From contig OZ316892.1 of the NCBI GenBank assembly GCA_973895155.1, positions 5,230,510-5,294,509 of the forward strand: DNA of 64,000 bases. Reading direction: 5' to 3'. How positions within the stretch are numbered: the stretch's first letter is position 1; every line of letters starts with the position of its first letter. The notes beneath the pieces were generated by a model. The model ran no database searches. It was not told where the DNA came from and was given only the letters and a program-made list of their open reading frames with translations. The position numbers were made by a program, and so were the translations under genes. The stretch is from Marsupella aquatica. Lineage: Eukaryota > Plantae > Marchantiophyta. Positions 1 through 64,000 of the stretch are shown in pieces.

Positions 1-1513
1 CGTCGTTCTGGATTATTTTGTGATTTGTGTTCGACGGTTTTCTTTGACGGTTCTTTCGGGGGGAGACCTGAGATCGTTTACTCAACGGTGTGAGCTTTGT
101 GGTGCACGAGGTGATGCATACTATAGCTCAAATCGTAGATCGGGCAAAGCTGATCGTTTTGGTAGTTGGTTTGCTGTCGAAGGTGTAGCGAGTGTGACGT
201 TCCGAGCAAAAGAGCCGTTCTGAGTTACTGACCGGCTATGGAGACATAGCCTTGGCTGAAGTGGGTTTCTTGACATCACGCTCGGTTTGAGGGGGAGAAT
301 CGCGAAGTGCTACGGCTCAAAGGAGAGATTGCGGCAAGGTGGTCATTTTGAGTCCGGGATTGGCACTTGACGCGGAGTGAAGGCAACATGACGGAAATCT
401 TTTCCCTTTCGGGTGCTGCTGACGGCGACGGTGAAATCTGACAACTTTTTCCCGTCGGACATCTTCATTTTCTCATTGAAACGGCAAGGCAAGAGGTCAT
501 TTGATTTTTGCTTTGTACTCAAAACATTTTTAATTTTCTGTGGCCTTTAAGGGCCTCCTTGTGTGTGTATACACACACAAGGTGTGTATAGCCCTTCCCG
601 GCCCCGTGTACCCCATCGTTACATACCCCCGGCCGGACTTTACCTCGCAGTGGCCGCGGTCGCGAAGCGCCGACCGGCGCGCATACTTGCTGCTCCCCCT
701 GCCCTCCCTATTTACTCTGGCTTGTCGACTGCCGAGTAGTCGCAGCCGTGACTCGGCTTTACCCTCCCAGCCGCCGGCAGCTGCTCCCGGCGACTGCCTC
801 GCCCGATACATCCTGCTGCGTATGCAACTGCCCTCGGCCCTTGCGTATCCCCCCCACAACCCTGTATAACGCCTGGCCTTTTAAGACAGTATTTTTGTTT
901 AGGGGCTTAGCACCCCCTTTAGGCCCGGTTTTTAAACCTTTTTTCAGGTTTCTTATTGTATGTGCCGCTTCCTGGCACCTGCCGCCCTCCAAATTAACCG
1001 CTCCGATAGGAGGAACGGCCCCCTGTGAGACCTGCCGCACAGTCCAAGGAATATTCTGAAAAAAATAGAGAGCTGTTTTTCGGCTTTTAGTCGAAGATTC
1101 CAAGGTCCGAACGGTAACTTTTTTCGCATCTTTTTTGGTGAGGACGTAGCCACTGAAGCTAGCAACGCGGTGCACCACTCGATTTGCATTTTCAACGACG
1201 GGTGGTACTTGGAATTTTTCTTATTCCCCACGGTGGTCAAAACGGGGGAGAATTTTTGAGTTTTACCCACCCCGATCGAAACGTGAAAAAGTTTTTCGTC
1301 GGAACTTGGTTTTGATTTTGGATTTCAGCATTGGCTTGCTAGGCTGGTGTGCTACGTGGCGGTGACAAGTTTCAAGTTTTTTGGAAAGTTGTAAAAAACA
1401 ACATTTTTTCATGATTTGGATTTGAGTCAACGGGACGAAAGGAAGGAAAAAGCGACAAAAAGATATAGGGAGCAATAAAGAAATAGCACGTGGAGAACGT
1501 CGGGAGGACAACA

Positions 1514-4500
1514 ATGGCATCCAAGTTTGGAGGTGTCAAGTTTGAGGTGGAAAAGTATGATGGGCGCACGGATTATTTGCTATGGGATAAGCAGGTTAAA
1601 GGAATTCTTCGTGCTATGGGCCTAGATCATCTGCTATCGACTCGGGAGGAGTCTAGCAGTGAGGAGGAGATCCCGTTGAGGAAATGGAGGCAAGAGCAAG
1701 TGATCGCTGTGAATGCGGTTATGCTATATCTGAAGCCGCATATCATTAAAATGCTGGACGATTACGAGGATTGCGTATCCTTATTCAAGGCCCTTAGAGA
1801 GAAGTACTACCGCGATGATGCCTCAGATCGGTTGTACAAGAAGTCTCTCTTGATGAGCTTGAGGCTAAAAGAAGGAGGCAAGCTTCGAGATCACTTGGAT
1901 GAATTCGACAGCCTAGCTGTAGATTTGTCAAATCTTGGCAAGGGAGTGGAAGATGAAGATAAGGCATTGCTTCTTCTCAGCTCCTTACCCCCATCGTATC
2001 AAGGTTTGAAGCAGGTTCTCTTGTATAGAGACCTCAAAACCATTTCATATGATGAGGTGGTAAGCTCTTTGCTGTCAGATGATGCACAGAAGAAACTGGG
2101 TCATACCCAGACACCATCTTCATCTGGCAGTGTGTTGAATGTGAACCGCGGGAGGACTCAACAGCGGATGACTAGTGAAAATAGGTCATTTTTCACAATC
2201 ATACCCCTCATTGAATAGAGGCAAGGAGAAGGCTCGGTCTAAGTCTAGATCCAGGTCTAGAGAGAAATCTCTAGAAAAGAAACCAATTATATGCTGGAAA
2301 TGTAACAAGCCCGGCCACATGAAAAGAGACTGTCGAGTCAAGCAGACTCATCAACCATCAGCGAACGCAGCCACTAATGTTGATATGATTGACTTGCTTG
2401 ATGATGAAATCTTGTGAAGTCAAGATGTTGCCCTTAGCATTTCATCCAATAACAACGGTGATGAATGGATTTTAGATTGTGCGTGTACCTATCATATTTG
2501 TTGTATGAAAGAGTTTTTTAGTTCTTACTCAGTATCAACCGGTTCCGTGTTGATGGGGAATGATCATCCTTGTCAAATTATTGGAATTGGATCCGTAAAA
2601 ATTCGGATGTTTGATGGAGCTGTGCGAACAGTGAGTAATGTCAGACACATACCTAACATGAAAAAGAACTTGATTTCTCTTGGAATGCTGGAAGCAAATG
2701 GATGTCGGTGGAGTTCTGCTGATGGTATTCTTCAAGTGTCAACCGGAGGCAAGGTTGTCATGAAGGGTAAGCGGCACAGGAATCTATACTTGCTGGAGGG
2801 CAACGTGATTTGTGAAGAAGCCAATGTAACTAGATCTCAAGGCGAGATGACTCAGTTGTGGCACTGCAGATTGGGACACATGAGTGAAAAAGGTTTGGCG
2901 GTACTTCGCAGGAAAGGACTTCTTTCTAATTTGGAATCTACTAAGTTAGATTTTTGTGAACACTGTGTGCTTGGGAAGCAGCACAGGAGAACCTTTGGTG
3001 TTGGAACTCACAACACCAAAGCTATACTTAAGTATGTACATAGTGATGTGTGGGGTCCAGCCCCAACTCCCTCACTTTCTGAAAAATTGTACTATGTCAC
3101 GTTCATTGATGATTACTCACGGTATGTGTGGATCACATTTCTACACGCCAAGTCTGAAGTTTTTGGCACTTTTAAGAAGTGGAAAGCTCAAATTGAGAAT
3201 CAGATTGGATCCAAAGTGAGATATCTGCGATCAGATAACGGTGGAGAGTACAGTTCAAGTGAATTTGAACTGTATTGTGCAGAGCAAGGGATTACTCGCC
3301 ATCTCACCACAGTTTATACTCCTCAACAGAATGGTGTTTGTGAGCGGCTGAACCGAACACTATTGGAATGATCGAGGAGTATGTTGAGCCAATCAGGTTT
3401 ACCACATGAATTTTGGGCTGAAGTTGTAAATATGGCAACTTATTTGGTAAATCTTTCTCCTTCAAGTGCAATCAATTTCAAGACGCCGTTTGAAATGAGG
3501 TATGGACGGCACGCAGACTATCACGTTTTGAGAGTCTTTGGAAGTGATGCATATGCTCTCACACCTAAGCAGAATCGATTTAAACTAGATTCTACTTCCA
3601 AGAAGTGTCTTTTTCTTGGTTATCAACCAGGTGTGAAAGGTTACAGGCTATGGGATCCAGAAGCTTGTACGTTGCTTGTCAGTACAGATGTATCCTTTAA
3701 TGAATCCAGATCATCAAAGGAGGGGGAGAATACTCAGACTTCCCGTACTGACAAAGGTAAATCTCCTATCCTAGACCATGTTGAGGGGGAGATTGGTCAT
3801 GAGGGTTTTTATGACATAGTTGAAGGAGGTGTTCCGATAATGGAGCTGGTTCCGATGATGGAACAAGAAGAGCAGGTTGTTGTTGGAATACCTCAAAATC
3901 AACCAACGGAGCAAGATCAACCAGAATCATCAGCTAGAAAATCAAGGCGAACTACTCGAGCTCCTACAAGGTATGGACAATGGACAGATTCATCAAGGTT
4001 AGATGATGCTGACATTGCACCTGATGGTGATGACAGAGCACTGATCTTGGAAGAAGGAGAATCGTCTTTATATCATGAGGCAAGCATTTCAGACGAGAAA
4101 GATGAATGGAATGCAGCAATGCAGAGGAAGTTGCAATCTTTAAGTGACAACAAAACATGGAAGCTGGTGCAGCTGCCAAGTGATCAACAAGTGGTGGATA
4201 GCAAGTGGATTTACAAGCTGAAGGACAACTCTTCAGATGGAGGAGACAAGATATACAAGGCAAGGCTTGTTGCCAAGGGATTCACTCAGGAGAAGGGAGT
4301 GGATTACAATGAGGTCTTCTCTCCAGTTGCCAAATATTTCACGATACAAATTTTGTGTCAACTTGTTGTGTTTTTTGATCTGGTGTTAGATCAAATGGAT
4401 GTTGTTACTGCTTTTCTCTATGGCACCTTGGAGGAACAAATTTTCATGAGGCAACCATTGGGCTTTGTGAAGAAGGGTCAAGAAAGTTTAGTTTGCAAGT

Positions 4501-5642
4501 TGCTTAAGTCCCTATATGGATTGAAGCAAGCTCCTCGGCAGTGGAACAAGCGGTTTGATGATTTCATGCTTGCACAAGGATTCACTAGAATGGTATATGA
4601 CCCTTGTGTGTATACAAAATCAGTCAAGAATGGTGTGTTTGGTTTAATCATTCTGGTGCTCTACGTGGATGACATGTTAATTGCGGCTAAGGATCAAACT
4701 GAGGTTGACAAACTCAAAGCAAAATTGAGTTTTGAATTCCGAATTAAGGATCTTGGGAAAGCCAAAAGGATCTTAGGTATGGAGATTACGAGGAACTTTG
4801 AAACTGGACAGTTGTGGCTGAATCAAGGCAAGTATGCTGAAAAGGTACTTGCAAGATTCAACATGGAAAATTGTAAGCCAGTAAGTATTCCTTTGGCTTC
4901 ACAATTCAATTTATCATCGGCTTTTTGCCCCACGGATCCAGTGAAGAGAGGCTTGATGACTAAGGTTCCTTATGAGAAAGTAGTGGGCAGTCTAATGTAT
5001 TTGATGACATGTACCAGGCTTGATTTAGCCCTAGCAATGGGCAAAGTTAGTAGATTCATGTCAAATCCAGGGAAGGTACACTGGGAGGCTGTGAAATGGA
5101 TTCTCAGGTACCTTAAGGGCACAATGAACTATGGTCTGTTGTTTGAAAGTAGATCAAACAAAACCAAATCTTTGGTTGGCTATGTAGATTCTGATTACGG
5201 AGGCTGTCTAGAAACAAGGAGGTCAACGACTGGGTATGTGTTTACTCTTGGAGGAGGATGCATAAGTTGGAGATCTACCTTGCAAAAGTGTGTATCTCAG
5301 TCTACTACAGAAGCAGAATATGTTGCAGCAGCAGAAGCAGCAAAGGAAGCAATTTGGTTGGATAAGCTGGTCACTAAGATGGGATTGGAGCATGGAAAAA
5401 TGGCTCTTCATTGTGACAGCCAAAGTGCGCTTCACCTAGCTATTAACCAGGTTATGGATAGTAGGGTGAAGCACATTGACATCAGATACCATTTTATTAG
5501 GCAAGCAGTGTCTGATAAAATGTTTGAGCTAGTCAAGATTGATGGAAAGCTCAACCCAGCTGATGCTTTTACCAAAGTGATTCCTTTGGAGAGTTACTCC
5601 AGGCACCGTGCTACTTTGCAAGTTTTGCATTTGCAGCACTAG
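1514..5642 (+). pseudogene. copia gag-pol polyprotein, disrupted
   Basis: Gag region, zinc knuckle CWKCNKPGHMKRDC, protease WILDCACTYH, integrase HHCC (WHCRLGH...CEHC) and DDE (SDVWGP/SDNGGEY/NGVCER), VKGY motif, RT YVDD, RNase H (DSD, EAEY, DSQSA, NPAD). Lesions: frameshift at about 2185-2218, in-frame TGA at 2415-2417, in-frame TGA at 3369-3371. Confidence 0.93.
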
Positions 5643-5839
5643 TAGAGTAACTTAACAATATCTAATTTTTGTATATGGGTTACTCAATCCTGTTATGGCT
5701 ACGGCTTAATTCTAGTTAACCCTTAGTTAACCTTAAATGGTTTTTAGGGGGACACCTATGGTTTTAGGTGATTGTCTAGAATTTCCCGCTGAGTATCTCA
5801 TATGGATAGCAGAAATTGCAATCCCCAAGACTAGAGTCA

Positions 5840-5847
5840 AGGGGGAG
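5840..5847 (+). promoter_or_regulatory. polypurine tract (PPT) of the copia element
   Basis: AGGGGGAG lies 2 nt upstream of the TG that opens the LTR. Confidence 0.85.
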
Positions 5848-5849
5848 TT

Positions 5850-6181
5850 TGTTAAGGATTGCTCTTAGTCTTGTGACTCAAAGGTTACGGCACTTAGGCT
5901 AACCACAGTTAGGGTCTTAGCTGAGGTTAGGTTAGTCGTGTGTGACCTTGTATATACCAAGGCTAGTGTAAGTCGCTGGAGTGGTGTGCTTACTCATTGT
6001 AACGGAGCAACTTGAGGAAGAGGGAGAGCATGTGTGTTCGTCTACTCTCGAAGTAAAGCTTGAGTGTTTGTGTGGACGTAGCCTTGGAGAAAAGGTGAAC
6101 CACGTAGAGATTGTGTCGACTACGTGTGCATGGAATGAATCATGGTTGTATGGTCATTGCGAATGACGTCTTAGTTCAACA
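5850..6181 (+). repeat. 3' LTR (about 332 bp)
   Basis: TGTT...AACA inverted termini, directly after the PPT, TATA-like TATATA near 5951. The partner LTR is absent from the window, so the 3' boundary is inferred. Confidence 0.75.
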
Positions 6182-7274
6182 GGCCTCACTATATGACTGC
6201 CTCCCCATCGCCTGCGACATTTTTAGGCCTTGGACCCCCTGAAATGTAAGAAAAAAAAAATTCAACCCCTATAAAAATTTGGTTAGAAAGACCCTAATGT
6301 TCTTATAAATCTCAAAATTGAATTTAAAAGACCCTAAATTGTTCTTCTGCAAATTCTTAAGTCTTCCCTTCAAATCAATAAAACGACCCTATCTTTCGTC
6401 GCACGTGATGTGCCATTTTTGTGGAAGTGAAACCCCCGAGACTTTATGTTGGCTGGGTATTGACTTTCCAAGAGGAATTAATGCTAGCACAAAATATATG
6501 TAAATGTTGTGAAGAGATTTCTAGCAAGTCAAACACAATGTCAAACTCAAACACAACACCCAGACGTTGTGTTTAAAGAAAAACATATTTTTAGTCAAGA
6601 GACCATTTTTTCCCCATTTTTTAACACAACACCCTATCTTTGTGTTTGGGGGAAGATGGTAGCCGCCTTCAGATCCGGGAAAAAGACTTTGAGATGTGAT
6701 TTGGGGAATCTTTTTTGACAAATCTGGGAAAAATCCAGGAATTTAAAGACTTTGAGAATTCCAATTGAAAAACTTTGAATATTAATAAAATATAAAGTAT
6801 CTATTTCTCTAAACTTTAAAACTTTAAAAAACCATATTTTTCATGTCAATCAGTTGTGTTTGGACTTTATGATGCAAAGGTTGCTATTTCATGTCTAGCT
6901 CCAATTTCAATGTGCAAGGCGTGTGTTATTGAACACGACCACAACAAGTGTATGGCCGGGATCACTCAAAAAATGCCTCAGTAACTACATCCCAAAGCTT
7001 AAATAGTTTCTTGTCTTGCCTGGACAAACTTTTCTAATCTTTCTTTCTTTGACATATATCTTTTCCTCATCTTTACATCTTTTTCCAACCTTGCCATCTT
7101 TTCTCTCCTTGACATATTTTTCTCACCTTGACTTCTTTTTTCACTTTGCCATTTTTTTCTCTCATTGACATTTTTTCCTCACCTCAACATCTCTTCTCAC
7201 CTCAACATTTTTTGTGCAATGCAGACGAATGGGGCTAATACTACTATAAAACCAATTGTCCTTATATATTGAGT

Positions 7275-7690
7275 GATATATAAACCCCAGGTCACCGGCA
7301 GCCAGAAGGGTTTAGAGCAGCAGAATGAGAAGTGATATATACCTGAAGTGACCAGCAGCAAGAAAGGCTTAGAGTAGCAGAATGAGAAGTGATATATACC
7401 TGAAGTCACCAGCAGCAAGAAGGGTTTAGAGTAGCAGAACGAGAGGTAACACGTACCAAAAGTCACCAGTAGCAAGAAGTGTTCAGAGTAGCAAAATGAG
7501 AGGTGACACATGCTAGAAGTCACCAGCAGCCAGAAGGGTTTAGAGTAGCAGAATGAGAAGTGATATATGCCTAAAGTCACCAGCAGCCAAAAGGGTTTAG
7601 AGTAGCAGATGAGAAGTGACATATGCTCGAAGTCACCAGCAGCCAGAGTAGCAAAATGAGAACTGATATAAACACTAAATCACAGGCAGC
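7275..7690. repeat. minisatellite, about 57-bp unit, about 7 copies
   Basis: The unit GAAGTCACCAGCAGCAAGAAGGGTTTAGAGTAGCAGAATGAGAAGTGATATATACCT recurs. It appears as a 19-aa periodicity in the spurious ORF 7197-7622. Confidence 0.9.
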
Positions 7691-7699
7691 TAGAAAGGA

Positions 7700-8110
7700 T
7701 ATATATCACGCTGCCAAAAAACAAAAAGTGTCCAACTGGGAGACATGATCCCACAAGCAAAGGACCCAATCAAGGGGGGACAACCAAAGGGCCAAGAAAG
7801 GCCAGGACACAAGGAAACTAGAGAAAAATAATAGACTAAGGCCAGAGGCCTAAAGCCTACTGATCGGCAAACTGAAGAGCCTGGTACAACTCCGGTGTGA
7901 ACTGCATAGGAGGGTCAAGCAAAAGAATCCTACTAGAGACTCTAAGACCAACAGCCTCACCCCTACGAAGAATAGTGAATGCTTGTGCCCGCTGAAGCAC
8001 AACAGACACCCTCTGCCTAAAAAATGCAGTGATGATAGACACCGGGGGATAAGGCCTCCGCTCGACGTACTGAACAGCGCAAGAATGTGGGAAACAGTGA
8101 AAAAGTACTT
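7700..8110 (-). mobile_element. 3' fragment of an RLE-type (CRE-like) non-LTR retrotransposon, copy 1
   Basis: The translation PPVSIITAFFRQRVSVVLQRAQAFTILRR resembles the C-terminal QRxSxxxQR helix of restriction-like-endonuclease retroelements. Homologous copies lie near 44.4 kb and 54.7 kb. Confidence 0.6.
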
Positions 8111-11100
8111 CAGTGATCCTCACCAGAACTCCAATCTCTTACCAAATGGTCGGCTCCAGGAGGTAATTTTGGCTTATTTGAAAGTGGATCATAGCGAAAG
8201 ATCTTTCTAGACTTGGAATAATAGCATCACTGAGCCCCGTAGAAGCAGTCTCTCATGGGATCGATCGATGGTCGTTCTCGTTTTAAACGTGTCGTCAGTC
8301 ATGATATTTAGTGAAACTCCTTCGTGAATAGAGTTTCTTCTTGAACAGAGGATCTGGCTTTAAAGGAAACGGAGGGAGGCTTTCTTAGTCCACCTTTGAC
8401 CTTCACAGTTATCTGCTCCTATGCGATGTTTAGTGTAAAATTTGACATATACCATCAATTGGTTTTACAGCTGTGGAATCCAGAGCTCGTGGATAAGATA
8501 TCTTGTCGCCCTACAATTCAAAGAGTCATGACTGTTGGAACAGTTTTTGCTTGTGAGCTGCAAACTAGGCCCGGAGAATCGGGGTAAGTAAATGTTCATT
8601 CTGTTCATTCGTTTAATCTTGCAGTGAGTTTTTTCTGATCATTTGAGGTTTCTTGTTCTTCAACACTGAACGAGTTTGTTGAACCTTCCGCTGCAGTGAA
8701 CTGTCATTTGTAGTTGCCTCAAATGCATTTCTGTTGGGTTAGACCTGTTCAAGGTTTGAGGTTCTGAAGGCTGTTTTGGCTTCACCAGGTATGCATCCAC
8801 ATCATCGAAGGAAACCATCAAAAACCTGAAGGCCCCAGGGGTCTATGCAAGGCCCTTGGGGAATGTGTTATATCTTATGTGTGGACCATTGACATCACCG
8901 CTAACTTGCAGTAAATTGTTGGACACCCTTTACCACCATCTTCCGAGGGAAATTCCTCTTGGATGTTAACAATGGCATTTGAGTTTGGAAGCGTGGCTAA
9001 GTTGGTGCCATTATTCGTTCTTTCAAGCAGAGTCATAGCCGAAATAAATGCCTATTCACTCCTGTGGCTTCATCTAGTCTGCACAAGCATGAATAAGAAA
9101 GGATTTTGACACTGATCTTTGTGTAGCTCCCAAAAATGTATGGCGTTCCATATCTGATGAAATTGTTTTGCGATAAAGATCAGTGTCGCCGGCTATCAGA
9201 TAAAAAAGTTAGGGAAGTTGAGAAACCCAAATTCGCTTCTCTGCATGCTAGACGCCCACGCCCAAAGTCAGATCTCCTTTCTCAAAATTTCACAAGCTAT
9301 AGTTTCGGGACTAGACATCAGCTTAGCCGTAGCAGTGGTACCTTCGATGGCTTTATATACAATCCACAGAGCTGCCACTTTCATCTGAGGTTCTATCCAC
9401 TTGATTGCAATTTAACAACGCATGACTTGGGTTCTTCTTTAAGATATTCAAGTTCCATTCTACGAAGGAGTTTCTCTGGATCATATGAAGCAGGCAGCCC
9501 ACCTCTTCCTCCATGCATGCCAAACAAAATCAAGCGAATCCCTTGAGAGTTGTTATGTCAATTCGATTTGGAAGTCTTTCAGTAAGCGACGGGGACGGAG
9601 GGAGTGAACCAGAATTGCAAGTCAAATAGAGAAAACAACCTTCCTGCCTCCCTCTCGCTCACAAACAGGTCTATGACTACCTTGCCTGTCAAACAAATGA
9701 ACGTCCACAACAGGGGTGACCTCCGAATGTGCAGTAGAATGTGCAATATCTCCCCGATGTCAACGTCATTCTCTTCGTCGTAGAGACGTTTTTCAACGAC
9801 GTCCTCTGTACGCATCTGGTAGAATACGCGCTCTCGACGAAATGGAAAGGTGCTCCAGGTATTGTTAAAGTGAAAAGTGGGGAGGTGACATTTGTGCTGG
9901 CATGTTCTGTAGACGTATGTTTTAGAAAGAGCCCTTATGTGAATAGACTTTCTATGATAGCCTTGGCTAGGATGAGCTTAATCCCGTCACATCGACCACC
10001 TCTTGAGATGAGCTCACTGCCGTCCTATCGACCACCTCTAGAGTGGTCTTCATGATTAACCCATGCAAACTTAGAAAACTCGTTAATTGGTGTTGCTAAA
10101 TCTGACTTCCACATCCTTTTGACACTTTCGACCTCACCTTCAAAGCTGAAATTCATTGGTCTAAATAGTTAAATGCTCCTCTGACTTGGAGAGTTTTGGA
10201 CGCACCACGAGCCAAAAACTTGTTTACATGCTGATCGGTGAATTGGAAAGAAAGAGTCTCCATATTCGAAAGAGAAAAAGGGGTTTGAGGATGACGGTGG
10301 AGCTGCAGATTTTGAAGAAAGAATTTTGTGCCTCGAAAAACCAAATGAACTCCATTCAATTTGCCAGCATGCATAAAAATGGGATGGCCAGCCAGGGGGG
10401 CAGCACCCCAGTGGACCGAAGGTTGTGGTGCCAAGCAGAATGGTGGAGCCGGTGCCAGGCAATTAGGCGGGCCTCAGAAGACGTCATCTAAACAAGCACG
10501 CCAGTGATTAGGTCCCGACTGGGATCCTTCCAGTGGGTCCATGACAGAAGTTTGATTCTATCGGTCTGCCTGCAGTGCAGCCACTTTTGAGCTTCTTTGT
10601 CTGCTAAATAACGATTGCACATCCGGTAATGTCATCCTCGTGCTCAAATGTACATCTCAGTCTTGTCGGAGAATGAGTGCGAGTGTGCTGAATCTGTCCA
10701 ACGAATGAGATTGGATTGGTTTGAGAAACTTCGTTCACGTCCTTATCCGGACTCGCACCATAGTTCCCAAGGGTCAACTCAACAGCAACAGGACTGACGC
10801 TGAGAGCACTGGAGCCCTGACTGGAGCAGTGCGTGGAGGTGGACCTTTGAGGATGACCCGAAAAGAGCATAGCCAGATTGCATACCCCCAACCCAAACCA
10901 TCGATCTCAATTGTAAGCATTTATGTGACCTCTGCCTCCGGGTGGTCCTGTAAAGTGACTGAAAGGTATGTCAGCATTCAGACTCATCTCCTTCAGATTT
11001 CGGTGAGTCCAATCATGTGAGGACGTATCATTTGTGAGTGCTTTCGGTGAGTCCAATCACTGGAAGCGTAGCATAAAAGTTTAGTGCATGAGGACGTATC

Positions 11101-11559
11101 ATTAGTGGAGAGGTCACGGAGCCGGATTTCTATTGACAATCCATTCCGACTGCAACTTGAGGTACTTCTGGAATGTCAGTTTGGCTGAACTCGAAAATGA
11201 AGTTGAAACAATTATTTAATCCATACAACCGGAGTACACCTTCCCTTCACTTGCACAAGCGAATTGATATTCAACCTCTCTTCGAATTTTGAGTTCTCGT
11301 CAATTGTTCAGCACTTTAGTATCGAACCCTTCGCCATGTTCTAAATATTTTCACTTTCTGCTCATCAGACAATCTTTGAGGACCCCATTCTCATTTCCGA
11401 GCAGCTCGTTTTAGAGATTTTCCAGATTCTAAGTGTAAGCGGTCTGCCGATAACCTCTTCGCTCATAAATGATACAAATTTAGGCTTGAGAGTGAACTTT
11501 TGAATTTCGACGTCAGTGTGACAAGATCCACGGAATAGCTGTGCAATTAGAATCTACGC

Positions 11560-13858
11560 ATGATCGGTAGGACAGGGTCAAGAATGCAGCGTTTGCAGAT
11601 ACACGATCTCAAACCAGGGCTCAACAAAGTACTACTCGCTATGGGTTTAATTACTGCGGAGCTGCTTGGTTTTCGGATCAGGCCCATCGATTGTCACCCA
11701 GCAACGACTGCAGCTGATAATCCACTTCCTGCTTGGGCTCTTACAAATTGGACCGACTCGCATGCCACATTCTATGGAGCACCCAATGCAGAAGGAACGA
11801 TGGGTAGGGACTTTAATGCCGCTTCACAATTCTACCTGTGTCTGTGTGATGTATGTTGCTCTCTGTTCTCGATCTTCTAAGCCCAGAATAATTATAATGT
11901 TCATCTAGCGAACTAATCAAAACAGCTTTTAACAAACAGAATCTCATTCGCTCATTTCCCCAGTGATTGAGATTAATTGATGAATCTTTTGGGGGACACA
12001 AACACAGATAGACAATGCGCTCAATTGCACAACCTACTTCAGATTCTGCATTTCCTTGCTCTGGACTGTTGAGGTGATGATCCAAAATCTATTGAGATCA
12101 TCAGCACGACTCAATTTTAGAAGTCTATGTTCATATTTCTCGAGTTTCAAGGTAAACTTGTGAATTCTCATATCAGCACCACTCTCGTGTGATTTCCTTG
12201 AGAAACTCACTGAAGTGTAAACTTTCATGAAATCATCAGCACAACTCATTTCTAAAAGTATCTGTTCATGTCTTTCTGAACTCTAGCGAATGCCTTGAAA
12301 GTTGAGGTGAAGTGTAAGATTTTATGAAATAATTAGCACAACTCAAGTTTAGAGCTATATTCTCATATCTCTCTTCACTCTCTAATCGTTTCCTTGAGAG
12401 GGGAGGGAGGTCCAAGGACATTGACGCAACATAATATTGCAGAGCGTTAGAAATTCTGCTGGTGGAACATGAATTGTATATGAAAAGGTACCAATTCCTA
12501 AGCTCTGGGGAGTTCTGCTTCTGAAACAGTTGCCATGATTCTGAACATCAATTAATTTTGAGCACTTCGAATTTTGCTGTCGTTGCCATTAGGTGGTGCT
12601 TGCGGGTACGGGAACACATATTATCTAGGCTATGGCATCAGCACTGCTGCTCTCAGTGATACCCTCTTCAACAATGGGCTGACCTGCGGCGCCTGTTTCG
12701 AGCTCAAGTGCAAACGGGACACCGAGCGTGAGTCAAAGTGGTGCTACGAAGACACCGAGTCCATAATCATCACTGCGACAAACAGCTGTCCTCCGAATTG
12801 GGACAGACCGACAGACAATGGAGGATGGTGCAATCCCCCTCGAACGCATTTCGACTTGTCGTTCCCAATCTTCATGCGCCTCGCCGTCCCAGTGGCTGGA
12901 ATTGTGGAAGTTTCATACCGCAGGTTTGAGGCTTGACAACCCTTTCATGTCCGTTTCTCAACTTGATTTCAAGCCAGAAAACACATATGATAATCACAAC
13001 CAAAACAAAAGGAATAAGACTGAAGTAGAAGAAAATCCAGTCGAATCGTATGAAACCGAAGAAAATTCACCCGAATCATATGAAATCGAAGAGTGCTGGA
13101 TTCTAGAAAGGAGCTACAACCATCACGAAATTGCATTCACGGCTGTCATTTCAAAAGTCATCGTGATTGGTCGTCCTGGGAGCATGAGGAGCTGCTGATT
13201 GAGTACATTCCTCGTTCACTGCTTCTCTTTTCCCCACTCAAGTACGAGGTGGGTTCTCAATTGGGACTGGTAGTATTACCAAATCATGGAGACAACAACA
13301 AAGAGATGCACCAAGGGAACCCCTCTTTTGGCACATAATATTGGATAACAAAACGTACATCGTGCTTGGTTGATTTTGAGTTGATGCTTGTGCTCAATTA
13401 AAATGGAGGGTGTTGGATATTTGTGTTCGCCGATTGAGCTCTTGATCATTCATGTCAGTAAGGTAATAATTTATGTTTCGATGTCGAAAGTTGAAACAGT
13501 ATCTTGGATTTAAGGATTAACCAAAGAAAGCATCGCCGTGGTGTACAGAGTGCCCTGTTCTCGGCGGGGAGGAGTTCGTTTCACGATCATGGGCAACCGG
13601 TGGGCCAGTCTGGTGCTTGTTCACAACGTCGGTGACGCAGGGGCTGTGAAGTCGTTGGAGATCAAAGGGTCACCCACAGAATCATGGCTCCCAATGACCC
13701 AGAACTGGGGCCAGATCTGGGAGGTGAGAAAGGAACTGTTCAACCAGTCGCTCTCTTTCCGAGTCACTATAAGCAACGAAAAAACTATGGAAGCCTGTGA
13801 CGTCGTACCCCAAAACTGGCAGTTCGGTCAAACCTTCGAAACCATCACCAACTTCTGA
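11560..13858 (+). CDS. EXPA: alpha-expansin; exons about 11560-11803, 12593-12923, 13549-13858
   Basis: HATFYG...GTMG|[45 protein letters not shown]|VPC, NWGQIW, WQFGQTF. GT-AG introns at the conserved EXPA positions with matching phases (1 and 2). The start codon (11560 or slightly downstream) is uncertain. Confidence 0.96.
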
Positions 13859-14766
13859 AACACGTGTCTGCTATCAACCCTTGCAGGCTTGCACACTGTA
13901 CGCTTTTGATTGTGTGTCTCTCTTTTCCCACTCTGCAGTAAAACATTCGAGTCTTCGTCATGAAGTCTGTGTATTGCCCTGAACAGCAGAAGCTCAGAGG
14001 CTAAATTTCCAGAGTTTCTTAGGTGTTGGAGCAGCCACTTGTATTCAGACTACAGTCGTAAACATAAATGCCTGGCTTGTTGTACCCTAGAGATTTCCGC
14101 CACATAAAGTTTTCAACTTATCCGAAAGGTACGATTCATTGATTATTCATCCCTATCGATGAGAAACTCAAGAAAGACTACAATACTACAGTATAAAATT
14201 GTAGTATTGGACACGGTCTTGTCGACAGAAGTCAACAACTTACGAATGTCGGTTTCCTAATCGAGACCACCCTTTGTTCCAGAGAATTCACAGTCTTCCA
14301 GCTTCGGCACGTTGATGTCAGCATCATCAGAGCTTGAGGACATCACTGGCTGGAAATCTCCACACACAGTACAATAATGGATGTACTACACTTGACGGTT
14401 CCTGGTCGATCGAGACTCAGTGGCTCACTCCTTTTGTGAAGCCTTTAACACGTGTGTGGTTACCTTCTTCGAAAATATGATGGAGAAGTATGTTTAAAGT
14501 TCTCAGTACTGTAGTGGTTCCAAGGATAATACAATGAATGAGCCTTTTTCCTTTTGCCTCGAAAATTTTGAGCAGTTCATTTCAAGAAACAGCTTACAGC
14601 AGTGATTCTCCCTTCTTATATATCTTTGGGTGTTTGCCACTTGAGGTTTAGCAGACGAATCCCACCTGATGAGGAACTGAAGTTATAGTGAGCCTGGCCA
14701 GGCTCTTTAAAAAAGTCAAGTCACAGCTCTGGATGTCGTTCACTGAATGCCATGAATTCCCACCTC

Positions 14767-14966
14767 GGACTTGAATTCGTCCCTGGCCTTGACTCGAAAC
14801 CCCTCTTCAATTCATTTTATCCAGAAGCAGTTGATGATAGTTCTGCTGCTCCGACATGTGGAGATTTGGACTTGAATTCATCCCTGGCCTTAATTTGAAA
14901 ACCCCTCTTCAAATCATTTTATCCAAAAGCAGGTGATACCAGTTCTGCTGCTCCGACAAGTGGAGA
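14767..14966. repeat. tandem duplication, about 100 bp x2
   Basis: GGACTTGAATTC...GTTCTGCTGCTCCGACA.GTGGAGA occurs at 14767 and 14868. Confidence 0.85.
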
Positions 14967-15814
14967 CTTATTACAGGATTATCCTGCAACTGACTCGATT
15001 TGCTAAGGCCGGAATATAGAGGTGTATACGAATCCACCTGTGTTCGAGCTACAGGGTAACCGTAAATTTATGGCTTGCTGTTCCGGTAAGTATTTTGCCA
15101 CTTGAGAGAGCATGTCGAAAGAGTGCAAATCGGAGCCCATGAGGAAGTGAAGAGTTTGATGAGCCGTGCATGCCTAATGATCTGTCCTGGAGGCAAACCA
15201 CTTCAGAGGCAATTTGGTGAACGACATTCTACTAATCGACAACATCTTCGTACCTCCAAACAAAAGTCAGTCAGTTTCCCTTCAATCATTTTTCTAAAAA
15301 GCAGATCTTTGCTTATTGCTCTGAATAGTAGACTCTAAGCAAGTAAACAGCGTGCTTCTCCAATTGAGCTTCGTCGGCGTTGGCGAAGCCACATGTGTTC
15401 AAGCCACAGCAATCCTCATTTTCTAGCTGACTGTTTTCTTCGTTGAATATGCCGCCACGTGAGAGCTTTCATATCCAAAGATCACGAACCCCAAGAAGAT
15501 GAAGAAGAGTAATCAGAGCCATGCATAGCATAATAGCTATAGGTCAAGAAAAGTTTGGTGAACGTCTCCTCTCCTGATTTCAAACCCAAACAGAAATCGC
15601 ACTTTCTCTCTTCCAAATTCCGACACGTTTTGTCAGCATCATTACCAAATGGGCACGAACAGATACGAATGTTGTAAAGATGAACAGGCAAGGCCCTGCT
15701 GAATTGAGATCCCCAGGCCAAAGCGATCACCGCCTCCCTCTCGTGCAGAGCACCCTGTAGAGACCCTCTCATACGTTCGTTACCAACTTCCAGACGAAAG
15801 GGCATTTGATGTTC

Positions 15815-16510
15815 ATTTCACCCTATTACAGTACGTGACTGCACTGTTCAATGATTCAAGCAACGCGCGCACACGAATGCTTCTCTCACTATGCAAGAGG
15901 CCCACGGCAAATGTTACCCTGCGCAAGGGATTCGAAGTGACTTCAAATGACAAATTTAAATGTAGACCAAAGCGACCAGCTGGAGCAGGGCACTATGCAG
16001 TTTGTTCCCCGCAACTTTCATGCAGTGAGAGACTCCAACGCTTTCTCAGTCACCAACTTCAAAAGAACGGCTGCAATCCACCCTAAACTACATTACCTGA
16101 CGGCATCGCCAACGATTTCCGCATGCACACGAATGCCTCTCACAATGCACAAGGCCCAAGGCCTTCTTTCCCAGGCAGTGGGATTCATGGAAACTCCAAA
16201 CGACAGATTGAGGATTCAATGGAGTCGCTCAACAGCTCGCTTAGGGTACTACACAGTTCGGTCTAAGCAGCTTGCATACAGAATTGCAGAGAAAAGTATT
16301 CGCCACATTTTCCTTACTGGCCTCCTTCCAAAGAACGGCTGACCTTATTTCACCCTAAACTAATCTACAGTACTCCCTCACGTCCTCAGTGCTTTGCTCA
16401 ACGATTTGCGCATGCACACGAATGCCTCTCACAGGCCATGAGGCCCACGGCAGCACCTACGGCCTGAGCCAGGGAATTAATAGCGATTCAAAGAAACTCC
16501 AAACGACGGA
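15815..16510. repeat. degenerate tandem repeat, about 265-bp period x3
   Basis: CACCCTA...GCACACGAATGC(C/T)TCTC...AGGCCCA recurs near 15820, 16080 and 16350. Confidence 0.7.
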
Positions 16511-17189
16511 TTCAATCGTGTGAAAGGTATCGAAAAGCTCCGAGTACGGCTCTGTCTGTGTTCAATTCATTCATATGCTACGACTGCACAGAAAGTTGAC
16601 ACCCTTAACTGAACACTGAATCTCCTGACGAACAAACCAAGTACCAGCTACAGTAGTATTTTCGTGAGCCCTGAATCCCTGATGGACAAATGAGGTACCG
16701 GCTACAGTAGTACGTTCGTGAGAATGATGTCCATGAGCTCAGCGGGTTTGCTAGAAATGAGAGAGAGCGAGAGACCGCACGGATTCGCCATTTCCCCACG
16801 ATCAGATTTTGAAGGTACCGCATTCCATTACGGGAGCTGCAAACATAATAATGCAAACCTCACTTCCATGACTGACTCTCACCACTAGCAACTACAGTAT
16901 GACTGTAGAGAGCGGTGCTGCGGCATCATTCTCCCAAGATGTGGGGATTTCTTCCTGCCTTCCTGAAGAAGCGACGACCATGACAGACACGGCAATCCAC
17001 GTTCATCATGGCGAACGTGGTAGAGGGCATTGTCTGATTGTCGAGCTTCAGCTTCCATCTCTCGTACCCAAGTGAACTGAGTACAGTGAGTGACGGCTCC
17101 ATAACTCCAAACGGCTCGTGTGTCGACGTTTCTTGCACTGATCAAGGATTGGGGCCTTCAATGCGGTACTCGCAACAATTGTTCATAAT

Positions 17190-19210
17190 TCGAAGGTTCA
17201 AGGGTCGAGATTTCTTACATGAATCGAGTTTTTGATTTTGCACCCTGTGGATATCTGTGTCATAAATCAAGGGCTCGGGTGTCGAGATTTCTTACGTTTT
17301 TTGAGTATTCGAGTTACTGTTTCAATACTGTCTTTCAAGAAAGGGTCATCATTCTAGGGCTCGAGTGTCTGAGATTTCTTACACTAATCAAGTTTTCAAT
17401 ACTTGCTAGAATTGATCAAGATTCAAAATAACACATATACAATATATCACTCCATACTATGATAGATCATCTCGTTATTTTCTTTGAATCAATGAATGCA
17501 CATTGTCTATTATCACATATTTATTTCATGTATGATTAGGGACATGGAGATATTTTGATGTCTGATTACAGACAGGGAGATTAAAGGGCTGAGTGTCTGA
17601 GATTTCCTACGCTAATCAAGTGTTGCAATAATACTTTCAAATACTTGCAAGAAGTGTTCAGGGTTCAAGGGGCCCAGTGTTTGAGATTTCTTACAATCAT
17701 CAAGTATCACAATTACCGTTTCAATACTTGCAAGAAGTGGTCATAACTCAAAGGCTCAGTATCTGAGATTGCTTACACTAATCAAGTAGTGCAATGATAC
17801 TTTCAATACTTGCAAGAAGTGTTCACGATTCAAGGGCTTGTGTGTCCGGGACTTCTTCCAGTGATCAAGTATTGCAGTAATGCTTTCTATGCTTACAAGA
17901 AGGGGTCATAATTCAAGGGCTCGAGTGTCTAAGATTTGTTAGACTGATCAAGTATTACAATGACCGTTTCAATCTTGCAAGTAGGGGTCATGATTCAAGG
18001 GCTCTAGTGGCTGAGATTTCTTACACTAATCCAGTATTGCAATAATACTTTCAATACTTGGAAGAAGCGTTCAAGATTCAAGGTTGGTTCTGAAGACTGG
18101 GATGGACACATATAAACCATAGTGTACAGAATGGGAGCAAAGTACTCGGGACATTTTGTCAATAGTGTGACGGGAGTATAGTTTAGTGTTTGGTCAATCA
18201 GGGTTTTGCAATTCCATCCCAGAACCATGTCAAACCTCTGTATCTATCTGGGATTTTCATTACTCAAGATTTCTTACACTGATAAAAAAACTGTACCCCT
18301 AAAGTCAGGCTTGGCCACTGTGGCTTGGTTTCCCATTTCTTCCTCCTAAAAGAAGTAAAAACAAAATGTATTGCATTCTTCCATACTTGCAAGAAGTGTT
18401 CAGTTTTAAGGGCTGGAGAGTCCATATTTCTTACACTTTATTCAAGTATTGCACCCTTCAATACTTGCAAAAAGTGAGTTCAAAATTGAAGGGCTTGAGT
18501 GCTCATATTTCTTACTTCTTCCACTCCAATCAAGAGCTGCACCCTTCATTAGTTGCAAAAAGTGTGCTCTAAATTCAATGCAACAGTAACTAATTCTACC
18601 GTACAAAGGTACAAGTTTGAATGCATATTCTTGCACTAAAACGCTATTGATATTCCATACTTGTTGCGTTCAAAAATTCAAGGGCTCGAGTGTCGAGATT
18701 TATTACAATCTAAGCAATTATGCTACCCTTCATTACTTGGAAGAAGTGTGTTCTTTAATTAATGTAGGAGTAGCTAATGCTACTGTATCTATGCGCAAGT
18801 TTAAATGCATATCTTTGCACTAATCAAATGCTAGAGATATGAGACCCGGGTGATATGAGCCAGGTTCATTAGTTAGAGATATGTCCAGTTTGAGTGCACG
18901 TTCTTGCACTAATCAATACTAGATATGAGCCAAATTTATGATTAGAGATATGTCAAGTTTCAATGCATATTCTTGCAATAATCAAGTGCACGAGATATGA
19001 GCCAAGTTTATTCGTTAGAGGTTTGCAGTTTAAATGCATTAGTCACGACAGTGTTGAACGGATACTTGCAAGAAAAGGCTCAAAAACCAATGTAGTAGTA
19101 ACTAATGCTACTATACAAATGTGCGTAAGGGTATGTGCTGGGTATGAGCCAACTTTATTAGGTACAGATATGTCAAATTTAAATTGCTTATTCTTGCACT
19201 AAAAGCACTA
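17190..19210. repeat. degenerate satellite-like array (about 83-bp unit, grading into a related about 70-bp unit)
   Basis: TTCAAGGGCTCGAGTGTCTGAGATTTCTTACACTAATCAAGTATTGCAAT...TTCAATACTTGCAAGAAG repeats with about 82-84 bp spacing at 17580-18080. ATATGAGCC...TTCTTGCACTAATCAA units occupy 18780-19200. Confidence 0.8.
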
Positions 19211-19643
19211 TTGACTCTTGCAAAAAGTGTACGTAAGAGCACGTAATGCTAGCTTAGAAGTGCAAGCAGGGATATGTGCAAGTTTGAAGGCCTGTAATTC
19301 AAAATTTGGCAGATAATCTAATAATTGGGAAGGGAGGTTTAAACTTGACAAATCTTTCTTGGAATGGAAAAAATATGTTCTGTGAAAATAATGCTCGGAT
19401 GGACCACAATGTGTAACTATGCAGCCCCGATGAACCTAGCAACTTTTGAGGGCCAACAGTGTGACCAGTTATACAACCAAAATAAACTATTTGAATTCAA
19501 AACAATGTTTGAAAACGTTCCAATCAGGGTTGCAATAGTCCATCAATATGCTTTACAAATTCTTCAAAATAACGTTGAGCTGCAACTTTGGAGCCCCAAT
19601 AGTGGTGTGACCAGTGATACAAATACATTGTGCAAATTCAAAA

Positions 19644-19980
19644 GAGGGTTATGCTCAATAGACCCCCTCCAGGAGAAACTTTACTTGATCAGCCCCCTCC
19701 AAACTTTTTTGCCCCAATCAGCGCCCTCATTATGGCCCGTACCCTTTGCTCCCGTGTAAGGCAGTTTCCCCCGTGTAAAGGCCTTACTGCACAGTTGGGA
19801 GCCATGTCACCACGCAGGGTTGCCTCCCGTAGTCGACCACGCGACTCCGCTGCATTCGGGCCGCAACTACGCGGTTTTCCCCCCCTCGCACTATGGTCCC
19901 TTATGAGCGTGAATACATCGTGGTTTATGTCTTCAACAAAATTTCTGTTTAGGGCGCACATTGTCGGGGCGCACATTGTC
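19644..19980 (+). repeat. MULE left TIR
   Basis: Reverse complement of 41420-41755 with about 7 differences by manual comparison. Confidence 0.96.
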
Positions 19981-22320
19981 AACCGCGACCGTCATTTGTC
20001 GAGGGTGGGATCGATAGTTCTTCGTTGTTTTACGGAGGGGACTGCGTCTTTGTGGTTCATGGAGGTGAGGCGTCGTTTGCTGCTGGCGGCTGGCGATTCT
20101 GGGGAGGTTCATTGATCGATGCGAAAGGAGAGCGCGAGGTCTGAGTCTCGGCCCACTGCTAGGATCGAGTAGCGTTCATTCACCCCATTCTGCGAGATTT
20201 CTTTCACATTGTAGCGCCTGCCTAATTGTTGGTGGGTTTTGGATTGGTGAGAGTGTCTCCCTTTGTTGTTCTTCACTAAGGTATGGAGGATTGTCCGCCC
20301 GCCAATGTAGCCCAAGAAACTGTTTAATCATGCATATCATAATCTCTCTTGCATTATCTTCGCCTTCTCGTCGTAAGTTCTTCTGCATTGTTCAGATTTG
20401 CATTAGATTAGTTCAGATCATTTGCAGAGTCTCCTTGTTCTTGTGCGTTTTTGTCACCATGAAATCCATGTACTCCGGTTCTGCTGCATAGTTGCCTGCG
20501 AGCTTTAGGCAAAGTGGACTTCACGACAGAGATTAATCTCCATCCCACTTGAACCCGCCTGTATTTGTTTCTTGGTCGAAGCATTAGGTTGATTTCAGCT
20601 CTTTTTGCCTAAGTATGAGTTATGCTGCCCTGTTTGAATACCAAGACATCTGTGTGTTCTAGTTTTGCTTATATCTGAACCTGTTCTCTTCTTGGTTTGG
20701 TCCAGCTATCATGAGAATCGCCTCTTCTTGTGTTCTTGTTGCAAACATTGATGGGCTGTTTTGTTTTCGTGAGAGTATCTTCCTTTGTGCTTCTTCCAAA
20801 GGAGATTGTCCGTCAATGTCGCCCAACATACTGTTTCCTGCCTTTTTTGCATCATGTCGATGCGCAGAATACCATTACCTGAATGTCTCTTGCATTCTGC
20901 AATTTTTTAGCCTTAGCACCATCACATCCATGTCTTTCGGTTCTGGCACTGTATAGTTTCAATATTACGTGGATAATAGTGCAGGGACTGTTTCCATATG
21001 GCAGTTGAATCCTATCCATTAACGAGTGCAAAGCAGTACAGGACAAAGGTCAAGGTCATAGGCTGGAGAGGTTGGGTTTGATTTTGAGCCCAACCAAGGT
21101 TCAAGCTCAGTTTCCATGGCACCACGAATGAGAAAAATTCAGGTAGCAGAGGAAGAGAATCACTTCTGACATCGTGTTGATGGTGAAGGCAAGCATATGT
21201 TTGTCTGCATAGCTGGTGCTCACAAGCCTCGGTCATTCTCTTCCTTTGCTGGTTTCCAAACCCACATGGACGTCACACACAAATTGGAGTTACCACCTGC
21301 ATTATTGGAGGCGGGCCAACCTTGGTTGTATTCAAAATCCATCTTCTCCACTCGGATTGCCAAGAAACATAAGGGCCATGGGCCAAATGCAAGGAAGGAC
21401 AACAATGAGGCCTCTTGGAACCGACTTCGATCTACTATGCGACTTCGATGGAGACAGACAAAGTTGCGAAAAAAGACAATGCTAAAGAAGAAGTATGGTG
21501 TTGTTGCAGATCAGCCGCTTGTTCCTACAAAATCATTGCTCATTCGTGTCATCAAGCAAGTGTACATACGTGGAGGGCAGCCGAATGGTTGGTCATCCTT
21601 GTTGGATGACAATGTGTATGAGATGTTGCAAGACTCTGTGTCAGCTGCTGCAATTACTCCTATTCTATGTCACTGGGTTGCTTCAATCCAAGAATTGCCG
21701 GTACTTCTACCTAGAGATCGCAAGTTGCAGGCACTTCAACTAGATTGTCGTGTTCTGCCATGCATTTTCCCCCGGCCGGATGTGGAGGTGCAACCTCTTG
21801 AGCTGATGCAGTTTGAAACTATTCGAGATGCTCTCATTTCAAATGCCTTGAATTACTTGGCTCAGAAAAGAGCGCTTTTACAGTGGAAGCATGGCCCCAA
21901 AGAAGTCAACTTTGAAGCTGCATACCAAGATTACATGGAGTGGAAAGAAGAGCAAAAGCCTGTCAGCATAGCCACAGCCACTAACAATTTGCTGCAGGAA
22001 TACAAAGGTCGGGGCATGACCACTGAAGCTGCACGAATAGAGGTATGACCTTCTTATTTTACTTCTTGCAATCTTTGCTTATTGTTTGTACATTCCATTC
22101 TCATCATATTGTCTGAACCATGTGCAGGCTGGACTAAATGAAGAGTGGGAGGACACGTCTGACGATAGCGATTATGAGCCTGGGCCTGAGAAGTGGGGTC
22201 TGTTGCTAAATGATGCTGATCAACAGCCAGATGAGGCAAACACAGTATCTGAACCTGTCCTCAGTACTTCGATCAGTTGAGGACCCGCCTCTTGTACAAG
22301 ATCCTATTGAGGTTCCTTCT

Positions 22321-22550
22321 CATGTTCAGGATGATGAAGACAATGATCATCAGAATCCTTCTCATGTTGAGGATTTAGACCATCTTATTGACCATCCTGT
22401 TCAGGATGATGAAGACAATAATCATCAGAATCCTTCTCATGTTGAGGATTTAGACCATCTTATTGACCATCCTGTTCATGATCCTATTCAGGACCCCATT
22501 GACCATCCTATTCAGGATCCCATTGACAATCCTATTCAGGATGTTCATGA
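22321..22550 (+). repeat. coding tandem repeats (75 bp x2 plus short 12/24-bp units)
   Basis: VQDDEDNxHQNPSHVEDLDHLIDHP occurs twice, followed by DPIQ/DPID units. Confidence 0.85.
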
Positions 22551-23358
22551 ACAAGGACTCAACTTTCACAACAGTGTCACTTGGTTTCAAGCCTCCAAAA
22601 TATTCTTTACGCCTATGGGGAGGGAGAGGACGGCGACCCCCTCCAGGTCAGTCTTTGTTTCTTTGCTTCAATTACTTTTGGAATTTCTTTGCAAATTGTG
22701 AATACATGAGCCTCATTGTATTCGGATGCTCCTTGTGTTCATTGCAGGAAGGAGTAGTATCAGAGACTATCTCGGAGTTCGTAGCACCACCAACCCCTAC
22801 ACCAAAGACTCTACTCCCAGACTTCATAGCGCCAGTCGCAGCAACAGCACCAGCCCCTGTACCGTGTAGATTAGTCTCAGAGTCCTTACCACCACTTGCA
22901 CCAGCACCACCAGCCATTGCACCACAAATTGTACTATTAGAGTCGGTACCAGTAGCAGCAGCACGACCACCACGACCAGCCCCTGCACCACACATTGTAA
23001 GTCTCTAAAGTGCAAACTTGGAAGTCATTCAATTGCAATCTAGTCTGAATACTTAAACCCCAATGTCTTTTCACTCCCCTAAGCATTCATTTCATATATT
23101 CTAGGGACAAAGACGAAGGGGAAGGGGTATACCACTGGAGTCCCCATCCCCAGTACAAAAAGCAGCACCATCCCCTCCAATTTCAACAAACCCTTTCCAG
23201 GTTTGCCTTTGTGTTTTTTGTAAAAACATATGTTTGCAATGCTTTGCAATGTCTGAATACAGCTGCCTCATTGTCTTTGCCGTGCACTGCATTTCTTCAT
23301 TCTAGAGATGGAGCGAAAGGGCAAGTGGAGGGGTTGTAGCAGTGGAATCACCAGCACC

Positions 23359-23855
23359 CACTACAACATATTTGACACTTTTGCGAAGGTATTTTTGTCG
23401 ACGCTCTTGTATTTCCGATGGGCGGCGCTTTGCATATTTTGCGAATCAACCCGCATCGCAATTTGCGATTCTATCCCTATCGCAAATATAATAGCTGAAG
23501 CGCATTATATCGCTAATAAATTGCGAAGTAAGTGGTTTTGCAATTTTTACCGAAATGCGTCGAATGGAAAGGCACCTTCCGAAGACGGAAAAATCGCTCG
23601 CCGACTCCGAAACTAACTCATGTAAATATTTGCGAAGAATATTGGATTGAAAATGTTTTGCGATAGTAGTTGTTTGACAAGTTTAAGAATGTCGGAGGAT
23701 GGAAGATTTGCGAAACGCTGAAAATATGAAATTTGTGATTGATTTTGCATCACAAGTTTGCGAAGAGTGTAGTATGGAAATATTGAGAAACGAGAAGCTT
23801 CATATAAATTGCGAGTCCGGTGAGAGTTTGTGAGCTTCGCAAATTGTTCGCAAAC
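23359..23855. repeat. CACTA left TIR and subterminal TTGCGA(A) repeats
   Basis: About a dozen TTGCGA/TCGCAA copies in both orientations. Confidence 0.88.
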
Positions 23856-24319
23856 TAAAAATTAAGGTTATTGTGAGGTGAGACAATGAAGAGGGTGGAT
23901 GGTCCAATATATGGATGGGGCAGGAGGGAAGAGGAAGGGAGGATGGAGGGAGGTACAATGAAGGATGGAAAAGGGAGGGAGTACAATGGAAGAGGAAGGA
24001 GGGAGGAGAAAGAGGAAGGGAGGAGGAGGGACAAACGTACCACGGAGGAGGGAAACACGAGGGTGAGAATGAAAATTATGGAATAAGTAGGAAATAAAGT
24101 TATATTGAGCAACAGAGGTTAGATAGAAAGTTGCATGTAAAATTCACAAGTGATCACAATAAAACAATACAATACATATGTCATGAGTATGACTCATTCA
24201 AAAGTGAATGGCAAATATAAATATAGACAATCCTTTTTTTTATATCACCAAACATGAACAAATCAAATATAACATGAACAAATGTCTAGGCTGGACCCAA
24301 GTGCATATAAATATGTCCC

Positions 24320-27300
24320 TCACACTTGGTCCTCATCGGCCTCAAGGTCATCTAGGTCTGATGCAATAACATCTGGCTTCTCAGAAACAATGGAACGAGA
24401 ACGTGGCACATAGGTGATGACAATTGACCACTCGGTGTCTAAGGGGTATGGAATGTAGAAACATTGCTCCAAGTGTGATGGGAAAGCAAATGGTTCTAAC
24501 GTTTGCCAATGAGATGCTTGAACACTAGTGGCACTTGTCTTCAACCGTGTAAACCCACTCTCATCTTGAAGTACAGTGCAATTTTGACCAACAAGGTTCA
24601 CTTTGAACCACTTGCACTTGAAGACATATTCCTCAAACTTTGAATGGTTGTCATATGATACCACCAAGATCTCCTCTATCTTCCCATAGTGTGGCACAAC
24701 ATCTCTAACAATGTTCCTGTCATGGCGGCTGCTTCTGGAGTCTTGAGAAAATTCCCCTTGAACTCCACAATCAAAAGTACGACCCCTCTTCTCATCAAGG
24801 GAAGAAACCCTAAAATTAACAAAACCCACAAATTTTTATTGCACTATAAAAGATACCATTAATGTAATAATCATCAAAATATGACACCCATCCCTAAATA
24901 GCCAAAACCCACATGGCCTATGGCATAAATATAGAAGCCAACATTACAGTTATGGATGTCATTAATGATAATAGAAATTTTTTAAACAATAGAAATAACT
25001 AATCAAAATAAGGTCTACATGAATTAATAGAGGAAGAAAGGTTAGGTACTAGTGGACCTGAAGTGTCTCCCTTGTGTCCACATAGCCGTCTTGGATGTCA
25101 CCACTCTCAAAGGGCCATGAACAATGGTCCGAACGTCATCTGTGATGGTAAGAAAGTGGGACACATCTCCTCCTTGTGTCACCATGTCATCCAACTCAAG
25201 CAACTTTTGCTTCATATACTCATGCATCTTAGGAAAAATTCTTGCTCTTTGACTTGTTCTCTTGGCATTATCATAAAACTCTCTCCATTTCTCCATGATA
25301 TTACTATTACTCAACATAAATGTTGTCAATTGTGACCACTCTGTTGATGTCAACATGCGTGTTTTTGTACTCAACATAAATGTTGTCAATTGTGACCACT
25401 CTGTTGATGTCAACATGCGTGTTTTTGTGACACCTGTTAAACGGTCCTCCTCCTCTTCTCTTTCCTCCATCCAAGTACGTGGACAAGTAGGATCAATGGT
25501 GGCCAAGATGTTACTACAATAAAACATACTCTCTGCTGCCAAGTATCCTGTAGCTATGCTTCCCTCCACCCGTGCACGGTTACGTACATAAGCCTTCAAC
25601 ACCGCCATGTAACGCTCAAGCCAATACATCCATCTACAATGCACTAGACCTGCAATGGCAAGCTCCCGCACAAGATGCACAAGTAAATGAACCTGACAAT
25701 CAAAGAAGGAAGGAGGAAGGGCTTTCTCCAACTTGCATACCACCTCAGCTGCCAATACCTCCATCCCAGGGATCTCTTCTACATATATCTCCTTTGAGCA
25801 TATCCATCTCAACAAACGACCCAATGACCAGATGGCATCTTGCACTTCTTCACTCCCTATACCTATAATTGCCACTGGCAATATATGCTGCAATAGGCGA
25901 TGATAGTCATGTGTCTTCAGATATCGTGGCCACTTGTGATTGTCCTCCATCCCAAAAGCTTTTCGAAGGTTGGCACCATAGCCTGTAGGAAACCGCATCT
26001 CTCCTATACGGTTCCGAAATTCACGTCTTTGGCCAACACTCAACACCCAAGGAGCAGAAGGACGATTCTCCACACCTGTGATACGATCAATTGTCACCCA
26101 AACATCTGGATGCATTTCCATCTCCTCGCATGCCTCCCTAAAATTAGTGTCCTTCTCCCCATAAAAATGCTTTATCAAAGCCTTCCCCACATTTCCCTCA
26201 ATGTGCATGGGGTCTAAAAGATGGCAGATCTTCAACTCAGACCAATAGGGCAAAGTGGCTAGTATACTCCACCTGGTCAAACCTGTCCTATCAAAGGTGA
26301 AGGAATCATTTGGGTCTGCCACCCTATTAGCTAGTGACTTCCAATGTGCAAAACTTGTTGCATCAGGAATTTCACGCTCATCACCAAATGGCATGTCAAA
26401 GGAGGAGAATAGAAGTGGGTCAAACCTCATCTCATGCCCCATGGGAAGAAACTTTGTATGCCCAATATAAACAATCTTTCTAATCCATGAACAATATGTG
26501 GCCATGTCCTCTAAGCTTGGGCCACAAGTAGAGCAAGCTTTGTACCCCTGAGTTTGCAATCCAGAGACAAAACCAAACCCTGCTTACATAGAAGAAATCA
26601 AACCATGCAAACTTTATGTTAGGGTTGTCACATGAGAAACATCAATAGGAACTACACATTATTGAAGGGTTGCAAATGGCATGGAAGTCATCTTACCAGG
26701 ATAGTCATGCATTGTCCAACAAATGATCCCTCTCAATTGAAAGACACGTGGAAAACCTCCTGTAATTTTCCTGCCATCATATGCCCACACTCCATTCCAT
26801 AATTTTTGAAGTTCTCCAACCAATAGTGCCAAGTAAGTGTCAAAGTTCTTCACCTTTTTTGGACCTGGGATAATCAAAGACAATAAAAGGAACCCCTTCT
26901 TCATGGATAGCCATGGTGGGAGGTTATAATTCATGACAACCACAGGCCAAACTGATGTAGGTTGCCCCTTTCCTCCAAGTGAATGAGGGCTAACTCCATC
27001 AGATGCCAATCCTAGCCTCACATGGCGAGGATCATGTGCAAAGTCTGGCCATGTTGCCTCAATATGTTTGTGAGCAGGGGAGTCAACTGGCAACCGCATG
27101 ACACCAGACTCTAATCGATGAGTCTTATGCCATACCATCAACTCTGCCAAGTCAGAACACCGATACATGTGCAACAACCGAGGAATGATGGGAAACCAAC
27201 GAACAGCCTTCCTTGGCACCTTCTTTGTTAGCATGTTGGGGTCATAGCGAGGCTCATCACATGTTGTACATTGTGTCATGTTTGCATTGGCCTCATGAAA

Positions 27301-29199
27301 TAACATGCAATCATTCACACATGCATGAACAATATGATATTCCATGCCAATAGATGAGAGAACACTCTTTGCCTCCTTCCAAGTTGCTGGCAACACATTC
27401 TCAGTGGGCAACATAAGGTCATGGCAAAGTGCAAACATATCAGATAACAAGGCATTGCTTGCCTTGTGTTTGGCCTGTAGGTTCATCAACCCCAAGATGG
27501 CTGAAAGACGACTCAAACGAGCACCCTCATAGATAGGTGTTCGGGCATGTTCCTCTGCTTCTTCCCATTGGCATTGTCCCTCAGGGGTATGCCTTGGGCG
27601 TGGATCATTGGGGGGCACCTGCCCTTCATTGGGAAGATCATCACCAAGGTTGTCGGCACCAAACCAATCAACCATAAAGTCATCCATGGCTCTATCCTGG
27701 TCATCAGTTACTTGTTCATCCGTCCGAGGTACCTCTTCATCAGGGTTACTGCTTCCACTAGCACTTGATGAGGAGTGTGACTCTGATCCATGTCCTTCTT
27801 CTGGCATACCCATTTCTCGATATGTTGCTCTCAATCTCCGTGGTAACATATTTGGAGAGGGTCGCACATTCTAAAAACAAAGCAAACAATTGAAAGTTAT
27901 ATTGCAAAGAGAACACACACAAAAATGGGCTAGGGGTGTGCAAAAATGTAATAATATTGGTTGTGGTGCAAATACAAAATGTGGCCAAAGGCCATATGTA
28001 GTGCCCTTTCATATGCAACATACCACCTATGACCCTTAACTTAACCCTAATCCCACTCATAGTGAGTAAATAACTCATCCCCTGAGTTAATGGTCCTTGT
28101 TGCTACAACTAGGCAATGGTCATGATGATATGTCTGGCCATAAGGTGCTGGCGGAGGACCCTCAATGAAAACCCACTCACAATTTTGCCTACGCTTAGGG
28201 CGAGTCCCCACGGTACTGTTTATGAAACCAGCAATATTCCCAGTCCGTATGGGGTCCCCATCTATGACACGCTGCTCACTATACCTTCTAGTGTTTCCAT
28301 CAAAAGTATCCATGTCCAATGCATAAGTCTTCCACTCAGGGTGTTGTGCAAGGATCATGTTCCAATGTCTTCTCTTGTAGATGGGTCCACCATAAGGAAA
28401 CAAAGTAGGCCCCTCTCGGCCGCGTCCACCTCTACCACTCTCGGCGTCCACAATGATGTCCTCACAGGCAAAAACTCCATAGCCATGTCTATCCCCAAGT
28501 GTGGAAGGTTTGATAACCCAACGTCTACCCCAAACCTCTACCTCCGCACCGTAGGAAAGCTGTTGTGGCAAACCAAGAGTCTCAGGATCCCAGTCCTTGA
28601 TGATAGGGACACATCTGCCAGTGAACTCACAATCACCCCACCGACCCGTAACCACTGCCTTGTACAAATCAGTATCCCCTCGGGCCCGCCTCTTGGAACG
28701 CTTTCTCCCTCTTGGGACAATAGCCTCAACCCCAACTTCCCTAGGACTGGTGGGCCTTGCCGCTAGACCCAAGGCTTTTGAGAATGCATTGCCTATAGCA
28801 TCTAGAACACCTTGTGATGGGACATAGGGTGCTTGTGCCGCAGGTCTAGGCCTATTGGATACCTATTCCACCGAAACCAAAACAAACAAAAGTAGGTGTG
28901 AAATTGCAAACCTTCAACCATTGAGTAATGGGAATAGGGTAGGAAAACTAAGGCATAACACTTACCATATGAGATGAAGAAGCCCCTGCCGTATGACATC
29001 CACAACGCCCATATCTCTCAATATGTTGGGCACATATGTAAGATTTTTGGGAAACCTGACCCACACATCTGGAACATTCACAAAGTTGACGGGGTGGACC
29101 GCGAGGAGGAGGTGCGGTCGTGTGATGTTGAGGTGGAGGTGGTGTATCTTCATCAGAGGAGGACGAGTCTGTGGTGGAGATTTCAGAAGATGAAGACAT
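24320..29199 (-). CDS. CACTA transposase (TnpD/Tnp2-like), predicted 1139 aa; exons 29199-28966, 27870-26697, 26579-25058, 24809-24320
   Basis: CECSRC...H N-terminal motif; HACVNDC...CTTC; RLGLASDG; SVWPVV...YNLPP; DYPG|F...GYKACSTC; LDPMHIEGN; LKTHDYH; HLLVHL; RWMYWLER; VEGSI; HYGKIEEI; FKCKWF; EPFAFP. Splice phases 0/1/2 are consistent and no stops were found. Confidence 0.93.
25308..25427 (-). repeat. perfect in-frame 60-bp tandem duplication in the transposase
   Basis: TKTRMLTSTEWSQLTTFMLS is encoded twice. Confidence 0.95.
28047..29199 (-). CDS. SET-domain protein (putative lysine methyltransferase), predicted 349 aa; exons 29199-28966 and 28862-28047
   Basis: SET motifs in order: IKPS...GYGVFA, PYGG, YAL, IDG...GNIAGFINS, NCEW, VATRTINSGDELFTHY. 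Basic NLS-like RGRKRSKRRAR. A 103-bp GT-AG intron (28965-28863) joins the exons in frame. Confidence 0.85.
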
Positions 29200-30497
29200 A
29201 TCCCCTGTAACAAGATATAATTAAAATGGGCATGTTATGACCAAAACATACCACAAAATGATATAAATCAAAGTTCCCAAATAATGATGACAAGAAACCC
29301 AAACCAAAATGACCATAGCAATAAAAAAGGTACCTTTATGAGACCCGGGCTCAGCAGTGCCAATAGCTCTTGTGGCTCTAAGATAATTAATGAACCCAAT
29401 CTGAAGTATGAGGGAAAAGCTGCAACCATTCCATGTATATGTAAGCACAATAATCTGGACCAGACAAGAACAAAAAACCCTATATACATGTCCCCTTTAT
29501 ACATAGTGGCAACCAAAAGTGTTAAGTACATGAAAGGAACACTTTAGCCGATCATGCAATGTTTACCTTTCAGATGCCCGGGCTCTCACAATGCATATGC
29601 ATTAGTATCAAATCATCAAAAAGTGCCGCACCCTGCAAGCTATCATATATTCCCCTCCTTTGTTAGCAAAACCCATGCCAATCCCCTTTTGATTCATAAA
29701 CCCAATGAACCTCTCTTAAACCCAAAAGGCTGCAATATAAATCTCATGAAACCTTGCTTTGTCTTATCCAAACCTTCAACCCCAAACCGCATCCTACCTA
29801 TTAAACCTAAATCTGACTTACACACAAACCCAAACCTTTCTTCAACCCTAGAGACCTTTCTATTTAAAAACCCCAAACCCTAAAACCCTAAACCCAAACC
29901 TTACTTATTTCTTGTAAACCAAATCCCACACCTTTATTATTTCTTCTAAACTAATGTAAACCCAAACCTTAGCCTAAACCAACACCATACATAACCCATT
30001 AACCTGAAATCTGCCTAACCCTTCAAACCCGCCTTCAACTATTATCTAACACCCAAAACATGGCCAAAAAGCATTCCAAATATGAGTATAGAGGGGTCCA
30101 CTTCACCTTTGAAAAAAACCCTTTCAAATGAAACCAACATTCCCCCAGGACGAGTTGCCAATGTCTTGCGAAGCCGCTTCCTTCGCAAATACCATCACAA
30201 ATTAGAATTGAGGTTTGCGAAGTTGCTGCTTTCGCAAGACCTTCAGAAAAACAGAGCCCGAGAGCATTTCTGCGAGAGAGCGAAGGTGTTGCGAAGCCTT
30301 TCACGTCGCAATGGTTTCGCAAAATTGAGAAACTATATGCGAAACAAGAAGAATCGCAACTTGCGAAACGGGTTGCTTCGCAAGTCTTTCCCGCTTGTAC
30401 TTTTGCACTCGGCCGCGGTGTACTCAGCGGCATTTGACAAATTTCAAGCGTAGGGAGGGAGAAGGGAGCTCGCGCGCGCTCGGGGGGTGGCTTGGCT

Positions 30498-32466
30498 ATG
30501 GATTCCAGTGGAGCAAATGGAGGTGATAGGGCAGGGGTGAGTGAGAGTGGCAATGGGAATGAAGGCAATGGGGAGCAGGAGAGGAATCGATGGACCGATT
30601 TGATGGCTGAGCACCTCAATGCAGCACAGTTGAGCCACTTAGATTTGACTACACCAGCAGGGATTGCTTCTTTGAGTGCAATCCTTGGGCAAGCCTTGCA
30701 AACGGGAGTAGATGCAGGGAACATTGCAAGGGAGGAGGAGCAAAGGAGTGCAGCTCAACAGAAGGCAAGAGAGAAGAAGCGTAAGAAGGAGGAGAGGGCC
30801 AAGGCAGGAGTAGTCTCACCTGTTGCCCTAGAAAAGAAGAGGAGGAGAGAGGAACGAGATGAGATAAGAGCACAGCGGGAGGAGCAGCAAAAGAAGGAGG
30901 AAGAGAGGAAGAAGCTGCCTATGATTGCCTTGATCGAAGGCATTCCTACTGAACTGGCCTACACCGGGGCAAAGAGCACTATCAGGCTTATGGTGCGCTC
31001 CAATTTTGCACGAGGAGTTGAGTGGGGGAAACTCAGCAAGGCAAACCAGAAGAAAGTAATGAGTCAAATCAAAGATTCATTTCGAAATGGAGCAGAGATT
31101 GATGAACAGTGGCTTGCAGATAGAATTTCCAATTCAATGTCTCAAGCACGGTACCATGATAGGAAGAAGGTAAGGGCCTACCTGGCAAACTTGGAGGAGT
31201 ACAGAAATGTGAGGAGGCCACTGCAATTCACTGAGGACGTGTGGAATGCCTTTTACAAAGTGGAGGTGCAGATGAGAGCTGCCAGGAACCTTCTCTTCTG
31301 GAAGGAGATGGAAGCCAAGGCACAGAAGGCCGGGAAGTCCGACCGAAAGCTCAAGGCAATGGCTGAGAAAGTGTCTCACATGCAGCACATTGTGGATGAA
31401 GTGGGTGCACCACCCCAAAAATTCATCCTTGCAGCTGAGCGAGTCAGCAAACGGCCCAAGACCACGCACAAGATGGGCCAAGGTGGACTTCCCGGCCTCA
31501 AAGCACACTTTGTGAGTGGGCCCTCTCCTCTCCTCCCTTGCTTCTGTTTCCTTGCTTTCAATTGCTATCCAAACCTGCAATGCCCCCCTGCATACCTCTT
31601 GTTTCTTTCTTACGGCCTGCCTTGTACTTTAGGTCACCCTGACACATTGCGTGCCTTAGAGATTTCTCGGAATTGTTTAAAAACAGAGTTTGCGAAGCTT
31701 TTGCGATGTGGGTTGCTTCGCAAATGTTTCGCAAAGTCTATCATGGCATTTTTTAAAGTTGTAAATGCGAAGCTATTGCGAAATAACTCGCTTCGCAAAC
31801 TACTTCGCAAACAGCCAATTTATTTGAATTTGCGAAGTGGGGAGTTTCGCAAGTGTGTATTATGTTTTAAAAAAACCGCTAAGGGTTATTGAGCCCAATT
31901 TTGTGTTAGGGGCACCCTATTAGCACCTCCATGCATTTTTCTTGGGTTTATAGCATATTAACCTCGATCTATTTTGGTTTTGGAATGTTTGGTTGTGGTA
32001 GTATAAGAGGTACCGCAGGAAGATAACAGCAAAAGAGATGGAGATAGGAGCTGCGCATGGAGCCAAACATCTCTTTGACTTGGTTGACGCAGAGTTGGCG
32101 ACTGTAAGTGCATGTATCCCCTTCAGTTTTTCCCACCCAATCCACTTATCTTTTCATTCCGTAAACCTAAACCAATTTGGCGTTGTGCTGCGCAAACAGG
32201 ATGATGAGGATGCCATCGATACCAGCAGCACCGATGAGAACAATGAGGGGACCACGACAAAGGGGCCCAAGGTAGGAGGGAGTAGTGGATCTGGACCAGT
32301 AGGAGGAGTTTCCCAGCAGGAGGGGGAGGAAGAGGATGAGGATGAGGACGAGGAGGAACCAGATGTGGAGGAGCAGCCAGCACCACCTCCTGTGCCACGT
32401 CCGGATCTTCGCAAGAGGGACAAGGGGAAGAGGCCGGCGACAAGGAGTAGGAGGACCCCATTCTAG
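30498..32466 (+). CDS. CACTA second gene (TnpA/ORF2-like DNA-binding protein); exons 30498-31511, 32002-32103, 32200-32466
   Basis: Open frame with a coiled-coil/basic region, W...F...W...RP..FTEDVW and THKMGQGG motifs reminiscent of CACTA ORF2 proteins, and an acidic tail. Phase-0 GT-AG introns. It is divergent from the transposase. Confidence 0.72.
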
Positions 32467-32714
32467 AGCTTGGTGGTGTAGTGCCTATGGGATGCCCATT
32501 TACTTAGTGTAGTATATAGTTTTGATATGGGTAGTCTTATAGGGACCTAGCTTGTCATATGACACCCATCTAGGGTTTAGGGTTTAGGAAACCCTAATTT
32601 TTGTGTACCTATCAATTTTCTATAAAGCAATTTTGATTCAGACCTCATTCTCCGTGTTGGACGACAAGACCCCAACCATAATTCAAAACTCTAAATCTAA
32701 ACCCTAGCCTCAAG

Positions 32715-33149
32715 ACATCTTGCGAAACCTATGCGAACAACCCAATTCGCATATTTACCATATTGAAGGTATCGCAAACATTATGCAAACCACATACGTT
32801 CACAAAAATGCGAAGCCATGTTCATGGCATAACTACCATTAACTTAATATCGCAAACCGATTACCAAACTTCTGGGATTGCAAATATTTAACTGCTTGAT
32901 TATTATCGCAAGCCTCTCGCGACGCCCACGGAGTCGCTTAAATGTGAGTCCTTTGCGATTCTATTAGTGTCGCAAGTTGCAAAGGCGTTGCGAAGGTCTT
33001 GCGAAAGACCGGATGCGAACCTTTGGGCTTCGCAGTTTGCGATTCTATTGCGATGTGCGATACTTCGCAAAGGCGAGTTTTGTTTTTTGATTTCCTTTGT
33101 TGTTTGCGATGCTTTCAAGTTCGCAAAAGGTGTGGGTAGTGTTGTAGTG
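32715..33149. repeat. CACTA right subterminal repeats and TIR
   Basis: Dense TTGCGA/TCGCAA copies ending in TGTTGTAGTG. Confidence 0.88.
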
Positions 33150-35120
33150 ACCAGCCCTCGCACCACGGATTGTAAGTCTCAGAAGTGCTTACTTGGAAGT
33201 CGTGCAATTGCAATCTAGCCTTCATACTTCAACCCCAATGTCTTTTCACTCCCAGGTTTGCCTTTGTGTTTTTGGTAAAAACATTTGTTTGCAATGCTTT
33301 GCAATGTCTGAATACATCTGCCTCATTGTCTTTGGTGTGCACTGCAATGTCTTCATTCTAGAGACAAAGCAGAAGGGCTCTTGGAGGGGTTGTAGCAGTG
33401 GAATCAGCACCAGCCCTCGCACCACAGATTGTAAGTCTCAAACGCGCTTACTTGGAAGTTTGAATACATCACCCTAATTGTCTTCTACGTGCACTGCAAT
33501 TTCTTCATTCTAGCCCGTGCACGGGAAAGAAATTTGATATAGGTCAGCCTGGTTTGCCTTCCTGTACAAGGCCACATTCCTTTCTATTCATATTACTTTG
33601 CAGGGGTTAAATACACAACCCTTGATGTATTCAAGTCAGTTAATGATATTCTCCATTGTAGAGAGGAAGTAGAAGGGGAAGGAGTGTATCAGCGGTGCCC
33701 CCAAAACCAGCAGCAGCACCGGCACCAACAAGCAACCCCTCCCAGGTACGTCTTCATGTACCAGGCTAATTTCCTTATCAAACTGCTTTGCAGGGAGTGA
33801 ATACACAACCCTCACTGTCTTCTATGTCAATTAATAATTTTGTTCATTGTAGGGAGGAAGACAAAGGGGAAGGGATGTGTCAGCAATGTCCTCAGCACCA
33901 GTGGCACTAGCAATCCCAGTACCAGCAACCAACCCCTCCAAGGTACGCCTTTGTGTCTTAGGCCACATAATTGAATTCCTTCTCATCAGCAGCGTCCAAT
34001 TGTTGAGTAATGTGAATACTTCTTTGTCAATTATGTCTTTTGATGTTGCTTTGGATTGTAGGAAGGGCAACAACGGGAAAAAGCAAGCAAAAGGCGAAAA
34101 GGAAAGGGAAATTTGGTGGAGCAATCCCTTGCACCTGCCCCAACCCCTATCCCAACAAATGAACACTCAGCCCCTGCCCCTGTAACAACACCAACACATG
34201 CACCTGCCGATATCCCTGGACCACCACTAGCACATGCCCCTACACCACGACCAGTAGAAGCACCAGCCCCTATACCAGTGCCAACACCAGGCCCTGCACC
34301 GGCTACGAACTCCTCACAGGTATGCCTAAGGGTGCAGCAGCAAAATTCCTCTGCTTCATTGTGGAATGTGAATACCTCTTTGTCCATGTATTCTAATGTC
34401 TTTGTGGGTTGTAGGTACCACAAGGAGGAGTTGCTTTGTCCTTAGTACCTGTTCCTGTCTCAAGGAAGAGGAAGGAGGCCTCTAAATCAAGAAAGGGTAT
34501 GAGCCAGGCATTGCAGGTTGTTCCTCTATTGGCAGTCGACCCCAAAACAAAAGTTGTGTTTTTGCACCCCGAAGATGATGACTTAGCAACATCAGAAGTT
34601 GAAGACAGAGCACTGAGAGGCAAGCAAAAGCGAAGTAAAAGCGCGACAAGTAGAGGGGAGGGGCAAGGGAGAGGAAGAGGAGCACCTTCTACTCGACCAA
34701 CTCCCTTGCATGAAATCCCGCTAGGTGATGGTGACAATGTAGACACATTTGGGCCATCACAACTTTTGCATGACTCCCAAATGACTGCTTCACAAGATAC
34801 ATTCAGGGAGGTTATTGACCAACTCCCGCACCCTTCCCAATATGCTGACTGAGTGTGGATGCCCTTCCTGTGTGGTACTAAGCCATTTTTGTGGTAGCTT
34901 CAGTGGTCTTTAGATGCAATGTAGCTTGAGGTAGCTTCAGATACAATGTAGCTTCATTGGAAGGCAAGGAGGCCCATGATACATCTACACTGCAAGGTCA
35001 CAACTCGACTTGCAACTTGTACTGGAAACATTTATGAATAAAAAGCAAGTTGCATTCACTATGTTCTGATGTATAAAAGTTATTCATTCTGCTGGATACT
35101 ACCTTCAATCAGCACCTTCA

Positions 35121-35607
35121 GTTTTGGAAGACATTGTCCATATTGTCTTCGCACCACACTTAGCCATTTTTCCAACGACATGATATTCTGCTTCAAGAAG
35201 CCATTTGAGCGGGGGTAAATGGTGGATGTTGTGGGTTTGGAAGACATTGTCCATATTGTCTTCGCACCACACAGCCATTTTTCCAACGACACGATATTCT
35301 GCTTCAAGAAGCCATTTGAGCGGGGGTAAATGGTGGATGTTGTGGGTTTGGAAGACATTGTCCATATTGTCTTCGCACCACAACCATTTTTCCAACGACA
35401 CGATATTCTACTTCAAGAAGCCATTTGAGCGGGGGTAAATGGTGGATGTTGTGGGTTTTGGAAGACATTGTCCATATTGTCTTCGCACCACACTTAGCCA
35501 TTTTGCCAACGGTTTTGGAAGACATTGTCCATATTGTCTTCGCACCACACTTAGCCATTTTGCCAACGACACGATATTCTACTTCAAGAAGCCATTTGAG
35601 CGGGGGT
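35121..35607. repeat. tandem array, about 111-bp unit, 4 full copies plus 1 half copy
   Basis: GGAAGACATTGTCCATATTGTCTTCGCACCAC starts at about 35126, 35239, 35350, 35460 and 35517. Confidence 0.93.
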
Positions 35608-35801
35608 ACGTAAATGGCCAACACTAGTGGTTTCACACAAGATGCACGTGAGAACTGCAAAAAAGTTTCAAAATTTGTATAACATCTCAAAATTGTTGGA
35701 GTACAATGTTGTTGTAGACTTCAATATCTGCAACTGAAGCAAAATTGCAATTGCTACTTCCTGTGAGCTATTATTTGAACTTGTTACCACTGTGGTGTAA
35801 G

Positions 35802-36533
35802 CTAAGTCAAGAGCTCATTGCTACAAAATACTTCCCCACAACAGGTGCACCTAAATACTTCATGCCCAGACTCATCTACTCCAAGCAACTCAACATTAAC
35901 TCTATGACCATCTGCTTTGATAGGAGCCCTCCATTGTGCACCCATTGCACTGAATTGTTGTTGAAGCCATGCCTCTGCCTCAGAATGGGACCTAAAAGAC
36001 TTGTGACTAGCTCCACTGAATCTGCTCACCTGACATTCTGCCTCCTCCCAAGTACGCTATATTCCAGGACTGCGCCCCCTAGCAATGGCATACCATTTTT
36101 TCTTTGAGGTAGAGCCTAGATCACAATTGTATGGAAGAGCAATTGACTTAGAGCGAGAGGAGAAAGTCTGTGATTGTAATTTCACCCTTGTGGCAGGCTG
36201 AGTTTGCGCAACGTCAACCAATTGTGCTTGTGAGGCTGACAAAGTTGGACCTGCATTAGCACCTTGGCGCCGAGCCGATATAGGTTTTGGTGGCCAAACA
36301 ACAGCCACTACAGGGGAATCGTGACCCTCTGATTTTGATGGCGCTGTACTTTGAGCAAGGGGAGGCAGCCCATCTCGATTCCACACTGAAGACAAACACA
36401 AAATCCGTTCCAACATGCGATGGAGGAAGAAGAGTAGTGCACTCAAACCTGCAAATACGGTCCATATGGCGAACCCCAATGCCCAAAACAACTGAACTAC
36501 AAAACCAACACTGCCTTCATTGAACTTTGCCAT
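35802..36533 (-). pseudogene. ORF with an N-terminal hydrophobic segment and an RNase H1 N-terminal / caulimovirus viroplasmin-like hybrid-binding domain
   Basis: KKWYAIARGRSPGI*RTWEEAECQVSRFSGASHKSFRSHSEAEAWL matches the HBD consensus. A TAG at 36059-36057 replaces the conserved Tyr. Confidence 0.8.
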
Positions 36534-37032
36534 TGCCAAATGGCAATCCTGTCCTTCGCGCTGTCGTTGTTGCTCTCCTGTCCTTGGCACTCTCGCTCTC
36601 TCTGGCGCTGTCGGGCGCTGCACAATCTACTCAGACCTCTCTCTGGCGCTGCAGTGCTGTCCTGTCCATCCTCTACTACACTGGTCTCCTAATACCTCCT
36701 CCCTTTGTTGTCACTCATGTGGACGACTTCAAAGACTCCGCTTTAGTCCGCTCGCCAAATGCGCACATTCTCCATCGAACACTCTATGTCGAACAACGGT
36801 CCCGCGCGCCAATATCATTGCGGAAGTAGATTCAAATTTGAAGACATTATGGTCAATGTATTCAATGTCAATGAAGGAAGTTAAGAAGACAACATGGTCG
36901 CTGTCTTGAAGTGCAAGGATGGAAGATAAACGGAAAGACAACATGAATATGTTGTATTCATCAGAGAATAATGGTGGAAAAAAGTGACAAAAGTCTGTTT
37001 TGATGCACAACCAAAGTTCAGTAATAAAGTAA

Positions 37033-40000
37033 CTAGTAAGGTTCAGTAATATCAACATGATATTGTGACCCAAATCCTTGACAGTGTATTGCAGCCTCAT
37101 TGGCCAATTCCATGCACCTATCAATGAAAGCTTGTGGCAATTGTTGTTCACTATTTGGGAGAAGGGGCTGAGGCACAATGCTCTGGATTGGTCCTGTGTC
37201 TGTTGTTGGTGCTGTCAATTCAATACTATATTCAGTCTGTAGTAGTTGGTCTTCCCAAGGAAAGGGTGACACAGGTGGGTGCTCCAAATTGACTGCATCA
37301 CCATTATCCACCTGCATATGAAGGCAACTTTAAAATTTGTCCCTAGCATGAGACCACACATGCATGAAGCCCACAAGTAATGATATATACTTGTAAGAAG
37401 ACTGTTAATGTTGGAATCCTTACTCTTGCCGGATCTATTGGCGTCACACTATGGACTTTATCACAAGATCTTTGGTTATGTCCAACCTGCCCACACTTAC
37501 TGCACCTGCACTTCCCAGTGTTAGGCCCCGCTTTCTTTGCCCTCGATTGAACTTGAACAATTGGAAGTCCAGCAATAGTGTTTGCTGTTGAAAAGGGTTC
37601 CACCCTATTTGGATCATCATCTAGTGGATATCTCAAGAATAGTTGTCCAAGGGAGTCAATCACTTATTCTTCGCCTTCTCCAAGAGCCCTAGGTGGATGC
37701 CTCCCTCCACGACCCTGTTCGATGCGGACCATTCTATGTCTGCCCCTTTTCACAGCAGCCACAGGAGCAACACAATTTGGACTTGGCATTAAGTCTGATA
37801 CAATAAAGCTAGGTAAAACATTGTCATACAAAGCCCTAATTGAAGCAGTCCGCCAACATTTGTGAAAATGAGCAGAATTTTTTTTGCCTTCCTGGTCATC
37901 CCAAGCCATTATATGCTCACATGGCCACACCCTTTCTTGCAGCTCCCAACAAGTGCAACATTTCTTTGGTGACAGTGACACTAGATACTCCTCACTTTGG
38001 GATGTAGTTTGAACCTTGGCTGTGGACGCACCATCATCAAACACCTGAGCATATGAAAACTTGGATATAATTACAAAACTATTCAAATAAAGAATACATT
38101 CATACTAGTGTATTTTAATTGAACACAGAGCTATTAAGAAGACATTGATGTTACAGTATATACAGAACACGTAGCTAGTAATGCATACACAAGACCAGGC
38201 ATGAAGATTACCTGCCATTGACCAAACGTCTTGAGATTCTTGTTGTACCTGACCAGGGCTGGAATAGTGAGTACTTCCTGTCTCGCCAACGCAACTGCTT
38301 TCTTTTCTTTAAACTTTTGCTGAACATATACCCACATGCGCTCCATCAACTTGCAAGGAGCAAATTTGCGCAAGGGGAGTAAGCCTGAATTTGCTTGCTC
38401 AGCAGGGTTGCTTGTAACCTTTGCCATGCGGGGAAGTGGAAAGGCATGCCTGGCATAAATTTTTGCATCAAAACTTCTGATGTAGTCTACAGCATTTGCA
38501 TTCTCATGTGCCTTGACGGACTCTGCCAGTCGCTTCAAACATGCTTCAAATCTGATACAGGTTCACAGGGAAAACATTGATGTTAATGTATACAATCATG
38601 TCATACACACAGAAAACACTTGTGTGAGTGATATGTACTTCACATTCTGTATTCGAGGAGAGGTAATATTACTGTATTGAACACTGAGTATGCGCTATAT
38701 ACATAAGAAGACAAATGTATGTAAAATCAAAGCAATGAAGGTTTTTGGACTTACTGTCTTTCATCGTTGGCATATATGCATCCTGTAAAAATATCTGCTG
38801 CTGCTTTGCCATGTCTGTTCTTGACATTAGCTCTCAGGTGGTTTGCACATGCTGCATGTATCTTACCTGGCCATACGTAACTCACAACGGCAAGTAGACC
38901 TTTTTGTCGGTCTGATATGAGTGGCATGTGAGGCGATTCAATGCCATACAATGATCTATCTACCAATTCCAGAAACCAGATCCAATTATCTGTGTTCTCA
39001 ATTGGAGCTACTGCGTAACATAGAATCAATCCTTGGCCATTTCCATCCAAACATGTAGCTAAGAATAGTTGAGTGGGGTACTTCCTGTTCTTTGTATGAC
39101 ATGCATCAAGAGAGATGAGAGGTTGAATGTAGGTACATGCTTTTCGTATAGCTGATGGGCAAATGAAAGCTCGACAGAAAACGTTGGAGTTTTCCATTGG
39201 GGACCAGACTGCCACTGCACCAGGGTCAGTCTCTCTCACCCTGGCAATTAATTCCGAAATCATTTGAAACGTGTCTTCCTGCCCACCAAGGTGCAGATCC
39301 CGTACATAGTCTTTTGCTCGCCACATTTGGTGGTAAGTGCTGTTCTTTTTATAATCCCCTTGAAATCCGTAGAGTAGTTCTTTGACCGGCACCTTCAAAT
39401 TTCTACACACTCTAGGCGCCAGTGTGTCTCCTAACCACACTGCCTTTTGTGTTGGGCCCCTCCACTCTCCACTTGTGTTTAGATACTGGACAATTGTGTT
39501 TCAGCTCACACACAGTAATGATATGAGCCCCGCTGTGAGCTTGCCAGTGACATCCGACCCTGAATGGGCAGTAGGCTGAACAATCTAAACCATCTTCATC
39601 GTACTGTGGTGGGGGCCTAAACCTAGAAAACTCCCCGCATACTCCTGTGGTAGAAATCTTCCTGACTTTTACCGTGCCAGGGGCATGTGACCCAGGTAGC
39701 CACACATTGCTATGCTGCACTACTGTGTGTGGTTTCTTTGCCATTGTTGTGTTCCTCTGGAGACAGTTTGGATCCAGAGGTCCAAGGGGTGCACGAACCT
39801 CCTATTGCAATCCACACAGAACATATTCATGTTATTGTATATGGAAACACAGAAGATAGTGGTGTCATTGTATACAAAATACACACCACAATGGGGATGT
39901 TTATATGAAACATAGAAGACACTCATGACGTCGTATACAAAACATTGATGGTAAAATGCAAAGAAGACATTCCTGTTGAGGTATACCTGTGGAGCATTTG

Positions 40001-40940
40001 TGAGAACGATTGCCAAGACGATTGCTCCAGACTGGTTTGTTGATCCTGCCATCTGTTGAATAGCAATTTGAAACTCACGGTCTTCCATCTACAATAGCAG
40101 CACAAACATACCATGCATCAAAACACAGAGTCACAAGTATTACATTTCTAACCCTTCAAAAAAACCACAATGATATAGGTATGGACTCTTGAAAAGCTTT
40201 ACCTCTTCCACTGTCAATAATGGTTCTGCATAGGTATTGTGTGACCTTTGTGTCCCCCTTGGTTCGGATGTGATTCCTCTGTCACGGAACCCACTATACT
40301 CACCGTAACGACTGTTATAGTGCCAATCTAATTCATGTTCATCTTCATCATCCAATTCATGGATATACAGTGAATCTTCATCTTCTGAACTATCACTACA
40401 TTCAGAACTGTCTGGCCCAGGTCTGATGTCACCACTTGACTTCCTTTCATGTCGATGAGCAATCTTACTAAATCGGCAAACCCTTGTTCAAAAATTGGGG
40501 GCGGTTTTAAGTCTATACACTACTTGGCCATGCATCACAGCCCATGAGTCCAAACATCTATCAAATTCATCAAAATTGCTAAAACGCTCGCCCAGATGAA
40601 TGCGGGCCGCCTCTGCTTCCACTGCAAAGAGCATTGTAGAATACATAATGAAGAACGTCTACCGGAGCAACAACTTCAACAGTGCAAAACTTATGATTCA
40701 TACGGGAGCAACTTCAACTTCATACTTAAGCCAAACAAATCCTCCAATTTATACTAGAAGCACAATAGATTCACCTTTTTCGGGATTCTTCCCATCCAGG
40801 ATTGATTTCAGATTTTTCAGATGTCTTCGTGTTGTTCCCCGCCTTGCTCTTTGTGGTGATTGCCTGTCAGAATCGGGAATGTCCACCTCACAGACATCCC
40901 CTGGACGCCAAAGATTGATGTCACTTACATCATCTGCCAT
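37033..40940 (-). pseudogene. MuDRA-like transposase, multi-exon, disabled
   Basis: IHLGERF...W N-terminal motif, CPF...HNC finger, LISLDACH, ISDRQKGL, CANH, TSNPAEQAN (DDE), SWIM CTC...PCEH, knuckle CSKCGQVGHNQRSC. Stops at 40490-40488 and 37666-37664, frameshift at 39460-39473. The gene ends are approximate. Confidence 0.92.
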
Positions 40941-41419
40941 GATCCTGTACTTCAATGTGCATATGAGTACTATGCAGAGGTTAGTCATGTCCATTTAACG
41001 TAACGCTCAAAAACATTTACTAAGCCACATGCAATAGGGCTCTGCAGCCCATGAACTGACACCGTTTCCTAACATTGTTTGTGCCTTCAGTTTACACATT
41101 CTAACATCTGCACAGTAGTACCTTGTTTTCCTGTACAATCGATGGTGGTAGGTGCGTGCGTCGTGCGCCTCGTGTAAAGTTGAGTGTACTTGTTATCGGG
41201 CATGGACAAAAGTTGGGATGGGAGAATATTAAAAAATGCGGAGATTAGTTTACAAATAGAATACAATCATGTCAATGTATTCGCATTCGTGTAACATAAC
41301 CCTAATGTTGATCGTGACGGCGTGGATGGGCAAATGCCCGATTTTGACTTCTAATTACGAGGTCCCGTTGCCTGATTACTGCGCGCTTGACCCTAAACCG
41401 CCCCGACAATGTGCGCCTC

Positions 41420-41755
41420 GACAATGTGCGCCCCGACAATGTGCGCCCTAAACAGAAATTTTGTTGAAGACATAAACCACGATGTATTCACGCTCATAAG
41501 GGACCATAGTGCGAGGGGGGGAAAATCGCGTAGTTGCGGCCCGACTGCAGCGGAGTCGCGTGGTCGACTACGGGAGGCAACCCTGCGTGGTGGCATGGCT
41601 CCCAACTGTGCAGTAAGGCCTTTACATGGGGGAAACTGCCTTACACGGGAGCAAAGGGTACGGGCCATAATGAGGGGGCTGATTGGGGCAAAAAAGTTTG
41701 GAGGGGCTGATCAAGTAAAGTTTCTCCTGGAGGGGGTCTATTGAGCATATCCCTC
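41420..41755 (-). repeat. MULE right TIR
   Basis: Inverted copy of 19644-19980. The inner end carries GACAATGTGCGCC(C/T)C units, three here versus two on the left. Confidence 0.96.
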
Positions 41756-44439
41756 AAATTCAAAACAATGTTTGAAAGTGAAAGCCGTCTACCCTAGTTG
41801 AGAGTGTCCATCCAGGCTGTTTGTCAAACATTGTGGTCTATCTAGGCTTCTTTTTAAATCTCCGCGGCTTGACATTTGTGGAAAATTAAACAGCAAAATA
41901 TTCATTGGTGCGTACTATTCAAGCGCAGAGTACCATTATCATCTCATCTGAAACGATGGGCTCCCACGTGTGTACTAGTCAAGCGCAAAGGGTGACTCAC
42001 TGACTGTTCCCATCTCTTCGACGAGAATTTGTCAATTCAATCATACGTCTTGTTGTCGTCCACAAAGCTTCACTTCGTGTGATTGTGGGTTTGTGGGAAT
42101 TGTGGGGCTCCAAATCTCCAGTGTAATTCGTACTCACTTGGACGAGGTCAACATTATGTTGTGGACCGGCAAGCTCCGCTCACTACGTCATGGCCTCGAT
42201 TTGATTTCGGGATTGGTTTTTGGATCAGCTTCAATCCTGTACAGGATCATCCTGTACTCACTGGTACTTTCAGTCGTAACCTCGCTATTGTGGAAGGTGG
42301 ACGGTGGTCATGGTGCATCCAGCATTCCAGTGCATACCCAAACAGTCGTCAGTACAGACTACAGCCATGCGGCGCAAACAGCTCGCAGAAGAGATGGAGT
42401 TTGAAGTGAGTGCTCTTCTAGTCTCTAGTTCAACCTTAAATTAGTGAAGTGTTCTTCAATGAGTTCTGTATGCAGGGGTAAGTGAGGTTCCGACTTCAAC
42501 GAAACCTTTCAAGGCAAAATCATAGAAAACAAGAAAAGAGCGGAGAGAGGAACTTCGAGTGGTGAGACGGAATAAAGTCCATCAGAAATGTTTATCTCCC
42601 GCGGCCACACACTTTTGCCCAATAAAGCCTTCGATGCAAGGGAAAAACCAGTATCAATAGCATTGTGCCGGTGAAGTGTGTCCACGATAGGCAGGGTCGG
42701 TACGCTGCAATCATGAAAAGGCCCGAGCTAATTATTATTCAGACTGGGACATTGAATCCAGGATTCGAAGTAGTTTGCAAATTCGATAATTACCCGGATT
42801 AGCATGACTAGATCATTAGTAAGATTTTGAAGTGATGGTGTGTCTGAGCGTGGCTGGACAGAGTGGATTCTCGGGTTGACTATATTCTGGCACTGAATTG
42901 ATTCATCATCAGGCGGTGGCTGCAGTGGCCTTTCCACGTCCACAAAATGAATCTGATGAGGGAATTTATCAAGCCAAAGAATTGAATCTTCTGAGAGAGA
43001 GAGTTAGCAGCGGTCAGTCGGTCACATTCCCCGCATATGTAACTTCAAATGATTTTAATGTATCCTTTACGAATTAAAGACATTCACCCACATAATTACA
43101 TAATTTCAGATGATTCAACACATCTAGGAAAGATATTCACCCACGTATCTAACTTCAAATGATTCAACACATCTACGAAGGACATATACCCACTCAATCG
43201 CAAATAGTATGTGACTTCAAATGATTGAACAAATTTGGTCGGAGCCAGAGATGAAAGGCAGCGAATGCACTCAAAGGCACTGTAGGTGATTTGAATCCAG
43301 ACAGGTATATCAATGCCCACTCGTGCGGTTCTGGCCGGAGTGGCAGGCATTCCTGCTAACCTAAAGAGCAACAAGTTACTTACTTCTGGATCACGTCCGT
43401 GGTACAGTACTGTAGGTCTCACATGTACCTCGAGGGTCGATCCAAGGGAGGCAGTTGATCGATTTCATTCTATCCTGTAGTAAAAATCACAGGGCAAGCG
43501 CGTAGACATGCAAGCAATCGTCGCATTATAAAATAAAATATGACTTCAGTCCTTCATAATTACGCAGATCCTACAAATAAATGTATGATTGCGATTTGAT
43601 TTAGAGTTTCAAAGACTTGCTTCATCAGTAACCTCGTGTCAAGACACAAACGTTTCAGTGTTTCATGCTTGGAAAAACCATTTTTCGGGAAACACAGATC
43701 TTCGGCACACAATCATCGATCCTTATTACTTATGTGTGTGCGTGGTCTCCACTATATTTACTCATGATTAGAGACAGCAGGCAAGCTCGATCATATAACG
43801 GGTATAGATGATTGGAAGCAATCCCACGTTACAAACGGTAATCATCATGCATTAGCATTGTATCTCGATTTCTTGAGACAACGGTGAATCAGCTTCTTGT
43901 TCTTACTGTGTGTCTTGGGAAATTTTTCTGTTTTCCTTCAACAATAAAAAATGCAGAAAAGGTGCACAGGCACTCAAAGCTCTTCCCACACGAACACATT
44001 GATCATGGCCAGGGGAAGCAGGAGCCGACCACATCATGGCCCTGAGTCCCTGACCCACGATCAGTCAGGAAGGAGTGTACAGTCAATACAACAACAGGGA
44101 CAGACAGTGCAAAAGGTGGTCTGGCCTGGAAATCTTTGAAGCCAACAAAAGGCGAAAAAAGGTGGTCTGGCCAGTCCTTAACCAAGACGCAAGATCCTTC
44201 GACAATGGATTGGCTACAGTACCCAATGTAAAAGCTCCAAGCTCGATTAAAAAAGAGCCAAGACGACTCTGAGTTTGAGTATCAGTCCTTCATAACTGAT
44301 CTCATTCTATTTTGAATAGACATACTGACATTTCATTGAATTGAAATAGGATATAGCACTTGAAGCACCCTGGCTGCAGGTGGGTGGGTGGGTGGAGGGG
44401 GAGACTCTGCACTTGGTTGACCACTGTGAAGAAGGGAAG

Positions 44440-44830
44440 TACATATATAACACTGCCAAATAACCAAAAAAATGTCAAACCTGGACAGGGCAGAGATCCA
44501 ATATAGGGGGGCAAAGATGAGAAAAGCCCCAGTAGGGCAAATGAGCTACATAAGCCTGAGAGTCTCCAACAAGGGCAAAAAACTAAAATCCCACAGAGCA
44601 GGAAACTAATAAAAAACTCTACTAGGCAGCAAACTGAAAGCTCGGTAAAGCTTGGGAGGAAACTGGCAGGATAGAGAACCGGATATAAGAGGGGATCACA
44701 AAGAGGAATTTGTCTAGAGGCAGTAAAACCAAAGCCCTCTACAAAGAATAATGACTGTGAGAGCCCTCTGTAGTGTAACAGACATCCGCTGAAGGAAGGG
44801 AATTAGGGCAAGGCACACCAACTGGTTGTT
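44440..44830 (-). mobile_element. 3' fragment of the RLE-type non-LTR retrotransposon, copy 2
   Basis: The minus strand reads FLQRMSVTLQRALTVIILCRG. The stop region and 3' UTR align with 7700-7900. Confidence 0.6.
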
Positions 44831-44913
44831 GCTAATGATCTTCAGAACACTATTGAGAAATCTCCCATCCATGATTGTCAAGTGATATTAGCCTGACTAT
44901 CCCTTCAAAGAAC

Positions 44914-45104
44914 GTAAATATAGGAGTATAAAAAACCTTGCAAGAAAAAGATTCCTTATTATTGACACTCATTTGTCCAGTTCCCTACACCCCCAAGTTA
45001 AGTAAATATAGATAAGTATTAAAAAACCTTGCACGAAAAAGATTCCTTATTAGTGAGACTCATTTATGATTTGTCCAGTTTCCTACATGACCCCAAAGTT
45101 AAGT
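44914..45104. repeat. tandem duplication, about 90-100 bp x2
   Basis: GTAAATATAG...AAAAAACCTTGCA.GAAAAAGATTCCTTATTA...TTGTCCAGTT...AAGTTAAGT occurs twice. Confidence 0.85.
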
Positions 45105-45490
45105 GACATGGACAGAGTTATGGTCTAGAGGCTTTCCTCTAGACCTAGGCCATAAAAATATATATTTATCTTGAATTATAGTAAGATTGCAGGTAGTGTG
45201 AATTGCTTGTCATTTTTGCAATGCTACAATTAATAGAGAAAATCCAACAATTAAGAAATAACACATGAATGCTCATGATTATATACAATGCTACCTACCA
45301 AAACATTTAGACTGTCATATGTTCAGCAATTTTCCAGAGAACAATCTTTATGGAATCACTAGCCATCTCGTTTCCAGATTGACAAACTATTAATCTGAAG
45401 CTAAGTTGAACACAATGACTTGGGTCAGAAGTCAAAAGGAGAGGTGATGAGGTCTATGAGAGGACATCCCAAATGGAGAAGCAAGCACTT

Positions 45491-46246
45491 TCACCAACTG
45501 CGACTGGCAGAGTTGGATTGGGAGGTGGATCTGCTCCTAGATCGGTTAAGATTGGGAAAGTTATTAGGATTACGGTTGTCCATCTGGGAAATCTCTTCCA
45601 AATGCGGGAGGAGGTCTAAAAGTTGTTGATCTCTCATGTCATCAATAAAAGAGCTAATAGGAATGGCATTAGCTGGCTGCAACATGTAGGAGTGAGGGCT
45701 ATTATCAATGATGATGACCTTAGAGAGATCCCGGCCCAGCAAGGTGAGGTCCTTCACCAAGCCTCCTTCAATTGGCCTACAAGACTCACGATATCTTCTG
45801 AACCTGATAGCATTATGTTTGTCCAAAATATCCAGCAATGGGTCTGCATACTTTCTCAAGCTTGCTGTGAAGATGACTACCTCAAATACCTTGGCCATTG
45901 CCTCTAAGAACCTATCCACCCCTGGCCGTTTTATCACATATACACTGCAAGGCTTTCCCTCAACCTCAACCGTGATGTTGAAGTCATAGTGGGGGACCAC
46001 CTTGAATGATGAATGAACTAAAGTTTCATCTAGGTCAAGTACCAGTGTCTTCCGCCCATCATGGTCTTGGCTCTGAGGGGGCAGGCGAGCATATTCCTCA
46101 GGGCCAGGGGGCTGGCCCTGACCTTGACCCACTTGCTGGCACTCACAATTGCTACTCGGGTCGCATCGACCACCACTATTTTGTTGTTGTAAGTTCACCA
46201 GTTCTGAATCACACTCAGCTACCTTATTCACTTGAAAGCATTGCAT
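45491..46246 (-). CDS. CTD small phosphatase-like (NIF/FCP1, HAD superfamily) protein
   Basis: KTLVLDLDETLVHS (DxDxT), KRPGVDRFL, VIFTAS..KYADPLLD.LD, RYRESC, KDL..LGRDL, IIIDNSP, NAIPISSF. The catalytic domain is intronless; the true start is uncertain. Confidence 0.93.
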   Translation of the reverse strand: MQCFQVNKVAECDSELVNLQQQNSGGRCDPSSNCECQQVGQGQGQPPGPEEYARLPPQSQDHDGRKTLVLDLDETLVHSSFKVVPHYDFNITVEVEGKPCSVYVIKRPGVDRFLEAMAKVFEVVIFTASLRKYADPLLDILDKHNAIRFRRYRESCRPIEGGLVKDLTLLGRDLSKVIIIDNSPHSYMLQPANAIPISSFIDDMRDQQLLDLLPHLEEISQMDNRNPNNFPNLNRSRSRSTSQSNSASRSW

Positions 46247-49200
46247 GCTGACTTGCCATGAATTGCAATGAGAGTAGGCAAGTTTTGACCTAGATCCTTT
46301 GATGGGCCCAAAACAAATTCAGGATAGTTGCCATAATGCCGCCGATACTGATAAAGAGTATGCTACTAACTCTGCTTTCTCTTGTTGGTAGTGTTGTTTG
46401 TAGGCACCTGTTTTGCTCACACTAGGATTGAATCACTTCCTTGACTTTTTCCCTCACGGCTGTTGTCATGGCTACTATGGAAAATGGTCATGCTTGCAAA
46501 GTGCTTTCTTCTTCCTTTGCCTATCAACTATATAACGAGCATACCCACCATGGCTTTCTGGATAGTCTCTCAGACCAAGTTGCTCATAAAACTCAACCTA
46601 TACGATCATGCATAGAGCATGATCATGAACCAAAGATTATCAGGTGTTGTTAAATTTGCTTTGTTTTGGGATGTTGTGAGGTAAGGGGGTTAATGTGTTC
46701 ACAGATTGGATGTGACTCAATTCAATCAAGATGGTACATGGATCAGGATCAATAACACTTAGAGGTAAATCTTGCATCAGATTCTTTTGACAAGATTTGG
46801 ACAACAAAACATTGACTCGGACACTCAGTGAATTTTAAGGGTAAGCATGTCTACTACTGGGACATAAACTAAGCTGATATATAGGAAGGTCCCAGGGTAA
46901 GGTGTAGAGCTGGAAAAAGATGGAGTCTCTGGATATGCAAGGTGAGGAGACCTAGTTGAGCCATAGAGATATTGAGCCCCTCTAGACCACAATTATGGCA
47001 CTAAGATTCCATTAGTGATCTTCCACAAAGAAATCTATCAGACATTGGACTGAAGGTGATTGACTTCATAAAACCATTGGGACAAGAAACCCTTTAGACC
47101 ATGATAGAGATGGTACTGGTAACATGTGGATTACGTCATAAGGAATAATGATTCATCTCAAAATCTTCACCAAGGTGTAGATGACTAAAAGAGTTCAAAT
47201 ATCAAGTGTTTGCTCTCTCCAATGGCACCAACATCCTGCTCAATGGCCACACAAAACAAAACAAGAACAAGAACAAGAACAAAGCAAATATCTAGAATGG
47301 CATAAAATTAATTATTGCAACTAATTAGGAAAGTTTAAATAAATAACTCAAGGAGTTTAAATAGAAAGGATTAGGAAACTAACTTGATCAGGCTCCCTTG
47401 CCACTGTCAAAACATTTGAAAGTAAGCTACAAACGTCTCAATTTTGTATGCATGGTTGAATTGATTAATTAGTGATGGATAGTGTTATATTTGCTACCCA
47501 TAGTCAAGCGGGTTGGGGAAATTGGAGGGGAAGGTGAGACAGTGTTTAGAAATTGATTGAGCTCAAAAAGTACAACAAAGCTTCCTCTTGATGAGTAGAT
47601 CAAAGCAGATTTCAACTCTTCCATCACCACCCCTCCACACAACACATTTGATCAGGGCCCACTGTCACAAAATATTTCCAAAAAAACAAATCTTTGGGGC
47701 CCCTCTCATCCTCATTCCAACTGACCCTGACTTCCTAACTTAGGGGGTTCTTAAGAGCTATCTGAGTCCTTTCTGGACCTACTGCTGCTGGTTTTGCTGC
47801 TCCTTTGTTGAGGGCACATTCCGGGGCACACCAGCTGGTAGAAATGGGTGGTGGTGATGAAGACTATGACCGTGATGGTCTGGGACCCTCAATGCAACAG
47901 CAACAGATCGAAGCAGCTCCGGGTGTGAACATTATCAAAGATGATTGATGTTTGATAATCAGCCCCCTGCTGCCATTGGTACAATTGGGTTCTTGCTGAG
48001 CACATTGATGAAAATAAAACCATAATGATGTAGTAAAGATTGAGAATGGACCCTCTCACACAAACCAACATGCACACCCCCAACAACCAGAAGTAAAATT
48101 GGACAAACTCCACTAGCCAAGCTATCACCCTCCAACCCCATGCCTCCCCCAACAAAATAATGAAAGAAAAATCACAAACCCTGAATCTCTGCACACAACC
48201 TTACCAAACTTACAAATTCTGAGTCTTCTGCCAAAAGAATGGACAGAAGATAGAGTTGGTACCAAATGACAAACTCTGGGTTGCATTTGTGTTTGTGGGC
48301 ACCACTCCTCTACACAAGGTCTCTCTCGTCCAGATACACCTTCTTTAAATGAGGCAGAATTTCCACCGTGACAAATGAAACCCCTTGTTCAGCCAATGGG
48401 AGGGCTCGGATGAAAAGGCCAAGAGGCACATCAGCACAACCCTTGGAGGACAAACTCCACACAAACTGACGGTGCCTGGTGATTGTGGTCCCTTGCCCCA
48501 TTGGTTCACCATTGATTTGTGGCCTAGATTAATTTTGCGTAGGTTTTATAGGGATCGAGCAATTCAATATTCACCAAGATCTAATGGTGTAGATTCGTTG
48601 GTACAAGATCTAATTAAGAAGCTGGACCTAATGTAGAGTTTTTTCTTCTCTCAAACAGCTTTTTTATTGAAAGATAAGAAACACTAGAAGATGTCCTGTA
48701 CAGTAGGCTTGATAGGGAACACTCAAGTGGCAAACAGTCACAAACAGAGTGCCCCAAAAAATCTTCGTGGATTACAAATTGACATCATTCTGATTGTGAG
48801 CAATCCATAGCTCTTAATGATGTTAGTAACCATCATCTGTGTTCATTGTTGTTTGTTCTATGTATGTCTAGATTGAAGCACCCTCTTAGATTCCTCATCA
48901 TTGTCAATTCATATCCCATGTCCTTAAGGAATCCTCATAACAGTAGTAGGGGGTGTCAAAGGTTCCACCCAGAGCTTGTTTTTGCAGGAGCAACATCTTT
49001 CATGTCAAGACGCGTACAGTAGACACGGTCGGCTCTCACGATTGTGAGAGTTGGGAAGAAGGAAGCTATTTTTGCATCATCCAAAAAGCACTAACCCAGC
49101 ATGGCCCTACCTGGGGAATATGAAACCTAAATTGACAGTTGCAAAATGCATGGTGAGTCCAAAGACTTTGAGGTCATGCAAGGGACATGATAAGCAACAC

Positions 49201-52200
49201 CAATGGCCATGTACCTAGGCATGACAATTAAATTTGGCACCATTCACTAAATTGAACATCGAATAGTATCAAACGAAGCTACTAACATATATCTCCCCGG
49301 AGTAAATTGTACTAAGTTGCACAGTAGGGAGTCACTATGACCCGCGAGTTTTGTGGCCGTGACCGTGCCAAACCTGACCCAGTTCGCCATGAGGCCCCAA
49401 GTTATTATTTTGTTCCACTGCTGTAACTCTAGTTTGAACTCGTGGGTATGAAGTGGATTTACATAACCCGCTTTCCTAACCTCGTCTGTAATCATTATTC
49501 AAGAACGTCCAGGCACTCCAGATACACTAACTCACATCAAGTGTACCAGCCAGACGTTTATGCATACCACTTGGTATGATTGTGTACATTCTGGAGTTCC
49601 TTTTTGCCTTGATAGATAAGATTAACGATTTCACTGAATTCCACTCATCTGGGATTGATTTCAGATGATTGTTCACATTGTGGATATTGTGGCGGTCTTT
49701 CAGCCTTGACAGTTGGAAAGATTGCACTGAATTCCATTCATCGAAACAGCAGCATAAAACAGGCTGTCCCGACAATCTGTAATTCTGTCCCAACCATCAA
49801 GTGATTAATCATCGTCACCTTAGCTTTTGTTCTTTCTTCTTCGCATTCAAATTACGCAACGTTGCGACAATGCAATGTTAACCAGATTGTCGACTCTCTG
49901 TCAAAGGTGACCCACAATGATGTGATTCAACCCCAATAATCATCAGTACTGTAGTACACTGTCTGCCACAGACCAAGAAAAGATTTGCCAGGGGAAAACG
50001 ATGCACTGCCAAAGAAAGCCATACATTAGAAAGCAACGTACTAATTACGAACATAGACAACATCAGCTATTTTCCTCGCTCTGGATGAATTGTGGGACGT
50101 AGGATTGACCACTGGCGATTTGTTTGAGCTAGAATCATCAAGCCTCGGTCAAGATCATCGGAATGAGAGAGAATTGAGATGAACGGAAAAGGGTAAGCAA
50201 GTCGTCTTATGGCAATTAAAACCAGAACTAAATCCATATTGAAATGTAGGCCTGTACAAGTCCGCATTCCTCCCACGGAGGCGAGACAACGAATCGAATG
50301 TAATCAGGAACTGCTGTGAAGAATTCTGCACTAGCGTCAGACCTCACTGTAATGGCTGTTCATCTTCTGCAGTTCTGTAGGATTTGTGTTTTCTCACAAT
50401 GATCTCGATGGATTTTCGTGCGATCGATTGATGATGCAAAGTCTCTGCCGTTAAGGATCGAGAGTACACTGTCACTCTGCTTCCGTGATGATTCGTGCGT
50501 TTCTATGGCAGAGGTGGGGCCAAGTTGTTTCCCCTTGTATTACGGGACTTCTGGCTTGCTGGCCCTTCCTTCCTCGGTTCGCTAAAGAGACATCTACTGT
50601 AGGAAAGGAATGATGAAGAAAGTCGCCACTCGCTAGGGTTATTTGTTGTCTCTCTTCTGTTCTGCTTTGATGGATTTTCCATGCTTTGTTTATGCATCGG
50701 TGTGCATCGCCGAGGAATGATGATGCTGCCTGCTGGCGCTTGGGCCATACGCTGAGGCGTGCCGATTCTGCCGAAGTGGTGGTGTCTGATGAGACAACTG
50801 AAAAGGGCAGCGGCAGCCGGGCCGAACACACGGAGATGCGGCGACCAACTGAGACGCACACGCGGTTGAGTATTATTTTGATCCAGGCTTCAACCTCCGC
50901 GGGCCTCCCTGTCTGCCGTTTGACGACCACCATCCTATCTGCAGTGGCTTTCTACTCTGCATAACCAATCAACTACAGTCCTGTAGAACTCGATTGTATG
51001 AATCCACCACTCTTGGTTAGATCCTCGGCAACTAGGGCCGTTCACCTCAAGCTTACTACCGTAAATGGCGCATACGTACATTTTCTCGATCAATCCTTTG
51101 CTTTCTGTCAGACTCCTAGCGACCCGGCCCACCATTAGTGCGCATTGCCTGACAGGAAGAGCTAAAGCGATTCACTTTTCTTCTTTTGTTTGCCTCGAAC
51201 AATTTCAAAGAATTCCATTCTATCACCTTCTCTTATGGCCACAGTTTCCCTGCTACCCACTGTACATTGACTGTCTGCAGATGACACCCAATGCACCACT
51301 TGTCTCCTTCTAGAATCTAAACGTCATATCAGAGAATTCTGTACGTTAAAAGTTTCAAGCGACTCTTTCTAAAAGCTCGGTACATTATTTGATCAAGCAG
51401 CTCATAAAATTTTGTTCTGCTGAAATTCAACACTATGATGGACACAGAAGAAATTTGGTAGCCTTCGTCTCCCGAATTGGAAGTTTCCTTTTCAAGCATA
51501 TCTTCTTCTTCTTCTTTTTCAATCCTTTTGAGGACACTGTACCGTACTCCTTTTCAACATAAAATTGGTCCTTTTTCGCAAAGCTTGCTTCCTCACGTAC
51601 AGGGCAAAGAATTTCCTGCCTCGCTCTCTATGTCGTAGTGTCATCGTCGACATGATCCAGGCATTTGCTTTGTATGTGAGATACGGAGATCATCCTTGCA
51701 ACAGCACAGGTGGGCTATGATACTACAAAACCACTTTTCGCGATTTCTACGAAGGAAACACTGAAACAGGGTGGAATGATGCTTAGGGCACGCATTTCGA
51801 ATTCAATCCAACCTTTGTCCTCGACAATCTCGAGAATCCCGAAAGAGACTGGCATGAGGCTGTCTGACTTCCTCTCCCCACTTCGATAATTCTCTGACTC
51901 CTTCCTCTACTGTAGTTTTCATTCCCAACGTTCGATCTAGCTAGCCACCCGTGGCATGTGTATTCTGAACTGAAATTATTCTCCTCGGGAAGTGAGCTAG
52001 CTGGACCTCAACCAACGACGACGACGTAACCTACTAATAAGCAAGTAGTTGCTGTGTGGAATGTACTGTAAAACAGTCTTTGAAGGCCAAAAACAATGCA
52101 AGTAGTTTTCTTTTACGTCTGGCGAGACGCCATCACACATTATGGAACAGTTAAATAAGTCAACGAGTCCGATTTCTTCCAAAGTAAAGTAAACTGATCT

Positions 52201-53986
52201 ACTGTTAGTAGACCCTCTGGGCAAAGAATTCAATTGAATTGAAGTCAGACCCTCGTTGGCGCGCTGATCCAACCTCGCTCGCTTGCCATCGAAGCTCTTA
52301 CTACACACACCGATCATCTCGGAGGAAGTGCCTTCCACGTAAAATTAATCACACCGCTCATGTTTGGGCCCTAATGTCGTTTACTAACTTACTATTATTA
52401 TTACAGGCATACTTCCTCTGACTGCAATCACCTTGCTACCAGTCTAATCTAATAATAAAAAGTCATGCCGCCAAGTGGAGGTAATCTATGGCCAAAGATT
52501 GGAGGTTCTTCACGAGAACTGGTCTGTACGGTGATTGCAGGGCACACAGACGCCGTGTACAGTAGAGAAGACTTATCAGTGCAAGCCACCTTCGTGACTT
52601 TGTGGTGAGGACGGGGTGAGGAGTGAGGAGTGAGGGCTACTGCTGCAGAAATTAGAAATTAGACTTCCGCGCTGGCGCCAAATAGAGATTTGGAAGTTAG
52701 TCGTATGTTGTTGCTCGATGTGCCGAAAGGGCGGTCTGCCGGTCTCAGATTAATTTGTGAGCTCCGAGCCGATCAGTCCTCAATTGTTTAAGAAATCACA
52801 GATTACTTTACGACCGGAGCCGCGATAGGTCACACTTGTCCTCAACATGTTATTCATCTCATTCGACCGATCAAACTCGAATTGGAAACCAGCGGTTGTC
52901 CATAAAGCTTTGAGCCACGACAGGACACAAAAAATACAGCGTGCAATCACCAACCAGAAGTCTGAACCACTGGCCTGCCACCTCCCAGCACGACAAGCGT
53001 GCTCACCAATCGAACCGAAGCGATCCGAGTATCCGACCCCGACACCATGCATTCTTCTTTTCCCTCATCAACAATTCCATCATTAACCACTTCTCCAGTT
53101 CGCCGTTCATCCAGATCGACCACCAGAGCCCTATAGTTAGTGGATAGATCGGTGCAGTCGATCGATAGCCTTTATGGCGGCTTTGTTCGGGAACGAAATT
53201 AAACATGAGAGGTCTCCATGCCTCGGGCCGCAGTTTTCGGGAAGTCCGTGGCGCCTTTAATTTAATCAAAACATTCCTGCTGATGACTCTGACTGCATCA
53301 TGCAATGCATCGGCGCGCAACCGAAATCTGCCTCCTTTCTTGGTATTGATCCAGTAATAAGTCTCTCTGACTGCCGGCCCATTGGCAGCTTAGTAGATTG
53401 TGATTTCTCGGTTTATCAACGAGTTCGTAGGGAGGGATCTAGCACGACAAGTCATCTAGCACGACAAGTCTCCACGTGATTGGCAGCAGCGACGACGACC
53501 AAAAAGATCAATCATCCCAAAACCTTCCAAAGAAAATAGGAATCGATCGCGCGATCTGCGAAGTCTCAGAACAGGAAATCTGTGTTTCTCTCGTGCGTCG
53601 TCGATCTCGGGGCTGAGTCCCAACAACGAGGAAATTTCTGCGTGATCATAATAGAGAAGGACCCGACACACCGGTTGACACACGATCATGTCTCTTCGGA
53701 CGAGAAGAGAAGAGAAGAGAAGAGAGAGAGTCGATTTAGATTTTTTTTTCGATATGAGGGGGAGAGAGAGAGAGACAGAAATCCAGACAGACGCAATTAT
53801 GTGATACAATCCAAGCTTTTCATCGAGCGCCATGAAATTCAAGTGAAAGAACTGTCATCGTGTCATGAGGGGTTTCATAATTTTCGAAAGGGAGACACTT
53901 TTCCTCTACGTCGTGCAGAGAGAGAAGAGAGAGAGGAAACTTTTGTAGTTTGGGTTTGGGGCGAAGGAAAAGGAAACAGGAAATTT

Positions 53987-54148
53987 AATATTTTTTCATG
54001 GGGACAAGTTGAGGATAAAGGAAACCCTTCATTTTGATTGCCAGAAAATAAATGAAGCGTAGTAGATAATATTTTTTCGTGGGGACAAGTTGAGGAGAAA
54101 GGAAATCCCTATTATTTTGATTGCCAGAAAAAAAATGAAGCGTAGTAG
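53987..54148. repeat. tandem duplication, about 80 bp x2
   Basis: AATATTTTTTC.TGGGGACAAGTTGAGGA...TGAAGCGTAGTAG occurs twice. Confidence 0.88.
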
Positions 54149-54294
54149 TCAGGTCTTCGCCCTTCTTAAGTATTATTGTTTTCAGGGGTATTTACTAGGC
54201 TATTGTTAGGTTTCAATTTTCCAGGAAAGGAGTTCAAAATCCATGCACCTGCAACAGCATTGGGCAAATTTAGATGGCGGTGAATTTCCACACA

Positions 54295-54602
54295 AGTATG
54301 TGATGGTGTTGAATTTCCACGTAGGCATTATTGGCATTTTGTATGTAATCAAGCAAAATTTGAGTCTTAATGTCCTAGTTAATTTTCTTGCTACATTTCT
54401 CAGTGAGTCTTAATGTCCTAGTTAATTTTCTTGCTACATTTCTCAGCCCTAAGGGCATTATAAAACTACAGTATGTATGGTGGTGAGTTTACACGTAGGT
54501 ACTATTGGCATTTTGTTTGTAAACAAGCAAAATTTGAGTCGTAATGTCCTAGTTAATCTTCTTGCTACATTTTTCAGCCCTACTGGCATTATAAAACTAC
54601 AG
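54295..54602. repeat. nested tandem duplications (about 175 bp x2 with an internal about 43-bp repeat)
   Basis: CACGTAGG...TGAGTC.TAATGTCCTAGTTAAT.TTCTTGCTACATTT recurs three times. Confidence 0.85.
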
Positions 54603-54689
54603 TCGAACCCTACCTCCACATCTCCTCCTGCCCTAACCCTCATTTTTAATAGAAATAACAGATTCTTTCTTTCCCCTCACTATTGAGAT

Positions 54690-55230
54690 TTTCGTCATCA
54701 TCAGTTTGATGGGCTTCTTAGAAAGGCTACTTGTGACATTCACGGACGGATGGGTCCCTCTGGACCCCACTATCCATCTTGACCATGTACTTTTGTCAGC
54801 ACATTTATCGTGATCCCTCCCAGTAGGAGCCACTGTGACTCCGCCAACGCTAACCTCACGGCTCTGATTATGTTAGTACATTGGATGTGGCTTATTAGCT
54901 CTTGTCGCATTTTCCAACTTGGACACTAGTAGCTGAGCTTCCACTCATGCACTCTTTGACACCCTTCCTTTTATTTCTTCAGTTTTTTAGGTTTGCATTT
55001 GCTTTCTTATTTCTTTGTTTGGTTTTTGTACTCTTTGGACCTCTTTTTCTTTGGACCACTTGTTCTTGCCTTTCATTGTAGTTTGTTTTTTTCTGGTATA
55101 TAAACTTGGTGACTTGTCGTTTTTTTTCCTATTTTTTCTGGTATATAAACTTTGGTGACTTGTCGTCTTTTTTCCTAGACAGTTGTTGTCTGGTGAATTG
55201 TCGTCTTTTTTCCTACGCAGTTGTTTTCTG
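54690..55230 (+). mobile_element. highly decayed 3' fragment of the same RLE-type non-LTR family, copy 3
   Basis: With frameshifts it reads GP.LSILTMYFCQH, similar to YPPVSIITAFFRQR. TTGGACACT is shared with the copy 1 UTR, and short GGTATATA/GGTGACTT repeats follow. Confidence 0.4.
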
Positions 55231-56874
55231 GGTTAAGCTCGAATAGAATTTATAGAAACAAAACGTGTTTTAAATATAGTACTAGTACTAGTTACAGGGC
55301 AAAGTGTTATTACATGGCATTGTGGGCTACTTTTCCTCAGCATGATGCCCTTCCACCTTAAAGGCCTGATGTCAGTGTAAACTTAAAGGCCTTATGTCAG
55401 CGTAAACTTAAAGGCCTATGTCAGTTCACTATTCTAATAAAATTTGATGAGATTTGAAACCCGACCCTTAAGAAGTTAAGAATCCTTATCCTATACACTA
55501 TATATACCCCTCATCATAAAAGCTACTTTTCGAAACTACGGTAGCCAGAAAAAACCGAGTAATATAGGAAAACCAGAGCGAAGTCGAATCCGGAGACCGG
55601 ATTGGGCGGCGGGCTGCAGGGCTGACTGGCCGGCTTAGTTTGTGACGACGGCAGCCCGGCCCCTGACGACGGCCCTAAACTCCGTTTCTGACGACGGCAT
55701 CCCAATCTCTGACGACGGCCGCGCAGTTAGTGACACGGCAGCCCTTAAGTTCGGTAATTCCGTTGATCAATAAAGATAAGACCAGCTGAATGAGAAGCTT
55801 ACAGGTGGGAGAATCTTAAGAACGGAGGCAGGTTTTACGGTCAGGATCATCTCCTCGTTCATAGTGAGCCTTGCACTACAACCAAGCGACGGTCCAGTTC
55901 GCGACGCTTCGACAGCTCACTGCAGGACTGTGGGACCCTGAGGGTGTCCCGTAAGTAAGGGACTCAAGCGAGCAGACGCCAGGCCTATGGACGGCTCAGA
56001 TGCTTTTAACCAGTCTACGGCTGACATCGACGGTTCTGGGAGAGAGACCCCAGCCGCATTAATTCAGTTGGATGTCTTCGCGCAGAGACGACCGTTCCAT
56101 CGGGGAGGTGTCATGGTACCACCACAGGCGGGAGTGTGGGACGGTGATTAAATGGTGATTTGGGGTGATGGCCCAACCACGGAAATAATTTCGCTGCCAC
56201 CATGGAAGTTGTGGCCAGAGTTCGAACACTGTTCAGTCAGGTCTGGTGGAACGCCATTAGGAGAGACCCGGACATTTCCCAGGAAGTTGGCTTCACCACA
56301 AGAGCCTGAATTAAAAAAAACCAAAACAAAAGAAAACAAAAACAGCATTGGTTTCTGTGAATATCCAGGAGGTTGCACGCGGCCACTATTTAATCACCTC
56401 TTAGGATCCAGATTCCAGACTATTTATTCGACACTGGTCGCACGAGCTGGGCACCTGAGAACATTGTATTGCTACCTTGTCCTGAACAATACGACAGTCC
56501 TTAACTTCTGCTTGCTTTCTTTCGTGAGTACCTCGGTTGTCAGCATTTTTTAAAGTAATTTAGGTGGCAGCTGCTGTGCAAATAGTCCATTCATTTATGG
56601 AAGGTGTATTCGTGACTACATGGAACCATCCCTAGGAGGACTGGTGACCTCTCCGTCTTTGGCCAGCAATTTTTTTTCCACCCTGAAAAGTTGAAAACAA
56701 ACCCATCCAAGAGGATAGACTGATAGAGATCTTGTTCCCAAGCATGCAATTCTGTAGGGTAGCCATAAGGGGAGGATACCTAGAACACAGACCCAGACCA
56801 GGAGGGGGAGAGGGTTGAACTGGGGTCCTAAAGCAGACCAGGGGCTGAAAAGTAATCACTTCGCCCTGCCCTGT

Positions 56875-57370
56875 GAGTGAACCTCTTGGTTTTAGGCTAA
56901 TCCTCTGGCCAATTGACCTCAGCCAGTTGCTTTGGCAAACAAGAGTTCTGTAGATAAAGATTATGTGGCAATTCAAAAATGGACCATTGAAGAAGATTTG
57001 GCAAATCTGAATGGAGCTGTGTCAGAAAGACAAGTGAGCTTTGGCATTGCAATCAGGCTATTCAGTTGACTAAACGAGGTGCAAAAAAAAGTTGAAGCAA
57101 GTTGTCTGATGGGAACTGAACCTGGGACCTCTTGGTTTTACGCTAATCCCCCTACCTATTGACCTAAGCCAGTTGCTTTGGCAAGCAAGAATTCTGTAGA
57201 TAAAGATCAGGTGGCAATTCAAAAATGAACCATGGAAGAAGATTTGGAAAATTTGAATGGAGCTATCTCAGAAAGACAAGTGAGCTTAGGCATTGCAATC
57301 AGGCTATTCAGTTGACTAAAAAGAGGTGCGAAAAATTTTGAAGCAAGCTGTCTGAAAGGGAACTGAACCC
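56875..57370. repeat. tandem duplication, about 247 bp x2
   Basis: ACCTCTTGGTTTTA.GCTAATCC...GGGAACTGAACC starts at 56881 and 57128. Confidence 0.92.
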
Positions 57371-60300
57371 ATCTCCCATGAGTAATTCAAATACAGATGG
57401 GCAAGGAGGCCTTGAATTTCCCATTTCCCCAAACCTTGTGTCACAAGAAAGCTGGGAAAATTGAGGAGAAGAGAGTGGTGACTTTACTATAAGGGCCTTC
57501 GATGGAGTGGCAACATCATGCCCCCTCCCCTCAAAATGGTGAAGAGTTTCCACCACATTGAAATCCAATTTTGACTGTTTATTTCAAAAATTCCCATTCT
57601 TGCCTTAAAGTAGCCGGAAAATATCTGAAATACTCGGTATCAAGCTTCTCCCCAAACTATGCGGTAATACGGGTTCCCATTGCATGTCCAATAAGGGGCC
57701 AAACACGGCCAAACACTCCTGAAGGAAACCCAAACGCTAATCATTTTCTAGCGCAACTGGACTCAGCGACTAGACGGACAAATGCTGTCAGCCTACAAAA
57801 TTGCGCAATTGAAGGTCTCGATGCCCATTGAATGGGGAACACGAAATGAACGCCCACCACAAAACTCCACCGCATGATTCGGTTTTGTCTCTCTCAGGTT
57901 AACTAACTTCAACAGGATCGATAAACGGTCCGGGGCTAACTAGCATAACTGAGAGTGATCAACTGCCAGGCCATGTAAACCGCCGTAAACACAGGAAGCG
58001 CGAGGGGGGCTCATATTAAGTAAAGGCACTTTTAGAGTTAACATACTTTGTGGCCGGCGCGATTTGGGCTGGGTAAAACAGTAGTAGTATTGGCCTGTCC
58101 TTTGGAGTAAGGTGATCCACTGGAAAACAGAAAGGGTATTTTAAAAATGTGTTATTGGCGTGTTAGGAATCACTCAACCGTATTATTGGAAACATAACTA
58201 AATGTCAAGTGCGTCGCTTCGGATGAGTCGCCTCGAGTCCCGCTGACGGCTGTCGTGAGTATCTGTCGCGCATATCACGAGTTCATCGATAGGCTAACAG
58301 AGATCGACGGCTCAAATTAATGTCTTTTTGCTAAAAAGGGATCTGCAAGTCGTAAAATAAGAGTCTGGAATCCACTTACCCGGCCTCTCGTAACTGTACC
58401 GGGGTTACCGGAATCCAGCGTGATTCCCTGCTAAAAGGTTTTGGAATAATTATTATATCCAAGTGAGTATTTTTATCTGCGCCTGTCGAACGGCTCAGAT
58501 TGAACATGTCGCTTAACTGTGAAACATTGCTGTGTAAGTGTCTTTTACCCGTAGGTATGATACTTCCGATTGGACAACCAATACGCCAAATACGGTATCG
58601 TATTTTTTGAGATACGGACTGATCCGCCTCCTCTGAACCTTACTCGGGTGGACTGGACGGATCTTAGAACGTACAGTAGTTCCAGATTCTGGGATTGGGA
58701 ACTCAAGGTTGGGCTCTCCTTAGGTACTGGACCTGCCCTCACCTTCCTCCCTTCCAGAGTTCCATAGCCAATCTGAATGCTCGAGCTTTGCTCACCAATA
58801 GGGTGTCCCAAACCTGGAAGTTAGTGGAAAAAATGACACCCAAAACTACCAGTTGTGGTCATGGGTCAAGAGTGCATGGACACTCATTTTCATGTCCATC
58901 ACTCTTTCTTGGGAATTTGTCGCAGACTGCAACCGGAGGCAGAAAGGAGAAGATTGAGACTCCCTAATAGATAGTGAGTAGGATAGTGTAAGTCCATCCT
59001 TAACCACGGCTGTGTACCAGAATCAAGGTATGATTAATAGGATTAATTTCATGGAGGTATTGTGATCACAGTCAGTTTGGGTGAAAAGCAGCAGCTTTGA
59101 GGGCGGCTTCATACACTTTCCATGTTCTCACAAAATGGGAGCACATACCTATACAGCAAAGTCCTGTTTGCGCATTGTGTGTTGTAATGACCCCATAAAC
59201 GAGAGCTTTAGCTGGAGTCTTTAGTGGCTCTTGTTGGCCATAATGTTCTGGGAACAAGACCTTTACACGGGGAGAATTCTAAGATTACAAAGTGAAATCT
59301 CGAACCCTAATACTGATCCATCCAAGCTCGAGCTGAAGCCCTCGTTTTTTAAGGCATGATGACCCGCAGTGCATTATAACCAGTACCTTGTTATTTTCAA
59401 AACAAAAACAAAAACGGATGTTGGACCCCCATATGAAATTTATGATAAAAGGTCGCAACCTGATTCATAGAGCCAGCCGGCCATAGGATCCACAGAGAGT
59501 ACAAGAATATGGGAGGCGACAGAAATTTCGGATCCTCTAAAGGTTTGACCGTTTGCTTGGTAATCGTGAAGTTGAAGTGGTTCCGTAGATTAGGGGGCCA
59601 AGTTACTGCAAAGTTGAAATCACAAATCGGTGGCCAGTGATATCATCTTGAAGAAATGAAGAGCCTCTGGAGGAGGTGATATTATTATATATTATTCCTG
59701 GTATCATTATATGTTTGGTGTCTTTTTGTAATGTCAGATTGTTGCAACCGCCCTTTGCGATGGGCTGCACCTATGCTCTCGCTGTTTGATTGCCTATTGC
59801 ATGAAAATCTCAAATGTGGCGAGAAAAATCGGTGTTGTCACAAACTAAGTTGACAATAGTGACAAAAGCTATTCAGCAAACGTGTGGGAAAAGCTGAAAA
59901 GACAAAGGCAAAAAACGAGAAATGATTGGAGCGACTCTTCTCTTGCTACTCGATTTTCAACACCTGTTGGACAACATTGAAGCACCCTCGCGCTGAAATC
60001 TGATGCCGTCATCCACAAGCTCCAAATGAGGGACTGCTCCCGTGTGGGTCTGGGTTCACCACCTTTCGATGCTCTCGAAGAGGATGTTTTTGATGTAGGG
60101 CTTTCGCACGTATACCAGGTGTAACGTGGTACAATGGTGGTCCACATGGAGGGACCAACCTGTCTGCCTGGCCAATTATTTGCCAACTTGAACTGGACCA
60201 TTTTGTGGGTTCATGACAAATTAGCCAGTTTCCACCAAACCACAGACCCCATTAGCCAAAACCTGACCGTATCCTTAAATCTAGGGAGATGTGCCAGTCA

Positions 60301-62505
60301 AAAATTAATCGAGTAAAGTTAGATTAGACACATTTTTTGCATCTTCACACTACACGACATTGATCACCCTGGCAAAAAGCTTACAAGATTAGATTGGACT
60401 GAAAGGCTCTGTTGATGGTACATGTTAAGGTACATGGAGCGGATACAGCTCCCCCAAAATTCTCTCTCCCTCTCTCTCCCTCTCTCTGTCTCTTCTTTTC
60501 TTGGGATTTGTTTCCTGAAGGGTTGACTGGTTGGGATGATTAGTCGGTGGTGCACATGGGCCCAAGGCCAAGGGCGAAATAGCGCAATGGTACTGTAGTT
60601 AGATGAGACACCCCACATAATTTTCAAGGCTTTTTACAACCGCCTCCGCTAGGAGGCTAACACTAAGAGGCAAAAAGAATGGATACGTTGCTGCTTTCTT
60701 TCTGTACCCTGTATTCTGAAGTGGAGGACATTCTTTGCACATGGCACGGGAGGCTGTTGGTTTATTGGAGACAACGAAAAGTGGGAGACAAATAACAGCC
60801 AAGGAGCGTGATCTGATGGTCGCATAGTCTTGATCCCCTTTCACGATTTAAAACGAATTTAAAGAGAGTGATCATGAGCAAGGCTTGTACTCAACTGCAC
60901 AACTAGTGCTAGCTTCTCTTTATTTACATACATCTCAGGCCATCTAACTATATAACGACGATGAAAAGCACCTTTTCCAAGGCCTACCATCTAGAGTGAA
61001 GACCCTCACTTTGGGGGCACAACTGAAGTTGGGGGTGTGAGTCGCAAGTGGGCAGACAAAGTGAGCCTGGGGTCTGAGGAAAGTGGCTCAGGGGCTTGAA
61101 TGTCCGCACCTCCACTTACAATCAAAAAACGTGCACTCAGGCTGCTAAACAATTATGACAAATGCTTTGGAGAATGATCTGGACCAAACCTTCCGCTCCA
61201 GTCCACATTTGGTTCTACTACCATAAACAATTCTGAGCAGTGACTTCCCAGAAGGATGACGAGCAAAACTTCCACTCTATTGCAGTCACCGCTATAGACA
61301 GTGTGAGTCACTTGTCAAAAACAGAAAAGAACCTACACTATTATGCACATTTAGTTCTAAGACCATAATCATTCTCACAAGTGAAAGGGACTCACTATGG
61401 CAGATGGTGTTCCTCTTTTGCCCTAGTAAGTTAATGAGGAATTAAACTCTCACCCTCACTACCATAGTGGTTTATACTCAAGAAGCCATAAATACCATTT
61501 CAGCTCTTGGAGGCTTAAAATTCTAACAAACCTTAGTGCTGAAAAGGAAGCCATCTACAGAATGGAAGCTACATCTCTGAAAAATTGTGCATCATGCTTG
61601 TCTTTGGTTAATTGTTATCCAGAATCATATTTAGAAAACATCAACCAGGAAACCACCTTAGTTCACCTTCCCTAAGAATTTAGCAAAGAAGTGTGTTATT
61701 CTGGGTTAGCCATAGAGTAAAAGTCAATTTAAAAAGAAAGTCCACTTGCAAGTGAAACTGGGACAAGATAAGCCTTTATGGAAATACTGAGACAACACAC
61801 AAAGTGTAAGAACGAATGTGTGGGACAAGAATGATGGTGTAAGAGTGATTGAGGAAAGAAAAGGCGATTGAGTCAGCACTACACTTAGACCAACAAATGG
61901 GACAATAAAGCTTCTATGGACAATACAAGACAGAAAAGGGCTTATCTGGATCACGTTAGGGTCCTAACTTCGAGTTTTGAGAGATTGGCACAGTTTCCAT
62001 TACCTCATGTGCCCCTCTCATGTGCCCCCCTCATGTGCCCGTCCATGTGTCTCGTGACAAGGGGAATGTCTCACTTGGCAGCAGCCCCAAAGTACAGTCA
62101 TGTGAGTAAAGTGCACTTTTTCTGAGTCTTAAATTTTCTCTCATAGTTCGATCTCACCTGGTCGGCTGATCTTGTGACTTTGGGCTGTAGAGTACTTGAT
62201 CCATTCATTCTTGATGAGTAGGTTATAGAGTCTATTTCCCCTCCGCCCCAACAAAAAAGGGGACAAACCTCAATCATGGAGCTCTTAACCATGACTCTGA
62301 CCAAAGAGGTTTGGTCACAAAAGTTTAACCATTATAAATATACACTCTTTAGTTTTACTAGCCCGATTATCCATTCCTTGAACTTCAACAGATATGAACA
62401 GAAACAAATCTTGCACAATAATATTTTTATATTATTTCATTAATCTTCATTTTAAATGTTCTTTAATTGAGATTCATGATCACTTTTGTCTGTATTGGGA
62501 TTAAG

Positions 62506-62610
62506 GTTTAGAGGTTTCACTCTAGACCCTAGGCCTTTAAGAGTAGACTTAGTTTGTAGTGGGGTTATGGTCTAGAGGTTTCACTCTAGACCCTAGGCCC
62601 TTAAGAGTAA
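62506..62610. repeat. duplicated hairpin-containing unit
   Basis: GGT(C/T)TAGAGGTTTCACTCTAGACCCTAGGCC.TTAAGAGTA occurs twice; a related copy lies at 45116-45155. Confidence 0.75.
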
Positions 62611-64000
62611 ACTTTGTTCTTTATAGTAAAATATTGTGAAAAATAGTATACACCGAATCATATGCAGAGAAAGAGTATGCCCAAAAAAACTATTTGGAGG
62701 CATTTTTGGGCCCCCGCCACAAAGCTGAAATGTTCAGCCAAAAAGCTCAAACCACAAATTCTGATAAGTGCTTCTACCTTGCTTTCCATCTGTAGTTATT
62801 CCGGACTGCCCCCTCTTTAAGCCATAAATTGCTAAACGCCAAAGCTCAATTCATAATTTAACTGCCATCCTTGCTAATATTTTTTCTTTGAAAATAAGTT
62901 CTTATTCACCAACAAATACCTAGGTAATGAGATAACAAGGTGGTCCACAAGGAGGTAAAGAGCCTCCAATCCCTAGTCCCAGAGGGTGGCAGCAAGGGGA
63001 GGCATCCTTTAATCCTTGTTTTGCTCTTGTTCAAACTGATTTTGTTCAAACCCTTTGGACTTGCATAACTTAAAGGTTACGAGACAAGGTTTGAAATTGT
63101 GTTTGGCTTGTCACAATTCACATAATCAGTTTTCTAGTTTTTAGGGACACTCTGGTTTCCAAGCTTCTCATATTTAGGAACAACCCTGTTTTCCTTTATG
63201 CCACTGGAAGTAAAGCAAGTAAAAATGGTCTCCCTTACTTGGAGGGATTCCTCCATGTACCACTTTAGACTCTCTCCTAGGGAATTGGTTCTCTCAATTC
63301 TCTATTTGACTCTTTTTTGCTGGCAGTAATGCGTCCCTTTAGTGAGACTTTTGTTCCATTTTGCTTTACCGTCATAAAGCTGGGTTCCCACCAGCCATAT
63401 TATAAGTTGGGTGCGGTTTCCCTTTTCCAAAAACAAAACAGAATGTTACTTTCTGGTGGTCAAAACTTGGAATTGTAGCCTCCTTGGGTCGTGCATTTAT
63501 GGCTGGCTAGCATAGTGCTGGGCAAAAGCTTCTTTAATTATAAAGAGAATAAGCTTGTAACTTTAACCTTTCGGGATTTCAGGGAGTAAAGTTTCTGTGG
63601 CCGTCAACAAATCTCTTAAGAAAGGAAAACACTCGACGTTGAATTTTTTTTGTCAGTCAATCTTAGCCAAAAGAAAACTCAGCCGTAAGTTGCATGGCTT
63701 TCAAGGTTTTGCTTTCCTACTCCCACCAAAAAACAAAAAGAAGGAAAGAAGGTAAACAAACAAACTTCCGTAAACCCATCATTAAAAAAAGTGTACAGCT
63801 TTGATTATCCGGGGTGGTTCCATTGAGGGAGCTCCATATTTACTCGGTTGTTTCCTTGGTTGTGTTCTCTTTGTAAATATAGGGTTTTTATGCCCAAGTG
63901 ACAGATCCAGTTGTGCAGCACTATCATTAAGGCATGGTTTCCTTTTTGTTAAAAAAAAAACAACGAACTTTGATGCAAATAGTTCAATCCTCTTCTTCTC

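Follow-up and report, generated by a model that had tools for sequence, protein, structure and literature searches.

The 9,791-bp CACTA transposon analysed here carries four dense clusters of a short CpG-containing motif, one at each end and two inside it, in which many sites pair into a 23-base palindrome with a fixed 11-base spacer. The product of ORF2, the gene divergent from the transposase, is quite probably the protein that binds the clusters, and it is reasonably likely that it does so on the end palindromes for transposition and on the internal ones for gene regulation. The layout is best read as internal clusters of the VANC type in a CACTA element.

The element lies within a window of 64,000 nucleotides, the whole stretch of DNA that was analysed. 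Its terminal inverted repeat (TIR) is CACTACAAC, and it is flanked by a 3-bp target site duplication (TSD), ACC, at 23356-23358 and 33150-33152. The features of CACTA membership are all present: a TIR starting CACTA, the 3-bp duplication, a TnpD/Tnp2 transposase, and direct and inverted subterminal motifs. The transposase was identified by Pfam matches to Transposase_21 (E 7e-39), DUF4218 (E 2e-32), and DUF4216 (E 7e-8). The genes are divergent and transcribed outwards from the middle, placing the promoter 3 to 7 kb away from the ends. Relatives occur in mosses and liverworts, and two of them, L075 (TSD TGT) and L065 (TSD CAA), have the same ends as the window element. The features are as follows.

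23359..33149, no strand: CACTA (En/Spm) element, 9,791 bp, TIR CACTACAACA at both ends, TSD ACC
23381..23853, no strand: left subterminal block, 13 sites, the outermost lying 22 bases from the end; two palindromes, at 23439 and 23463
24320..27870, minus strand: TnpD-type transposase coding exons (open frames 26659-27870, 25042-26583, and 24320-24835)
28047..28862, minus strand: SET-domain exon with its own stop (PF00856, E 6e-6), inside the first coding intron of the transposase gene
28966..29199, minus strand: first coding exon with a Cys/His cluster; alternative splicing predicted
30166..30383, no strand: internal block between the divergent genes, 10 sites; five palindromes at 30166, 30215, 30289, 30337, and 30361
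30498..32466, plus strand: ORF2, predicted exons 30498-31511, 32002-32103, and 32200-32466; 460 aa, open
31690..31852, no strand: internal block within the first intron of ORF2; 10 cores, 9 of them exact sites; three palindromes at 31701, 31776, and 31830
32720..33126, no strand: right subterminal block, 13 sites; four palindromes at 32953, 33013, 33048, and 33104

Motif blocks and the palindromic unit

TTGCGA/TCGCAA occurs 46 times inside the element; the remaining 54,209 bases of the window hold 12 sites. A sequence-only reading of this DNA had described TTGCGA(A) as dense in four non-coding blocks, and enrichment statistics bear this out. The blocks hold 45 of the 46 element sites (13, 10, 9, and 13 in the left, promoter, intron, and right blocks; the remaining site is in ORF2 exon 3, at 32409), at densities of 27-53 per kb and with Poisson P values of 1e-19 to 1e-24 against the outside rate. 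The same reading called the motif sparse in coding regions. The count there is indeed low, at one site in 5,600 bases, but 1.2 are expected, and the non-coding DNA of the element beyond the blocks has none in 2,624 bases, with 0.6 expected. The sparseness is thus background; avoidance of the motif by exons is not needed to account for it, and we dropped that idea.

Fourteen TGCGA..TCGCA pairs in the window have a spacer of exactly 11 bases, and 12 of them are exact copies of the 23-base unit TTGCGA-N11-TCGCAA. Permutation of sites within blocks (10,000 permutations) gives a mean of 0.59 such pairs, with a top count at any distance of 6. No TGCGA-N11-TCGCA pair was found in the window's other 54 kb, which is host DNA. 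This pairing had been overlooked in the sequence-only reading. Same-strand sites are frequently 11-12 bases apart, and the palindromes of the intron block have flanking half-sites 11-12 bases out. The computed half-site profile is (G)(C/T)WTCGCAAA. The promoter block stops 115 bases short of the ORF2 ATG, the intron block is contained in ORF2 intron 1 (31512-32001, GT..AG), and the final site of the right block ends 23 bases from the element end.

Conservation and CpG content of the blocks

Among related loci, we counted 256 sites in 28.0 kb upstream of ORF2 (at least three sites in 52 of 56 loci), 356 in 19.7 kb of ORF2 intron 1 (at least three in 59 of 64), and 238 in 23.0 kb at the element 3' end (at least three in 23 of 27). 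ORF2 exon 1 has none in 74.6 kb (80 loci), and the host flank has 7 in 17 kb. Both internal clusters are present in 48 of the 50 loci that cover both internal regions. Pairs spaced by 11 bases number 247 in 80 related loci, versus 60 at the next distance. On the right side, 23 bases separate the last half-site from the terminus, both in the window element and in each of the 21 related ends found. Most related loci belong to a single family (64 aligned, mean identity 90%), so the independent lineages number only three; the motif is the same in all three, at 69-76% identity.

The half-sites are conserved in relatives while the spacers change. Between the window and L054, from a second family (ORF2 69% identical in nucleotides), 9 of 10 intron cores are in register, and the tenth is altered at its CpG. 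The full-length L075 holds all four blocks, and its non-coding parts give no blastn alignment to the window. In the intron block of close copies from four runs, non-CpG half-site positions vary at 0 of 40, versus 16 of 103 other positions (Fisher P 0.006); with CpG positions included, 3 of 60 half-site positions vary (P 0.046). Three deletion derivatives (L019, L031, and L065) have kept the clusters and ORF2 and lost SET. Slippage of an 11-base unit was seen in the intron of L009. P0164-P0176 were considered as a second subfamily and rejected, the members examined being gapped models of the main family. An ORF2 relative was not found in the viral contigs searched, where the double-palindrome pattern matched one unrelated contig.

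Taken only as a proxy for protein-induced loss of CG methylation, non-motif CpG near the blocks is retained in the main related family (observed/expected 0.69-1.11, versus 0.08-0.22 in exon regions). The ratio is 0.98 in the end blocks of the window; in its internal blocks, with 4 CpGs observed and 9.5 expected (0.42), retention is not clear. Resistance of motif CpGs to decay was considered for old copies and rejected: in 57 of these, decay was 27% at the motif, 27% at other CpGs, and 22% in exons, so the sites have no protection in copies that are dead.

ORF2, the SET exon, and the role of the internal blocks

ORF2 is the probable counterpart of TnpA. The protein has a coiled-coil region and an acidic tail, and its structural model includes a three-helix unit at residues 152-228 (pLDDT about 88-94; exon 2, which could hold a second such unit, is absent from the model). 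TnpA is described as having two tandem three-helix HTH units, and the unit in ORF2 is of this kind of domain. ORF2 also has a W..F..R..P..W..H-x-x-G pattern, which we take to resemble Transposase_24. ORF2 itself has no Pfam match, and the Pfam search of 29 aligned members and 21 further homologues gave none to Transposase_24 or its kin. The more distant homologues include P0198, P0200, P0208, P0220, P0222, and P0230, at 23-31% identity, and comparison of ORF2 and its distant homologues with Pfam, PDB, and Atlas found no link to TnpA. Fold searches with the ORF2 model were dominated by coiled coils (best Z 7.4) and gave no clear match, PDB sequence searches gave nothing useful, and the Atlas search (best score 0.76) gave no usable named match. 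Neither a VANC family match nor a ParB/2OG-oxygenase domain was found in ORF2. In two papers, TnpA-like proteins are stated to be limited to flowering plants.

The SET exon is intact, has no motif cluster in its region, and is conserved along with the element in Sphagnum and Calypogeia. Its 42 homologues and conserved motifs (GYG, FINS, and ELFTHY, with the SET hallmarks GxG, N-(H), and ELxxxY present) are accompanied by 54 PDB matches to the fold (E up to 0.001), all SET proteins among the matches listed. MLL1, SET8, NSD, EZH2, and a bacterial SET score similarly, favouring no class. From the GT donor of the Cys/His exon the reading frame continues at the SET acceptor (28863) as well as at the transposase acceptor (27871), so alternative splicing to SET or transposase is predicted, and gene models P0121, P0124, P0135, and P0142 splice the Cys/His exon onto SET. 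The splice joints were not found in sequences from four runs, whose contigs read through the introns. Complex prediction for ORF2 (P0001, residues 15-362) with Cys/His-SET (P0124, residues 28-343), made without alignments and with the partner fold uncertain, scored 0.00 in two runs.

We propose that an ORF2 dimer binds TTGCGA-N11-TCGCAA. At the element ends this binding would act in transposition; in the promoter and the intron, ORF2 would keep the element's genes on, or tuned, and may counter CG methylation. Outward transcription from a promoter so far from the ends would explain the need for internal clusters. The sequence-only reading had seen the blocks as platforms on which ORF2 could recruit the element's SET protein. 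The platform part agrees with our results: spacing, end distance, conserved half-sites, and recurrence in relatives, all judged from sequence, are as expected if a protein of the element binds the clusters; recruitment of SET is not supported.

Two alternatives deny the clusters a role as ORF2 sites. It is extremely improbable, and by now largely refuted, that the internal clusters derive from the ends of nested or fused elements or from neutral repeats made by slippage. The earlier observation that there are no internal CACTA termini held up: no TIR-like sequence is in register with either internal block, so the clusters are not remnants of nested ends. The best local alignments of the left with the promoter block and of the intron with the right block (scores 48 and 46) do score above each of 300 shuffles that preserve the motif, so copying of single units from one block to another may have occurred, and the slipped unit in L009 is in keeping with slippage. 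However, the likeness covers about one palindrome, the other four block pairs are within shuffle range, and the blocks hold the same places in three lineages with their half-sites conserved. It is also very unlikely that the palindromes are hairpins or cruciforms in RNA or DNA (for splicing control or as a small-RNA source), or sites for host transcription factors or the transposase. For the intron block the folding energy is -71.9 kcal/mol (z -7.0 relative to dinucleotide shuffles; z -2.5 in the window and -5.0 in L054 against shuffles retaining half-sites), and the outer spacer bases are partly self-complementary. Yet excess folding is uneven (z -0.8, -1.4, -1.0, and -3.3 in four other loci, and about -0.9 in the promoter block), predicted structures vary among loci, and hairpins do not need one constant loop length. 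The unit also stands at both element ends in fixed register and is missing from the 54 kb of host DNA. Transposases can themselves regulate transcription, according to the text available, but plant TnpD is described as being without a DNA-binding domain.

Other readings keep ORF2 on the clusters and change its purpose. Possibly, although we doubt it, the internal clusters serve transposition or dose control rather than anti-silencing, with ORF2 looping or compacting the element, or blocking its own transcription and splicing in a Suppressor-like negative autoregulation. The palindrome and spacing are identical at the ends and inside, one cluster sits within ORF2's own intron, the window's internal blocks are without clear CpG retention, and, in the available text of PMC2613891, transposition requires TnpA, which also obstructs RNA polymerase when bound to subterminal motifs. 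Against this reading, the main related family retains CpG around the promoter and intron blocks, and the five palindromes immediately 5' of the ORF2 start are placed as for an activator; this reading and the preferred one are compatible, at different ORF2 levels. It is unlikely that ORF2 on the clusters brings in the element's SET protein, with the Cys/His exon, shared by SET and transposase, as docking part, and with the ends, promoter, and intron as the places where histones or some other protein would be methylated. The intact SET exon, conserved with the element, its predicted sharing of a first exon with the transposase, the predicted pairing of Arabidopsis TnpA with TnpD, and the known internal-motif targeting of the VANC type all speak for recruitment. 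On the other side, several SET classes score alike, and the deletion derivatives keep clusters and ORF2 without SET, although supply in trans is possible. In addition, TnpA-Spm1, in the part of its description available, activates without a change in H3K9 methylation and requires host glycosylases; since the tested TnpA acts in this way, an element SET is not needed for the clusters. Distinctly unlikely is a self-contained chromatin switch in bryophyte CACTA elements, in which an ancient TnpA-type protein, recognising the TCGCAA word of Arabidopsis TnpA-Spm1, would sit as a dimer on palindromes at the ends, promoter, and intron and recruit SET via the Cys/His exon common to SET and transposase, and splice choice would decide between jumping and chromatin marks.

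Under the preferred reading, of ORF2 bound at the ends and inside, the 23-base unit with its fixed spacer is a precise candidate binding site for the accessory protein of a CACTA element from outside the flowering plants. Should ORF2 bind there, self-regulation of the TnpA type may date back to the origin of land plants, as may the DNA word that it uses, and a CACTA family would have independently reached the VANDAL layout of internal clusters. The site also gives a direct route to asking what a transposon-borne SET enzyme does and to which places it is brought.

Comparison with known systems

Like Arabidopsis Spm1, this is a CACTA element with an accessory gene separate from the transposase and dense CpG-motif clusters at both ends that have a TCGCAA(A) core. 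In the available text on TnpA-Spm1 (bioRxiv 10.64898/2026.08.24.746577), the ChIP-defined motif is CCVTCGCAAA, and binding and demethylation are at element ends only; CG methylation is removed at the clusters through host glycosylases and transcription is activated, with H3K9 methylation retained. The window element differs from Spm1 in its two further conserved clusters, at the divergent promoter and in the intron, in the bases upstream of the core (GCW, versus CCV for TnpA-Spm1), and in its palindromic unit with an 11-base spacer, palindromes being unmentioned for Spm1 in that text. It also has a SET exon and a bryophyte-type host genome, in which TnpA-like proteins are said to be absent. 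The common TCGCAA core could be convergence.

A CACTA TIR, a 3-bp duplication, and direct and inverted subterminal motifs are shared with maize En/Spm (TnpA), snapdragon Tam1, and soybean Tgm, for whose motifs accessory-protein binding has been proposed or shown (PMC2613891). As described in the available text of that source, their motifs are different and subterminal only. En/Spm produces TnpA and TnpD from one spliced transcript (PMC2613891), whereas in the window ORF2 stands as a divergent gene of its own, and it is SET that is predicted as the alternative isoform of the transposase gene.

As in VANDAL elements with VANC (PMC5735166, PMC10398659, in the portions available), short motifs cluster in intron, intergenic, and terminal non-coding DNA and not in exons, and they grow by tandem duplication, seen here in L009. 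Unlike the VANDALs, which belong to the Mutator-like superfamily, the window element has a CACTA-type transposase, and its ORF2 is without a VANC family match. VANC motifs change fast between families and, in those portions, are tandem, whereas the window motif is a fixed-spacer palindrome that is constant in three lineages.

In the red-algal Plavaka elements (bioRxiv 10.1101/2025.02.11.637652), PAG3 is a ParB/2OG-oxygenase protein, a domain type not found in ORF2, and the available text does not describe their arrays as common to the ends. Like the window element, Plavaka is CACTA-related, has a SET accessory gene (PAG2, methylase plus SET), and carries internal inverted-repeat arrays beside an accessory gene, proposed to be self-binding sites.

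Site spacing and gene content of the CACTA element

TTGCGA/TCGCAA is the element's most enriched hexamer, with 46 sites inside compared with 12 over the rest of the window (54,209 bases), bearing out the enrichment in four non-coding blocks noticed in the sequence-only reading. The blocks (left subterminal, 23381-23853; promoter, 30166-30383; ORF2 intron 1, 31690-31852; right subterminal, 32720-33126) contain 13, 10, 9, and 13 sites. The motif had also been called sparse in coding DNA; exons indeed have 1 site in 5,600 bases, but this is the background level, as in the element's other non-coding DNA (0 in 2,624).

A point absent from that reading is a fixed-spacing grammar. With 31 cores in forward and 26 in reverse orientation, 14 facing pairs lie across exactly 11 bases (2, 5, 3, and 4 per block), versus a mean of 0.59 at 11 bases and a maximum of 6 at any distance in 10,000 permutations within blocks. 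No 11-base-spacer pair occurs in the window outside the element. Additional half-sites are frequently found 11-12 bases beyond a palindrome (TTGCGA-N11-TCGCAA), about one helical turn, and the half-site profile (54 cores) is (G)(C/T)WTCGCAAA. The palindrome also occurs in each of three tandem 32-base units of a GC-rich viral contig (L081, 5001-5087) with no relation to the CACTA element.

Features of the element and the rest of the window
23359-33149: intact-looking CACTA element, CACTACAACA from 23359 and complement of CACTACAACA up to 33149; ACC flanks both sides
minus strand: TnpD-type transposase (Transposase_21, DUF4218, DUF4216)
28047-28862, minus strand: SET exon (PF00856, E 6e-6)
29199-28966, minus strand: Cys/His exon, GT donor at its end, in frame with SET and transposase acceptors
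start 30498, opposite direction to transposase/SET: ORF2, predicted introns 31512-32001 and 32104-32199, 460-codon open frame
1487-5642: Copia retrotransposon frames
38751-39500: Mutator-type transposase fragment
45491-46318: NIF/CTD-phosphatase gene

The Cys/His exon is predicted to be spliceable in frame to SET (28047-28862) or to the transposase (27870). It is joined to SET in database gene models, likewise predictions, from Sphagnum and Calypogeia; one Sphagnum model (P0148) leads from the Cys/His exon via a portion of SET to the transposase. Sphagnum species and the liverwort Calypogeia supply named homologues of both ORF2 and SET, and the liverwort Riccia supplies them for SET only; these homologues suggest that the host is a bryophyte. 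The transposase contains a perfect in-frame 60-base tandem duplication (25308-25427) that is private to the window copy or its assembly, since the corresponding sequence in contigs of three of four sequencing runs is shorter and different. The element's host surroundings (22974-23358, 33149-33500) are a degenerate repeat with a period of about 260 bases, and an empty site is visible in a neighboring copy. Elsewhere, a minus-strand frame (36057-36626), one end of which weakly matches an RNase H1 N-terminal domain (Cauli_VI), adjoins a 111-base tandem repeat (35123-35568); together these are perhaps another mobile element.

Conservation of the layout in relatives

A scan of metagenome contigs identified 265 stretches with an ORF2 relative, of which the best 80 were analyzed.

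Sites by region in the best 80 of 265 relatives
Upstream of ORF2: 256 in 28.0 kb; 52 of 56 loci with at least 3
Intron 1: 356 in 19.7 kb; 59 of 64 loci with at least 3
3' end: 238 in 23.0 kb; 23 of 27 loci with at least 3
ORF2 exon 1: 0 in 74.6 kb
ORF2 exon 2: 0 in 6.4 kb
Transposase/SET exons: 2 in 11.5 kb
Intron 2 and exon 3: 1 in 16.7 kb
Flank: 7 in 17 kb

Among these 80, 247 pairs have the 11-base spacer, and 60 pairs have the next commonest distance. The loci are interdependent (64 aligned, mean identity 90%), and both internal clusters are present in 48 of the 50 that span both internal regions; L008 and L076 have foreign DNA upstream of ORF2. One locus (L075) is a complete element in which all four blocks are present, and blastn aligns only its exons to the window. 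The layout is common to three lineages with ORF2 DNA 69-76% identical. Between the window and a second family (L054), 9 of 10 intron cores are in register, the tenth being altered at its CpG. In the window, as in each of the 21 related ends identified, 23 bases separate the last half-site from the right terminus, although the search required only a motif within 60 bases, at no set distance.

Close copies of the intron block (163 bases) in four sequencing runs vary at at least 19 positions. Among the rows listed, half-sites vary at 3 of 60 positions, all C to T at CpG, versus 16 of 103 elsewhere (P 0.046), and at 0 of 40 non-CpG positions (P 0.006), with the caveat that conserved words may favor contig placement. 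Overall, the conserved cis-regulatory layout is real.

CpG content and methylation traces

After motif masking, the CpG observed/expected ratio in the window is 0.88 over the four blocks, compared with 0.29-0.49 for exons and 0.20 for the remaining non-coding DNA. The end blocks (0.98) and the sequence directly preceding the ORF2 start (0.99) account for this signal; taken by themselves, the internal blocks give 0.42, from small counts. In the main related family, exon regions give 0.08-0.22, compared with 0.69 for the upstream region, 0.74 for intron 1, and 1.11 for the 3' end. Among 57 old copies (the 64 without 7 near-duplicates), CpG had become TG/CA at 27% of motif, 27% of other block, and 22% of exon CpGs. 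Because these decayed alike, dead copies were likely methylated throughout; we infer that methylation of the blocks likely stayed lower in the active line. C changes per base in the same copies were 4.8% for CHH and 15% for CHG, a footprint left by strong CHG methylation in the host of the main related family (L001-L080).

Origin of the clusters, putative binding, and known systems

The internal clusters are not remnants of nested ends: no TIR-like word matches the register of either one, and the sequence-only reading had noticed no internal CACTA termini. For two of the six block pairs, the alignment scores (48 and 46) exceed those of all 300 motif-preserving shuffles, over an aligned extent of about one palindrome plus its spacer; units may have passed from one block to another by copying. 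Old termini were rejected as the source of this similarity, given its length and the lack of a TIR-like word. Intron 1 of L009 (about 900-1050) contains slippage or tandem growth of an 11-base unit with a half-site, which, together with the likeness between blocks, could indicate a route of cluster growth. In L066, a repeat comprises the promoter block and the beginning of ORF2.

The palindromes are likely bound by ORF2 dimers. They could instead act as hairpins, a weaker explanation, as folding beyond the half-site contribution is uneven and not conserved. If ORF2 binds, at the end blocks it would help build the transposition complex, as described for TnpA in PMC2613891. Transcription of the genes starts in the element's middle and proceeds outwards, which places their promoter far from the ends; with five palindromes at the promoter and three in intron 1, ORF2 control would extend to the element's genes. 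We modestly prefer activation to repression. The SET protein, which has a SET fold to which several classes score alike, had been proposed to be recruited to the clusters; no result of this analysis places it there.

According to the Sasaki preprint (bioRxiv 10.64898/2026.08.24.746577), Arabidopsis TnpA-Spm1 binds CCVTCGCAAA clusters at termini only (ChIP-seq), lowers CG methylation there, and activates transcription, requiring ROS1/DML2/DML3 while H3K9 methylation stays. The half-site agrees with this motif at 8 of 10 positions. In the same preprint, TnpA is described as consisting of two three-helix HTH units in tandem and as confined to flowering plants (the latter also in PMC13547354). The ORF2 structure model has a confident three-helix unit (residues 152-228). 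Its family comprises 72 clusters at E up to 0.001, and full-domain members near 23-31% identity retain W, F-x-N-G, R-x-x-x-R, P, W, and a GQGG word. Pfam, PDB, Atlas, and fold searches with ORF2 and distant homologues gave no link to TnpA, so ORF2, probably TnpA-like by position, build, and motif, is left outside TnpA membership.

We found no paper on this bryophyte CACTA family, its palindrome, or internal clusters in plant CACTA elements, most subscription papers and Repbase being beyond scope; motifs of nine Spm families in the preprint (fig. S5) may bear on spacing and internal sites. Published work already describes subterminal motifs (PMC2613891) and, for other transposons, SET genes or internal arrays of inverted repeats (bioRxiv 10.1101/2025.02.11.637652). 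Three derivatives (L019, L031, L065) have lost most of the transposase and SET and retain the promoter block, ORF2, and ends, recalling the TnpA-only Spm1 families of Arabidopsis; L065 (902-9999, TSD CAA) is stuffed with unrelated DNA. Internal motif clusters are known from another superfamily, VANDAL, in which clusters in introns and intergenic DNA extend VANC control to the genes (PMC5735166 and PMC10398659), as proposed here for ORF2 and the element's internal clusters.

Follow-up and report, generated by a model that had tools for sequence, protein, structure and literature searches.

Introduction

SET domains have been described in several groups of DNA transposons. Within the EnSpm/CACTA superfamily, the Plavaka elements of red algae are reported to carry an accessory gene, PAG2, with a SET domain (PF00856), and Helitrons with captured SET sequences are described in the same source (bioRxiv 10.1101/2025.02.11.637652); SET genes are also reported from HarbingerS and from MuDR families of oomycetes (PMC12730594). 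In the literature covered, neither methylation nor a change in the element's own chromatin is shown for any SET-bearing transposon. In plants, alternative splicing of a single Spm transcription unit is described as giving rise to both the transposase and an accessory protein, and Arabidopsis TnpA as activating Spm through host DNA demethylases, with H3K9me not removed; the available text of that study, which deals with 962 Spm proteins, mentions no SET domain or methyltransferase (bioRxiv 10.64898/2026.08.24.746577). Anti-silencing of CACTA elements can thus do without a histone writer, TnpA acting through demethylases while H3K9me stays in place.

The original prediction for the locus analyzed here was that a CACTA transposon carries its own SET exon, encoding a putative histone methyltransferase, and no described plant CACTA family with a SET gene was known to its author. 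Searches of openly readable articles and preprint main texts listed no report of such an exon in a CACTA element of land plants, in agreement with the latter statement, which does not extend to the superfamily as a whole, given the SET domain of red-algal Plavaka. SET-bearing transposons were thus known before, and what appears to be new is the land-plant layout, with the SET exon inside the TnpD gene.

Results

Structure of the element

The window, that is, the whole 64-kb stretch of Marsupella aquatica DNA that was analyzed, contains a complete CACTA element with the following parts:

23359..33149: complete CACTA element, 9791 bp, terminal inverted repeat (TIR) CACTACAACA, target-site duplication (TSD) ACC
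24320..24809, minus strand: last TnpD exon, DUF4216
25058..26579, minus strand: TnpD exon, rest of Transposase_21 and DUF4218
26697..27870, minus strand: TnpD exon next to the SET exon, Transposase_21 (Pfam E 7e-39), phase-0 acceptor
28047..28862, minus strand: SET exon, 271 codons and stop, phase-0 acceptor
28966..29199, minus strand: exon 1, 78 codons, with ATG, a Ser/acidic stretch, a CxCxxC-x13-H zinc-ribbon-like motif and a phase-0 donor, GTAAGT
30498..32466, plus strand: second gene, predicted exons 30498-31511, 32002 or 32008-32103, and 32200-32466, about 460 aa

The 10-bp TIR is perfect at both 23359 and 33149, and ACC flanks the element on either side as a 3-bp TSD. When all pairs of CACT[AG] ends around the genes (52 x 67) were compared, only one combined a 3-bp duplication with a 10-bp perfect TIR, the next-best being two pairs with a 7-bp TIR. 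A matching, uninterrupted empty site was found at about 33400, in the neighbouring unit of the flanking host repeat. CACTA-type TIRs, a 3-bp TSD, TnpD domains and subterminal repeated motifs are all present, as in CACTA/En-Spm elements; the Transposase_21 transposase and the CACTA ends do not agree with membership in Harbinger or Mutator. The ends are intact and the frames are open, and the predicted location of an open SET exon of 271 codons, with its motifs, between CACTACAACA ends flanked by ACC was found to be right. The element is not a solitary copy: a relative (L030, 6243-16135, approximately 9.9 kb) is also complete, with ACA on both sides and two mismatches in the right TIR, and the left end is identical in five loci (L007, L008, L030, L040 and L042), among which there are four different left flanks.

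Transposase_21, DUF4218 and DUF4216 all scored above the Pfam cut-offs. The TnpD exon at 25058..26579 contains an in-frame 60-bp tandem duplication from 25308, and its donor, GTCCAC, is weaker than the GTATTY of its relatives. The second gene runs divergently from TnpD/SET and is conserved in 11 loci (dN/dS 0.28). It is called TnpA-like solely by its position: its protein had no informative Pfam match and no Atlas match, and its structure model (pLDDT 51.6) was unusable for structure search. Exons located behind the SET domain in two distant loci (L051 and L054) were considered as TnpA-like candidates and were unsupported (hhalign E 0.16).

Gene structure and predicted splicing

The original prediction treated the SET frame as a free-standing gene of the element, and this part has to be revised. 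The first in-frame Met of the SET exon is residue 169, and thus an upstream exon is needed. Exon 1 ends 103 nt upstream of the SET exon, and the TnpD acceptor at 27870 lies 176 nt past the SET stop; the exon 1 donor, the SET acceptor and the TnpD acceptor are all in phase 0, and therefore either the SET exon or the TnpD exon can follow exon 1 in frame. In the gene model, exon 1 plus the SET exon gives a protein of 349 aa, and exon 1 plus the TnpD exons a stop-free protein of 1139 aa. The splice sites are preserved in close relatives (exon 1 donor GT in 18/18, SET acceptor AG in 16/18, TnpD acceptor AG in 22/25) despite divergent introns, and the same exon order with phases 0/0/0 was found in L043, with 33% SET identity. 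The SET exon is thus part of the transposase gene inside a CACTA element, as an alternative exon without the status of a separate gene. Based on the gene model, it is likely that joining of exon 1 to the SET exon yields a 349-aa zinc-ribbon-SET protein and that skipping of the SET exon yields the 1139-aa TnpD; an alternative TnpD start at a Met seven codons into the TnpD exon is possible.

The motif spacing in exon 1 is near that of an ordinary TnpD start, the transposase-associated domain of P0164 (CxCxxC-x12-H). This domain (PF13963) was detected below the cut-off (E 0.03) in two of the 17 proteins scanned, and not in exon 1 of the window copy; hhalign of exon 1 against the PF13963 region of P0164 gave E 0.0027 and a probability of 11%. 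In annotated gene models of Calypogeia, several Sphagnum species and Riccia, which are themselves predictions, a motif exon precedes the SET domain. Four of the Riccia models read the SET domain through into TnpD; the junctions of the annotated SET-TnpD fusions differ between models and look like predictor artefacts. The SET exon contains four GTGAG donor-like sites, all in phase 1 and hence out of frame with the TnpD acceptor, so that a SET-TnpD fusion is not favoured.

Sequence and fold of the SET exon

The minus-strand frame 28862-28047 carries GYGVFA, PYGG, GNIAGFINS and ELFTHY, and consists of a linker, a family-specific subdomain (residues ~66-110) and the SET core (~111-268). The linker includes the basic stretch RGRKRSKRRAR at residues 51-61, which had been proposed as a nuclear localization signal. 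As had also been noted, there are no pre- or post-SET Cys clusters, but the upstream exon supplies an N-terminal CxCxxC-x13-H. An antisense frame (28113-28766) was discarded as a gene: in six sequences, even the best antisense frame across the SET core is interrupted by 3-5 stops.

The profile and structure searches agreed with the assignment as SET. Pfam SET (PF00856) scored 27.0 bits against a cut-off of 22.4 (E 6e-6), several relatives scoring just under this cut-off. The AlphaFold2 model of residues 66-271, built from a family alignment of 71 rows, had a mean pLDDT of 93.7, and Foldseek against PDB gave 319 chains at E<=0.001; the matches listed were all SET-domain enzymes or their complexes, including SET8, LegAS4 and MLL1 at E ~2e-7. 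In VIA-align, the highest Z values corresponded to Set1 and EZH2/PRC2 (12.1), followed by SET7/9 (11.9), SET8 (11.7), and LegAS4 and NSD2 (11.1), with an rmsd of 2.6 over 124-133 residues. In the comparison of Set1/MLL, EZH2, SET8, Set2/NSD and SUV39, the top Z values were within about 1 of each other, and Pfam scans of the SET protein and its relatives found no class-specific domains of the named histone-methyltransferase classes. The model thus identifies the product of the exon as a SET domain of no particular class. Being about equally close to H3K4, H3K27, H4K20, H3K36 and H3K14 enzymes (Z 11-12), the fold gives no pointer to an activating mark or to histones, and the target lysine is not deducible from it.

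At the sequence level, phmmer with the single SET protein gave no match among PDB sequences at E<=10, and the best match of the family profile was LegAS4/RomA (E 2.4e-5), LegAS4 also having the highest identity (26%) in the VIA list. The core has 20 K+R and 22 D+E residues, counted over the whole domain. The predicted complex of a SET homodimer with SAM had a score of 0.00, which speaks neither for nor against binding.

Conservation of catalytic features

Across the 71-row family alignment, which extends down to 25% identity, G129 was conserved in 66/68 rows, N215 in 63/71, N227 in 69/69 and Y268 in 57/61, and Y157 was Tyr or Phe in 70/70. The GxG loop (G127/G129), the cofactor Asn (N215) and the catalytic Tyr (Y268) are thus present and conserved. 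The usual SET motif is RFxNH; in this family, Ser replaces the His in 67/71 rows, and the Arg before the Phe is replaced by Gly family-wide. The literal signatures NHS/CxxPN and ELxF/YDY (PMC3178901) are unmatched, the exon reading INST...N and ELFTHY.

The NH-to-NS change had been put forward as one that might alter or abolish activity, a concern that lost most of its weight. The replacement of His by Ser is ancestral and family-wide, and it is probably harmless, since the SAM cofactor is described as contacted by five backbone atoms plus the side chain of one Asn (PMC3178901), and since LegAS4/RomA, reported as an active H3K14 trimethylase (PMC10653858), has Phe at this place, reading YINFS where NHS is expected in the family profile alignment. 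The missing post-SET tail is a real and weightier doubt on activity. The chain terminates three residues past Tyr268; the family median is five residues after the catalytic Tyr (15 or fewer in 52/57 rows), and a post-SET region is absent from the exon and from the family. Post-SET regions are reported to shape the substrate groove and to occur in all human SET methyltransferases, and a very short one may explain inactive PRDM constructs (PMC3178901); the isolated SET domain of LegAS4 is reported to bind SAM poorly and to be inactive (PMC10653858). Because two defining features, the literal signatures and the post-SET region, are lacking, the protein is not classed as a canonical histone methyltransferase; the domain is filed as SET-fold and the element as CACTA. 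Judging from the retained residues, on balance we expect the protein to bind SAM and catalyse, probably helped by a partner or by its own N-terminal subdomain.

Distribution, linkage and selection

The nearest named relatives of the SET exon were found in Calypogeia fissa (73% identity), Sphagnum (55-65% along almost the full exon) and Riccia (approximately 40%), and this SET-bearing type of CACTA element occurs in mosses and liverworts. Three protein searches recovered 42, 97 and 74 family members, the named ones, a minority, all from bryophytes; there was no conventional host SET gene among the named matches, and the host parent gene that would have spoken for recent capture was likewise not found among them. 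The family is multicopy, with one cluster of 360 protein sequences.

A scan of metagenomes resulted in 56 loci: 42 close, 13 distant and one bacterial with an unrelated context. The expectation that homologs are consistently CACTA-linked was borne out among close relatives and not among distant ones. Where at least 400 nt were available, TnpD was found downstream in 22/25 and exon 1 upstream in 19/22 close loci, and in all six misses the SET exon was cut off on that side, with a retroelement at the break in one case (L026) and a Helitron piece after it in another (L036). Among distant loci with at least 400 nt downstream, TnpD was present in only 2/9. The full exon order is seen in L043 and L055 (26% SET identity, decayed), and in L044 the motif exon is followed by SET, after which the contig ends; TnpD was not found beside the SET domain in nine distant loci (L045 and L047-L054) and in L046. 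The missing TnpD in these ten loci is the main result against strict CACTA linkage.

For the SET core, comparison with 20 close loci gave dN/dS ratios of 0.16-0.25 (median ~0.21), values that are not independent, the 20 comparisons sharing one ancestor; TnpD (0.11 and 0.15) and exon 1 (0.16) gave similarly low ratios. Among the close copies themselves, the ratio was 0.55 for SET and 0.61-0.63 for TnpD, and stop-free SET cores were found in 12/20 close loci. An extra constraint on the SET exon, suggested by dS (0.8 vs 1.2-1.5), was dismissed on the basis of four-fold sites (33/66 vs 71/155 in TnpD, p 0.66). Trees with 16 SET rows and 18 TnpD rows had well-supported splits in common: the window copy with nine close loci, these nine alone, and L043 and L055 apart, the last being weaker in the TnpD tree. 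The SET exon is old, conserved, under purifying selection and co-inherited with the transposase. It is real and selected, and is not ordinary transposon cargo.

Scans with a reach of close relatives found no relative of the SET exon in viral contigs and just one 36-residue match in bacterial genomes. BFVD matches of the SET model were viral SET proteins, many of them from giant viruses (TM ~0.4-0.5), and in Atlas a Nucleocytoviricota SET cluster scored 0.96. The likeness to LegAS4 and to viral SET proteins is too weak to name a donor.

Repeated motifs in the element

With an expectation of 6.8, the window contains 33 copies of TTCGCAA, of which 30 lie within the element and three outside. TTGCGAA-N9-TTCGCAA palindromes with at most one mismatch numbered 11, all within the element (0.01 expected), and are located in four clusters, one at each element end, one separating the divergent genes and one within intron 1 of the second gene:

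23359..23860: left subterminal TTCGCAA cluster, CpG-rich
30100..30497: cluster between the two divergent genes, four TTGCGAA-N9-TTCGCAA palindromes, three of them perfect
31660..31870: cluster in intron 1 of the TnpA-like gene, three palindromes, two of them perfect
32690..33149: right subterminal TTCGCAA cluster

The observed/expected CpG ratio was 1.46 in the clusters (1.01 with the motifs masked) vs. 0.34 in the TnpD/SET region, and this retention of CpG fits long-term protection from methylation. The sequence TCGCAAA, present 27 times inside the element and four times outside, is the core of the target of Arabidopsis TnpA-Spm1, for which the ChIP motif CCVTCGCAAA is reported (bioRxiv 10.64898/2026.08.24.746577); the full ten-letter motif was matched at two sites only. 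As sequence patterns, the clusters suggest that the element has a targeting system of the TnpA type, and may most simply be seen as targets of the TnpA-like protein. They say nothing direct about the SET protein, whose use of them is conjecture.

Discussion

Possible functions of the SET protein

The mechanism that we propose starts from one first exon that would be spliced alternatively to the SET exon or to the transposase exons. The product of exon 1 and the SET exon would be a small nuclear zinc-ribbon-SET protein with predicted lysine methylation activity, in which a partner or the N-terminal subdomain would substitute for the missing post-SET lid. This protein might reach the element through the zinc ribbon that it has in common with TnpD, or through the TnpA-like protein on the TTGCGAA-N9-TTCGCAA clusters, and might write there a mark that favours expression, these two steps, arrival and marking, being the weakest. 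We favour, with somewhat less than even confidence, a role in which the spliced SET protein would methylate lysines, probably of histones on the element's own chromatin, and so keep the element active. A more specific version, which we put forward as tentative, is an ancient bryophyte self-activation kit composed of a TnpA-like reader of palindromes, whose core would have persisted since the lineages of bryophytes and flowering plants parted, and a SET enzyme, spliced from the transposase gene and without a lid, that would be active only when docked on element proteins and would write a histone mark.

An active lysine methyltransferase might instead have a non-histone target, such as TnpD, the TnpA-like protein or a host silencing factor. 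The proximity of the fold to no single histone class, the minimal build without histone-reading modules and the common exon 1, which could bring the SET protein to TnpD, would agree with such a target, as would the balanced charge of the core, where binding of histone tails would call for an acidic groove (PMC3178901); against it stand the basic NLS-like stretch, the nearest profile match, LegAS4/RomA, being a histone enzyme, and the reports of other transposons repeatedly carrying chromatin enzymes, none of which is decisive, and we judge a non-histone target rather unlikely. Doubt about catalysis itself leads to a pseudo-enzyme or adaptor, in which the SET fold would bind SAM, lysine or a partner, or in which the isoform would regulate TnpD through the common zinc ribbon. 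The lack of a post-SET lid and the family-wide change of the His and preceding Arg of RFxNH to Ser and Gly could be read in this way, and a regulatory role would agree with the cost of one TnpD transcript for each SET transcript. Known pseudo-SETs, in turn, tend to lose the GxG loop, the cofactor Asn and the active-site aromatics, and here the loop, the Asn and both aromatics are retained at 25-35% overall identity; a pseudo-enzyme or adaptor is, in our estimation, unlikely.

If the protein is a histone methyltransferase, the mark could also be repressive and restrain its own element. EZH2/PRC2 shares the best Z (12.1), and H3K27me3 is reported on transposons in several distantly related eukaryotes (bioRxiv 10.1101/2022.10.24.513474), but Set1 has the same Z (12.1), the family is multicopy (a 360-protein cluster; four different left flanks among five loci) and the CpG-rich clusters look protected from methylation, which makes self-restraint improbable. 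The SET exon might, finally, be a passively captured fragment of a host gene, or belong to a domesticated gene of the host that lies next to a transposon. CACTA elements do capture gene fragments, and ten distant loci are without detectable TnpD. The purifying selection that the original prediction opposed to neutral decay was found (dN/dS ~0.2), the exon has the same position across mosses and liverworts, the trees are congruent, named matches include no conventional host SET gene, and the copy is enclosed by TIRs and a TSD; passive origin is accordingly the least credible explanation and highly improbable.

The locus is relevant to the enzymology of SET domains, specifically to whether they can act when a post-SET region is lacking, and to how old the target motifs of the TnpA type are. 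Mosses and liverworts are routinely transformed and used for chromatin profiling. As the family belongs to these plants, and as this copy has both ends intact, its frames open and a cis motif that can be defined, transposon-written histone marks are directly testable. If the self-activation kit were true, land plants would provide the first transposon-encoded histone writer shown to work in them, and this writer would be a SET enzyme lacking any post-SET region.

Comparison with known systems

As described, Plavaka PAG2 resembles the bryophyte exon in being a SET sequence of the CACTA superfamily with a proposed chromatin role and no biochemistry. It differs in being a separate gene of 17-19 kb Plavaka elements, in which an N6-adenine DNA methylase is joined to SET, whereas the land-plant exon lies inside a Transposase_21 TnpD gene and has a zinc-ribbon motif added; unlike in PAG2, Pfam scans of the element proteins and their relatives found no methylase domain. 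HarbingerS, MuDR and Helitron elements are, according to the papers citing them, DNA transposons that also encode SET, but they belong to other superfamilies and hosts.

The predicted splicing arrangement and the clustered motifs with a TCGCAAA core are like those reported for Arabidopsis TnpA-Spm1 and TnpA-Spm3, which are associated there with sequence-specific anti-silencing. In En/Spm, the alternative product is the DNA-binding TnpA, which uses host demethylases and is reported to be restricted to flowering plants, while in the bryophyte element splicing is predicted to produce a SET domain instead, and the TnpA-like protein has a gene of its own, running divergently. VANDAL elements with VANC are similar in combining an element-encoded factor with short motifs clustered in non-coding and internal regions, and differ in that VANC belongs to a Mutator-like element and is not a SET protein (PMC10398659).

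With regard to the domain itself, LegAS4/RomA and minimal viral SETs have in common with the exon a SET fold without Cys-rich flanks, LegAS4 also being without the His of NHS; in LegAS4, a post-SET segment and ankyrin repeats are reported as required for activity (PMC10653858). SETMAR is alike in bringing SET and transposase sequences together within one gene; it is described as a primate gene that arose by domestication and joins SET to the transposase of a mariner element. In contrast to SETMAR, the bryophyte locus is a mobile element, in which SET and the catalytic transposase are encoded in mutually exclusive predicted products.

Distribution and age of the SET exon

In the TnpD tree, two transposases whose protein records lack SET (P0163 and P0164, the latter from Lathyrus) were placed between SET-linked transposases, a position that rests on midpoint rooting (support 87/81, unstarred). 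This placement is a weak hint of a possibly ancient SET exon that flowering-plant elements may have lost.

Other members of the SET family were found among the protein-search records. A single 423-aa reading frame of P0053, a Logan contig (2141 nt), combines the SET domain with the CxCxxC-H motif; provided that the genes of such contigs were called without splicing, this record would represent either a copy lacking introns or the cDNA of a spliced transcript. P0108 and P0122, both from Calypogeia fissa, were divergent members of the same family with N-termini of another kind, that of P0108 carrying small Cys/His motifs.

Distant SET loci from the metagenome scan (L045 and L047-L054) formed an AT-rich, mostly decayed group with SET identities of 24-31%, and TnpD was not found at these loci. 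Two of them, L051 and L054, shared 82% identity over a common stretch of 3.8 kb spanning SET and the region behind it. Small exons in this stretch contained HHLGSGGY-like words, which we take to recall CACTA second genes; comparison using hhalign gave no significant match. In this group, SET may have been relocated within the element, or onto another element.

Transposase gene and surroundings of the window copy

The close relatives L010, L011, L015, L025, L030 and L032 have an intron of approximately 145-160 nt in TnpD, at a site matching window position ~25985 (codon 200 of the TnpD exon 26579-25058), which is absent from the window copy. This copy also carries an in-frame tandem duplication of 60 bp within TnpD (25308-25427) and a weak donor, GTCCAC, at 25057, where relatives have GTATTY; either the duplication or the donor could impair its transposase.

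An inverted repeat of 287 bp, with arms at 19694-19980 and 41420-41706 (98% complementary, 21.4 kb apart), encloses MULE transposase pieces (38751-39500, PF10551), a 292-aa frame without a match in Pfam (21170-22048) and the CACTA insertion. The repeat and its contents are possibly a large Mutator-like element that received a later CACTA insertion. Elsewhere in the window, long reading frames at 1487-5642 resemble, by motif, copia-type retrotransposon sequences for gag, integrase and reverse transcriptase, and a 275-aa frame containing DLDET (45491-46318) resembles, as we read its motif, small CTD phosphatases.

Palindromic motifs

All 11 TTGCGAA-N9-TTCGCAA palindromes in the window (span 23439-33126) lay within the CACTA element. 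L030, a complete relative, likewise showed enrichment of TCGCAA, with 27 occurrences inside the element vs. 2 in 8.5 kb outside. The palindrome core matches the target motif of the Arabidopsis Spm accessory protein TnpA-Spm1.

Follow-up and report, generated by a model that had tools for sequence, protein, structure and literature searches.

A CACTA transposon whose first coding exon is predicted to be shared by a SET-domain protein and the transposase

We describe a complete CACTA transposon in which one first exon is probably shared by a SET-domain protein and the transposase, as judged from open reading frames, conserved splice sites and selection. This exon (exon 1; 29199-28966, minus strand; 234 nt, 78 codons, CECSRC...HIERYG) ends at a phase-0 donor, ATG/GTAAGT (slashes mark splice junctions), and is followed by two phase-0 acceptors. 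Acceptor 1, GAATAG/GTA at 28862, gives an in-frame join and a 349-aa product with a Pfam SET domain at its end; acceptor 2, TTTTTAG/AAT at 27870, joins exon 1 to exons 27870-26697, 26579-25058 and 24809-24320 and gives a 1139-aa transposase with no internal stop. A preliminary description had listed this exon, its donor, both acceptors and both product lengths, all of which we reproduced, and its placing of the SET exon inside the transposase's predicted first intron is borne out by the layout. Its central proposal, that the one exon joins either partner, is confirmed as a layout of the DNA, with open joins, conserved sites and phases and signs of selection, and is probable as a pattern of splicing.

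Results

An intact transposon within a Mutator-like element

The CACTA element occupies positions 23359-33149 (9791 bp) of the window, i.e., the 64-kb stretch of DNA analysed. Its terminal inverted repeats open with CACTACAACA at 23359 (plus strand) and 33149 (minus strand), and a 3-bp target-site duplication, ACC, flanks both ends. Four features of a CACTA/En-Spm element, as defined in the available text of PMC4158355, are present: CACTA-starting ends, a 3-bp duplication, an intact TnpD-type transposase and subterminal motifs. In related loci, a CACTACAA end lies 3.2-3.5 kb upstream of exon 1, with flanks that differ between loci.

The CACTA element is inserted into a Mutator-like element (19644-41755). 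A 287-nt inverted repeat (19694-19980 and 41420-41706; 98% identity) has a MULE transposase domain between its arms (38754-39500), and a plus-strand gene of the Mutator-like element (21170-23005), which has no Pfam match, resumes past 33150. Elsewhere, the window holds the stop-interrupted coding region of a Copia-type LTR retrotransposon (1487-5642, plus strand; gag, protease, integrase, RT), a NIF (NLI-interacting-factor-like) phosphatase domain that may belong to a host gene (45494-46318, minus strand; E 9e-58), and diverged tandem arrays at 7227-7698, 17183-19202 and 35120-35658, with periods of about 57, 83 and 111 nt.

One donor and two open joins

Exon 1 encodes a Ser/acidic head, a Pro-rich linker and a C40-x-C42-x2-C45...C56-x2-H59 module, with its own acceptor, ACAG, 5 bases upstream of the ATG. 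The intron to acceptor 1 (28863-28965, minus strand) is 103 nt long, compared to 101-118 nt in relatives; it has GT..AG ends, 38% GC and 43% T, and the pyrimidine tract at acceptor 1 is weak. In the transposase form, the three introns measure 1095, 117 and 248 nt and are all GT..AG. Between the SET stop and acceptor 2 lies a T-rich spacer of 176 nt (27871-28046, minus strand), predicted to act both as the 3' untranslated region of the SET form and as the 3' end of transposase intron 1. The spacer contains no AATAAA; it is unalignable between families and measures 146 and 219 nt in the other two.

Upstream of exon 1, two non-coding leader exons are predicted from splice sites and a short motif that the window shares with loci L048 and L026: leader exon A (29567-29632, minus strand), with donor AAG/GTA at 29566, and leader exon B (29334-29419, minus strand), with its donor at 29333. 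Both carry a similar 3' motif (GCA.TG...GAGCCCGGG...AAG/GTA), kept in three families in which the surrounding introns are not; the pair is possibly a duplicated regulatory element. Rfam had no match for this motif, and the two matches that it did return were at chance level only.

Purifying selection is seen on exon 1, on the SET exon and at the start of the transposase exon. Across residues 33-78 of exon 1, dN/dS is 0.10-0.18 (against 11 loci). Similarity of exon 1 to the transposase-associated domain PF13963 is weak: this domain was the best Pfam match in three of five full exons (best E 0.0098), it matched two of 10 full exons at E ~0.05 (14 bits, cut-off 27.7), where an unrelated family reached a comparable E, and it matched none of nine exon 1 cores. 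An Atlas search with exon 1 gave no match.

The layout recurs in relatives

Searching with the SET exon recovered 42 proteins, the named relatives being from Sphagnum, Calypogeia and, distantly, Riccia, while a scan with exon 1 recovered 60 metagenome loci. Nearly all of these loci form one, peat-moss-type family, with an exon 1 near that of Sphagnum model P0004, and L026 represents another. As one family accounts for most of the loci, they amount to three independent families (the window's included), not 60. Wherever contigs reach, the gene order is the same: exon 1, short intron, SET, short spacer, transposase. The preliminary description had named conservation of both acceptors in homologous elements as a check on its model, and both are found again, with phase unchanged, in two further families. 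Of 60 related loci fetched, all 49 in which the donor's position could be found have GT there. At acceptor 2, all nine loci that reach the transposase exon have AG, the L026 equivalent being TTCATAG/AATATG. Among the 30 loci long enough to show acceptor 1, it is AG in 24, AA in five and absent in one. The acceptor ahead of exon 1 shows similar loss, reading AA in five of the 23 listed, so degeneration of individual copies may well account for the pattern at acceptor 1.

Public gene models from Calypogeia fissa and several Sphagnum species, which are themselves predictions, start with exon 1 and join the SET exon at the same junction. Spliced forms were absent from the 60 metagenome loci, and relatives of the SET exon were absent from viral contigs. 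Reads of five sequencing runs (X1-X5) extend through the introns, and no joint among those listed falls at either predicted junction, a result that speaks neither for nor against the two joins. Two alignment joints, 28831-28960 and 27873-28045, were considered as splices and rejected, as they reflect diverged DNA copies; the second belongs to a diverged sister contig (runs X3 and X4) that matches as far as the SET stop and then again from the TAG of acceptor 2. In a distant SET model from Riccia sorocarpa (P0042), a stretch near the start, DIKKYGRH...AGS, can be aligned to the last part of exon 1 but lacks the cysteines. Between the window element and the peat-moss-type family, dS is only about 0.8-1.2, while, of the named SET relatives, the closest comes from a liverwort; for a liverwort host, such a low dS would suggest horizontal transfer.

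Where the SET reading frame would begin

The SET exon (28047-28862, minus strand; 271 codons plus stop) is a predicted alternative last exon. It is directly preceded by an in-frame TAG, it contains no Met until residue 169, past the GYG motif (residues 127-129), and no near-cognate start occurs before codon 31. Residues 65-271 nonetheless show dN/dS of 0.22-0.24 (dN 0.17-0.19, dS 0.75-0.84), calculated against the five of 11 loci that retain a SET frame of >200 codons, many related copies carrying stops. The SET exon is thus, on these alignments, under purifying selection, and because it is so constrained without an early Met or near-cognate start, it would have to obtain its start by splicing. 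Exon 1 is the predicted source of that start, since the donor at 28965 is the sole strong one conserved in all three families within the aligned stretch: among conserved GT sites from 29230 to 27871, scored against a donor consensus, only 28965 reaches 7-8 of 9 in every family, and the other phase-0 site scores 5.

A different arrangement, which we regard as unlikely, would reserve exon 1 for the transposase and make SET a nested gene without it, translated from a leader spliced to acceptor 1 or from an internal start. Some relatives fit such a gene: the SET exon has a Met at residue 4 in the peat-moss-type family and at residue 6 in L026, public models include 263-aa proteins that begin at this early Met and others that begin at an internal one, and peat-moss-type copies have ATG CAG at the end of leader exon B. 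However, the early Met is missing from the window copy, from the sister contig (loose end at 28831) and from Calypogeia model P0001, and no ATG is present in leader exon B of the Marsupella copy. Acceptor 1, moreover, is in phase 0 in all three families, behind introns of 103, ~117 and 111 nt. With a SET exon devoid of its own start, the window family offers the better test of a shared exon.

Where the transposase exon would begin

Exon 2 of the transposase (26697-27870, minus strand) begins at acceptor 2 (NVRPSPNMLPRRLRATYREMGM...) and carries Transposase_21, the end of which lies in exon 3 (25058-26579, minus strand) together with DUF4218; exon 4 (24320-24809, minus strand) holds DUF4216 and the stop. 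The Pfam E values are 7e-39, 2e-32 and 7e-08 for Transposase_21, DUF4218 and DUF4216, respectively, and the 1139-aa product has LASDG, HDYPG, CxxC and DPMH, motifs with a catalytic role. Exon 3 contains a perfect in-frame 60-nt tandem duplication (25308-25428) that adds 20 residues; it may be private to the window copy, since a contig in run X4 lacks it.

With exon 1 confined to the SET product, the transposase would instead start at Met8 of exon 2, driven by a promoter of its own or reached from a leader exon spliced past both exon 1 and SET. Because Met8 is conserved, a separate start is possible, and the strongest conservation does begin there: against eight peat-moss-type loci, identity is 40-43/48 bases over codons 8-23. 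Two conserved leader exons lie upstream, and annotated models join exon 1 to SET, with no exon 1-transposase protein among 642 and a single candidate from a second search that proved to be the SET form, both searches being weak. But identity already steps up at the AG, from 16-17/57 bases before the TAG to 11-14/21 over codons 1-7. Within these codons, 3-4 of the seven residues are identical (dN 0.37-0.48), and an N-x-R-P-S at the exon start is kept with third positions changed. The conserved codons ahead of Met8 argue that the exon starts at acceptor 2; in addition, the diverged sister contig takes up its match again at the TAG of this acceptor, phase 0 holds in all families, the spacer is short and not conserved, and exon 1 weakly matches PF13963. 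A start at Met8 therefore seems improbable.

A fused or decaying SET sequence is unlikely

A single SETMAR-like fusion protein, in which exon 1 and most of SET would be spliced from an internal donor to the transposase, is highly improbable. Sphagnum models P0028 and P0072 do join SET to the transposase exon, and GTGAGT occurs at 28630 and 28180, but the junctions of the two models differ and both lose the ELFTHY motif. Furthermore, none of the 10 donors scoring at least 6 between the acceptors lies in phase 0 relative to the SET frame, L026 lacks the 28180 site, and all three families retain the SET stop codon. We also considered Met codons that lie out of frame ahead of weak GT sites in SET (28465, 28279), and dismissed them as a side effect of the SET coding sequence.

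That the SET exon is unexpressed or decaying intron cargo, as the stops in many copies and the loss of the long frame from all but five of 11 loci would allow, is just as hard to credit given the between-family dN/dS, the near-invariant motif residues in 38 aligned proteins and the intact frame here.

A predicted methyltransferase

The SET exon matches PF00856 at 27 bits (cut-off 22.4). Its structure model is of moderate quality (pLDDT 61); a model of the complete exon 1-SET protein of Calypogeia (P0001; pLDDT 45) was uninformative. By Foldseek, the best match of the SET model is SET8 (E 3.4e-05), and all matches listed are SET proteins; the structure comparisons also included 3bo5, a SETMAR structure. 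VIA-align against EZH2 gave Z 8.8 and rmsd 2.7 over 114 aligned residues, and SET8, MLL1, G9a and EZH2 are tied at 13-26% identity, with no subfamily ahead. A PDB sequence search with the SET protein gave no match. In a tree built from 27 of 38 rows (11 short rows were left out), the window sequence groups with P0007, then with Calypogeia P0001, P0002 and P0009, and its deep placement is unsure.

GxG, YxG, Asn and a terminal catalytic Tyr are the motifs of a SET domain, with the NH motif formed by a His after the Asn. Across the 38 rows, G127, G129 and Y157 are each kept in 37 and G159 in all 38; N215 is kept in 33 (with four gaps) and Y268 in 30 (with seven gaps). The predicted protein thus resembles the SET lysine methyltransferases SET8, MLL1, EZH2 and G9a in fold and in these motifs. 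It differs from them in its low identity, in position 216, where the His expected of the NH motif is Ser in 28/38 rows and never His, and in having no post-SET region, as it ends 3 residues past the Tyr. On balance, we think it fairly likely that the SET protein is an active SAM-dependent lysine methyltransferase. A basic run in its linker, RGRKRSKRRAR, suggests that the Cys/His-SET protein may be nuclear.

A divergent gene and motif clusters

A third gene (30498-32466, plus strand) runs divergently from the SET-transposase unit, with a first exon of 338 codons (30498-31511) and later exons placed by eye. Relatives 55-65% identical to it stand in the same place in 35 of the 39 loci with >2 kb upstream; neither Pfam nor PDB gave a match. 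It is a candidate TnpA-like regulator.

TCGCAA clusters mark the left subterminal region (23381-23853; 13 sites), the stretch between the divergent genes (30166-30383; 10 sites), the predicted first intron of the divergent gene (31690-31852; nine sites) and the right subterminal region (32720-33126; 13 sites). Inside the element there are 46 sites (4.7/kb), compared to 12 outside it (0.22/kb); the window total of 58 compares to 23.8 +/- 5.3 in shuffled sequence and was reached in none of 100 shuffles. In the available text of bioRxiv 10.64898/2026.08.24.746577, Arabidopsis TnpA-Spm1 is described as an activator of its elements that binds CCVTCGCAAA in clusters; the clusters here have the TCGCAA(A) core in common with that target, whereas the full CCVTCGCAAA-type 10-mer occurs once in the window. 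The same text has TnpA working via host DNA glycosylases, and the word methyltransferase is absent from it.

The TCGCAA core, together with the divergent gene, points to a separate TnpA-like protein as the one that would do the targeting. The preliminary description had instead cast exon 1 as a targeting module common to methyltransferase and transposase; given the weak PF13963 similarity, this part of its model finds no support here, and the divergent gene with its clusters is the better fit to a TnpA-type binder. Exon 1 may serve both products as a contact module.

Discussion

The shared-exon reading implies the following model. Transcription would begin at one promoter near 29.6-30.4 kb and proceed through two leader exons and exon 1, after which an acceptor is chosen. 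Use of the near acceptor would produce the 349-aa Cys/His-SET protein, with polyadenylation in the 176-nt spacer, and use of the far acceptor from the same donor would produce the 1139-aa transposase. Because a transcript can use one acceptor or the other, the two products would be mutually exclusive per transcript, such that acceptor choice would set their ratio. The simplest history would be capture of the SET exon into the transposase's first intron, where it would borrow the promoter, start codon and N-terminal module already in place.

As to function, a tentative proposal is that the Cys/His-SET protein is nuclear and serves the element, in the simplest case placing marks on the element's chromatin or on the proteins it encodes, recruited by the divergent-gene product on the TCGCAA clusters. 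More speculative still is a scheme in which a TnpA-like protein sits on the TCGCAA-bearing ends and the shared promoter, the exon 1-SET protein brings a histone methyltransferase into the same complex, and acceptor choice toggles the element between chromatin writing and jumping. Were this true, bryophyte CACTA elements (with exon 1 here called zinc-binding) would write their own histone marks from one splice switch.

If both joins are used, one gene would yield both the enzyme for mobility and an enzyme predicted to methylate proteins, and a new enzyme would have been gained by an exon dropped into transposase intron 1, reusing its promoter, start and N-terminal module. Beyond splicing, this land-plant element family keeps SET under selection in mosses and liverworts, and the intact copy, defined ends, candidate recruiter and motif make the idea of a transposon that writes its own histone marks testable.

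Transposon-borne SET genes and En/Spm alternative splicing are each known, and their combination was not found in the literature searched: the search, which lay outside Repbase Reports, subscription journals and preprint supplements, returned no bryophyte CACTA element with SET and no shared first exon. SETMAR, a primate SET-mariner fusion, is a domesticated host gene that makes one protein. The present unit is like SETMAR in having SET and transposase in one transcription unit; it is unlike SETMAR in that SET ends at a conserved stop, the products are predicted to be alternatives, and the whole lies in a mobile element with intact ends.

SET-carrying DNA transposons are described, in the available text of PMC12730594 and bioRxiv 10.1101/2025.02.11.637652, as Phytophthora HarbingerS and MuDR, Helitrons/Helentrons and the red-algal Plavaka PAG2, the last with a DNA methylase-SET protein; none of the carriers described there is from land plants. 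In each, SET is an accessory of a DNA transposon, as here, and Plavaka belongs to the EnSpm lineage. Compared by these descriptions, their SET sequences are accessory genes, none of them given as a transposase-intron exon sharing exon 1, and for the oomycete, red-algal and Helitron genes a role is offered there only as a suggestion.

A close parallel in organization is En/Spm, which is known from maize. Arabidopsis EN/SPM3 and EN/SPM7 are reported to make TnpD and TnpA by alternative splicing of one gene (in the available text of PMC13547354 and bioRxiv 10.64898/2026.08.24.746577), and the split-gene families of Arabidopsis are arranged head to tail (same preprint), whereas the TnpA candidate here lies on the opposite strand, head to head with the transposase unit. 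The element shares with En/Spm its CACTA ends, 3-bp duplication, TnpD-type transposase, end motif clusters and a predicted second product of the transposase unit. It is unlike En/Spm in what that product would be: a SET enzyme with a shared coding exon, rather than TnpA. The En/Spm analogy drawn in the preliminary description thus holds for the splicing logic and fails for the identity of the second product.
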